From assembly GCF_044704955.1 (NCBI RefSeq), contig NC_091989.1, forward strand, positions 86,056,001-86,120,000: DNA of 64,000 bases. Direction: 5' to 3'. Shown piece after piece: positions 1-64,000 of the stretch. The stretch's first letter is position 1. The number at the start of each line of letters is the position of its first letter. A model generated the notes under the pieces. The model had not been told where the DNA came from. It made no database searches and saw nothing but the letters and a program-made list of their open reading frames with translations. Made by a program: the position numbers and the translations under genes. The DNA is from Pristiophorus japonicus. Taxonomy: Eukaryota.

Positions 1-3000
1 GGCTAGAGACAGCCTTGTTTTGCGTGCCCTTTTCATGAACAGTTCAGCAGCGGGAACCCCAGTGAGCGAGTGGCATCTTGTGCAGTAGCTGAGCAGGACA
101 AGGGACAGGTGGGTCTGCAGGGAGCCTTCCGACATGCGTTTCATGCTTTGCTTGATGATTTGGACTGCCCGTTCTGCCTGGACGTTAGATGCAGGCTTGA
201 CAGGCAGATTTGACGTGCTTGATCCCATTGCGGGTCATGAATTCCTTGAATTCAGCGCTGGTGAAGCATGGCCCATTGTCGCTGACAAGAACATCAGGCA
301 GGCCGTGCGTGGAAAACATGGCTCGTAGGCTTTCGATGGTGGCAGTGGATGTGCTTACAGATATTATTACACACTCAATCCATTTTGAGTAAGCATCCAC
401 AACAACAAAAAACATTTTGCTTAGAAACGGGCCAGCAAAGTCAACGTGGATCCTAGACCAAGGTTTGGAGGGCCATGACCACAAACTTAGTGCTGTCTCC
501 CTGGGTGCATTGCTCAGCTGAGATCAAGTGTTTCATTGGCACACACAAGACTCCAAATCTGAGTCGATGCCGGGCCACCACACATGGGATCTGGCTATAG
601 CTTTCATCATTACAATGCCTAGGTGGGTACTGTGTAGGTCACGTATGATAATTTCCCTGCCTTTCTTAGGAAAAACCACGTGATTACCCCACAAAAGACA
701 ATCTGTCTCTATGGACAATTTGTCTTTGCGCTGCTGGAACAGCTTGATCTCTTCATGGCGCACCACTGGGACGCTGGACCAGCTCCCATGGAGCAGACAG
801 TTTTTTTTACAAGGGACAGTAAAGAATCCTGGCTGGTCCAGGTCCTGATCTGGCGGGCCATAACGGGTGACTTTTTGTTTTCGAATGCATCCATCACCAA
901 GAGCAAGTCTGCAGGTTGTACCATTTCCACCCTGGTGGTGGGCAATTGTAGCCGACTGAGAGCATCAGTGTAGTTCTCTGTGCCTGGCCTGTGGCGAATT
1001 ACTTAGTTATATGCAGACAGCGTGAGCGCCCATCTTTGGATGTGCGCAGAGGCATTAGTATTAATATATTTGCTCTCTGAGAATAGTGGTATGAGCGGCT
1101 TATGATCAGTTTCTAACTCGAACTTAAGCCCAAACAAATACTGGTGCGTTTTTTTCACCCCGTAAATGCATGCATAGCTTCTTTTTCAATCATGCTGTAG
1201 GCCCTTTCGGCCTTGTACAAACTCCTGGACGCATAAGCGACTAATTGTAATGTTCTCAATTTGTTTGCTTGTTGTAACACACATCCGACCCCGTATGAAG
1301 ACGCATTCAAAGCTAGCACTAAACGTTTTCCTTCTTCATACGGAATAAGCAGTTGTTGGAACATAACAGATTTCTGGCTTTCTCAAAAGCAGTCTCTTGT
1401 GATTTCCCCCATACCCAGTCATCTCCCTTGTGTAGCAACACATGTAGAGGTTCTAGCAAGGTGCTCAACCCGGGTAGGAAAATACCAAAATAATTGAGGA
1501 GCCCCAGAAATGACCGTAGCTCCGTCACATTCTGTGGTCTCGGTGCGGTCTTGATGGCCTCCATCTTGGCATCAGTTGATCTGATGCTGTCTGCCAGGAT
1601 TCTTCTCCCTAATAACTCGAACTATGGCACCAGGAAAACACACTTAGAGCATTTCAACCTGAGTCCCACGCGATCTAGCCAACTTACAACCTCTTCCATG
1701 TTCTGCAAGTGATCGAAGCTGTCCCGACCTGTGATCAATATGTCGTCCTGGAAAACCACGGTGCACAAATCGACTTTAGCAGACTCTCCATGTTACCTTG
1801 AAAAATGGCCGCTGCCGAACGAATACCAAATGGGCATCTATTGTAGATGAACAGAGCTTTGTGAGTGTTGATACAGGTAAGACCTTTCGAAGATTCCGCC
1901 AGCTTCTGCGTCATGTAGGCCAAAGTCAGGTCCAACTTGGTAAATGTCTTCCCTCCTGCCAGCGTCGCAAATAGGTCATCTGCCTTGGGTAGCATGTATT
2001 GGTCCTGCAGCGAAAAATGGTTAATCGTTACTTTGTAGTCCCCACAAATTTTGACCATGCCATTGCCCTTGAGAACCGGAACAATCGGACTGGCCCACTC
2101 ATTGGAATCAACCCGTGCAATGATGCACTCTCATTGCATCCTGTCCAGCTTGATCTCCACTTTCTCTCACATCATGTATGGCAGCGCACGTGCCTTGTGA
2201 TGGATGGGTCGTGTACCAGGAACCAAGTGGATCTGCACCTTCGCCCCAGAGAAATTTCCGATGCCTGGCGGGAACTTGTTCTAAAGCTGGGCACATGAGG
2301 CATCATCGACGGATGAAAGCGCTTGGATGTCATCCCAGTTCCAGCTCATTTTTCCCATCCAGCTTCTGCCATCTCCTGGTACAATCCATAGTGGAAGTTC
2401 ATGCACCGCTCCATCACAGGAGACTTTTACTGCTCCACTGCCAATTACAGGGATCAGCTCTTTAGTGCAAGTTCTCAGCTTGATATGAATAGGGCTCAGC
2501 TTGGACCTTTGTGCCTTGGTAAACCACAGCCCCTCACAGGCCCTTTTGCTCATGATAGACTGACTCGCACCCGTGTCCAATTCCATGGATACTTGAATTC
2601 CATTCAGTTCAACTTTTAACATGACCAGTGGATATTTTGTGGTGAAGGTGTGTACCCACTACACTTCTGCCTTCTCGGTTCGAGTCTCCAGTTCAGTTTG
2701 ATCCACCATGGATCGGTCTTCTTCTGCAACATGGTGGTTTGCAGGGTTTGCAGCTCGTCTGCACATTCGCTGGAGGTGTCCCATTGTTCCACAGCCTTTT
2801 CAAGCAGAGTGTTTGAAGTAGCATTGATGGGCTCGATGATCACCTCCGCAGCAAGATATCTCGCATTCACATTTGATGTCAGACTCTGAGTCAACTGACG
2901 TCGTGCAGCTGCAGGCGTGTACATCCGGCCATATGCATTTCTGCCTGAAAACGATGTTACTTTGTGTACATTACTTGCTGATGCATCTTTATTCTGTGAA

Positions 3001-4733
3001 ATTTGTTTGGTGTTATCGCTGGTGGACATAAATGCCTGAGCTATCGTTATGGCTTTGCTCAGGCTCTGTGTTTTAACAGTCAATAGTTTGTGAAGGATAA
3101 CCTCATGGCCAATGCCAAGCGCAAAAAAGTCTCTTAGCATTTGCTCCAGTCATCCACTGAATTCGCAATGCCCTGCAAGGTGCCTTAGTTCAATGAGTAG
3201 CTTGCCGCTTCCTGGCCTTCAGACCAGTGACATGCAAAGAATTGATACCTTGCCATCAGAACGCTCTCCTTCAGATTGAGGTGCTCCCAGACCAGCATAC
3301 ACAGTTCTTCATAAGATTTGGTTGTTGGTTTCACTGGAGCAAGAAGATTCTTCATGAGGCCATAGATTGTTGCCCCGCAGACGGTGAGGATGATCACCTT
3401 TCATTTGGCAGTATTCTCATTCTCTTCCAGCTCGTTGGCCACGAAGTATTGGTTGAGTCGCTCCATGAAGGCTTCCCAATCGTCACCTTCTGAGAATTTC
3501 TCCAGGATACCAACAGTTCTCTTCATTTTTGCATGATTGTTCATTATCTATTACTCGTCGCCAGATGTTATGTCTCAAATAAAGCAATGTGACTGAATAC
3601 TGTAGAATTGAGTAAGTGTAGACGAAGGAATTGAATGCAATGACTCCAAGTTTGCAGATGACACTAAGCTGGGTGGCAGTGTGAGCTGTGAGGAGGATGC
3701 TAAGAGGCTGCAGGGTGACTTGGACAGGTTAGAGGAGTGGGCAAATACATGGCAGATGCGGTATAATGTGGATAAATGTAAGGTTATCCACTTTGTTAGT
3801 AAAAACAGGAGGCTGATTATTATCTGAATGGTGAATTGTTAAAGGGGGAGGTGCAACAACACCTGGGTGTTATGGTACATTAGTTATTGAAGGTTCTCAT
3901 ACAGGTGCAGCAGGCGGTGAAGAAGGCAAATGGCATGTTCGCCTTCATAGTGAGTGGATTCATGTATCGGAGCAGAGAGGTCTTATTACAGTTGTACAGG
4001 GCCTTGGTAAGGCAACAGCTTGAATATTGTGTACAGTTTTGGTCTCCTAATCTGAGGAAGGACATTCTTGCTATTGAGGGAGTGCAGCGAAGGTTCACCA
4101 GACTGATTCCCGGGATGACAGGACTCACATATGAAGAATGACTGGATCGTCTCGGCTTGTATTCAATGGAATTTAAAAATGGGAGGGGTCCCATAGAAAC
4201 ATATAAAATTCTGACAGGATTGGACAGGTTAGATGCAGGAAGAATGTTCCCGATTTTGGGGAAGTCCACAACCAGGGGTCGCAGTCTAAAGATAAGGAGT
4301 AAGCCATTTAGGACCGAGATGAGGAGAAACTACTTCACTCAGAGAGTTGTGGGCGTGTGGAATTCTCTACCACAGAAAGTTGTTGGAACCAGTTCGTTAG
4401 ATATGTTCAAAGGGGATTTACATGTGGCCCTTACGACTAAAGGGATCAAGGGGTATGGAGAGAAAGTAGGAAAGGGGTACTAAAATGCATGATCAGCCAC
4501 AATCATATTGAATGGTGGAGCAGGCTCGAAGGGCCGAATGGCCTACTCCTGCACCAATTTTCTATGTTTCTATGTTTCCTAGTCTCTTTATTCTGACTCC
4601 ACAGTGCTGGCACAGCATGGGAGGCCTGCTTATATGAAGTGATCCCAAGGGATGCTGCGATCCCTTGGGATTCCAACAGATGTGCCCTCTGGTGGTGGTG
4701 GAATGCCGGTTACAAGGTGTTGCATAAATAACA
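1..4733 (-). mobile_element. Gypsy/Ty3 (Mag-like) LTR retrotransposon A, decayed, cut by window start
   Basis: Frameshifted gag, protease ELDTGASQS, RT VVFQDD, RNase H ASSYGVG, integrase HVDFAGPF...DNGP. PBS TGGCGACGAG (3554-3563 on -) matches the tRNA-Ser(GCU) 3' end. 5' LTR 3566-4733 is split by a LINE. Confidence 0.93.
3620..4578 (+). mobile_element. CR1-type LINE 3' fragment inserted in the 5' LTR of Gypsy A
   Basis: KFADD, LEYCVQFWSP and VWNSLP motifs; tail TTCTATGTTTCTATGTTTC; LTR sequence resumes on both sides. Confidence 0.9.
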
Positions 4734-5479
4734 AGTTCAATTATCTAAAGATGGACTGGAGTAAAACTAACTGCAGTGGTCGGCTAAAGGATGAGCTTCC
4801 ACACTGTGGCGAGGACAGCGTTATACATCAATGTGTGTTCAATGCTATCAGGAATGATGCAGTGCTGTTCTAATTGTAGTGAACGAAGTGGGACAGGAGG
4901 ATGATGGAAGTGAATGGGAACATCGAGGAGACAGTGATACAAAAATTGCAAAGGAGAGGGAATAGCTAAAAAGTGACTGGAAATAAGACGTCAATGATGT
5001 AGTAATGGAAGTAACAGATAAATTGGCAAAACAATCTTGGTAGATAAGATAGTATACAAATGTTCAAACAGGAAATGTGTAGATTATAAATTACATATAT
5101 TCCCGAATGAAGTAAGGGGTACAGAGTAAGCTGGAACGTGGCGAATTTCTGGGTTGTATGGATATATAGAAAATCTAGAGCTTAAAACAGAAAATAAAGT
5201 TGTTCAGCGCATTAAAAATATTAAAGCTTAACAAAAGAAAATGTACATTTCAGAGAAGATTTGAAAGAAAAAGTAATACTTTATAAAAGTATCACTGCAA
5301 AGAAACTTCTGCACATATAAAATAAAGATCGCCAATGAATAGAAATCCAGCATAGTGTCTGACTGAAACCTCATCAAAACCACGTGGATGTTTCCTTGTG
5401 AAATCTGGTGCCTTTATTTGCTGGGTAGGGGAGCGCTTCTGTGAAGCCACCCAATAAAGTTTAATTGTTCGTCGGAAAA

Positions 5480-6150
5480 TAGGAACAAAATAGGTCATTC
5501 AGCCCCACGCCTGTCCTGCCATTCGATTAAATCATGATTTATCTGTACCTCAAGTCCATTTAACAACCTTTGATCCAGATCATTTGGTGCCTTCACCTAA
5601 TAAAAATCTATCGATTTCAATCTTGAAAATTTTGTATTGAGCCAGCGTCCACGGCCTTTTGGGGAGACAGTTTCAGATTTCCACCAGCCTTTTTTGTGAC
5701 AAAGCGCTTCCTGATTTCAACTTGAATGGCCTAGCTCTTATTTTATGTTGTTGACTTGTTCAGCATTTCCCCACCAGAGGAAACAGTTCTCAGCATCTGT
5801 CTTAGCGAATCACTTTATCATTTTAAACACCTCCATTAGATCACCATTCAAACATCTAAACTCAAGAGAATACATACCATGTTTACGCAACCTGTCTTAA
5901 TAATTTACTCTTTCAGCTCCGGCATCATTTTCGTGAATCTGCACTCTACCCTTCCAAGGCTAATGTAACATCCCCGAGGTGCGGAGCCCACAAGGAACAC
6001 AGTTCTCCAGATGGGGTCTGATCAAGGCTCCGTAAAACTGAAGCATCCCTTCCTCACTTTTATAGTTCAATCACTTGAGTTATAGGTCAATATTCCATTA
6101 GCCTTTTTGATTAATTGTGAGCATTAGTTTTTAGTTATTAGAGAAGTGGA
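5480..6150 (-). mobile_element. Old CR1 LINE 3' fragment
   Basis: Degenerate reverse-complement match to the CR1 3' ends elsewhere in the window. Confidence 0.6.
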
Positions 6151-6399
6151 CGTCTAATACCACATACCCCTCCACACATACACTAATTGAACAAGCAATC
6201 AGTTAAAAACGTCCAATGGCCACTTTTACTTCCTTAAACCCACAACTTCAGTTGAGCTAAATTTGAGTTTTTGTTTGAAGCGCCACCGGGATATGGTTGG
6301 TCAATCACGATAATTGCATTATAGTTATGACCAGAGGTTTGCTGTTCCTTCACGATTCCAAGGTTGATGTTTGAAAGCCAGATTTTAAATTGTTGTCTG

Positions 6400-9300
6400 T
6401 GAAACACAAGGAAAGGCACTGAAACCTGAAAAGACACTGAAACGCAAGGAAACACAAGGAAACACAGGGAAACACACTGAAACACAGACACACACACTGA
6501 AACACACTGAAGCACACTGAAACACACTGAAACACAGGTAAACACACTGAAACACACCGAAACAAACTGAAACACGCTAAAACAAGCTGAAACACGCTGA
6601 AACACACTGAAACACACGGAAACACAGGTAAACACACTGAAACACGCTGAAACACGCTGTAACACACTGAAACACACTGAAACACAGTAAAACACACTGA
6701 AACACACTGAAACACAGGGAAAAACATTGAAACACACTGAAACACAGGGAAACACACTAAAACACACTGAGACACAGAGAAACATACTGAAACACACTGA
6801 AACACGGGGAAACACACGGAGACATAGGGAAACATGGGGAAATACACTGAAACTGACTGAAACACACGGAGACACAGGGAAACAGACTGAAACACACTGA
6901 AACACAGGGAAACATACTGAAACATACGGAAACACACTGAAACACAGGGAGAGACAGTGAAACACAGGGAAACATGCTGAAACACACTGAAACACACTTA
7001 AAGACACTGAAACATAGGGAAACACACTGAAACACAGTGAAACACAGGGAAACACAGTGAAACAAACTGAAACACGCTGAAACAAGCTGAAACACGCTGA
7101 AACACACTGAAACACACGGAAACACAGGTAAACACACTGAAACAAGCTGAAACACGCTGAAACACGCTGAAACACGCTGTAACACACTGAAACACACTGA
7201 AACACAGTAAAACACACTGAAACACACTGAAACACAGGGAAAAACATCGAAACACACTGAAACACAGGGAAACACACTAAAACACACTGAGACACAGAGA
7301 AACATACTGAAACACACTGAAACACGGGGAAACACACGGAGACATAGGGAAACATGGGGAAATACACTGAAACTGACGGAAACACACGGAGACACAGGGA
7401 AACAGACTGAAACACACTGAAACACAGGGAAACATACTGAAACATACGGAAGCACACTGAAACACAGGGAGAGACAGTGAAACACAGGGAAACATGCTGA
7501 AACACACTGAAACACACTTAAAGACACTGAAACATAGGGAAACACACTGAAACACAGGGAAACACAGTGAAACACAGGGAAACACAGTGACACACAGGGA
7601 AACACACTGAAACACAGGGAATCACACTGAAACACAGGGAAACACACTGAAACACGGGGAAACACACTGAAACACACTGAAACATGGGGAAACACACTAA
7701 AACAGAGAAACACACTGAAACACAGGGAAACACATTGAAACACAGGGAATCACACTGAAACACAGGGAATCACACTGAAACACGGAATCACGCTGAAACA
7801 CAGGGAAACACACTGAAACACAGGGAATCACACTGAAACACAGGGAATCACACTGAAACACAGGGAATCACACTGAAACACGGGGAAACACACTAAAACA
7901 CAGAGAAACACACTGAAACACAGGGAAACACACTGAAACACAGGGAATCACACTGAAACACAGGGAATCACACTGAAACACAGGGAATCACACTGAAACA
8001 CGGGGAAACACACTGAAACACACTGAAACACGGGGAAACACACTAAAACACAGAGAAACACACTGAAACACAGGGAAACACATTGAAACACACTGAGACA
8101 CAGAGAAACATACTGAAACACACTGAAACACGGGGAAACACACTGAAACACAGGGAAACATGGGGAAACACACTGAAACTGACTGAAACACACGGAGACA
8201 CAGGGAAACAGACTGAAACACACTGAAACACAGGGAAACATACTGAAACATACGGAAACACACTGAAACACAGGGAGAGACAATGAAACACAGGGAAACA
8301 CGCTGAAACACACTGAAACACACTGAAAGACACTGAAACATAGGGAAACACACTGAAACACAGGGAAACACAGTGAAACACAGGGAAACACACTGAAACA
8401 CACGGAAACACAATGAAACACACGGAAACACACTGAAACACATTGAAACAAACTGAAACACGCTGAAACAAGCTGAAACACGCTGAAACACACTGAAACA
8501 CAGGGAAACACACTGAAACACAGGTAAACACACTGAAATAAACTGAAATACGCTGAAACACGCTGAAACACACTGAAACACACTGAAACACAGTAAAACA
8601 CACTGAAACACACTAAACACGGGGAAAAACACTGAAACACACTGAAACACAGGGAAACACACTACAACACACTGAGACACAGAGAAACATACTGAAACAC
8701 ACTGAAACACACTGAAACACGGGGAAACATGGGGAAACACACTAAAACTGACTGAAAAACACGGAGACACAGGGAAATAGACAGAAACACACTGAAACAC
8801 AGGGAAACATACTGAAACATACGGAAACACACTGAAACACAGGGAGAGACAATGAAACACAGGGAAACACGCTGAAACACACTGAAAGACACTGAAACAT
8901 AGGGAAACACACTGAAACACAGGGAAACACAGTGAAACACAGGGAAACACACTGAAACACACGGAAACACAATGAAACACACAGAAACACACTGAAACAC
9001 ATTGAAACAAACTGAAACACGCTGAAACAAGCTGAAACACGCTGAAACACACTGAAACACAGGGAAACACACTGAAACACAGGTAAACACACTGAAATAA
9101 ACTGAAATACGCTGAAACACGCTGAAACACACTGAAACACACTGAAACACAGTAAAACACACTGAAACACACTGAAACACGGGGAAAAACACTGAAACAC
9201 ACTGAAACACAGGGAAACACACTACAACACACTGAGACACAGAGAAACATACTGAAACACACTGAAACACGAGGAAACATGGGGAAACACACTGAAACTG

Positions 9301-11010
9301 ACTGAAAAACACGGAGACACAGGGAAATAGACAGAAACACACTGAAACACAGGGAAACATACTGAAACATACGGAAACACACTGAAACACAGGGAGAGAC
9401 AGTGAAACACGGGGAAACATGCTGAAACACACTGAAACACACTTAAAGACACTGAAACATAGGGAAACACACTGAAACACAGGGAAACACAGTGAAACAC
9501 AGGGAAACACAGTGAAACACAGGGAAACACACTGAAACACAGGGAATCACACTGAAACACAGGGAAACACACTGAAACACGGGGAAACACACTGAAACAC
9601 ACTGAAACATGGGGAAACACACTGAAACACAGAGAAACACACTGAAACACAGGGAAACACACTGAAACACGGGGAAACACACTGAAACACACTGAAACAC
9701 ACGGAAACACAATGAAACACGGAAACACACTGAAACACACTGAAACAAACTGAAACATGCTGAAACAAGCTGAAACACGCTGAAACACACTGAAACACAC
9801 TGAAACACAATGAAACACATGGAAACACACTGAAACACACTGAAACAAACTGAAACACGCTGAAACAAGCTGAAACACGCTGAAACACAGGGAAACACAC
9901 TGAAACACAGGGAAACACACTGAAACACACGGAAACACAATGAAACACATGGAAACACACTGAAACACAGGGAATCACACTGAAACACAGGGAAACACAC
10001 TGAAACACGGGGAAACACACTGAAACACACTGAAACACGGGGAAACACACTGACATGCAGAGAAACACACTGAAACACGGGGAAACACACGGAAACACAG
10101 GGAAACACACTGAAACACAGGGAAACACACTGAAACACACTGAAACACGGGGAAACACACTGCAACACAGAGAAACACACTGAAACACGGGGAAACACAC
10201 TGAAACACAGAGAAACACACTGAAACACAGGGAAACACACTGAAACACGGGGAAACACACTGAAACACAGAGAAACACACTGAAACACAGGGAAACACAC
10301 TGAAACATGGGGAAACACACTGAAACACAAGGAAACACACGGAAACACAATCAAACACACGGAAATACACTCAAACACACTGAGACACACTGAAACACAC
10401 TGAAACACAGGGAATCACACTGAAACACACTGAAACACAGGGAATCACACTGAAACACAGGGAAACACACTGAAACACGGGGAAACACATTGAAACACAC
10501 TGAAACATGGGGAAACACACTGAAACACAGGGAAACACACTGAAACACAGGAAAACACACTGAAACACACGGAAACACACTGAAACACACGGAAACACTG
10601 AAACACATGGAAACACTGAAACACATGGAAACACACTGAAACACACTGAGACACACTGAGACACACTGAAACACATGGAAACACAGGAAAACACAAGAAA
10701 ACACATTGAAACACACCGAAACACACTGAAACATGTAAAAACACTGAAACGCAGGGAAACACATGGAAACACTGGGAAACACAGGGAAACAATCTGAAGC
10801 ACAGGGAAATACACTGAAACACTGAAACACAGGGAAACACTGCAACACAGGGAAATGCATAAAAACTCACTGAAACATAGAGAAACACAGAAACACATTG
10901 CAACACAGCAAAACACAGGGAAACACAGGGAAACACAGGAAAACACAGGGAAACACAGGGAAACTCATGGAAGTACAGGGAAACACATCGAGACACAGCG
11001 AAACACAATA
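6400..11010. repeat. 4.6-kb tandem satellite, 10-bp unit GAAACACACT with variants (GAAACACAGG, GAAACACGCT etc.) and higher-order blocks
   Basis: 10-nt periodicity is directly visible. Diagnostic variants recur at 520-bp spacing (6991/7511) and 560-bp spacing (8661/9221). Edges are more degenerate than the core. Confidence 0.98.
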
Positions 11011-13240
11011 CAATGAGAAAGAGTTAATTAACAACCTTGTAGTAAAGAGGCCTTTAGGGAAGGGTGACCGTAATATGATAACATTTTATATATGAGTTTG
11101 AAAGTATCTGTTTAAGTCTGAAACTAAGGTCTTAAATCTAAACATAGCAAACTACATAAGTCTGTGGAACTAGTTGGTTTGGGTCGATTGGGAAACGTCA
11201 TTAACAGGTATGATGGTAGACAATCAATGGCTAGCATTTAAGGAATTAATAAATAATTAACAACACATATACATTCCTTTAAGGAATAAAAATCCTACAG
11301 GAAAAGTGGCCCAACCGTGGCTAACAAGAGAAGTTAAAGATAGTGTTAGATCAAAGGAAGAGGCTTATAATGTTGCCAAAAAGAGCAGTAAGCCTGAGGA
11401 TTGGGAGATTTTTAGAATTCAGCAAAGGAGGACCAAGAAATTGATAAGGAAAGAGATAAAAGAATATGAGAGTAAATTAGCAGGCGACAGAAAAGAGATT
11501 GTAAACATTTCTCTGGGTATCTGAATAGGAAAAGATTAGTGAAAATACACGTCAGCCCATTCGAAGCAGAAACAGGAGAAATTATAATGGGCAATAAGGG
11601 AATGGCAGGACATTAAACAAATACTTTGTATCTGTCTTCACAGTAGAAGACACAAAAACATTCCAGAAATAATGCAGAACAAAGAATCTAGAGAGAATGA
11701 GGAACTTAAAGAAATCAGGATAAGTAAAGACAAAGTACTGGAGAAATTAATGGGATTAAGTGGTGGCAAATCCCCTGGACCTGACGACCTGCATCCTCGG
11801 GTTTTAATAGAGGTAGTTGCAGAGATGGTGGATGTAATCTTCCAGAATTCATGAAATTCTAGAACAGCCTCCAAGGATTGTAAGGTAGCAAAGACAACCC
11901 TGCTATATAAGAAAGGAGGGAAAAAAATGGGGAAATAAAGGCCAGTTAACGTGGCATCAGTATTAGGCACAATGCTAGAATATATTATTAGGGATGTGGT
12001 AAAAGGGCACTAAGAACATTGTAGTATGATAAGGCAGAGTAAACATGTTTTTATGAAAGGGAAATAGTGTTTAATAAATCTGTTAGAGTTTTTTGAAGAC
12101 CTAACTAGTAGGATGGGTTCAGTGCCACACAAATGTTATTAATTAAAATTAGGACTCGTGGGATTCGGTGTAATATATTTGCATGGATTGCGGATTGGTT
12201 ATTGGACAGAAAACAGAGAGCAGGAATAAAGGGGTATTTTCGAGTTGGCAGCCTGTAACTAGTGTGTTACCACAAGGATCAGTGTTTGGGCCTCAGCTAT
12301 TTACAATCTATATTAATGACAAAGCTGAATGGACAGAGTGTAATGTATCCAAGTTTGCTGATGATGCAAAGTTAGGTGGCAAAGTAAGCTGTGAGGAGGA
12401 TGCAAGGAGGCTACAGGGAGATATAGTTTGATTGAGTGGGCAAGAACATGGCTAATGGAATGCAATGTGGGGAAACGTGAAGTTATCCATTTTATTAGGA
12501 AAACCAAAAACATTTTTGAATGTTGATAAACTGGGAATGTTTTCATTCAAAGAGACCTGGGTGTCCTGGTACATGAATCACAGTCCGTTAACATGCAAGT
12601 ACAACAAGCAATTAGGAAAGAAAATGGTGTGTTAGCTTTTGTTACAAAGGGATTAGAGTTTAAAAGCAACAAAGTCTTACTACAATTATTGAGAGTATTG
12701 ATGAGGCCACACCTGGAGTACAGTTCTGGTCTACTTATCTAAGGAAATACTTACTTGCCTCAGAGAGAGAGCAACAAAGGTTCACCAGACTGATTCCTGG
12801 GAAGTGGAGATTACCTTACGAGGAGAGATTGAGGAGACAAGGCTTATATTCCCTAGAGCTTAGAAGAATGAGAAGTGTTCTAATTGAAACATAAGATTCT
12901 TAAGAGAAAATGTTCCCACTGTCAGGGGAATCTAGAATGTGAGATTGCAATCTGAGAATAAGGGGTTGGCCATTTAGGACTTAGATTAGGAAATATTGCT
13001 TCATTCAAAGAGTTGTGAATCTTTGGAATTATTGCACCAAAGATCTGTGGATGTTCAGTCGTTGCATATATTCAAATCAGAGATGGATAATTTGTTTGGA
13101 AACAAAGGGAATTAAGGGATATGGGGATAGTGCGGGAAGGTGAAGTTGAGGTAGAAGATCAGCCACAATCTTGTTGAATAGTGGAGCAGGCTCGAAGGGC
13201 CAAATGGCCTACTCCTGATAATAATTCTTATGTTCTTATG
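11010..13240 (+). mobile_element. CR1 LINE, 5'-truncated, decayed ORF2
   Basis: PLGKGDRNMI, QPWLTREVK, KSPGPDDLHPRVL, PQGSVFGPQLF, KFADD; tail TTCTTATGTTCTTATG. Confidence 0.9.
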
Positions 13241-13627
13241 TACAAATACAAATAGCAGTTTCAGAGACATTTGCACCAACTTAAAACACTGTTTTAATAA
13301 CCAGGGTTGGTGAACTCCAGAATGGATGAGACACTCCAAGGGGAAATATATAAGGAGTAATGTCTGATTGGGATTGAGATTTAGTATGAAATTGCTCGTC
13401 CAGGTCTCTCTATAATCATGTGAATTAAAAGCCGGTTAAACTGTTGTTGGGACTCATCTCTGCGAAACTCTCTCAGAGCCTGGATTTACAGGGAAGTAAA
13501 GGGTGATAGATATGTTGAGGTGGATAAGATATATGAGAGCTTAAATATAGCATTGATCATACAATGTAACATCTGGTAGCGTCCTCCCCATATTAGATAG
13601 GCCAAGAAACCTCCCGTAAAATGTAGC

Positions 13628-15152
13628 GGCCCGAAAATTGTGGCCTCCCCGGGTATGTACGAAGTGTGTATGGACCCAGCGAGGCAGCGCAAAAGCTGGT
13701 TTTCAGCATGCAATATGCATGCAACAAAAACTGGCTTTTCCGATCTGTCAAGTTTTGGCCTGACAGATCCTCCACATCTTCGGGAGAAGGACACTCTCAT
13801 GGGCGAGATTGTGCTATTTGGCCATCTCTTGCCCAGCGAATGTCTTTCAAACTCTTGCACCTGATAAAAGCAGATGCATAAACTACTTTTACCAGTGTAA
13901 AAGTTTTAAAACAGAAAAAACAGAAAAAAATAAAACTTAAAAATGCATTTTTATGTTAAAAACCTTGTGCACTACTGTAAGTTTATTTTAAACCCTAATT
14001 AAATAACTTTAAAAAGTATATATATTATTTTCTAAAACATTTCATTAACTTTATTTTCAATTAATGCTAAATATGTGAGATGGTTTTTATTTTTTAATGT
14101 TGTGTTTGGGTGTTTGGTGGGGATTCTCATTGATAGTATTGACCCAGAAATTCCAGCCTCTCCAGGTATGTACGGAGTTTCTACAGACGTGAGAAGGCAT
14201 CAGAAAAGCTGGTTTTCAGTGCACAATGTGCATGCGCTGAAAACCACCTTTTCCGATCTGTCAGCTTGACAGATTCTCTGCATCTCGGGAGCAAAGACGT
14301 TTGCAAGGACAAGAAATGCGGTATTTACCCATATCTTGCCCAGCAAATGTCCTCAAACTCTTGCATCTGATAAAGGCAGGTGCATAGCGTACTTTTGCAG
14401 GCGTAAGAGTCTTAAAACACACTTAAAACAGAAAAAATTACATTAAAAATACATTTTATTTTGAAAATCCCTGCCCAATACATTAACTGGATTTTAAACT
14501 ATAATTTTTAAAACTTTTTAAAAACTCTGAATTTTTTTTCGCTAATATATTTATTAACTTTAATTTCAATTAAATTTAATTATGTGAGGTGTGTTTTTTA
14601 TTTTTTAATTGGTGTTATTGTGTTTGTTTTTTTCTCAATTAATAGCAATAAGAACTCGTAGATACAGAGTTCCCAGAGCTTTTAATTGAGAATACTGAAC
14701 CTGATTGGTTGAGCAGTCACACGTGACTGCATCTTTTTCGTGGGAACCTGGAGGACGGGAGCACACTTCGCAGCGCGGGAAGTGAAGGCCTCCCCATCGG
14801 AATCGAAAGCGCCTCCGGGACCACCAGGTACTTTCGGAAAAATTCTCTGGTCGGAGGCAATAGCCCGCGGGAAAACTCCGACCTGAATTTCAGGGCCATT
14901 CGGAACTCGGAGTTACAGAGCTCCTATTACTATGAATGAGAATACTTTACCTTGATTGGGTGTCCATGCCCACGTGACTTCAGCCCCAGCTCCAGCTTCA
15001 GTTAAATACCTACAAGATGTGCACGCACTCCGATGCACATGAAGAAGATGCCTTAAACCGGAATCGCTGATGGGCGCCTAAGCAAAAGGTAGATGCATAT
15101 CTTTTTTCTTCTTTTCAGGCCCAGATCCGGGATTGCAGGCAATTTTCATCTT
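13628..15152. mobile_element. Non-autonomous DNA transposon (MITE-like), outer copy
   Basis: Starts GGCCCGAAAATTG, has a partial inverse CAATTTTC at about 15140 and an AT-rich core. Homologous along its length to the inner copy. Confidence 0.65.
14141..14897. mobile_element. Same-family MITE nested in the outer copy (3-bp TSD, possibly PIF/Harbinger-related)
   Basis: TIRs GACCCAGAAATTC / GAATTTCAGGGCC; ATT duplicated at 14138-14140 and 14898-14900. Confidence 0.8.
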
Positions 15153-15519
15153 CCTGGCACGAGTTTGGAAATTGATGCTTTGCATTTTAGGGCTGATTCC
15201 ACAAGGGATTTTCTGAAAGCAAAACGATAAAATACGAAGCAGCAGATTTAGGCTCACTCCTTATTATGGGATATCTTGGGCCGTAGACCTTCCTCAGGAA
15301 CGTTCCAATTTCGGTAGTGGAAGTGTTCAAATTACAATGAATTTAAGAAATCAATTTAGATCGCCTCAATATTTGGGGAGGACGTGGGTTTCTTTTGCTT
15401 CACATTTAAGAGCTGGAGGGCATCATTTACAGATTGCACACCACAAGGATCAAACTGTACATTATCCTACAGGGACCTGCCCTGACTGTACCAGGTGTCA
15501 GCTGTGTCTTAGCTACATC

Positions 15520-16635
15520 GGATTGCATCGGAAATACGGCACAGAAATAGGCCATTCGTCGCTACCATGCGGCATTGATGCTCCACTCGAGCCTCCTTCA
15601 GTCTTTCTGCACCTAACTCTATTAGCATAACCCTCTATTCCCTTCTCACTCGTATGCTTATCTAGCCTCCCATTATTTCCATCTATATTATGTGCTTCAA
15701 CCACTCCCTGTTGTAGCGAGTTCCACATTCTCACCACTTTCTGGTTGAAGAAACTTCTTCTGAATTCCCTCTTTGATTTTTTTTGGTGACTATCTTATAT
15801 TGATGGCCTCAAGTTTTGCTTTTCCCCACAAGTGGAAACATTCTCTGTCTACTCTTTCAAAATCATTCATATTTTTAAACAACTCTATTCAGTCACCGAG
15901 CAAATTTATTTTCTCAAGAGAAAAGAGACCCAGCCTGTTTATCATTTCCTGATGGGTATAACCCCGCATATCTGATATGATCCTTGTAAATCGACCTTTC
16001 ACCCTCCCCAATGTCTTTATATATTTCGTATAATATGGCGACCAGAATAGTATATAGTACTTCAAGTGCGTTATACCAAGGTTCGATACGAATTTAGCAT
16101 AACTTCTCTACTTTTAAATTCTATCAGTCCAAGAATAAATCCTAGTGCCTGGTTTCCCTTTTTATGGCCGTGTTAACCTGTGTCACTACTTTTAGGGATT
16201 TGTGTATTTGTACTCCGAGATCCCTTTATTCCTCTACCTCATTTAGATTCTTATTTTCCAGATAACATGTGACCTCCTTATTTTTCTTAGCAAAAGGTAA
16301 AATTTATATCTCTTGAAATAAAGTTGTTAATGATATGCCCATTCTGCAAGTTTATTAATGTATTCTTGTAATATGTTGAGTCCTCCTCAGTACTAACTAT
16401 GCCCTACCCCCCCGCCCCCCGCAATTTGGTGTCCACCCCAAATTTAGAAGCAGTGTTTTTGAATCCAAGCAGCAGTGGTCCCGGGAATGATCCTTGCGGG
16501 AATCCACTTTCCACCTTCTGCCACCATGAATACCGGTCATTTACACCTAATCCCTGCTTTCAACTTGAAGCTAACAACTGTCCATTCTTCCAACTGTCTC
16601 CTGACTCCACACTCTCTGACTACATTCATTAGTCT
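15520..16635 (-). mobile_element. Old CR1 LINE 3' fragment
   Basis: VRMWNSLQQGVVEA-type C-terminus on - and decayed RT sequence. Confidence 0.7.
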
Positions 16636-16639
16636 ATTA

Positions 16640-17178
16640 GGGAGCAGCATGCGGTGGCCCGACCCGGAAATCGGCGCGGTCCCGGACTGCAAGACTATCA
16701 GCAGGCCAGGGCCATCAGAGGGAGCAGTGTGTGGCGGCATACCACTGCAGGGGGTCGACGGCTGCGAAGCCAGGTCGCTGACTGCAGTGCGGGCAGGCAC
16801 AGCAGGAGTCACGAAGGAGCGGCAAGAGTTTGTAGAAGGAAGTCATCGGGGCCCAGGTGAGGCGTGAATCTAGGACCCAGAAGAGGCGAGGGCCCAGGGG
16901 CAGCACGGGCCAGCCCACATCGCGATATGTGTGCGCACTAGGTCCATGCAGCAGAGCTTGCCAGTGGACCAAGACATTGCTCTGTCAAGCCCGTATGGTG
17001 GCTGGGGTGCAACGGCCATCACACGTTAACAAAAATCCAAGCACAGGCATCCTCCACCCTTCACGATGTAGTTCGGGATCTGGAATTTTAGGTCCTTCAT
17101 TGAAACACCTGTGAACTCATCCTTTTTCTCGTGGAAGCAAGTCATCCTCGATACGAGGGACTGCCTATGATGATGATG
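16640..17178 (+). mobile_element. Non-autonomous RTE-tailed retroposon (SINE-like), copy 1
   Basis: Collinear with 61144-61706. Ends GTGGAAGCAAGTCATCCTCG...GAGGGACTGCCTATGATGATG, like the RTE LINE tail at 48737-48794. Confidence 0.8.
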
Positions 17179-17304
17179 TGGTACATTATGGACGGTCTTT
17201 TGTAAAACTAAATTAATGATATCTACTTAATTATCCTTTTCTGTAGACTTCAAATAACTGGACATTGTCCCAAAGGGAGCTTCCCTGGTTGCTTCGGGTG
17301 TCAA

Positions 17305-17400
17305 TTGCTACGCAGTTGGTAGCGCTCCCGCCTTAGTGGCGAAGGTTGTGTGTTAAAATCCCAATTCAAAATCTAGGCTGAAACTCCAAAGTACCATTGA
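17305..17400 (+). mobile_element. Degenerate tRNA-derived SINE head
   Basis: A-box-like GCTACGCAGTTGGTAGCGCT and degenerate B-box GTGTTAAAATCCC; no intact cloverleaf. Confidence 0.4.
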
Positions 17401-17489
17401 AGTCGTCAAAAGCGCTAAAAAGATGACAGACTTTCTTTTCTTTTTTTTAACCGTTAATTCATGTTCAAGTCTGATTTCGTGATGTTTGT

Positions 17490-18300
17490 ACTCCGCATAC
17501 GAGGCAGGTAATGTGCCTGAGGAACTGGGCCAATGGCACGGGATACAAATGATGAGCTTTGCTGATCAAACGGTTAAATGAAAATGCAGGACCGGCTATT
17601 AAGCATCAGGTGCAGGATAGTATATAATATAACAGGGGATAGCTTAACAATACAGAAGTTAATTTTGAAATATTTATATTATGAGAATGTATTTGATGTG
17701 ATAGAGTTTAACACATGGTTTAGACTCGGTAGTTCAAATTCCACAGAGAGATGCTCAGTAAACGGCAGGTCAAAGATTAATGCAGTCAAAAGTTGTGGGA
17801 GAATTATAGCTAATCAACATGTCCAGAAACCAAATGTTAAGATGACATATTTATAACCATTCAAAAGGTTCGTATATTCTACATAAAACCAACGTTCTGG
17901 TGAGAATGGTGTGTATGTGGTGCAACATTACCATCTAATGGTGCAGTAACATATGGCAGATGAGATTACATAACAATAATTTCAAAACTGGTAGGTGTAA
18001 AGCATTTCATCTGACATTGTATATCTTTGAAAATAAATAGGCTCACTTTCAAACGTTCTTTGCAGATGATAACTCGTCTGCATTGTTTAGTACTTCGCGG
18101 GATATTGCATAGACGTAAAACTAGCTTGTGTATTCTGTCGATATTAATAAATCCAATAAATTGCTTTATTTCGTGCGTCCATACATATGCAATTTTGATT
18201 AATCGACTCGTTTGATCTAACACCATATTCCTTAATAAAAGTACTATGTCTATTGGTTGGTGACCACGAAGTACTAGTCATAATCTACTGAATGATGGAA
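17490..18300 (-). pseudogene. Possible highly decayed F-type (class I fusion) envelope glycoprotein fossil
   Basis: Fragments stitched across frames: WTHEIKQFIGFINIDRI / AYLFSKIYNV / EIIVM*SHLPYV...QNVGF / FWTC / TFDCINL*PAVY*ASLCGI*TTESKPC. The resemblance is recalled from memory, not searched. Confidence 0.3.
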
Positions 18301-18417
18301 CTCCTCAGTATATTAATGATAAACTGAAGTAACTGGAGTGTGTGGAGAAGACTTCATTCGAAAGGGCCGTTGTGACTTTTCAGACTCCTCAGACTCAATC
18401 TCTGTAACCTTATACAT

Positions 18418-18812
18418 TACTGATGTGGGCCGCCACGTCAACCAATAGTCCTGATATGCGCCCATCACGTGACATCCCATATATGGTACTCCATCACTGT
18501 ACATTCCACATATGGGCCCCTCTCATCCAACATTCCTGATGTGGGCCCCCATAATATCTTAGATTGCTGATATCAGCCCCCCCCTCATTAAACTACATTA
18601 ATGATATCAGCCCCCAACAAGCAGCAGTCCTGACATAGGCCCCAATTAAACCTAGAGTCCTGATGTGGGCCCCATCAACCTGAAGACCTGATATGGGCCC
18701 AAAAAAAAACACATTCCTGATGTGGACCCCATCAACGGGCAGTCTGATTTTGGCCCCCAAAAAATCCATATTCCTGATATGGCCCCCATCACCCTCCATT
18801 CCTGATAGGGCC
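18418..18812. repeat. Degenerate minisatellite, about 14 units of roughly 28-30 bp with core TCCTGATATGGGCCCC
   Basis: Recurring cores include TCCTGATGTGGGCCCC, ACCTGATATGGGCCC, TCCTGACATAGGCCCC and TCCTGATATGGCCCC, separated by variable linkers. Confidence 0.8.
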
Positions 18813-19609
18813 ACATTACTCTTATTAACATTAAACTAAATCCTGCCCTCATCAATGAGAGCAGCGTGTCTCGGGCAATTGCAAGTTGGTTAACGATGTC
18901 AAACACATTGGCTTTTTGTTCCAGATAATGCAATAGAGCCATGTATTAATGGAGTTCCCTATTCTAATTCCTGTCAGCACAGCTTCTGTCCTTTTTTTAT
19001 ATTAATTCACTGATTTCTTCTAGTCCTTAACATTTTGAGCTGTTAATGCCAGTTTCTAATCAGACGTGTGATTGTTATAAAGAAAGAAGATTTCTGAATA
19101 ACTGGCAGCAGTCAGTGCTTAAAGAAAGTGAGCACAAAATCCAGGAACAGCATCACTGGTTATTTTTCATTAATCTGCTGGGAACTCATAGTGTCAGTGT
19201 GCTGGTTTGTGAATGAAACGTAGAGTATAAGTAATATCAATCGTTTTTTCTTTTTTATGTACTGTGACACATTCTGTAAAAGTTACCACCTTAAACAGAT
19301 GGGTGTATCAGTGAAAGGTGGATGTGGATGTACAGACCAGTGAGAGATGTGTATGGACGTATGACAATCAGTGAGAGAATGGTGTGAGTGCATAAAAATG
19401 AGTAGAGAGTTAGGGTTAGGGTTGGTATGGGTGAACTCTGTAAAAGCGAGTGACATTTTCACAATCTGAGTTTTAGTTTGCGTGGAATCAGTCGCGAAAG
19501 GCTCATGAGTGGCGAGATAAGAGAAATTTAAAGGAATTTAATCAGAAAATCACAGAAGAGAGAGCGAGAGATAACCAGAGATATATGAACAGAGAGAGAG
19601 AGAGAGAGT

Positions 19610-20070
19610 AGACTGAAGATCATAGAAAATGCTGGAAATATTCAGCATCTTTGGAGAGAGAAACAGAGTTCACGTTTCAGGTCGATGACCTGTCGTCAGA
19701 AGTGGAAAATCTTATAGGTATAATAAGTTTGAAGCAAGCACAGAAGTAGGGAAATGGCGGGGAAGGAACGAACAAAAGGGAAGGTTTGGAAGGCAAGAGT
19801 CATTAAATGAACAAAGAATTATTGCCGGCTGTTGGTCGAAAAAGTGGGAGCAGTGGTTATGATGTGAAATTGTTGAACTCGATCTTGAGTCTGGAATGTT
19901 GATAAGTGCTCAAAGGATGAGTTGCTGTTCCTCGAGCTTCAGTTGAATCTCACTGGACTAGTGTAGGAGGCCGAAGGCGGAGAGGTCAGAGAGCTCAGAG
20001 TGGGAGTGGGACAGTTGGCTACTCACCAGAAGCTCAGATCAAGCTTGCGGACTGAACAGAAGTGTTCAGC
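19610..20070 (-). mobile_element. Penelope-like element 3' remnant
   Basis: Reverse-complement similarity to the 3' part of 39160-40090. Confidence 0.55.
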
Positions 20071-20419
20071 AAATATATTACCTTTCAGTTAATTAAAGAT
20101 AGTGAGTGTGTTGGATAGAAGGGCAATATCTTTATAAAGGTTTATTTCTAAGGAACTTTGATCACATGTGAAATTAGATCACTGATACGTACCGAACACT
20201 GAAACTCATCTGGAAATAAACAGCTTCCACGTCGACAACACAGTGACGTTTCAGTTAATTTGTAAGAGGAACCAGCCTCTCTGCAGCATACAGACTTTGT
20301 AACGGAGTGAGGTCATCAACTACTCTGAGAACATGTAACAGCTATGTGCAATCTCCTGATAGGAAATCACTGTAGTCAGTATGTTCCAGAACAGCCAATC
20401 TCTGTAAGTACATGATCGC

Positions 20420-21281
20420 AGTCATCATTTCCTGTCTGCCTGCTGTGTGTGCTGTCATGTTCCACCACCCTCGCCTTCTTTAAAATCCTTCTTCTTCAAC
20501 GCCCACCCAAGAGCCATTCCGGGTTTCTCATGTGATACTCTCCTTCCTTTCTTCCCTCCTTTTTTGCACTGAGTGACTCCACATTCTTGCTAATTTCACA
20601 GTATATCTCAACACATCTTGTCCTCTCTCCTCTGAGTTAACTTCGCTCCTGTCCTCCCTTAATGCCTCGCATCACATAAACACTCCTACTTATAATCATG
20701 ATCACCTAGTTGACATAGCAATCTCATGGTGCTACTTAATTCCAATTGTCTCAATTATAGCCAAGGTGAATTATGATCACCTCCTTGTATCCCGCAGCAC
20801 TCACATTCCCCTTTCAATCCCACAACCTTCTATGTCCGTCCTGGAAAAATAATTCATCACCAGGTACAGCTGGAACATGTAAAGTATGAAGAGGCCCTCT
20901 TCTGCCAAATCTTCTCACTATTCCAGGATCAATATAGAATGCGAATATAACGCCTACTGCTTTTCTCCACTAGAAATCGTCTCCTGAAACCACTCTTCCC
21001 TTCCTCCACCACCCTCATCTCCAGCAGATATAAAGAGCTCAGGGACACTTCTATGGCACTAAGATTGAGATCGTTCTGTCAATTGCCTTTTCTGCATCCC
21101 TCCCTTGCCCAGCCCACCAAATAAAATGTCTCCCAAGATTCCTGCACACCAGCTCTGAACCGGCACCTTTCTCGAGTTTATGTCATATCTCTCCTCATTC
21201 ACTTTCCGAGCTCATATTATTTACGAGAACCACTTTCTGTTCTGTTAACCCAATTAACATTAAACAGCTGACTATCCGACT
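20420..21281 (+). mobile_element. L2-type LINE, 5' portion (continues at 28651-30005)
   Basis: C/T-rich decayed ORF2, collinear with the L2 at 45310-47967. Confidence 0.6.
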
Positions 21282-22776
21282 TAGAAACATAGAAACATAG
21301 AAATTTACAGTGCAGAAGGAGGCCATTTCGGCCCATCATGTCCATGCCGGCCAACAAAGAGCCGCACGGCCCATGGTCAGCAGCCCTAAAGGTTACATAT
21401 AAACTTGTGAATAATGAAGAAAGGCAAAGAGCACCCAGCCCAACCAGTCTGCCCCACACAACTGCGACACCCCTTACACTGAAACATTCTACACTCCACC
21501 ACAACCGGAGCCATGTGATATCTTGGGAGAGGCAAAAACCAAGTAAAACCCAGGCCAACTTAAGGAGAAAATATCTGGGAAAATTCCACTCCGACCCATC
21601 CAGGTGATCACCCTGGCCGTATTCGATTCCCTGCAGTACTTAACATTATATCTGCAGCGGCCAACAAAAGGTCCTCCAATCTAATCCCAATTACCAGCTC
21701 TAGGTCCATAACCCTGCAGGTTACGGCACTTTAAGTGCCCATCCAAATATATTTTAAATGTGGTGAGCGTTATTGCATCCAATACTCTTCCAGGCAGCCA
21801 GTTACAGATCCCCACAACCCTCTGCGTAAAGAAGCTCCTCCTTCCTCCCTCAACACCCCTCTAAACATTCCACCAACCACCTTAAAACTATGCCCCCTCG
21901 AAATAGACCCCTCCACCAATGGAAATAGGCCCTTACTATCCACTATGTCCAAGCCCCTCAATATTTTGTACAACTCAATGAGGTCTCCTCTCAACTCCTC
22001 TGTTCCAATGAGAACAAACCCAGCCTATCCAATCTGTCCTCATAACTAAAATTCTTCATTCCAGGCAGCATTTTCGTAAATCTCCTCTGCACCCTCGCTA
22101 ACTTGCCATTTTGCCCTGGATCTCATGGACTTTAACCTTCGTGATCAGTCTACCATGTGGCACCTCATCAAAAGCTTTGCAAAAGTCCATATATACTACA
22201 TCGTACGCACAACCCTCATCGACACTCTTGGTTACCTCCTCAAAAAATTCAATCAGGTTAGTCAAACACGATTTTCCCTTTAAAAAATCCGTGCTGACTG
22301 TCCTAATTACTCCTTGCCTTTCCAAATATAGATTTTTCCTGTCTTTCAGGACATTTTCCAATAATGTAAATAAAGGTACTACTTTAGCAGTCCTCCAATC
22401 CTCCGGCACCATGCCCAAATCCAAAGCGGATTGGAAAATGATGGTCATGGCCTTTGCCACTTCCTCTTTTACTTCGCTCAACAGCCTGGAATGCGTTTCA
22501 TCCGGGCCTGGGGACTTTTCTACTTTCAAAGCTGCTAAACCCCTTAATATTTCCTCTCTCACTATATTTATTTCATCCAGAATATCACACCCCTCATCGA
22601 TAGCAGTATCTGCATTGCCCCTTTCCTTGTTGAAAACAGATGCAAAGTATTTGTTGAGAACCTTACCAACATCTTCCGCCTCGACAAAAAGATTACCCTC
22701 ATGTTCTCTAATAGGCCCTACCCTTTCTTTAGTTACCCTCTTACTCTTAATATATTTATATAACATGTTAAGGTTT
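21282..22776 (-). mobile_element. CR1 LINE with internal deletions, interrupted by Gypsy B (resumes 28295-28650)
   Basis: Tail repeats AGAAACATAGAAACATAG at 21282; ORF 22098..22766 has KSPGPD and KSCLTNLIEFFEEVT. Confidence 0.88.
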
Positions 22777-25700
22777 TATTGTGTTCCTAACACAGATGAG
22801 GCTGCACACAGGGAGGTTAAAGTAACAGTGGCCTCAGTCTTTAATAAGACACTCCAGAGTAAGGAACAGGCCTTAGGGGCCGGCTTATATACAGTGCTCC
22901 CAAGGGATGATGAGATCCCTTCAGGGGATGTACTCCCTGGTGGCAGAACATGGGAGTGCATGCTTTACAGATACACAACATCACTCCCCCTGAAAGTCAA
23001 AGTGAAAACAATTTAAATGGTGAGGCAGTTGGGAGCCCTCTTTCCTTGGTGGACAGTCTCGGTACAAATGTCTGTTCTGGTGTGTTGGCTGTTCCCTCGC
23101 TGGGTTGGCATGTTGTTGGCCCTGCAGGGCTGCTGGGTGAGCATGGCCTTGCTGGGCTGTTGGGAGTGATGGGTTCGATTTCCTGGTCTGGGGTGGTGTT
23201 GTTGATCCTTTGGGAGTGTGTTCTGGGCTCGAAAAAGGTGGTGTCTGCTGTGGGTTGTACAGGGCAGTCTGTGAACTACAGCCTCATTTGGTCCAGGTGC
23301 TTTCTGCAAATTTTTCCATTGTCTAATTTGACTACAAACATCCTACTCCCTTCTTTAGCTATCACCGTGCCCGCAATCCACTTGGGATCATGTCCATAGT
23401 TTAGCACACACAAAGGGTCATTCAGATCAATTTCCCATGACACAGTGGCGCGACCATCGTTTACATTTTGTTGCTGCCGCCTGCTCGCCATGCAGGATGG
23501 AGTGAACCAGCGAGAGTCTGGTTTTAAGTGACCTTTTCATGAGTAGCTCAGCCGGGGGCACCCCTGTGAGCGAGTGGGGTCTCGTGCGGTAGCTGAGCAG
23601 TACTCGGCACAGGCGGGTTTGGAGTGAGCCTTCTGTGACTCGTTTAAGGCTCTGTTTGATTGTTTGCACTGCTCACTCTGCCTGCCCATTGTAGGCTGGT
23701 TTAAACGGGGCCGAGGTGACATGTTTGATCCCATTGCGGGTCATGAATTCTTTAAATTCAGCACTGGTGAAACATGGCCCATTGTCACTGACCAGTATGT
23801 CAGGCAGGCTGTGGGTGGCAAACATGGCCCACAGGCTTTCAATGGTGGTGGTGGTGGTGCTTCCCGACATTATTTCACATTCAGTCCAATTTGAAAAAGC
23901 ATCCACCACCACCAGGAACATTTTACTGAGAAACGGGCCCGCATAGTCGACATGGATCCTTGAACATGGTCTGGAGGGACAGGACCACAAACTTAGATGT
24001 GCCTCTCTGGGCACGTTGCTCAACTGAGCACACACGCTGCATTGCCATACACAGGACTGTAAGGCAGAGTTGATACCGGGCCACCACACGTGGGATCTGG
24101 CTATCGCTTTCATCATTACAATACCCAGGTGTGTGCTGTGGTGATCCGAGATGAACGTCTCCCTGCCCTTTTTGGGTAGCACTACGCGGTTACCCCACAA
24201 CAGGCAGTCTGCCTGAATGGACAGCTCAGCGTTTCGCTGCTGGAACGGCTTGATTAGCTCTCGCATTTCAACGGGGATGCTGGCCCAGCTCCCATGCAGT
24301 ACACCGTTTTTTACTAGGGACAGCAGAGGATCTTGCCTGGTCCAAATCCTAATCTGGAGGGCTGTGGCAGGTGAGTTATCATTTTCAAACGCTTCCATGA
24401 CCATCAACAAGTGCCACCATTAACAAGTTTGCAGGCTGCGCCATTTCCACCCCCGTGGTGGGCAATGGTAGCTGACTGAGAGCATCTGCACAGTTCTCGG
24501 TGCCTGGCCTGTGGCAGATGCTATAGTTATATGCTGATAGCGCGAGTGCCAACCTTTGTATGCTGGCTGAGGCATTAGTATTTATCCCCTTGTTTTCAGC
24601 GAACAGGGATATGAGGGGCTTGTGATCGGTTTCCAGCTCAAATTTGAGGCCAAACAGGTACTGATGATTTTTCTTTACCCCGAACACACATGCTAATGCC
24701 TCTTTCTCAATCATGCTGTCGGCCCTCTCGGCCTTAGACAAGCTCCTGGAGGCACAGGCGACAGGTTGCAAATTCCCTGCAATGTTAGCTTGTTGTAATG
24801 CACACCCGACTCCATACGACGAAGCATCACATGCTTGCACACGTTTTCTACACGGGTTATACATTACAAGCAGCTTGTTGGAGCATAAAATATTTCTGGC
24901 TTTCTCAAAATCAATTACTAGGTATTTTCCCCATATCCAGTTCTCACCTTTACGCAATAACACATGTAGCGGCTCTAAGAGAGTGCTTAACCCCGGTAGG
25001 AAGTTACCAAAATAGGTGAGGAGCCCCAGGAATGACCGCAGCTCCGTTACGTTCTATGGCCTGGGCGCATTCCTGATAGCATCTGTATTGGCATCTGTGG
25101 GCCGAATGCCGTCCGCCACGAACTTTCTCCCCAAAAACTCCACTTCTGTTGCCATGAAGATGCATTTTGACCTCTTCAACCGCAGCCCTATGCAATCTAG
25201 TCGCTGGAGGACCTCCTCCAGGTTTTGTAGGTGCTCGACAGTGTCCCAAACCGTGACCAATATGTCGTCCTGAAAAACCACCATGCGTGATACTGACTTG
25301 AGTAAGCTCTCCATGTTTCTCGAGAAGATCGCTGCAGCCGACTGAATTCAAAACGGGCATCTGCTGTAGATGGACAGTCCCTTGTGCATGTTGATGCAGC
25401 TGAGGCCCTTCAAAGACTCCTCCAGCTCCTCCATCATATAGCCCAAAGTCAGGTCGAGCTTGGTGAATATCTTGCCTCCTGCCAGCGTCACAAATAGGTC
25501 ATCTGCCTTAGGTCCTGTAGCAAGAAACGATTAATAGTTCCTTTATAATCATCGCAAATCCTGACCGTACCATCACATTTGAGTACTGGAACAATCGGGC
25601 TGGCCCACTCGCTGAATTCCACTGGAGAGATAATGCCCTCACGTTGCAGCATGTGCAGCTCGATTTTCACTCTCTCCCTCATCGTGTGGGGTACTGCTCG

Positions 25701-28294
25701 CACCTTGTGGTGAATTGGTCGTGCCTCTGGAACCAAGTGGATCCGCACTTTCACCGCAGAAATGTTTTCAATACCTGGCTCAAAAATGGAACAAATTTGT
25801 TAAGAACCTGGGTACATGAGGCCTCACTGACATGTGATAGCGCTCGGATGTCATCCCAGTTCCAGCGGATTTTGCCCAGACAACTTTTTCCAAGCAGTGT
25901 GGGGCTATCGCCCGGGACAATCCAGAGTGGCAGTTCATGCACCGTGCCCTCGTAGGTGACCTTGACCATGGCACTGCCCAGGACAATGATAAGCTATTTG
26001 GTGTACATTCTCAGTTTCGTGTGGATGGGGCTCAGGGCTGGTCTGAGTGACTTGTAGCACCACAGTCTCTCAAACATCTTTTTACTCATGATGGATTGGC
26101 TTGCGCCAGTATGCAGTTCCATGGCTATGGGTAAGCCATTCAATTTTACATTGAGCATTTTTGATGGACATTTCGTGTACTTCAGCATCTGCATCTTCTC
26201 TCTGAGACTCGAAATTGCTTTGATCCACCATGGACCGATCTTCCTCTGCCACGTGGTGGTTAGGTTTTGCAGAGCTTGCAGCTCACCTGCAAGCTCATTG
26301 GAGGTGCCCCATTGTTCCACAGCTCTTGCAAACATACCCTTTGAAGGGGCATGAATAGGCTGAATGGAAGCCTTCACAACGCCAACAAGGTGTGAATTGC
26401 CTTGCATTCATCCTTTGCTGCGGACTCTGAGTCATCTGGGTCACCTGAGGCCTGCTGGCAGTTGCAGACTCGTGGTTTCTGCCCTGTACATTTCTGCTCG
26501 CAAACACAGTTCCAGTTAATTTACGAACATTGCTAGCACTTCTGTGTTGAGATATTTGTTTGGTGTTATCACTGGTGAACATAAACGCCTGTGCTATCGT
26601 AATCGCCTTACTTAGGGTTGGTGTCTCTACAGTCAAATGTTTTCAGAGGATGGTCTCGTGGCCAATGCCCAGTACAAAAATGTCTCTGAGCATTTGCTCC
26701 ATGTAGCCATAAAACTCATATTGTCCTGCAAGTCGCTTTAGCTCGGCGACGTAGCTCACCACTTCCTGACCTTCAGATCGCTGGCACGTGTAGAACCGAT
26801 ACCTCGCCTTCAGCACGCTCGCCCTTGGGTTAAGATGCTCCTGAACCAGTGTACACAGCTCCTCATACGACTTATCTGTGGGTTTCACCGGAGCCAGAAG
26901 ATTCTTCATGATGCTGTAGGTCGGTGCCCCGCAGACCATGAAGAGGACCGCTCTCCTTTTTGCAGCGCTTCCTTCTCCATCCAGCTCGTTGGCTACAAAG
27001 TACTGATCTAGCCGTTCAACATAGGCTTCCCAGTCCTCACCCTCTGACAACTTCTCCAGGATGCCCACAGTTTGCTGCATCTTTGCGTTGGTTTCGCATA
27101 CTCGTTGCCAGTTATTATGTTCCTAACACAGATGACACTGCACACAGGGAGGTTAAAATAACGGTGACCTCAGTCTTTATTAAGACACTCCAGAGTGAGG
27201 AAATGGCCTTAGGGACCGGCTTATATAGAAACATAGAAGATAGGTGCAGGAGTAGGCCATTCGGCCCTTCGAACCTGCACCGCCATTCAATTAGTTCATG
27301 GCTGAACATATAACTTCAGGACCCCATTCCTACTTTCTCGCCATACCCCTTGAGCCCCCTAGTAGTAAGGACTACATCTAACTCCTTTTTGAATAGATTT
27401 AGTGAATTGGCCTCAACAACTTTCTGTGGTAGCGAATTCCACAGGTTCACCATTCTCTGAGTGAAGATGTTTCTCCTCATCTCGGTCCTAAATGGCTTAC
27501 CCCTTATCCTTAGACTGTGACCCCTGGTTCTGGACTTCCCCAACATTGGGAACATTCTTCCTGGATCGAACCTATCTAAACCGGTCAGAATTTTAAATGT
27601 TACGATGAGATCGCCTCTCATTCTTCTGAACTCCAGTGCATGCAAGCCCAGTTGATCCAATCTTTCTTGATATGTCAGTCCCGCCATCCCGGAAATCAGT
27701 CTGGTGAACCTTCGCTGCACTCCCGCAATAGCAAGAATGTCCTTCCTCGAGTTAGGAGACCAAAACTATACACAATACTCCAGGTGTTGCCTCACCAAGG
27801 CCCTTTACAACTGTAGTAACACCTCCCTGCCCCTGTACTCAAATCCCCTCGCTATGAAGGCCAACATGCCATTTGCTTTCTTAACCGCCTGCTGCACCTG
27901 CATGCCAACCTTCAATGACTGATGTACCATGACACCCAGGTCTCGTTGCACCTCCCCTTTTCCTAATCTGCCACCATTCAGATAATAGTCTGTCTCTCTA
28001 TTTTTAACACCAAAGTGGATAACCACACATTTATCCACATTATAGTTCATCTGCCATGCATTTTCCCACTCACCTAACCTATCCAAGTCAGTCTGCAGCC
28101 TCATAGCATCCTCCTCGCAGCTCACACTGCCACCCAACTTAGTGTCATCCGCAAATTTGGAGATACTACATTTAATCCCCTCGTCCAAATCATTAATGTA
28201 CAATGTATATAGTGCTCCCAAGGGATGCTGGGATCCCTTGGGACTTCAAGGGAAGCACTCCCTGGTGGCAGAACATGGGAGTTCATGCTTTACC
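22777..28294 (-). mobile_element. Full-length decayed Gypsy (Mag-like) element B
   Basis: 3' LTR 22777-22980 next to a PPT; gag with CWRC..H..C knuckle, PR, RT VVFQDD, RNase H CDASSYG, IN DYAGP/DNGP; PBS 27101-27110; 5' LTR 27113-28294 split by CR1; TSD GGTTT at 22772-22776 and 28295-28299. Confidence 0.95.
27227..28205 (-). mobile_element. CR1 3' fragment inserted at the TATA box of the Gypsy B 5' LTR
   Basis: YINDLDEG..KFADD..LWNSLP on -; TATATA on both flanks. Confidence 0.9.
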
Positions 28295-28650
28295 GGTTTT
28301 CCTTAATTTTACTAGCCAAGAATTTCTCGCGCTTTCTCTTAGCATTCCTAATATCCTTTTTAATTTTGCTTCTTAATTTTCTATATTTCTCCAAAGATTC
28401 TATAGTATTTAGTCGTTAGTATATGACGTAAGCATCCAAATTTTCTTTATGCTCCCCTGTAAGTCCCTAGAATTATTATTCCCAACCTTTTTTGTTAAGG
28501 GCGCATGTTTGGCCTGAGCCATCCGGATCTCCTACTTGAATGCCTCCCACTGTTCCGACACTGATTTACCCACAAGTAGCTGTTTCCAGTCCACTGTGGC
28601 CAAATCACTCCTTAACTTAACAAAATTAGCTTTTCCCCAATTCTGGACTT

Positions 28651-30005
28651 CCGTCCCTTTGAAAACTGCCGTCATCACCTACTCCTAAACAAAGCACCCA
28701 TGATCACTCTGTCTTTTCAAAATACCACATCAGCCCCAAACACCCTTTCCTCTACAAAGTCCCTCAATATGTTGTCGCCTGCTAAACCTGTGTCATTTTT
28801 CCCGCAACTCTATGTATAAAGCTCAAGAATCAGATTTCCACCTTTCCTATAGCACAGAAACGGCGCTAATCAAAGTCACAATTGACATCCCATTTGAGTG
28901 TGACCGTGGAGCACTATCCATTCTTCTTCTCCATCTCTCTGAGACTTTGGCAGAGCCGAACAGGTCATCATCCTTCAGCTTATCTTCTCCATTGCCCAGC
29001 TGAATGGGACTGCTCTGTACTGGTCCCACTTTTAATTATCCATTCACTACAGGAGAATCTCATCAGGAGTCCTGCAAGGATCGATCATTGCCCCCCTCCT
29101 ATTTTTATCTGCATGCTGTCTCTCGGCGACATCATCCAGAGACATGGCTGTAGGTTCCACATATACACTGACGACATCCAGCTCTCTCTCATCACCACCT
29201 CTGTCCAACTCTCCACTGGTTGTGTATTGTAAGCCTGCTTGTCTGACATAAAGTCCTGGATGAAACTCAATTTGTTCCAATTGAACATTCGGAAGACACA
29301 AGCCATTGAATTAGTCCCCGGCCACAAAACCTGTTCTCTAGCTGTCCATGCCATACCTCTCGCTGGCCACTGTCTCGAGCTGTACCAGACTCTGGCCATC
29401 ACTGGCATCTTAATTGAACTTGAGTTGAGCTTCCGATCACAAAGTCTGCGGACTTCCACCTTCGTAAAATTGCCCGAATCTACCCGTGCCTCAGCTCATC
29501 TGATGCTAAAACCCACATCCATGCCTTTGTTACTTCCACACTCGACTACTCCAATGTCTCCAATCTTTCATCTTCCACACACTTGAGCGCATCTGCTGCC
29601 CTTATCCCAACACTCCAAATCTCACTCATCCACCATTTCTGTGCTCGCAGACCTCATTAGCTCCCGGTCCACCATCACCTCAAATGCAAAATTACCATCT
29701 TCATGTTCAGGTGACCCCATTGCCTCGCCCGTCTCTATCTCTGTTACCTGCTGCAGCCCAAAATCCGTGATAACCCTGCTTTCCTCCAACTATCCTGGCC
29801 TCTTCTCCACCCATCACTCCCTTGCACCACCAGTTGCGATCGTACCTTCCCTCGCCTAGGCGCTAAGCTCTCGAACTCCATCCCTAATACTCAACACATC
29901 TGTCTTCACATTTAAGATCCTCCTTAAAGCCCAGCTCTTTGTCAAAGCTATTAATCACTCCTCGTGCGATTTCCTATGTTAAAGGCGCTATATAAATCCA
30001 AATGT
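28651..30005 (+). mobile_element. L2-type LINE, 3' portion
   Basis: STETALIKV and FHIYTDDIQL; tail AAAGGCGCTATATAAAT. Confidence 0.8.
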
Positions 30006-30659
30006 TGCATTCGGTCTGCCTTTTTGTTTCCTGAATATTAGGGCTGACTGTATCATCTCCGGAAAGACTCGGAAACCAGTCGCAACCCGAATTAGTTTTT
30101 TACAAATAGGTTACACCTTCGAATCTGTTTGTAAATGGCGACTAAACCTGAAGAACCAGATGTTAGAATTAGTGTTTCGACTCAAGTTAATAATCTCTAC
30201 GAGCGCGCTTGGTGTCCCGAGAGACCATTAAAGGGGGGGGGGGGCATTCTCTTCAGTCGCTGTGCACTTGCCTCGGTGCAAAGAGGCTAGTGTAATGAAC
30301 AATGCCATTGTCTGCCCGATTTAACCCTCCATAACGCCGGCTATCTGGGCCAATTGTAGCAAACCATCAAAACTCAGGTCAGTCAACTCAGAAAGAATAG
30401 GGTTCGAACCGGCGAGCTTCTGCTCTGTGCGCCTCAGTACTTCATCCGGCGATGCATCGGGGCCTGGCGAAAGATTCAGATACAGGCCACATTCACTGCA
30501 CCTGCACATATATATTGGTAACAGATATATTGGACAGCTAAGTTAAGAGTTGTTGCAATGCGGAATCGTTCACGTGTTGCAAGAAACATTCCATTTTCTC
30601 TTGGCCACCAATGAGACCTGGGCCACTGTAACTTTCAACGAGTTGTCATACCGATGTTC

Positions 30660-30829
30660 ACAGATGTAGCATAAAAGCGAAACCGGTGCATTGAAGCTGC
30701 CGCCTCAGACATCCTGTGAAGCGCTTTATTGCAGCATCCAGGTGAACCTCACATCACCCCATCCCAGCACCATTCAGTGTTTCCCGCTGACCTGCAAACA
30801 ACAGTTCGAGTTTATTACCATTACTCAGA
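30660..30829 (+). promoter_or_regulatory. Putative proximal promoter of the Ig-superfamily gene
   Basis: Unique sequence upstream of the leader ATG with E-boxes CAGATG (30661) and CAGGTG (30739), TATA-like CATAAAA (30670) and ETS-like ACAGGATGT on - (30709-30717). The motifs are short and could be chance. Confidence 0.25.
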
Positions 30830-30884
30830 ATGTCTGTATTTGATGTGCTGTTGCACCTCTCAGCCCTGGGCATTATTTACACAG
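30830..30884 (+). CDS. Exon 1 (leader peptide) of VJ-C1-TM Ig-superfamily receptor
   Basis: ATG at 30830 gives MSVFDVLLHLSALGIIYT+g (55 nt, hydrophobic), ending at phase-1 donor ACAG|GTTTCT. A 202-nt intron precedes the V exon, the classic Ig leader arrangement. Confidence 0.8.
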
Positions 30885-31086
30885 GTTTCTATATTTATAC
30901 CTGTCTGATAAATAGCATAGTGTGAATAAAAACTCAATGAGCTGTGTAGAAGTCACTTCTGTGCAATGTTCATTGTACAATTTCCTCATTTTCTTTCGTA
31001 CTATTTCTGCCGCATTATTTCCTCCCTTTTAATCCCCCTGATCAGTATCACTGCCTGTAACCCGTGTTTGTGTTTATTTCTGACAG

Positions 31087-31407
31087 TTACTGACGTGACC
31101 TCTGTCCCGGTGCTTCAGATACCCCAACGTGTGACGCAGTTGAAAGGTAGAAATGTATCCATATATTGTTCTTCGACGATTTTCGATCCCAACGAAATTG
31201 TAGATGTTTATTGGCGGAGAGCCGGTCAGGACGGCGCTTTGGATCCGACTGCAGACAACAGGAAAACAATGATACCTTTCAGGCAAGGATCTGCGGAGTT
31301 GCACCTGCAGAATGTGATTTTACAGGACTCCGGGGTCTATTATTGCAGCGTGAGAGACGGGAGAGAAAAGCTTTACAACGGGAATGGGACGGAGCTTATT
31401 GTACATG
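31087..31407 (+). CDS. Exon 2: single-exon V-type Ig domain with germline-joined J-like G strand (NKp30/NCR3-like VJ domain)
   Basis: Acceptor tttatttctgacAG|, donor |GTGAGT, 321 nt, phase 1/1. Motifs: VSIYC (B-strand Cys), VYWRR (C-strand Trp), LHLQNVILQDSGVYYC (DxGxYxC), GNGTELIV (GxGTxLxV). Lies within ORF 30966..31421. Confidence 0.93.
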
Positions 31408-34334
31408 GTGAGTCTTACTGAGGGGGTAATGGGCCAACGTATGATCATACAGCTGTAGGTCAGACGATATTTAATAAATCAGCAGCCAGGCATGTTGTCT
31501 CAGTTCGGTTCGGAGTAGTTACATTCCCTCCTATTTGTAGTGTATCCTGGCAGTTCACACCCAGCCGCACCGGTCACCCAACACGGGACATTCAAATTCA
31601 GATTGTCTGATTCAACAATTATCGAAAATTAAAAAGAGTCTGAATGGAATATAGCCTAGCAAAACATCATTCAATCCTATTTTCACAAAAGTTCCCTACT
31701 CGACCCCATTCATATCGGCACTCCGAACTCGAAAGACTATTTCCCAGAGCCTGGCGACTCAAACCTGGGGATACTACAGTAACAATCAGAAACTATTAGC
31801 AAATAGATGCAAGCTTTGCAGACAGACAGATAAATGACGTGTAGCAAAGCAAACCAAGAGCTAGCTAATAATGATTCCGCGGGACATAGAGGAGCGGCGG
31901 AATAAACACTGAACAACACGTTACTGCTTATAATCCTAGATTTTATTTCACTAATGTTGGATCTAATTTAGTCTGACAGATGTCATTACTTAGATACTAG
32001 ATTTTATTTGCACTGACGTAGATTTGCTTACATGGAGCGATATATTTACTCCGAGTATAGATTTGACTTACACGGAGAGATTTATTTATGCTGATTATAG
32101 ATTGAATTTCGTCTCGTATCCTGCTGAAGAAGCGACTAAGCGTTTCTGCGCTCTTCCCTCGGTAAGTCAGTGTAATCAATGTCCGGGCACGCAGGAGCAG
32201 TGAGAGATATTGTAGAACTCTGCAGGATTATTGATTATTGCGGGGGGGGGGGGGTACACGGGAAGCACGTTATCCAAACTGTGCATCCGTTCCAAATATA
32301 AGAGACCTGCTTAGTAAAAAGCTCGACATTTAAAATGGGTAATTGTATAATCGATAGCAGAGGGTAAGAGGGGAGATTATGAGGATCTTGATAGTTGGGG
32401 GTAGGGTTTTCAAGCATTGGATAAGGAACATTTCCATGAAACAGAACTAAATCGCGTGCCACGCGGCTGATGCCTGGGTCATCTTCTGTTACTTCTCGGT
32501 CTATGTCACCAATACTGTTGTCTGGGCACCTTTTATCAACCCGGTTCCAGTCACAAACTTTTTTTTGTCGGTTACAGTGTAAATCCTATCCTCTGTCTCT
32601 CGCTGGAAGTTCAGGCGTGGAATCCGACAATCGGAGGGATAATGGGTCAGTGTTTTTAACCAGCACCTTCTCTGCTGGTGAGAATAGGTGTCAGATGTTA
32701 TTCGCTCTCAGACTTTCTCTGTGTGAAGATTGCGGCGGGATTAGACATACTCCGATATTTAAATCTTACCTTTTGTTCCACAGCGATGCAAATTGAACAA
32801 TGGGGTCCCGAGTTGGATTAAATTCCAATTTGCCTTTTAACAAGCCGTTGACTGGGCCATACTCACAGGTGTGCGTGTTATATTGAGTGTTCCATAAGAG
32901 AAAGGACATTACAAGAAAGTGCAAGGCGAATTCGTTGCGACGAACCCAGGGTATAGTGAAGATGGTTATGATGGGCGACTTGATAAAGCGGCCGATGTTC
33001 TGTCGAGTTGAGAAAGGTCGAGGGAGTCTCATTCGAAGAGCTTTGAGGAGAGTTTTGAGAGTTTTGAGAGGCTATATCCACTGATTACATTAACTGCAAC
33101 AAGGGGTCATAAACTTAGTATCAGCTCTAGAAACAGAACATATTTCACTCAACGATGTATGGAAAATATCGGCACAAGAGGCTATTGAAGGGAATTGGGC
33201 AGACGGTTTACCGGGAAATTAGACATAAAGAAAAATGCGTGGGAGGGGGCAGGGGAAAATATTGGGCAGAGAGCAGGGAGCGAGACTGTAGTGTGCCTGC
33301 TTCGCTGCCTCCTACCGTGTTTACAGGTTTAAGAATTCACTGGAAAATAAGGAGGACAATTGAGTTGTTCGCGGAGAAATTGAGCGAGGCACGGTACCCA
33401 GTTCAGTCCGATCAAAGCGCGGGTCAAACATGGGCCGTTTCAGAGGTTCAGATTTCTGCCCACAATCCCGTCCCTCAAGGCTCGCTGCCGGGAGCGCTGA
33501 CTCCTGCAGGTATTTGTTCCCTAGATGTGACCGAAACAATCTCTGACACTGCAGGATTATCCCCTTATCCGTCATATTTGTGAGCTGGTCATTTTTACAT
33601 TAATTTTCCCTCTCCACCCCTCGGCACTTTGTGCCTGAACACGAGCGAAGAGTTGAAATAATCCCCGCGGATCGATGCTGGGGGTGAGGATCTGAGCATT
33701 ATCCGGGAATGAAGCAAGTGGGTCAGCTCAGCTAGTCGGCAGCGGTATTCCTGTCAGACTCAGACAACTCCCACGCCCGCACACAGACACCCGGTAGATT
33801 TGGACTTTGTGTGATAGTGTAAAACCGGTGATAGCGAATCGCCAGCCCGTTTTGCAGCTCTCCCGACCTTTAGTTGTTGGAAAATCAGGAGAGATGTAAA
33901 ACAGGAGGCCGATTTGCGAACCCGGTTTACATTATTGCACAAAGTCAAGATCTAATCCCATTATACTTCTCTCTGTTGTCTCCCTGTTAGTGACACTAAA
34001 TGCTAGTTAAAATCCCCGGAGCACAATCACGGCGATCCACCTGCAGAAGGCAACAGCGGGAGCTTCAGAGGCCCGCTGGACGGGGTCTGTTTAATTCGGA
34101 CTTTAATTGGTTTCAGTGCATTTGTGTCATCGGATCATGGATAAAGACACGAACGAAAGAAATATTGCAGTTTACTGTTTTAAACAAACCGAGCGTCCGT
34201 TATTAATATCAATATGGCGATGAAAAAAAAGCCTCTTAAAGAGACACTGCCCTGCAGCTTTCTGACGGCTGCAGCTTCCCATCTCCACTGCAATGTAAGA
34301 ATAACGATGTCAACACATTCTTTGTCCTTTCCAG

Positions 34335-34615
34335 TGCCGCCAACCCCTGTGAAGGCGACCTGCCTGCCCTCTCGGACCCTCACACTCCTCTGTACAACAG
34401 CTGGGTTTTTCCCGGAGGAGTTTACCCTCACTTGGTATAAAACTGGCATGAAAATTACATCTGGGATAAACACGACGGAAAGACGGAGCGAGCAGGGATT
34501 ACATCAGGTTTCAAGCTCCCTCAACCCTATGGAGAGCGGGTCGGAGTATATCTGTGAAGTGTCCCATCTCATCTCTGGGCTCCAGCCGACGGCAGCTATA
34601 CGGTTCGTGATCCGA
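34335..34615 (+). CDS. Exon 3: C1-set Ig constant domain (apparent 1-nt frameshift near 34570)
   Basis: Acceptor tttgtcctttccAG|, donor |GTAAGA. LTLLCTTAGFFPEEFTLTWYK (CxxxGFxPxxxxxxW) and YICEVSH (YxCxVxH) are C1 signatures. Length is 281 nt, not 3n. Confidence 0.88.
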
Positions 34616-34759
34616 GTAAGAGGCTCAGATTCTCAATACTGCCCTGACCTGTATCGGATATAGCGACACGTCACGGGCTTTCTGACCCCTTTAATCGTTA
34701 ACCAGATCATTCTCAATGGAGGGAGTGTGAATGGAGTTATTGAGCTCATTGCGGTGTCA

Positions 34760-36760
34760 AAAACCTTTTGACGATGGGCCGGACAACATATCACTCAGTA
34801 ACATGGCGTGGGTTGTGTTTAGAGGGCAGATCCTGATTTGAATAGGAAATCGTTTGCATTCTCATAGATAGAGGGTTGCTGATAATGGCAGTGAATCCAT
34901 GTGGATGCCCGCTATTAGTTTGATCCGATAGGGATCGGTGTAGGGCCGTTATTCTTCATTGACTTATATCAATGATCTGGAGGAAGGTGCCGCAAGTTCA
35001 CTGATGATGCAAATATCTGTGCCAGTGTCAGAACCTTTGATGAGCAAAAACGTAGATTATACTCCGATCTAGAGGGGGGAATGGGCTTGTATCTGACAGC
35101 TTACATTCAGGTGGATATACGAAGTGCAATACATGTGGGTAGGGCTAATGGCAGGTATGTGTATAGTAGTCCGGGTGCTGAAATAAACTATGCTGAGCAG
35201 TAAAGAGACCTAGGTGTTATCTAAAGATCGATGGCCACGGCCCAGAGGCAATAGCCAAGACAATAGACAAGTGGGGTTTATAGCAAAAACCAACCAATAC
35301 CAACAAACTGGGCTCGAATCTCCTTGACTTTGTCAGCCCTCATCGCTAACACTGTGTTCAATTCTGGTCCCTCATATGGTCAGAGAGATAGAGGCACTGG
35401 GAAACGGAACAGTGGAGAGCCACTCGATCGATAACTAATTTAATCACCCTTGGGTATCACGATAGGCTCAAAGATCTGGCTATTTCTACTTTAGAAAAGC
35501 ATAGATTTCGGTGGATTGAATTGAACGACGATAGGGCTAGACTGTGTAAGCGTGGATAGGGTGTTTGAATTGGACAAATTAGGGAGAAGGACGGGCCACA
35601 GATACATGTCATGTACGCACAGAACTATTTAGATTTCAGGAGTTCTGTCTTCTCCCATGAGGTCGCTGGCCTTTGGAATTAATCAAAGACTCGCGCAGTG
35701 AATGTGCTTTCGCTGCAAATGTTTAAAAGGAGCTGGACGAGTTCCTTGAGGAGATTAGTATCATACAATCATAGAGCACAGAAGTAGGCCATTCGGCCCA
35801 TTGTATTGAAGTCTCTCAACACTGGTACGATTCTAGTAAATGTCTTCACTGTCCTCTCTAAGGCCTTGACATTCTTCCTAAAGAGTGGTGGTGTCCAGAT
35901 GAGACCTAACTAGTGTTCTATTAAGGTTTACCATAACATCCTTGCTTTTGTACGCTATTCCTCCATTAATTAAGCCAGGGATTCTATGTATTTTTTAACA
36001 ACCTTCTCAGCTTGTCCTGTCAACATGAAATGTTTGTGCACATACAGCTCCAGGCTTCTCTATTCTGCCATCCCTTTAAGATTCTACCATTTATTTCATA
36101 TTGCCTGTCCTCAGTCCTCCTAATAAAATATATCATTTCACATTTCACTGCGATAAATTTCATACGCCACGTGTCTGCCCATTTTATCAGTCTGGCTAGG
36201 CACTCTTAAAGTCTGTTGGTAGCCTGCTAATTGTTCAGTATATTTCCCTGATCTGCGTGAGAGGTCCAGATTCTGAGAATCTAACTGTATCTGTGTTATG
36301 GATAGGAGCCTGTCAGGGGCCACCTGTCACCAATAATCCGCACAAGAACATTCTCAATGCAGCGAGTGTGTAAGCGGTGACAGTGCTCATTAAATCTCAA
36401 AAAGATTTCGACTTTGACCCTGTAACTGAAGATCCGGAGACATTTATAACGGGCAGCGGAATCCTTATCGCCACCAAAAAGACCTGAATGACATTCAGCA
36501 TTTGGACTGATAAGTAGCAACTAGCATTCGCGCTACACGAGTGCCAGGCAATACCATATCCAACAACAGAGTCTAACCACTGCCTCTTGATATTCAATGG
36601 CATTACCATCGCCGAATTCCCCATCATAAACATTCTGGAGGTCACCATTGATAAGAAACGGAACTCGACCAGCCACATAAACACTGTGGCCTCAAGAGTA
36701 GGTCAGAGGCTGAGTATTCTGTGGCGAGTGCCTCACATCCTGACTCCCCAATGGAGTGAT
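34760..36760. mobile_element. Cluster of old CR1-type fragments in intron 3 (+ 34760-35750, - 35760-36200, + 36490-36760)
   Basis: Decayed YINDLEEG/KFTDD and CR1 3' motifs; boundaries approximate. Confidence 0.6.
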
Positions 36761-36974
36761 ATAGCTGAGATTAGTTGTTGACCCCGTCAGAGAGTCTAAT
36801 CTACAGAGGGGCTGAGGAGCCTATGTGAAGACCGAGGGGCCAGAAATTTAAACTGTTTATATATACGTTAATTTCAGTATCTACCTATGTTCTAATCCCA
36901 CTAAAGTTAATGTAAATAAACTGAAATGAACCCTAAAACACACAGCCCTTGTATCCAAGCCATTCTCTGCCATC

Positions 36975-37240
36975 AGTTCTCTCTCTCTCTCTCTTTCTGT
37001 CTATCGCTCCCTCTATCTTTCTCTCTTTCTCCCTCTCTATGTGTGTATATGTCTTTTTCAGTTTCAGTCTTAGCCTTGCTCTTTGGTCATGTCTATGTCC
37101 CTCTCTCTGTCTATGTACGTCTGTCTGTGTATGTCTCTCTCGCTTGGTCCGTGTGTCTCTCTAACCTCCACACTCTATTTCTGTCTCTCTTTCTTTTTCT
37201 CTATCTCTGTTTGTCTCTATCTATCTTTTTCGACCCTCTT
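36975..37240. repeat. CT/TCTG-rich low-complexity tract
   Basis: Degenerate (CT)n/(GTCT)n runs. Confidence 0.8.
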
Positions 37241-37249
37241 TCATTAACA

Positions 37250-38826
37250 GAAGAACATAAGAACATAAGAATTAGGAACAGGAGTAGGCCACCTAGCCCC
37301 TCGAGCCTGCTCTGCCATTCAACAAGATCATGGCTGATCTGGCCGTGGACTCAGCTCCACTTACCCGCCCGCTCCCCATAACCCTTAATTCCCTTATTGT
37401 TTAAAAATCTATCTATCTGTGACTTGAATACATTCAATGAGCTAGGCTCAACTGCTTCCTTGGGCAGAGAACTCCACAGATTCACAATCCTCTGGGAGAA
37501 GAAATTCCTTCTCAAGTCGGTTTTAAATTGGCTCCCCCGTATTTTGAGGCTGTGCCCCCTCATTCTAGTCTCCCCTACCAGTGGAAACAACCTCTCTGCC
37601 TCTATCTTGTCTATCCCTTTCATTATTTTAAATGTCTCTATAAGATCACCCCTCATCCTTCTGAACTCCAACGAGTAAAGACCCAGTCTACCCAATCTAT
37701 CATCATAAGGTAACCCCCTTATCTCCGGAATCAGCCTAGTGAATCGTCTCTGTACCCCCTCCAAAGCCAGTATATCCTTCCTTAAGTAAGGTGACCAAAA
37801 CTGCACGAAGTACTCCAGGTGCGGCCTCACCAATACCCTATACAGTTGCAGCAGGACCTCCCTGCTTTTGTACTCCATCACTCTCGCAATGAAGGCCAAC
37901 ATTCCATTCGCCTTCCTGATTACCTGCTGCACCTGCAAACTAACTTTTTGGATCCATGCACGAGGGCCCCCAGGTCCCTCTGCACCTCAGCATGTTGTAA
38001 TTTCTCCCCATTCAAATAATATTCCCTTTTCCTGTTTTTTTTCCGGTTGGATGACCTCACACTTTCCGATATTGTATTCCATCTGCCAAAGCTTAGCCCA
38101 TTCACTTAACCTATCCAAATCTCTTTTCAGCCTCTCTGTGTTCTCTACACAACCCGCTTTCCCACTAATCTTTGTGTCATCTGCAAATTTTGTTACACTA
38201 CACTCTGTCCCCTCTTCCAGGTCATCTATGTATATTGTAAACAGTTGTGGTCCCAGCACCAATCCCTGTGGCACACCACTAACCACCGATTTCCAACCCA
38301 AAAAGGACCCATTTATCCTGACTCTCTGCTTTCTGTTCGCCAGCCAATTCTCTATCCATGCTAATACATTTCCTCTGACTCTGCGTACCTCTATCTTCTG
38401 CAGTAACCTTTTGTGTGGCACCTTATCGAATGCCTTTTGGAAATCTAAATACACCACATCTATCAGTACACCTCTATCCACCATGCTCGTTATATCCTCA
38501 AAGAATTCCAGTAAATTAGTTAAACATGATTTCCCCTTCATGAATCCATGCTGCGTCTGCTTGATTGCACTATTCCTATCTAGATGTCCCGCTATTTCTT
38601 CCTTAATGATAGTTTCAAGCATTTTCCCCACTACAGATGTTAAACTAACCGGCCTATAGCTACCTGCCTTTTGCCTGCCCCCTTTTTTAAACAGAGGCGT
38701 TACATTAGCTGCTTTCCAATCCACTGGTACCTCCCCAGAGTCCAGAGAATTTTGGTAGATTATAACGAATGCATCTGCTATAACTTCCGCCATCTCTTTT
38801 AATACCCTGGGATGCATTTCATCAGG
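37250..38826 (-). mobile_element. Well-preserved CR1 LINE RT fragment, antisense in intron 3
   Basis: ORFs 37987..38817 and 37351..37938 (YRPVSLTS, YLDFQKAFD, PQG, FADD) joined by one frameshift; tail AAGAACATAAGAACATAAG. Confidence 0.95.
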
Positions 38827-38941
38827 ATTATCTATCTATTTTACCCCACTCTCTCTCCCTCTCTCTTCCTCCTTTCTGCTTTCTGTTTCCCTGATGTTTC
38901 TCACTAAACTCCTTTAAATGTTTCTCTGTTGCTGCCCACAG

Positions 38942-39054
38942 CCTCTACTGACCTATACCAAACCATTTATCTGAGCCGTTTCCTGTTGGGGTTAATGGTG
39001 GTTCTGGTGGGGACCATCCTTATTGTGGATCATTTAAAATCAGTCTCAATTTAA
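38942..39054 (+). CDS. Exon 4: transmembrane segment with Arg plus a tail of a few residues
   Basis: Acceptor tttctctgttgctgcccacAG|. Phase-1 reading gives STDLYQTIYLSRFLLGLMVVLVGTILIVDHLKSVSI*, with stop TAA 39052-39054 followed by donor AG|GTAAGA at 39056/39057. Too short to appear in the ORF track. Confidence 0.8.
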
Positions 39055-39159
39055 AGGTAAGATGTTCATTTCTTGATTCTCACTGCAGAATTATAGCAAT
39101 AACACACAGAAAACAAAAGGACCGATTAATTCTTTTGTGACTTCAGATTGGTTGTTCTG

Positions 39160-40090
39160 GTTCAACGGATCATCCGCTGCCATTTCCGTCATCTCCAGCG
39201 TGATCCCACCACCAATTATATCTTCCCCTCCCATCCCTTCTCAGCATTCCGAAGTGACAGCTCCCTCCGTGACACCCTGGTCCATTCCGCAGATACCCCC
39301 AGCACCACCTCCCCTTCCCACAGCACCTTTCCAAGCCCAGGAGATGCAACACCTGCTCTTTAACCTCCTCCATTCTCTATGTCCAGGGCCACAAGTACTC
39401 CTTCCAGGAGAAACAGTGATTTACGTGTACTTCTTTCAATTTAGTATACTGTATTCGCTGCTCACAATGCGGTCTCCTCTACATTGGGAAGACCAAGTGC
39501 AGATTGGGTGACCGCTTTGCGGAACACCTCCCTTCAGTCTGTAAGTGTGACCCTGAGCTTCCGGTCGCCGGTCAGTTTAATTCTCCACTGCATTCCCACT
39601 TTGACCTCTCCGTCCTCGGTCTCCTGCACTCTACCAATGAACAGCACCTCATCTTTCGTTTGGGCACTTTACAGCCTTCTGGACTCAACACTGAGTTCAA
39701 CAATTTCAGAGGATAACCTCTCCCATCTTTGGCTCCCCCTATCCCCGCCCCCGCCATATCTTATGGTTTATTTTATCTTTGTCTCTAATGGCAGCTGGTC
39801 ATTATTCCACCATTCACACACAATCTGGACAAACTTTTTCTAACTTCTACCATTAACATTTCGATTCCGCCCATCATCCCTTTTATCTCCCTAATCTCTC
39901 CTGCCTTCCACCCTATCACAGACCTTCCCTTTTGTTCTTTCTTCTCCTCCCCCTTTCAGTGCTCCTTAAAGATCTGTTCTTTTTGAATAATCGGCAGTTC
40001 TGATGAAGGGTAATCGACCTGAAAGGTTAACTCTAAGTCTCCACAGATGCTGCCTGATCTGCTGAGATTTCCGGCATGTTCTAATTTTAT
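39160..40090 (+). mobile_element. Penelope-like element fragment (GIY-YIG endonuclease)
   Basis: CTSFNLVYCIRCSQCGLLYIGKTKCRLGDRFAEHL readable at about 39427-39530; LGTLQPSGLN C-terminus. Confidence 0.85.
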
Positions 40091-41254
40091 TCGGTTTTAC
40101 ATTTTGCTCTATTAACTTTAGCCAAATGGTCATCACCTGTTTATCGGTCAGGGATAGCTTAAATCATCTCCAACTCACGGTTGCACATTACTCACCTACA
40201 TCCATTTCTAAATTACTGAGGAATCAGAGGACTATTCCAAATAATGTTTCGATGCAATGCAGGTCCAGAGGTAAAAGTATCAGTCATTTAAGGTTCTCAG
40301 TATAATGAAACAACTTGTCGAGTTTCCCATAACACAGATAGCAGGAGGCACACGGGCACCTTATTTTGTGTGACCTGTCCATGTGCTAATTGTGACAGTA
40401 CTAGAGAATTCAATGCTATTTTAAAGTATTTATTTGCTCCAGTTATGAACAGAATAAATAATGCGACGATTCGTGCATATATGTGTGTGTGATTACGTCT
40501 GTGTGTGATTGGCCAGCACAGCCCAGCACCAACAGGGCCTCATTCATGTACAGACACTAGCCATATCAGTGGATGGAATAATTGGCAGGAACTTTGACTG
40601 AATGCTGTCCTTACCGATCCCAGGGACTCCAAGGCCAATTGCCCCTTCCCCGGCTGGGATCAGCTAACTCAACAGAACAGCAATGCACCCTGGGACCTAC
40701 CGCTGCAATGGTTCAATCCCAGCTACATATCCACTCCTGTGTTTCTGGACACTTGCTGCATTACCTCAATTTCCAGCTGCTGGTTCCTGTATTTGTCCCT
40801 GTTGTGTAAAGTTCAGCCCATTTACCTTACTCACTTTTTAGCAGATTGTCGCATTGCAGGAGGGTGGTAAACAGACATCAATGAGCCTGATCTCTTATAT
40901 TCCTGGTTTGCTTCAGAAAGCAGCACCCTTGCATCCTGAGTTTCGCCAGCAAATTCATTAAAAGTATCCGGTGATTCTGCGCTGGTAGTTGGTGCTCACT
41001 TTGGTTATGCACCGACCGCTTTCGGTTCATTCAGAAATCGTCTTTCTTTCCAGCAGTCACACAGCTGATGATGGCAGCAGCTTGCTCCCAGTCTCACCGA
41101 CTCCAGGAAAGCAGCGAATTAAGGAGTCAGTGCAGTGCTGAATGGGAATGTAAAGAAGAAAGTCGATTTGAAGATGTTCATTCTGCAGTAGATAAAACGA
41201 GGAACCAATATATATTAAGTTTCTTGGCTACAATTAGCCCATTTGTAATTGTCT

Positions 41255-41540
41255 AACATAAGAACATAAGAACTAGGAGCAGGAGTAGGCCATAAGGCCC
41301 CTCGAGCCTGCTCTACCATTCAATACGATCATGGCTGATCCGATCATGGACTCAGGTCCACTTCCCCGCCCGCTCCCCATAACTCCTTATCCCCTTATCG
41401 GTTAAGAAACTGTCTATCTCTGTCTTAAATTTATTCAATATCTCAGCTTCCACAGCTCTCTGAAGCAGCAAATTACACAGATTTACAACCCTCTGAGAGA
41501 AGAAATTTCTCCTCAACTTAGTTTTAAATGGTCGGCCCAT
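41255..41540 (-). mobile_element. Short CR1 3' fragment
   Basis: RNFFSQRVVNL...YGERAGKW plus tail repeats. Confidence 0.85.
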
Positions 41541-44500
41541 GACACTAATTCGATTTGACAATAATCACATACTTCAATGTGATGGGTAGGTTGGAGTTAA
41601 GATTTTCCCACTCCCAGCACCCACCGTAAATCGGTATCAAATGGATTGTGGTCCTTTCCTGTCCCAGGGACACCTGGGCCAATTGCCTTGTCCGGCTGGT
41701 AAAAGAGCATAGGGCTGAAAACATAACTCTATTTCTCTCTCTACAGAAGTGGACCTGAGTCCATGATCGGATAAACCATGATTTTATTAAATGGCTGAGC
41801 AGGCACGAGGGGCTGTATGGCCTACTCCTGCTCCTATTTCTTATGTTCTTATACCGCCTGCCCTGTTGAGTACTTCCAGCATTTCCTGCTTTTATTTCAG
41901 ATATTTAGCACCCGCAGTACTTTGCTTTTGCATCAAATAAATTGCGTCAGTTTCGCATCAGCTTCAATTGTTCGCCGTGATATCGAGACAGTTTCATTGA
42001 CAAAGTGTAAATTACGCGCTATTGAAGGCTGTATAATTTTTGTTCCTATATTTATTGGATACAAGTTTGACTGATATCAGCAAAGTCTGGTCCTTGAGGG
42101 GGGCGGTCAGGAATGCAGTGTATTGGAGGCAATCGTCAACGACCGTGTCTCTGCCGCTCAATATCAAACTCTTTGCCCTGTATTGTAGAGGTATTTCTAA
42201 ACGTGGGTCTTAGATTCTAGGAGACAGGAACGGCCTTTAAATATTGGAACTGACGAGCATTCGGTGCCTGTTGTAAAATGTTCAAATAAACACAGAAAAG
42301 GACACATTTATTTTCTCTTAATTTCGATGAAGGAACAAAGTGTTTTAATAAATCCCAGCATCAGACTAATAATAAAATTAATGCTGATAAAATAATAACA
42401 GTAAGGGAGGAATGTGAGGCTGGGATGGCAGCAAAATGATGCTGAGAGGAAGGACAGGAGTGGAATCCCTGCTCAGATACAGTGAAGGTTTGGAGGAATA
42501 AAGTAAGCATTGGAATCAAACTGGCAGCGTCAGTGGGGAAAGACAAACCACTCCCATCTCCTGGGGTAAAACAACTCGAGTCCTGCGCCATTCACAGCAT
42601 AACCCTGGGGACAGGTCCACAGAGAACGCTCTCATTCTCCAAGTGTGCGAAGGGGTTTTACTGGGAGCAATCGTGGACTATATTAAGCAGGAAAACTTAT
42701 CAGAAAGGAATTGATCTTTGCGCTCATAGCTAGTACGAATCTATCTGTAGAAATATTCAGAGGTTCCCGTGTCAGCAGGGCCCCGACACACTGTGCTTGT
42801 AAAGTCAGATGAATTTGTACTGAATACTGTGGCATCAATGTGGGAGAAGGTGACGGGAACGAAACCGGGAAAAGATTCAGACTGAGGAGTCTTTAGACTG
42901 ACATCTATTCCACACACTCCAGTCACAGGCCCCTAATCACTAATGGGCTCAGGAGTCCCGCCATTCAGGAGATTCTCAATGATATTTCCTGTTTCCCATT
43001 CAATAAATAGAAATTTGTTATTAAGGGACTTGCGGTGTTACAGCGGTCCTGCACTGCACCGTTTCATCTGTAAAAGCCATCATTGCTATTTAGTTATTTT
43101 CCACCAGTAGATTTTTGGAATCATCGAATCATAGGATGCTTACAGCAGCTGCAGCTCTCTGCAGGAACACTTCAGCTAGTCCCTTTCCTCCGCCCTTAGC
43201 CCTGCATTTTTTTTCCTTCAGGTACTTATCCAATTTCCAGTTGAAAGCCACGACTGAGTCTGTCTCCACCACCCTTTCAGGCAGTCAATTACAGATCATA
43301 ACCATTCGCTTTGTTAAAATGTTCTTCCTCCTTTGGTTGCCAATCAACATAAATGTGTGTCCTCTGGTTCTTGATCCTTCTGCCAATAGGAACAGTTTCT
43401 CTCTATCTACTCTGTCGAGACCCCTCATGATTTTGAACACCTTTGTAAAATCTCCTCTTTACGTTCTCTGCTGTAAGGAGATTAACTTCAGCGTCGCTAG
43501 TGTATCCACATAACTGAAGTCACTCATCAGCTCCTCACAACTTGCTTTCCCAAAAATCTTTGTATCATCAGTAAATTTGGCTACATTACATTCAGTCCCT
43601 TCATCCATGTAATTAATATAAATTGTAAATATTTGAGGCCTCAGAACTGATCCCTGTGGCACCCCACTAGTTACAGTTTGCCAACCTGAAAATTGCCCAT
43701 TTATCCCATCTCTCTGTTTTCTGTGAGATAGCCAATCCTCTATCCACGCTAATATATTACCCCCAACCCCATGAACTTTTATCTTGTGCAGTAACTTTTT
43801 ACGTGACACCTTATCGAATACCTTCTGGAAATCCAAATACACGACATCTACTGGTTCCCTCTTTATCCACACTGCTCGTTGCATCCTCAAAGAACTCCAG
43901 CAAATTTGTCAAAAATGATTTCCCTCTCGTAAAACCATACTGACTCTGCTTGACTGCATTATCATTTTCTAAATGTCCTGCTACTACTTCCTTAATGATT
44001 GACACATGCATTTTTCTAATGACAGGTGTTAGGCTAACTAGTCTATAGTGTCCTGCTTTCTATCTGCCTCCTTTCTTAAATAGTGGCGTTACATTTGCGG
44101 TTTTCCAGTCCACTGGGACCTCTCCAGAATCCAGGGAATTTTTGTAGATTACAACCAATGCATCCAGTATCTCTGCAGCCACTTCTTTTAAGATGCTTGG
44201 ATGCTGGCCATCAGGTCCAGGGGACTTGTCCACCTTTTGTCCCATAAGTTTGCCTAGTACCTTTTCTCTAATGATAGCGATTGTTTTAAGTCAACCCCCC
44301 GCTCCCCACAAAATAGTCCTTTGATTATCAATTGGGATGCTTTTAGTTTCCACTACCATGAAGACCGATACAAAATATTTGTTTAATGTCTCTGCCATTT
44401 CCCTGTTTCCCATTATTAATTTCCCAGTCTCATCCTCTAAGGAACCAACGTGTACTACTCGCTTCCTTTTTATATACATGGAGAAGCTCTTACTGCCTGT

Positions 44501-45309
44501 TTTTCTTTTTCCACTAGTTTACTCTCATAAGCTATCTTCTCTCTCTTTATCGTTTTATTAGTCGTCCTTTGCTGGTTTCTAAACATTTTCGAATCCTCTG
44601 GCCTTCCCCTGTTCTTTGCAGCATTGTATGTCTTTGTTTTCAATTTTATACCATCCTTTACTTCCTTAGTTAGCCACGGATGATTCATCCTTCTCTTAGA
44701 TGCTTTCTTTTTCACTGGAATATATCTTTGCTGAGAGTCATGAAATATCTCCTTAAATTTTTGCCACTGCTTTTCTACAGTCCTACCGTTTAATATATTT
44801 TTCCAATACTCTTTAACGAGCTCGGCCTTCATACCCTTGTAATTACTTTTATCTAAGTTCAGCACACTAGCTTTCTCATCCTCAAATTGAATTTGAAATT
44901 CTACCATGCTATGATCACTCCTCGCAAGAGGATCCTTCACTACGAGATCATTAATGAATCCAGACTCGTTACACATTACCAGATCTAAAATAGTCTGCTT
45001 GTTGGTTGGTTCCATTACGTATTCTTCCAAGAAATCATCCCGCATACACTCTATGAACTCTTCCTCAAGGCTATCTTTGCCAATTTGTTTTGTCCAATCA
45101 ATATGAAGGTTAAAATCGCCAATGTTTATTGCTGTACCTTTCTTACAAGCCTCCATTATTTCTTACAGTGTGGCTATTGTTTTGGCACCTGGTGACCAGT
45201 GACTTATTTCCGCAATTATTTCTTATCTCCACCCAAACTCGTTCTACACCTTGATCTTCTGAGCCAATATCATTTCTCACTACTGCACTGATCTCACCCC
45301 TTATTAACA

Positions 45310-47967
45310 TCTTCATCATCTTTTGAATATCTCACCTTATTCCAGCCTGCTCACCTCGCATTCAAAATTCTCGTTCTCTACTGCCCACCCACGTATAATA
45401 AAAACTTTATCACGGATATATCCTCACTGCTTTCGTCACCCACCCTATGCACCGAGCGACTTCTCATCTTCGGTGACTTCAACGTCCATCTTAATTCATC
45501 ATGCTCTCGCTCCTCTGAGTTCATTACCCTCCTGTCCTCCCTTAAATGGTCCCTCCATGTAAATTCCTCACTCCATATTCAAGGCCACACCCTTGACCTT
45601 GCAATCTCTCGTAGCCTTGCTATTCCATCCGTGTCAATTAAAGATAAAGCCATCTCTGACCATTTCCTTATATCGCTCTCGAACCACATCCCCCTTCCAC
45701 AATCCAAACCTACTTCCTTCTGCATCTGCCCCTGGACAAAACTCTCTCCAAACAATCTTAAAACTACACTTATCAACTCAAAACTGTCCAACCTTTGGCT
45801 CTCTTTTTAAAATGAAATTTCTGCAGACTCACCAACACCTTTGATGCCCAAGTACAGATGACTCTCTCCTACACTGGCCATTCCCTCTGGTACAGCCTCA
45901 TCTTCACTCCCTCAAGTCAAAAGGGAGCAGACTTGAACAGGTGTGGCAGACAACTGGTTTAGCCATTCACCACCAGATCTGGCTCGAACACATAAAACAC
46001 TATTGGTTCCTACTTTTGTTTACAAAAACTGGTCACTATTTCAGGATCATTCTAGATTGCAAAAATAACCCCTGGCTACTCTTCTCGACTCCTTAAACAC
46101 CTCTCCACTGTCTCCACCTCCAACAACTTCTTTGTGTCTCAAAGATTGAGACCCTCTGATCAGCTGCCTCTGCGAGTTCACTTCCTTCCCCTTGCCCACC
46201 GGGCCAAACTTCCTCTGAGACTCCCACCTGCCCCAGCCCTAAACTCACATCTTGCTCTAGTTTCTCTTTGATCTACGCTCTTGATCTCTCCAAGCTCATC
46301 TTGTCCATGAGGCCCACTTCCTACTCCCTAGACCCTATTCCTACTAGACTGCTGATCACCCAACTTCATTTTCTGGCTCCCATGTTAGCCGACATTGTTA
46401 ACGGTTCTCTCTCCTGAGGTGCTGTTCCCCTCTCCTTCAAATCTGCTGTCATCACCCCTCTCAAAAAAACAACCCTTGGCCCCACTTTGCTTGCTAGCTA
46501 TTGCCTCATATCCAACCTCCATTTCCTGTCCAAAGTATTTAAACATGTTGTCACCTCCAAAATCCGTGATCATCTTTCCATGAATTCAATGTTTCAATCC
46601 CTTCATTCTGGTTTTCGCCCCTGCCACAGTACCGAAATGGCTCCCATCAAAGTCACAAAAAACATCCTTTGTGACTGTGACGAAGGTAAACTATCCCTCC
46701 TCGTCCTTCTGGACCTGTCTGCAGCCTTTGACAAGTTGACCACTCTATCCTTCTCCAACACCTCTCCATCAAAGTCCAGCTAGGTGGGACTGCAGTCGCC
46801 TGGTTCCATTCGTATCTATCTAATCGTAGCCAGAAAATCTCCTGAAATGGCTTCTCTTCCCAGTCCCGCACCGTTACACTGGTGTCCCCCAAGGATCTAT
46901 CTTTGGCTGCCCTTTAATTTCTCATCTATATGCTGCCCCTTGGTGATATTATCCGAAAACATGGACCCACTTTCCACATGTATTCTGACGACACCCAGAT
47001 CTAGCTCTCCACCAATTATCTCGACTCCTGCTTGGTATTTAAATTGCCAGATTGCTTGTCCGACATCCAGTACTGGAAGAGCAGAAACTTTCTTCAATTA
47101 AATATTGGGAAATCCGAAACCATTATCTTTGCTCCCCACCACAAACTGCGTTCCCTGACCACTGACTCCATCTCTCTCCCTAGCTTCAAACTGTTCACAA
47201 CCTACGTGTCATATTTGACCCTGAAATGAATTTCTAGCCACATATCCACGGCATAGCTAAAACTGCATTTTCCCACCTCCGTAGCATTGCTCGCATTCCA
47301 CCCCCCTCCCCGCTTCAGCTCTTCTGCTCCTGAAACCCTTATTCATGCCTTTGTTAATTCTTATGTGACTATTCCAACTCACTTCTGGTCAGCCTCCCAC
47401 ATTCTACCCTATGTAAACTTGAGGCGATCCAAAACTCAACAGCCCTTGTCCTAACTCTCACCAAGTCACAATCACCCATCACCCCTATGCTTTCTGACCT
47501 ATATTGGCTCCTGGTTAAACAATGCCTCAATTTCAAAATTCTCATCCTCCTTTTTTACAAATCACTCCATCGCCTTGGCCCTTCCTCTCTCTGTAATCCT
47601 TTTCAGCCACAGAGCCCCACACGATGTCTACGCTCATTAAATTACTGCCCTCTTGAGCATCCCTGATTTTAAATGCTCAACCATTAGTGGCCGTGCCTTT
47701 TGCTGCATGGGCCCTCAACTCTGGAATTCCCTCCCTAAACCTCTCCACCTATACCTATCTTTCCTCTTCTAAGACGCTCCTTAAAACCTACCTCTTTGAC
47801 CAAGCTTTTGGTCATCTGCCTTAAATTATTCTTTGTGGCTCGCTGTCAAATGTATCTGTTTTGTCTTGTACAACTGCTGTGAAGCGCCTTGGGACGTGTT
47901 ACTATGTTAAAGGCGCTATATAAATAAATGTTATAATGATTATTATTATTATTATTATTATTATTTA
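45310..47967 (+). mobile_element. L2-type LINE inserted in the CR1 endonuclease
   Basis: GDFN/GHTLDL, QSLHSGFRPCHSTE, LLDLSAAFD; tail AAAGGCGCTATATAAAT followed by (TTA)n; TSD TTATTAACA at 45301-45309 and 47968-47976. Confidence 0.9.
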
Positions 47968-48232
47968 TTATTAACAGAGCTAACCCACCTCCTTTGTCTT
48001 TATGCCTATCCTTACAAAATGACAAATACCGCCGAAAATTCAGTTCCCACCCTTGGTCACCTTGCAACCACGTTTCTGTAATGGCAATCAGATCATAGCC
48101 ATTTATTTCTATTTGTACCGTCAACTCATCTATCTTGTTACGAATGCTGCTTGCATTCAGATACAGAGCTTTTAATGTTGTCTTATGTTCATATGCTCTG
48201 CCCCTTCCTGTCACACTCTGGTTATCATTACC

Positions 48233-48794
48233 TCCACAAGATCCTCCAAATCGACTGGGAGGACAGATGCACCAATGTCAGTGTTCTCGCTCAGGCCAAC
48301 ATCCTCAGCATCGAACTGCTGACTACACTTGACCAGCTCCATTGGGTGGGCCACATTGTCCGCATGCCTGACACAATAATCCCTAACCAAGCGCTCTACT
48401 CCGAGCTCCTACACAGCAAGCGAGCTCCAGGTGGGCAGAGGAAACGTTTCAAGGACACACTCAGAGCTTCCCTGATAAATTGCAACATCCCCACCAGCAT
48501 CTGGGAGTCCTTGGCCAAAGTCCGCCATAAGTGGAGAAAGAGCATCCAGGACCCAGGAAGTTCACATCGAGTCTCGTCACCAAGAGCATACAGGAATCAA
48601 GCGCAGATAGCGGAAGGAGCGCGCAACAAACAGCCTCCCCACCCATTGTTTCATTCAACGACTGCCTGACCCATCTATTACAGAGTCTGTAATTTCCATA
48701 TTGGACTGTACAGCCACCTGAGAACTCACTTTTAGAGTGGAAGCAAGCCTTCTTCGATTTCGAGGGACTGCCTATGATGATGATTATGATTATG
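48233..48794 (+). mobile_element. RTE-type LINE 3' fragment
   Basis: QLHWVGHIVRMPD..PNQALYSEL..GGQRKRFKD; (ATG/ATT)n tail; TSD ATTACC at 48227-48232 and 48795-48800. Confidence 0.9.
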
Positions 48795-49564
48795 ATTACC
48801 CCTATCGCTACCGTTCACTTTTGCGTTCTCCTTTCTCTTTGACTTTTTAAATTTCCACTCACCGGATCCCTACCCCCCACCCACTATTTAGATTAAAGTC
48901 CTATCTACAGCCTTACTTATTCGATTCTCCAGGACACTGGTCCGAACCTGGTTCAAGTCCATCCCGACTGAAGAGCTCCCCCCTATCCAGTACTGGTGCC
49001 AGTGCCCCATGAACCGAAACCAATTTCTCCCACACCAAACTTTGAGTCACGTGTTCATCTCTCTGATCCTATTTACTCTTTGCAAATTTGCTCTTGGCTT
49101 TGTGGTTCTGCTTTTCTAATTTGGCTCCTAGCTGCTCATACTCCCCCAGCAGAACGTCTTTATTTGTCCTATCTACATTGTTAGTACCGACGTGGACCAC
49201 GGCAATGGATCTTTCCCCTCCCACTCCATGTTCCTCTCCAGCCCAGAGGAGATGTCCTTAACCCTGGCACCGGGCAGGCAACACAGCCTTCAGGAATCAT
49301 GCTCTTGGCTGCAGAGAACAGTATCTGTCCCCCTAACTATACTGGCCCCTTCCACTACTACATTCCGTTTTACTCCCCCAACTTGAATGCCCCTCTGTAC
49401 CATGGTGATGTGGTCAGTTTCTTCATCCTCCCTGCAGTCTCTGCTCTCATCCAGACAGAGAGCAACCCTCATACCTGTTAAACAATTGCAAGGGCTAAGC
49501 TTCCCCATCTCTACATCCTGGGTCCGCATACCTGCTTCACTCGCAGGCACACCCTCCTGTTCCT

Positions 49565-52500
49565 TGTTATCTATGTAACATTCATGTAACTGTAACCTTC
49601 ATGTAACAACACTGCATAATGTATACACCTAAGAAATGCACACCTTGACCACAGGGGGTGAACGTGTGGGAGACACTCCTCATCTGGTCATCCAGGTATA
49701 TAAAGGGAGGTCCCTCGCAGGGTCATCACTCCTTGATCCCGTGACTAAAGGTTTGGGTCACACAGTGACCTTGTCTGCAGAATGTGCCTCGTGTGAATTT
49801 ATAGTAGAGTGTAAGGACACTACATTTGGTGATGAGAATCGGGAATCAACGACTCACGAGGATGGCCACCGGTAGCATAGAGGAACGGTATTGTGTTGGT
49901 GAGGACTGGGCCGATTTCATTGAGAGGCTCCAGCAGAGCTTTGTCATGAAGGACTGGCTGGGAGATGCAGTGGCTGACAAGCGAAGGGCGCATGTACTGA
50001 CCATCTGTGGACCTAAGACGTATGCGCTGATGAAAGACCTACTCGCATCCGAGAAGCCGGCGGTAAAAACCTTTGAAGAGCTCAGCAAACTGATCGATGA
50101 GCACCTCAAACCGGCGAGCAGTATACACATGGCCCGACAACGATTCTATACACACCGATGCCAGGAAGGACAGAGCATACCAGACTTCGTTGCGGACCTT
50201 CGGCGCTTGGCCAGCCTCTGTAAGTTCATAGACGCCTTCAGAGGGGAGATGTTAAGGGATTTCTTTATTGAGGGCATTGGTCATGCCGGAATTTTCAGAA
50301 AGCTAATTGAGACCAAGACTTGACCTTGGAAGTGGCGGCGTTGATGGCTCAGACCTTCATGGCGGGGGAGGAGGAAACCAAGATAATATACCCGCGCAAC
50401 TTTGCTTCCAACGTGGTGATGAATCAGGGAGTTAACATTGTAAACACGACTCAGACCCTGCAGGCAGGCAAGGTGGCAAGGGCAATTCGACACCACCCAG
50501 GCAGCAACAGACTCTAGAGTAGTTCCTCAACAGAAACAATGGCAGGTTGAACGGACATTTACACCATCACGGTGGACAATGCATCCCGGGATGGGGCCAT
50601 TGGCACCCACTAACAGAGTGTTCAAGAGTAATCAAAGAGACAATCAGAGAGGAATGCCTGGTAACAGCTCTTTTGTTCACAACAATCTCAGTTCATGCTG
50701 GAGGTGTGGGGGCAGACATGCTGCAAAAAGCTGTAGGTTTCAACAATTTAGCTGTATAAATTGTAACTTCAGTGGACATTTAGCCAGAATGTGCAGGAAG
50801 CCCGCAGCAAGGCTAATTTACGAGGCAGATGAACCAGAAGAGGGGTCTGCAAGGCAGGTTGATGCTTGGGACAAACAATGGACGCTGAACTTCAGCAGGT
50901 TCATGTGGCAAACATCCACAGCTCATATACCAAATCGCCACCAATGATGATGAAAGTCCTATTAAACAGCATCCCAGTACACATGGAGCTGGACACAGGG
51001 GCCAGCCAGTCACTTATGAGTGTCCAACAATTCGAGAAACTATGGCCACTCAGAGCTAGCAGACCCAAACTAAAACGCATTGACACGCAATTACGGATGT
51101 ACACCAAAGCGATCATCCCAGTGCTAGGCAGTGCAATGTTGGTGGTCACACATAATGGATCAGAGAACCGGCTGCTACTCTGGATTGTCCCGGGAAATGG
51201 TCCCGCGCTTTTGGGGAGGAGCTGGCTTGCCGAGATGAACTGGAATAGGGGGGATGTGCACGCCATTTAATCTGTGAAGCGAAGTTCATGCTCAGAGGTC
51301 CTACAAAAATTTGAGTCACTATTGATGTTGGGACTTTCAAAGGTACCAAGGTAGTGATACGAATCACCCCGGACGCCAGACCAGTGCAACACAAAGCCAG
51401 AGCTGTGCCGTATGTGATGCGGGATAAAATTGAGAGTGAGTTGGACAGGTTGCTAAGAGAGGGCATAATTTCGGCCTTTGAATTCAGTGACTGGGCAAGT
51501 CCCATCGTCCCTGTCCTAAAAACGGATGGCTCGGTCAGGATCTGTGGCGACTACAAGGCCACTATCAACCGTGTGTCACTACAAGACCAATACCCGCTTC
51601 CAAGAGTGGAGGATCTTTTTGCCACGCTGGCAGGCGGCAAGCTGTTCACCAAGTTGGATCTCACTTCAGCCTACGTGACCCAGGAACTGGCCGAAGAATC
51701 CAAGCTACTGACCGCCATCACCACGCACAAGGGGCTGTTTGTCTACAACAGGTGTCCATTTGGCATTCGATCAGCGGCCGCTATCTTTCAAAGGAACATG
51801 GAAAGCCTGCTCAAATCTATCCCTGGAACAATCGTATTTCAGGACGACATCCTTATCATGGGTCGAGACACCGAGGAACATCTCTACAACCTGGAGGAGG
51901 TGCTACGCCGATTGGACCAGGTAGGCCTGCGACTAAAGAAGTCCAAGTGTGTGTTTTTGGGCCCAAGTTTTGGGCAGGAGGGTTGCCGCAGACGTGATCT
52001 GGCCCACTGAATCCAAAATGGAGGCGATTTGATGTGCACCCAGGCCCGGCAACACATCAAAGTTGCGTTCATTTCTGGGACTCTTGAAATTTTTCGGGAA
52101 CTTTCTGCCGAACTTAAGCACATTGTTGGAGCTGCTACATGTGCTCCTGCGTAAGGGTTGCGATTGGTTTTTGGGGGACTGCCAGGAACGGGCTTTCAAT
52201 CAGGTGCGGAGCCTGCTTTGTTCTAATAAGCTGTTGACCCCTGTAAGAAATTGGTTTTAACATGTGATGCATCATCCTATGGGGTTGGGTGCGTGTTGCA
52301 GCAGAATAATGATGAGGGCCAACTCCAACCTGTGGCTTATGCCTCCAGGTCGCTCTCCCAAGCAGAACGGGGATATGGGATGGTTGAAAAGGAAGCACTC
52401 GCATGTGTCTATGGGGTGAAAAAGATACACCAGTACCTTTTTTGGCAGAAGGTTCGAGTTAGAAACGGACCACAAGACATTAACATCCCTGTTGTCAGAC

Positions 52501-54291
52501 AGCAAAGCTGACAATGCCAAAGTGTCAGCTTGCATACAGCAATGGGCTTTCACGCTGGCTGCGTATGACTACACCATACGGCACCGTCCAGGCACCGAAA
52601 ATTGCGCTGACGCACTCAGCAGGCTTCCACTGGGCACAACTGAGGGGGAAGCGGAGCAAAGCGCTGAGATGGTCATGGCTGTTGATGCCTTTGACAGCGC
52701 AGGCTCCCCCATCACAGCCCGCCAGATCAAAATCTGGACCAACAGAGATCCCTTCCCATCCTTGATTAAGAAATGTGACCTGACTGGGGAGTGGCGCCCG
52801 CACATGGAGCATGCCCCGAGGATGTCAGACTGTTTCACAGATGGATGGATGTGCTCTCCATCCAAGCCGACTGCCTACTATGGGGCAGACGGATAGTCAT
52901 GCCCCAGAAGGGAAGGGAAGCATTCATCAGGGAACTCCACAGCGAGCACCCAGGCATTGTGCTAATGAAGACCATTGCCTGGTCACATGTATGGTGGCCG
53001 GGAATTGACTCAGACCTGGAACATTGTGTTCGCAGGTGCACGACGTGTGCCCAGCTGGGTAATGCCCCCAGGGAGGACCCACTCAACCCGTGGCCCTGGC
53101 CCACCAGGCCATGGTCACATATTCACGTAGACTACGTGAGCCAGTTCATGGGAAAAATGTTCCTCATTGTCGTTGATACGTACTCGAAATGGATCGAGTG
53201 CATCATTTGAATTCGTGCACGAGATCCACCACTGTGCAACCCATGGCTTGCTGGACATCCAGGTTAGCGACAATGGCCCGTGTTTCACTAGCTATGAATT
53301 CAGGGAGTTCATGTCGGGTAATGGCATCAAACATGTCAGGACAGCACCGTTCAAGCCAGCCTCCAATGGCCAGGCGGAACGTGCGGTCCAAATCATAAAA
53401 CAAGGCATGCTCCAGATTCAAGGACGCTCCCTTCAATGCCGCCTATTGCACCTCCTATAGGTCCCGACCGCATTCGCTCATGGGAGTCCCGCCCACAGAG
53501 CTACTCATGAAATGTACACTTAAAACTCAGCTGTCCCTCATTCATCCAGTCCTGTCAGACATTGTTGAGGGCAAGCGCCAGTCCCAAAATGAGTGCCATG
53601 ACCGTAACTCAAAGGGGAGGGGTATAGAAATCAATGACCCTGTATTTGTTCTTAATCATACTTTGGGGCCCAAATGGCTTGAGGGTACTGTAATTGGCAA
53701 AGAGGGGAATAGGGTCATTGTGGTCAGACTTAACAATGGACAGATATGCCACAAGTATCTGGACCAAGTAAAAAAAAGGTTCAGCATGGAAACTAGGAAC
53801 CTGAGGAAGATCATGAAATGTTGCCCACACCACCGCCAGTGAATGAGCAACAAGAACTTTCAGCAGCATGCACAGTCCCTGCGGCCAGCCTGGACAAGCC
53901 AGAATCACTTCAGGTAACAGAGACGCATGCCAAGGCTCAACAACCAGAGCCCCAACTGTGGCACTCCACGAGAGAGCGTCGACCACCTGAAAGACTTAAT
54001 CTTTGACCCCATAAGACGTGGGGGGGAGGTGATGTCATGTATGTAACCTTCATGTAACTGTAACCTTCATGTAACAACACTACAGACTGTATACACCTAA
54101 GAAATCACACCTTGACCACAGAGGGTGAAGTTGTGGGAGACACTCCTCACCTGGTCATCCAGGTATATAAAGGGAGGTCCCAAACAGGGTCATCACTCCT
54201 TGGTCCCGTGAATAAAGGTTCGGGTCACAGAGTGACCTTGTCTGCAGAATGTGCCTCGTGTGAATTTATAGTAGAATGTAAGGACACTACA
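49565..54291 (+). mobile_element. Full-length decayed Gypsy (Mag-like) element C, different LTR family
   Basis: LTRs 49565-49824 and 54033-54291 (TG..CA; about 18 substitutions and 1 indel counted by eye); TSD TTCCT; PBS TGGTGATGAG at 49827; PPT GGGGGGGAGGTGA; two zinc knuckles, ELDTGAS, IVFQDD, CDASSYG, DNGP. Confidence 0.97.
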
Positions 54292-54864
54292 TTCCTGACC
54301 ATGGATACAATTTGAATTATTTCACTTGAGGTGTGTGACTCTCTGCTGGGAGGCAGCGTTCAGGTAACTCTCCCTGTTCATGATGTATTGCAGTGTTTGA
54401 AGCTCAGACTCCAGCTCATCAACAAGGAGCGAACAGCCAACACTTGCTGCAAGTGTGGTCACCGTGGATCACACTGGTGTCCACCAGCTCCCACATGCTG
54501 CAGCTGCAACACATCCCCTGCCCTGCCATCTCTAATGTATTTTATTTAATTATTTACGTTTTCAAATTTTGAAAGTTTTGTTTTTAATCCTGGCTCTTAA
54601 ATTAAACAAATGCCCAAGAAAAAGAGAGAAATACTGACCAACCAATTCCTTTCCTGTTTTCCTTTGATGTCACACTTTGACTTATTTTTACTTCTCCCTC
54701 TCAGATCGGATGGTGCTACAGGCTCTGGGCCTCACTCCATTATCTCCCACGCCGATCCTGTCTCGGCTGTTTCGGCCACTCCTTTCTATTCCAATCAGAT
54801 CAACGCTTCTCGGCTTTTTCAGAGGACAGTTAAGAGTCAGCCAAATATTGTCCAGACCAAATAA

Positions 54865-55090
54865 GAACGGATCTCCTTCCAGAAAGGACATTAGTGAACC
54901 AGATGGGTTTTACTACAATCCAATAGCGTCATGTTCACCATTACTGATACTAGCTTTTTATTCCAAATATATTCATTAACTGAATTTAAATTCCCCAGCT
55001 GCCTTGGTGTGACTTCAGCTCATGTTTCCAGATCATTAGGCCAGGCCTCTAGATTACTAGTCCATTAACATAACCACTAAATTCACGTTA
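54865..55090 (-). mobile_element. tRNA-derived SINE remnant
   Basis: On -: TAGTGGTTATGTTAATGGACTAGTAATCTAGAGGCC tRNA-like head followed by a conserved-type body. Confidence 0.55.
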
Positions 55091-55999
55091 CCATATCTGA
55101 TCCAATTCCTCTCCAGCCTCACCGCTGGTCAGAACTAGACCGGCTTAAACCCGCCGAACTCTGCCTCAGCTGTAGTTTAGGGTTTGACGGGAGAAAGCCC
55201 CTTGCAATGTTTTTGACAAGATGTCTATTCCAATACAATCTGAGTTTAAACCCGGAAGAGCCTTTACTGATTTTTGACTGGGCTCAGTGGATCTCTGATC
55301 CTCTCAAGCAATGTTCCTGCCTTCACACGGAAACAAGTCCCAGGCTTTGTTAAGAATTCGATCAGGTACAGGATGGTCAGCCTGGATTTGGAAGTATTTG
55401 AAAGTTGTTCGCGTCCCCGAATTTGACAATTCCTGCTCATATATTTGATTAAATACTTTTGTAATTTACAAAACATTGAGCTAACCACAACAAAACACAC
55501 CTCGCTCTATTTAGAATTCTTACCCCTTTGAATTCTTGTCTTTTTGAGCAGTTTTGGGACCTTTCTGCATTCTTCACATTTCCGACATTCCGTTTCCCTT
55601 TTCCGTTGCATTCTGCTTCCTGCTCATGTCCCACACCCCGGGTAGTGCAGCTGGACTAGAGGGAGCTGCGGATCCCTACACTAACAGCATCAGCAGTAAT
55701 TGCTGCAATGAAAAACCTCCCAGCATCTCCAGTAAGGATGTTTAATCTGTACTGGTGCTGATAGGAGAAGGCGGTAGTTCCTGATTATCCATGTACTCCA
55801 GCACTGAAGTGCTTCATTGTCAGAAGCCAAGATCCAGCACATTCCCGGTCTGGCACTGATCTTCCACGCATACGTGTTCCACCTCAGTAAAATGTTGAGA
55901 AGCGGAATCTGGCTTGAAGTGGATGCTCAACATTCAAAGTGTGGATTACGCTAACTGAAACTGAAGGCGCGGTAGCTTCTTCAGAAAACTAGGCAGTAG

Positions 56000-56775
56000 G
56001 AGGTCAATCATCACAGCCCTAGGATATCGCTGCAGGAATTCCTCAGGGCAGTGTCCTCGGCCCTACCATCTTCAGCTGCTTCATCAGTGACCTTCCCTCC
56101 CCTTTAAAGTAGGGATGTTCACTGATGATTCCAGTGTCCAGTGCCATTCGCAACTCCTCAGATAATGGAGCAGTCCGTGCCCACATGCAGCAAGACCTGA
56201 ACAACATTTAGGCTTGGGCTGATAAATGGCAAGTAATATTCATGCCACACAAGTGCCAGGCAATGACTATCTCCAACAAACAACAGTCTAGACATTCCAC
56301 TGCCCCTAGACATTCAACAGCATTACCTTCGCCAAATCCCCCACCATCAATACCCTGGGTGTTACCATTGACCAGAAACTGAACTGGACCAGCCAAATAA
56401 ATACTGTGGCAACAAGAGCAGGTCAGAGGCTGAGTGGCGCGTGTCTCACTTCCTGACTCCCCAAAGCCTTTCCACCATCTACAAAGCACGAGTTAGGAGT
56501 GTAATGGAATACTCTCCCCTTGCCTGGATGAGTGCAGCTCCAACAACACCACCTGCAAGTTCCCCTCCAATTCACACACCATGCTGACTTGGAAATATAT
56601 CACCATTCCTTCATCATTGCTGGGTCAAAATCCTGGAACTCCCTCCCTAACAGTACTATGGGGGTAACTTCACCACACAGACTGCAGGGGTTCAAGAAGA
56701 CAGTTCACTACCATTTTCTCAAGGGCAATTAGAGATGGGCAATAAATGCTGGCCTTGCCAGTGACACCTACATTA
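56000..56775 (+). mobile_element. CR1-clade LINE 3' fragment (second family)
   Basis: GIPQGSVLGPTIF, FTDD, SWNSLP; tail GGCAATAAATGCTGGCC. Confidence 0.75.
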
Positions 56776-56784
56776 CATTCTTGA

Positions 56785-58085
56785 ATTGGAAACAGCAACA
56801 TAACTCAAGAGCAACAAAGCAGCTCTATAGACCAAGGGCCAAAATAAAACTCACGACCTAAAGAACAGATGGTGGGTGAAAAAAGAGCAAGAGATCCAAC
56901 AACTAGCCGACAACCATGATGTGCGTGGATTCTTTAGTGCAGTCAAAACCATCTACAGCCCAAGCACTCAAGGTCCTACCAAACTTAGGTCCAACAATGG
57001 GGAGGTACTCATCAAGGATACCGCAGTAGTCAGTGGCCGCTGGAAGCAACACATCACACATATACTTAACGAGACTCTATCTTCAGCGTGAGTGTCGTTG
57101 ACTCCATCCCGCAGCATGCTACCTGCCACCACCTCACCACAGCTCCAGCCTGGCACAAGGATGAAAAGGCAATTTGACAACTGAAGAACAAGAAGTCCTC
57201 AGGAGCAAATGGAATCCCCGGCAAAGCACTAAATCATGACGGAGAAGTAGTATTGGCATGGATCCATGAACTAATTGATCATATTTGGAAAAAGGATAGC
57301 AAACCAAGAGATCTCAGAGACACTGTAATCATAACCATCTTCCAGAAAGTTGACAATTCCGATATGGTAATTAGCAGAGGAGTTTCCCTGCTGCTTACCG
57401 CAGGGAAAGTCATCGCAAGAATCGTCCTCAATCACCTTCTCCCAGTGGCTGAAGAGCTCCTCCCAGACTCTGCCCACTAAGGGACACAATATTCACCATG
57501 CATGAACTTCAAGAGAAATGCAGGGAACAGCACCAACATGGCCATCTATGACCTCACAAAGGCCGTCGACATAGTCAACCATGAAGGACTATGGTGTGTC
57601 CTCCTCAAATTCGGCTGCCCTCAAAAGTTTATCACGATCTTCCACCTGCTTCACGATGACATGCAAGACGTGATCCTGTCCAACGGATCCACCACAGACC
57701 AGGGTCATGCAAGGCTGTGTCAACAGACCAAGGCTCTTCTCGATCTTCCTTGCTGCAATGCTCCATCTCACCCACAATAAGCTTCTGGCTGGAGTGGGGC
57801 TAGTCTATAGAACAAACGGTAAATTGTTCAACCACCTGCACCTCCACTCCAGAGCCAAGGTCATCCCAACCTCTGTCATTGAATTACAGTATGCAGACGA
57901 CGCTTGCATCTGCACACACTGGGAGGTCGAACTACAAACCATTGTCAACACCTTCACCGAAGCGTACGAGAGTATGGGCTTTACATTAAACATCTGTAAG
58001 ACAAAGGTTCTCTACCAACCTGCCCCCGCCACACAATACTTCCCCCGATGATCAAGAACCATGACGAGGCCTTGGATAACATGGA
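56785..58085 (+). mobile_element. RTE-type LINE RT fragment, decayed
   Basis: DLTKAVD, KFGCPQKF, QGCV, ELQYADDA. Confidence 0.85.
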
Positions 58086-59453
58086 CTATAGCTCAGTTAG
58101 TCTAACATCTGTGGTTGGGAAAATGTTGAAATCCATTATTAAAGAAGCAGTAGCAGGACATTTGGAAAAGCAAAATTCGGTCAGGCAGAGTCAGCATGGA
58201 TTTATGAAGCGGAAGTCAGGTTTGACAAATTTGCTAGAATTCTTTGAGGATGTAACGAACAGGGTGGATAAAGGACAACTGGTTGATGTGGTGTATTTGG
58301 ACTTCCAGAAGGCAGTTGACAAGGTGCCAAATAAAAGGGTACTGCACAAGATAAAAGTTCACGCGGTTGGGGGTAATATATTAGCATGGATAGATGGCTA
58401 ACTAACAGAAAACAGAGAGTCGGGATAAATGGTTCATTCTTGGGTTGGCAACCAGTAACTAATGGGGTGCCACAGGGATCAGTGCTGGGACCCTAACTAT
58501 TTACAATCTATATCAATGACAAGGAAGAAGGGACTGAGTGTAACGTAGCCAAGTTTGCTGATGAGACAAAGATGGGAGGAAAAGCAATGTGTGACGAGGA
58601 CACCAAAAATCTGCAAAAGGACATAGACAGCTGAGTGAGCAAAAATTTGGCAGATGAAGTATAATGTTGGAAAGTGTGAGGTTATGCTCTTTGGCAGAAA
58701 AAAATCAAAGAGCAAGTTATTATTTAAATGGAGAAAAATTGCAAAGTGCTGCAGTACAGCGGGACCAGGGGGTACTTCTGCATGAAACACAAAAGATTAG
58801 TATGCAGATACAGGAAGTTATCAAGAAGGCCAATGGAATCTTGGCCTTTATTGCAAAAAGGATGGAGTATAAAAACAGGGACGTCTTGCTGCAGTTATAC
58901 AGGGTATTGGTGAGGCCACACCTGGAATACTGCGTAGTTTTGGTTTCCATATTAGTTCAGAGAATGTTCACCAGGTTGATTCCGGAGATGATGGCGTTGA
59001 TTATGAAGATAGTTTGAGTAGGTTGGGCCTCTACTCATTGGAAGTCAGAAGAATGTGAGGTGAACTTATCGAAACGTATAAGATTATGAGGGGGCTTAAC
59101 AAGGTGGATGCAGAGAGGGTGTTTCCACTGATAGGGGAGACTAGAACAAGGGACATACTCTTAGAATAAGGGGCCGACCATTTAAAAGTGAGATGAGGAG
59201 GAATTTCCTCTCTCAGACGGTTGTAAATCTGTGGAATTCGCTGCCTCAGAGAGCTGTGGAAACTGGGTCATTGAATAACTTTATGACAGAGATAGACAGT
59301 TTCTTAACCGATAAGGGAATAAAGGGTTATGGGGAGCGGGCAGGGAAGTGGACCTGAGTCCATGATTGGATCAGCCGTGATCATATTAAATGGTGGAGCA
59401 GGCTCGAGGGGCCATATGGCCTACTCCTGCTCCTATTTCTTATGTTCTTATGT
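58086..59453 (+). mobile_element. CR1 LINE RT fragment with tail
   Basis: VSLTSVVGK, YLDFQKA, LVRPHLEYC; tail TTCTTATGTTCTTATG. Confidence 0.92.
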
Positions 59454-60416
59454 TTAAACATACTACATTTATATTAAGAGACTTCTCCAACTTGTCTCCC
59501 ATAACTCCGCAGCACATCAGTGAAAGCACTGGAGAGATGGCATAACTGCCACTTATACCACTTCTCCGGCTTTCCTGTGGATCTTTCACCAAAAATACAA
59601 TGGGCAATGGGGAGAACACCTTTGGAAATTCAAACCATAGTACCTAACTCGCAATTATCTTGCAGTTGATTCACCCGTTCCCTCAGTGCACGGAACAAGC
59701 CCAAGTGACTGAATGGGCAGCTCATCTCGAGTCATTTATTTGCTGTTAGACTTAGACTGGGAGCCTCTGAGGCCATGTGACTCAGGTTGGCTATTTCTAA
59801 TTAATAATGGTTCAGTTAACCTGAACTCTCCGTCTCCAACTCCCCCAACACAATATTCCTCCATGTGGGTGGGGGAGCATTTTCCTCAAGTGCTGGATTG
59901 CCACCATTAGTGTGCCAGGACCACAGCACCTGGTCGGACTCTGCTGCAACCTGGTCCCATTTTTCTGGGTCAGTGTCAATTAATTATATCTTTTCTTAAT
60001 AAAATACGAGGAGACACTGGATTGCCCCTGTGTCATCAAACCAAAACAAGCACACGTGCCCCTTTTAAAAGGGCATAACTAATAGAAATCCAATCATAAA
60101 GAAACAAAGGAAACTTATCAAATTATAGTAATAAAATTGCCACCCATGTCTAATGAGTCTTCCAGCCCCTGCAGCACCCACAGGCCCAGCGCATACGGTA
60201 GACAGCGCATGTTCTTTCTCCAGAGCTGGCCAGGTGCGGACAAGGCCACGGAAGAGAGGCCAGCAGTGCGTAAATTAATTATGCAGAGTGACTTCCAGCT
60301 GTATTGTGGCTTTTCAGAGGGAATCCACCATTTCTGCACTTGGCACTCACTAGAGGAGCTGAAATGGGCGAACATCAATATTAAAACAGGTACAAAATCC
60401 CGAAAATTGATAGTAC

Positions 60417-61084
60417 TGTAATATATATATATATAGCTCCACCCAGTGAACTACTGTGGTAATGCAGTCATTGTTGTTTACAACAATAAAGAGGAAACAG
60501 GTCACCTGAGAGGTTCCTGAAGTTATTAGCCATCTTACAGCCTGTGTGTTTGAGAGGTCATACCGAAAACATAACATTGGTGATGAACGATAGGATTTCT
60601 AGATAACCTAGCTGAAATTAATGTTGGTGGATGATTCATCCAACCAACAGTGGGACTTTGAGAGCTTCTTTGTTTTGATTAACAGCTAAAAATCCAAGGT
60701 AAATTACAAGCACACTTGTGTGAACTGCCAAAATCCATATGGGCACGCCAATGGGAATAATACGGCACTTGGGGGAGTTTCAACATCACCGTGAAACTTT
60801 CACAGCATATGTGAAGTGGCTTGAAATGTTTGTCAAATCCAATAGTGTCACCAATGCCCCTGATGATGAAAACCGTAACCGGGTGGTGTTTGAAAGTAAA
60901 TGGGCTATTTTCTAACTGAAGCAGGCACCAAGGTGTATGAAATCCTGAAAAAATTTGCTTGAGCCTGTCAAGCAAAAGGACACATCACTTAAGCAGATTC
61001 TAACAGTTCTACAGTCCTGATCCCCTGGAAATTGCGGAAAGTTATTGTTTTGGAATAGAAGATCAGTTAACCGACAAAAGTATC
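60417..61084 (+). mobile_element. Older Gypsy element E (5' LTR, PBS, gag N-terminus) interrupted by element D
   Basis: TGTAATA...ATAACA at 60417-60576; PBS-like TGGTGATGAA at 60578; from about 60739 MGTPMGIIRHLGEF..FTAYVKWLEMFVKSN..VYEILK..IAESY, which is gag-like. Confidence 0.7.
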
Positions 61085-64000
61085 TGTTATGTATGCAACC
61101 CGAGGCAACCTGTATCATACCGCCACCAGAGGGCTTACCTGTTACCACACACAACCACCGTGTGGTGGACAGCACGGAAATTGGCGCGGTCCCTGCCTGC
61201 AAGACCATCTGCAGGCCGAGGCCATCAGAGGGAGCAGTGAGTGGTGGCATACCACTGCAGGAGGGCAATAGCTGCGAAGTCAGGTCGCACATTGCAGTGC
61301 GGGCAGGAACAGCAGGAGGGGCGAAGGAGTGGTGTGGGTTTGTAGAAGGAAGTGACCGGGGCCCAGGAGAGGCGTGAGTCTGGGGCCCAGAAGAGGGTCC
61401 AAGGGCAGCACAGGCCAGCCCACACTGCTATATGTGTGCGCACTAGATCCATGCAGCAGAGCTGGTCTCCAGTCATCTGGGATAATCCTTGCCACTGGAC
61501 TAAGACCTAGCTCTGTCAAGCCCGTGTGGTGGCTGGTGTGCAACGGCCACCACACATTAAATAAATCCAAGCACAGGCATCTTCACCCTCCAGGATGTAG
61601 TTCGGGATCTGGACTATTCAGTCCCTCATTGAAACACCCGTGAACTCACCACTTTTTGGCATGGAAGCAAGTCATCCTCGCTTCGAGGGACTGTCTATGA
61701 TGATGATACCTGTTGGATCCCAAGAGATCCCAGCATCCCCTGGGAGCATTGTATATAAGCAGGCCTCCCATGCTGTACCAACACTCTGGAGTTTGAATAA
61801 AGGAGCTAAGGTCACACTTATTCATTGTCTACAGTACTCAGTTGCATTATTTTATTATGAGCTTAACAACTGGTGACGAGATAATGAACAACCATGCGAA
61901 AATTAAAAGAACTGTTGGTATCCTGCAGAAGTTCTCAGAAGGGGACGATTGGGAGGCCTTTGTGGAACGACTCGACCAATACTTCATGGCCAATGAGGTG
62001 GAAGGGGACAAAAACGCTGCCAAATGAAGGGCGATCCTCCTTACCTTCTTTGGAGCAACGACCTATGGCCTCATGAAGAATCTTCTCGCTCTGGTGAAAT
62101 CAACAACCAAAACCTATGAAGAACTGTGTACACTGGTCCGGGAGCACCTAAATTCGGAGGAAAGCATTTTGATGGCAAGGTATCGATTCTACACATTTCA
62201 ACGATCTGAAGGCCAGGAAGTGGCAAGCTACGTCGCTGAACTAAGGTGCCTTGCAGGATTCAATGGATTCCTTCAGCAAATGCTAAGAGACTTTTTTTTG
62301 CTTGGCATTGGCCATGAGATTATCCTTCGCAAACTATTGACTGTTGAAACACTGAATCTGAGCAAAGCCATAACGATAGCCCAGGCATTTATGTCCACCA
62401 GAGGTAACACCAGACACATTTCGCAGCTAGTACTACACACAAAGTAATGTCATTTTCAGGCAGGAATACATATGGCAGAACGTACACTTCGGCAGCTGCA
62501 CGACCTTAGATGACCCAGAGTCCGCCATCAATCATTAATGCGAGGCGATTAACACCTTTTCGGCACTGCGGAGGTGATTATTGAGCCCATCAATGCCGCG
62601 TCAAACATTACGTGTGCAAAGGTTGTGGAACAATGGGACACCTCCAACGAATGTGCAGATGAGCTGCAAACCTTGAAAACCACCACGTTGCAGAGGAGGA
62701 TCGATCCATGGCGGATCAGGCTGAACTAGAGACTCGAACCGAGGAGGCAGAAGTGTACGGGGTACACACCTTGACCAAGAAATGTCTACCGGTTATGTTA
62801 AAAGTTGAACTGAATGGAATTCCAGTATCCATGGAACTAGACATGGGTGCGAGTCAGTCTATCATGAGCAAAAAGGTCTTCCACGGGCTGTGGTGCAACA
62901 AGGCAAACAGACCCAAGCTTAGCCCCATTCATACCAAGCTAAGAACTTACACTACAGAGCTGATCCCTGTTATTGGCAGTGCAGCAGTAAATGTCTCCTC
63001 TGATGGAGCGGTGCACGAACACCCACTATGGATTGTACCAGGAGGTGGCCCCACACTGTTTGGCAGAAGCTGGCTGGGGAAAAATCCATTGGAACTGGGA
63101 CGATATCTGAGTGCTCTCGTCCGTCGACAATGCCTCATGTGCCCAGGTTCTGAGCAAGTTCCCGTCATTGTCTGAGCTAGGTAGTGGAAGTTTCTCGGGG
63201 GCAAAGGTGCAGATCCACTTGGTTCCTGGCACATGACCCATCCACCACAAGGCACGGGTGGTGCCAAATATGATGTGAGAGAAAGTGGAAATTGAGTTGG
63301 ACAGGCTGCAATGAGAAGGCGTCATCACGCCGGTGGAGTTCAACGAGTGGAGCAGACCAATTGTTCCAGTTCTCAACGGCAATGGCACTGTCAGAATTTG
63401 TGGGGACCATAAAGTAATGATTAACTGTTTTTCATGACAGGACTAGTACCCGCTACCCAAGGCAGACGACCTATTTGCGACCCTGCCTGGAGGAAAGACG
63501 TTCACCAAGTTGGACCTGACCTCGGCCTACATGATGCAGTTGCTAGCGGAATCTTCGAAAGGCCTCACCTGCATCAACACGCACAAAGGTCTGTTCAACT
63601 ACAATAGATGCCCGTTTGGGATTCGATCGGCCGTGGCAATTTTCCAAAGAAACATGGAGAGCCTGCTAAAGTCGGTTCCGCACACCATGGTTTTCCAAGA
63701 CAACATATTGGTCAAAGGTCGGGACACCATCGAATAATTGAAGAACCTGGAAGAGGTCCTAATTTGGCTAGATCGTATGGGACTCAGGTTGAAACATGTT
63801 TTTCTGGTGCCAGAGGTCGAGTTCTTAGGAAGAAGAATTGCGGCAGACAGCATCAGACCGACCGACGCCAAGACGGAGGCCATCAAGAATGCGCCAAGAC
63901 CACAGAACATGATGGAGCTGTAGTCATTCCTGGAACTCCTCAACTATTTCGGGAATTTCCTACCCAGGTTAAGCACCTTGCATGAACCCTTACCTATGCT
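61085..64000 (+). mobile_element. Gypsy (Mag-like) element D, same family as A, cut by window end
   Basis: 5' LTR 61085-61868 (split); PBS TGGTGACGAG at 61871; gag, PR ELDMGAS, RT MVFQDN. Confidence 0.93.
61144..61706 (+). mobile_element. Non-autonomous RTE-tailed retroposon, copy 2, inside the 5' LTR of D
   Basis: 8-bp TSD TACCTGTT at 61136-61143 and 61707-61714; (ATG)n tail; collinear with 16640-17178. Confidence 0.88.

Follow-up and report, generated by a model that had tools for sequence, protein, structure and literature searches.

The window (the whole stretch analyzed, 64,000 nucleotides of Pristiophorus japonicus contig NC_091989.1, forward strand positions 86,056,001 to 86,120,000; coordinates below are positions within it) contains a predicted gene of four exons, encoding a leader, a VJ domain, a C1 domain and a transmembrane (TM) segment, all on the plus strand. 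On the evidence of its sequence, this gene is a member of a cartilaginous-fish multigene family of V(J)-C1 membrane receptors that do not rearrange. It has the features of the activating type but, as assembled, is frameshifted by one base, and we think it probable that the window copy is a null allele or a pseudogene of very recent origin, because nothing else among its conserved positions and splice sites is damaged. The four exons are not a chance assembly, since each is 61-69% identical to proteins predicted in other cartilaginous fishes (searches were run with single exons or with database proteins, the exons of the window not being joined into one protein), and we take the predicted gene to be a real one of a small non-rearranging immune receptor type.

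The start codon lies in exon 1 (30830-30884, 55 nt), whose 18 codons plus 1 nt encode most of the signal peptide. The leader is split, the exon ending in phase 1; this exon is 61% identical to the corresponding part of the predicted proteins P0162 and P0166, and 83% to that of P0165. Exon 2 (31087-31407, 321 nt, phase 1 to 1) encodes the V domain (Pfam V-set, 1.1e-10), exon 3 (34335-34615, 281 nt) the C domain, and exon 4 (38942-39054) a stalk, the TM helix and a tail of six residues, with a TAA stop codon at 39052-39054. The canonical splice sites claimed by the first-pass annotation were confirmed in the sequence: every predicted donor is GT (cag/gtttct at exon 1, cga/gtaaga at exon 3) and every predicted acceptor is an AG that follows a pyrimidine tract. 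A strong donor-like site (aag/gtaaga, 39055-39062) lies two bases past the stop codon and is possibly the start of an intron in the 3' untranslated region; the first AATAAA downstream of the TM exon occurs only at 40453. Across the 64 kb we found no flanking host genes besides the receptor gene, no second Ig exon (by tblastn; the C1 exon is single) and no TM or tail exons of the inhibitory type.

The V domain contains its own J-like strand. The motif GNGTELIV (31380-31403), which includes the G-x-G bulge of joined VJ domains, lies within the V exon, and G117, G119 and V124 are near-invariant in an alignment of 40 family sequences. No heptamer-spacer-nonamer pattern of a recombination signal sequence (RSS) occurs anywhere in the window; with V and J in one exon and no RSS, no rearrangement is possible, and the earlier description of a germline-joined VJ exon holds. 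Against Heptranchias perlo P0166 and P0162 the V exon shows 64-69% identity, and all 13 of the V positions conserved in the family are kept. The alignment has 9 invariant and 18 near-invariant positions in total, and the window copy keeps all of those that can be aligned (26/26), the 27th (L206) falling within the zone of the frameshift.

The C domain is of the C1 set, as first annotated: Pfam scores C1-set at 3.8e-11 and C2-set_2 at only 3.8e-4, the exon has the Y-x-C-x-V-x-H signature, and the copy keeps every family-conserved C1 position that precedes the frameshift (13/13). Identity over the exon is 67.5% to P0166 (about 68%) and 61-68% to members from Heptranchias and Heterodontus. Its length, however, is 281 nt rather than the 282 needed to pass from phase 1 to phase 1, and the missing nucleotide maps to a short C run at 34580-34583 (plus strand), in the G strand of the domain. 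At this site the main frame reads ...SHLISGLQPTAAIRFVIR, whereas another frame, from 34582, reads PADGSYTVRDP, matching PADDSYTVRDP of P0166 at 10 of 11 residues, and the exon then ends in phase 1. As assembled, exons 1 to 3 total 657 nt, or 219 codons, which leads into the TM exon in frame 0 and to a stop after 10 codons (at codon 11); of the frames of that exon, only phase 1 is open. The window copy thus lacks the uninterrupted frame from leader to TM expected of a family member, and the predicted outer part of the receptor is severed from its membrane anchor by a one-base deletion. The first-pass annotation gave a length of 256 residues after repair of the frame; this agrees with the length of P0166, but what was repaired marks a real defect of one nucleotide.

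The TM exon is 67% identical to that of P0166 and has an Arg codon at 38977-38979 and an Asp codon at 39028-39030; only LKSVSI follows the Asp-His, which bears out the claim of a TM segment with Arg and no signalling tail. The window copy has the TM module that is strictly conserved in the activating-type members of the family (Arg, 16 hydrophobic residues, then [DE][HY], and a tail of 6-14 residues), with exactly the spacing seen in eight genes from seven species, ranging from chimaera (Callorhinchus) to sharks. In the AlphaFold2 model of P0166 a helix spans residues 227-252, the equivalent of the TM segment in the window. Were the copy intact, ligand binding would fall to the V domain, with C1 as the stalk; the Arg would sit about five residues in from the outside, ahead of the 16 hydrophobic residues, the Asp-His and almost no tail, and the helix would recruit an ITAM adaptor with an acidic TM residue, of the FcR-gamma, CD3-zeta or DAP12 type (we infer such coupling solely from the position of the charge). 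Normal splicing of the window copy would instead lead into frame 0 of the TM exon and give a product of 229 codons without a membrane anchor. The proposal of an activating receptor is reasonable, since the module is conserved in the eight genes beside inhibitory family members with tyrosine-motif tails; the copy in the window is broken as assembled.

Members of the family are predicted in 18 chondrichthyan species (sharks, rays and chimaeras), under RefSeq automatic names that conflict with one another (SIRP-alpha-like, tapasin-related-like, NCR3LG1-like, Ig lambda-like and MHC-like). With the V exon as query, a full HMMER scan returned 58 proteins at E<=1e-10, in which the best V+C1 proteins are all from cartilaginous fishes (220-450 residues), and a profile search added 41 further proteins of the same kind. 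The closest across all exons is P0166/P0167 of Heptranchias perlo, a model of 256 residues that is 64% (V), 68% (C1) and 67% (TM) identical to the window; we describe P0166 as near-orthologue-like, an identity of only 64-68% falling short of demonstrated orthology. In the V tree the window sequence falls in a clade of 15 (SH-aLRT 100) in which activating and inhibitory members are mixed, and the C1 tree is consistent with this. The family comprises inhibitory members (with tyrosine-motif tails) as well as activating-type members; its proteins of 256-270 residues consist of V plus one C1, and V-only isoform models occur in other species (P0003, P0006 and P0008). A lizard protein, P0085, was considered as a distant relative bearing an ITIM and was rejected, having three V domains without C1. 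In the word index used, which requires shared 5-mers, a search with the stalk and TM of P0166 and one with the inhibitory tail of P0162 each returned only the close kin of the query, and the latter retrieved no SIRP. Our literature search, whose coverage of work on shark NCR3 (Kinlein 2021) was incomplete, found no paper describing the family; the earlier suggestion of an uncharacterised family stands to that extent, although its proteins are already in RefSeq under those conflicting names.

Several known receptors resemble the family in part. It resembles the SIRPs in its N-terminal V domain, whose J-like strand has the pattern G-x-G-T-E-L-x-V, in the C1-set sequence that comes next, and in pairing inhibitory members, which have several tyrosine motifs in the tail, with activating ones, which have a charged TM residue and a minimal tail; many of its members are named SIRP-alpha-like by NCBI's automatic procedure, and a 'SIRBL' cluster ranks second by language-model features. 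Against solved structures, the family profile matches SIRP-alpha (2wng) at 9e-25 and SIRP-gamma (4i2x) at 7e-22. In bits the profile scores 104.8 with UrIg2, 90.6 with SIRP-alpha and about 80 with two-domain light chains, scores that are similar when domain number is taken into account. The SIRPs nevertheless have three Ig domains (V, C1, C1) where the window gene has a single C1, and SIRP-beta has a Lys in mid-TM, in contrast to the Arg near the outer end and the Asp at the inner end of the TM segment here. NKp30 (NCR3), an activating receptor that acts via ITAM adaptors, shares a non-rearranging VJ-type V domain, G-N-G-T in the G strand and an Arg in the TM segment, but has no C domain, whereas a C1-set exon stands between V and TM in the window gene. 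The NKp30-like V domain proposed in the first-pass annotation was not borne out: none of the best 60 sequence matches of the V exon to solved structures is NKp30, and the fold match of NKp30 (Z 13.2, 25% identity) equals that of dozens of unrelated V domains. A wide fold search gave a tie at Z 13-15 among B7-H6, butyrophilins, nectins, MHC class II C1, IgNAR, CD79b and NKp30. The P0166 model has its top Foldseek matches among Fab light chains and TCR beta chains (E about 1e-16, identity 18-24%), with which it shares the two-domain V-C1 fold; the V and J of the window gene, unlike theirs, form one open exon with no RSS. Comparison of folds does not place the family.

PRARP reportedly comes from bony vertebrates and has a C2-type domain; Pfam favours the C1 set for the domain here. 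PRARP (Fu et al. 2019, J Immunol, cited in PMC10751288 and PMC11599192) resembles the family in its non-rearranging VJ, one C domain, TM segment and an ITIM-type tail like those of the inhibitory members; the VJ-type status of NKp30 is likewise stated in PMC11599192. The elasmobranch genes UrIg and UrIg2 have a single-exon VJ, a split leader and then C1-type domains, as here (PMC12227049), and UrIg2 also has a TM segment. Antibodies aside, no solved structure gives a better sequence match than UrIg2 (PDB 9dmx; 4e-29 with the profile), and P0166 aligns to it over V and C1 as one stretch at 64 bits. The differences are that these genes have at least three C1-type domains (three C domains in UrIg and nine to eleven in UrIg2; PMC12227049), compared with the one C1 exon of the window gene, and that they occur as single genes, located at the MHC and at the Ig/TCR complex, in contrast to a dispersed multigene family of activating and inhibitory members.

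Three other explanations of the window copy were weighed against recent inactivation. The missing base could be an error of assembly or consensus in the C run, in which case the locus would encode a working activating receptor of about 256 residues, like P0166; the defect is indeed a single base in a homopolymer, and the 26 conserved positions, the splice sites and the TM module are all intact. Errors in runs of two or three bases are, however, rare in modern assemblies, and receptor families that evolve fast often contain frameshifted members, which also counts against an assembly error; we consider one unlikely, though it is the main rival to inactivation. Alternatively, the frameshift may be real and the gene still at work, its V-C1 product being secreted as a soluble decoy or opsonin-like molecule, predicted to end in 10 extra residues with normal splicing or 18 with read-through into intron 3. 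Each ending is a short open frame that runs to a stop, and UrIg, a non-rearranging VJ-C1 protein of sharks, is secreted only (PMC12227049); but the shifted frame replaces the end of the conserved C1 G strand, the family's PAN.SYTV segment, and none of the retrieved family members ends in that way, and we give a secreted function little credence.

Least probable in our estimation is the idea that the gene is a singular, uncharacterised chimera of an NKp30 V domain and a C1 domain, a surviving image of the pre-RAG antigen receptor. The one-exon VJ, split leader, C1 and basic TM segment do follow the plan of a TCR or Ig light chain, and the match to shark UrIg2 does run through V and C1 together. 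The gene is, however, one of many paralogues across the Chondrichthyes, with a near-orthologue-like model in Heptranchias perlo, and is not a singular relic; NKp30 is no preferred match by sequence or by fold; and antibody chains, UrIg2 and SIRP-alpha score similarly when domain number is considered, which shows no special closeness to the antigen-receptor stem. A broader proposal, doubtful at present, is that the family is a third non-rearranging antigen-receptor-like lineage beside UrIg and UrIg2, that its minimal one-chain plan (VJ, one C1 and a TM segment whose basic residue would recruit signalling adaptors, as in TCR chains) predates the split between chimaeras and sharks, that the window copy is a recently disabled member, and that the family offers a closer model of the pre-RAG receptor than UrIg with its multiple C domains.

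Non-rearranging genes with a joined VJ and a C1 domain are thought to be the raw material of antibody and TCR genes. UrIg and UrIg2 have been named as the shark survivors of such genes (PMC12227049). By itself, the locus described here adds little, being one more activating-type member, broken as assembled. A large family of VJ-C1-TM receptors present throughout the cartilaginous fishes, with the simplest plan possible, would usefully inform the debate on the origin of antigen receptors, because it combines paired activating and inhibitory signalling with inconsistent database labels. The family would also be a candidate for an NK- or myeloid-type receptor system of sharks and, if the reading as a third lineage is true, it would stand nearer to the pre-RAG receptor model than do the multi-C UrIg genes.

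The candidate receptor gene comprises four forward-strand exons with canonical splice sites: a leader (exon 1, 30830-30884, 55 nt, ending in phase 1), a V-set domain with its J-like strand (exon 2, 31087-31407, 321 nt), a C1-set domain (exon 3, 34335-34615, 281 nt), and a stalk, transmembrane (TM) segment and short tail (exon 4, 38942-39054, with TAA at its end). Exon 2 translates into a V domain of 106 residues (Pfam V-set, 1.1e-10), with GNGTELIV inside the same exon at 31380-31403, and exon 3 matches Pfam C1-set (3.8e-11) and carries the Y-I-C-E-V-S-H signature. Read in phase 1, exon 4 encodes the stalk, an Arg (38977-38979), 16 hydrophobic residues, Asp-His (39028-39033) and six residues before the stop. 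No heptamer-spacer-nonamer pattern occurs in the 64-kb window, and tblastn with the four exon pieces as queries found no second copy or additional Ig exon there. The leader/VJ/C1/Arg-TM gene without a nearby RSS that was proposed in the first-pass annotation is thus borne out (all searches used single exons or database proteins).

Several local details accompany this structure. The C1 A strand has an extra Cys at 34361-34363 (K-A-T-C; K-I-T-R in relatives), the stalk Cys of the Heptranchias perlo protein P0166 (N-F-C-R) is Ser here, and comparison with the relatives makes no conserved interchain cysteine evident. A consensus donor (aag/gtaaga, 39055-39062) lies two bases past the stop codon, AATAAA is absent for 1.4 kb past the stop (39055-40453), and the 3'UTR may be spliced, as is that of the TCR alpha constant gene.

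The reading frame of the window copy is broken in exon 3. Exons 1-3 total 657 nt, exactly 219 codons, and therefore splicing at 34616, the sole available GT donor of exon 3, enters exon 4 in frame 0, where a stop follows after ten codons; the phase-1 frame of exon 4 alone is open. Because comparable Ig-domain exons both begin and end in phase 1, exon 3 is one base short. Past the conserved His, relatives have five residues and then P-A-N/D-x-S-Y-T-V; the main frame of the window copy keeps the His and five residues but diverges after them, reading QPTAAIRFVIR. The alternative frame from 34582 reads PADGSYTVRDP (10 of 11 residues match a Heptranchias protein) and brings the exon end to phase 1; a short C run at about 34581-34583 thus lacks one base.

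As assembled, this defect leaves the ectodomain unjoined to its membrane anchor and, since the remainder of the gene is intact, we read the window copy as a very young pseudogene or null allele. The same intactness of everything but a single base would also be expected of an assembly error, a rival that we take seriously but consider improbable, given that frameshifted members are common in receptor families of this sort and that consensus errors are rare in runs of two to three bases. That the frameshifted copy functions as a secreted form is a minor alternative to the pseudogene or null allele.

The gene belongs to a multigene family of cartilaginous fishes. With the V exon as query, a full HMMER scan against 1.84 billion representative proteins returned 302 proteins at E<=0.001 (58 at E<=1e-10), and 29 of the 30 hits whose source organism was looked up come from cartilaginous fishes; the thirtieth, a lizard protein with three V domains and no C1, is not a family member. 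A profile search added 41 family proteins, all chondrichthyan, bringing the family to 18 species that include the chimaera Callorhinchus as well as sharks, skates and rays. Their NCBI automatic names are mutually contradictory (SIRP-alpha-like, SIRP-beta-like, tapasin-related-like, NCR3 ligand 1-like, Ig lambda-like, CD276 homologue, MHC class I or class II chain-like, and uncharacterised). Heptranchias perlo supplies the nearest proteins, P0166 (256 aa) and P0167 (259 aa), with identities of 64% (V), 67.5% (C1) and 67% (TM exon) and the same short ending. Of the invariant or near-invariant positions in an alignment of 40 family sequences, 26 can be aligned to the window copy, and it retains every one; the V tree places this copy in a clade of 15 (SH-aLRT 100).

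Comparison of the family profile with solved structures gave about 80 bits for antibody light chains (two domains), 90.6 bits (9e-25) for SIRP-alpha (three domains) and 104.8 bits (4e-29) for shark UrIg2 (four domains), scores that are similar once domain number is allowed for; P0166 as a single query gave the same order. Foldseek returned Fab light chains and TCR beta chains, and a wide fold search ended in a tie at Z 13-15 among B7-H6, butyrophilins, nectins, MHC class II C1 domains (rmsd 1.2-1.5 A, 27-29% identity), IgNAR domains, CD79b and NKp30. With NKp30 tied among so many V and C1 domains, the family is not specifically NKp30-like, and the first-pass assignment of the V domain is not supported. 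In a language-model atlas the nearest clusters include one named 'SIRBL' and tapasin-related ones, which is a lead only. Like SIRPs, the family works as paired V-C1 receptors, but it has one C1 domain where SIRP has two, and its charged TM differs. UrIg and UrIg2 likewise have a split leader and a VJ encoded in a single exon, but the family lacks their many C domains (PMC12227049).

Two kinds of member can be distinguished. Those of the inhibitory kind (for example, P0004, P0162 and P0013) have no charge in the TM and end in a tail of roughly 100 residues, in which as many as four tyrosine motifs (S/L/V-x-Y-A-x-L/I type) occur. The activating kind, including the window copy, has a TM module of Arg, 16 hydrophobic residues, Asp/Glu-His/Tyr and then 6-14 residues, its spacing invariant in eight genes from seven species, Callorhinchus included. 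Neither the V tree nor the C1 tree separates the two kinds, and same-species copies are adjacent in them (Heptranchias P0162 with P0166; Callorhinchus P0176 with P0183, whose V domains are identical), which is a paired-receptor pattern. No inhibitory-type TM or tail exon was found in the entire window, and the gene therefore stands alone and is of activating type. The C1 domains of Callorhinchus milii P0176 and P0183 (inhibitory and activating) are nearly identical as well; the pair thus reflects one gene with alternative TM/tail exons, or else a duplication or conversion that happened very recently.

The window holds no other host genes, only retroelements and one satellite. The satellite (6400-11007, 4.6 kb; decamer TGAAACACAC, approximately 463 copies, 76% matches) accounts for the extreme AT skew at 6-12 kb and for long spurious minus-strand ORFs. 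A Ty3/gypsy-type LTR retroelement is present as four copies or fragments with broken frames (49800-53900 and 61800-64000, plus strand; 23000-27100 and 1-3150, minus strand), carrying aspartyl protease, RVT_1 (7e-23), Integrase_H2C2 and rve domains. LINE-type reverse transcriptase (RVT_1, 1e-31) and endonuclease fragments lie on the minus strand at 37354-38835, within intron 3 and preceded by a CT-rich low-complexity stretch (about 36980-37230), and at 43462-45162. An odd C-terminal extension of Chiloscyllium P0011 (residues 211-228) is 67% identical to 48053-48106 (plus strand); because a LINE endonuclease ORF runs antisense to that stretch, the extension has probably entered the gene model as an artefact derived from a repeat.

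UrIg and UrIg2 are covered in PMC12227049 and shark MHC in PMC10751288, and a CD28-family paper lists CD79, NITR, SIRP, CD8, NKp30 and PRARP as the joined-VJ set (PMC11599192). In the literature searched on these three subjects we found no description of the family. Isoform models P0003, P0006 and P0008 (Scyliorhinus, Mobula and Heterodontus) lack the C1 exon and join V straight to the TM and tyrosine tail, so that the same gene yields a one-domain receptor resembling NKp30 or CD28. Such V-only models would look like NKp30, and part of the family may already have been described under the name of shark NCR3; Kinlein in 2021 reportedly described eight shark NCR3-family genes.

Our analysis establishes the V-C1-TM architecture, conservation of the charged TM module and absence of a signalling tail, and inhibitory counterparts with near-identical ectodomains exist in other species. 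Activating immunoreceptors engage ITAM adaptors through an acidic residue in the adaptor TM, which pairs with a basic residue located in the outer third of the receptor TM. The AlphaFold2 model of P0166 (mean pLDDT 91) has two domains folded as beta sandwiches, and its residues 227-252 form a helix, which places the Arg five residues into the helix. By analogy, we infer that this Arg would pair with the acidic TM residue of an adaptor of the FcR-gamma, CD3-zeta or DAP12 type, that ligand binding by the V domain would activate the cell, and that the inhibitory partner would recruit phosphatases.
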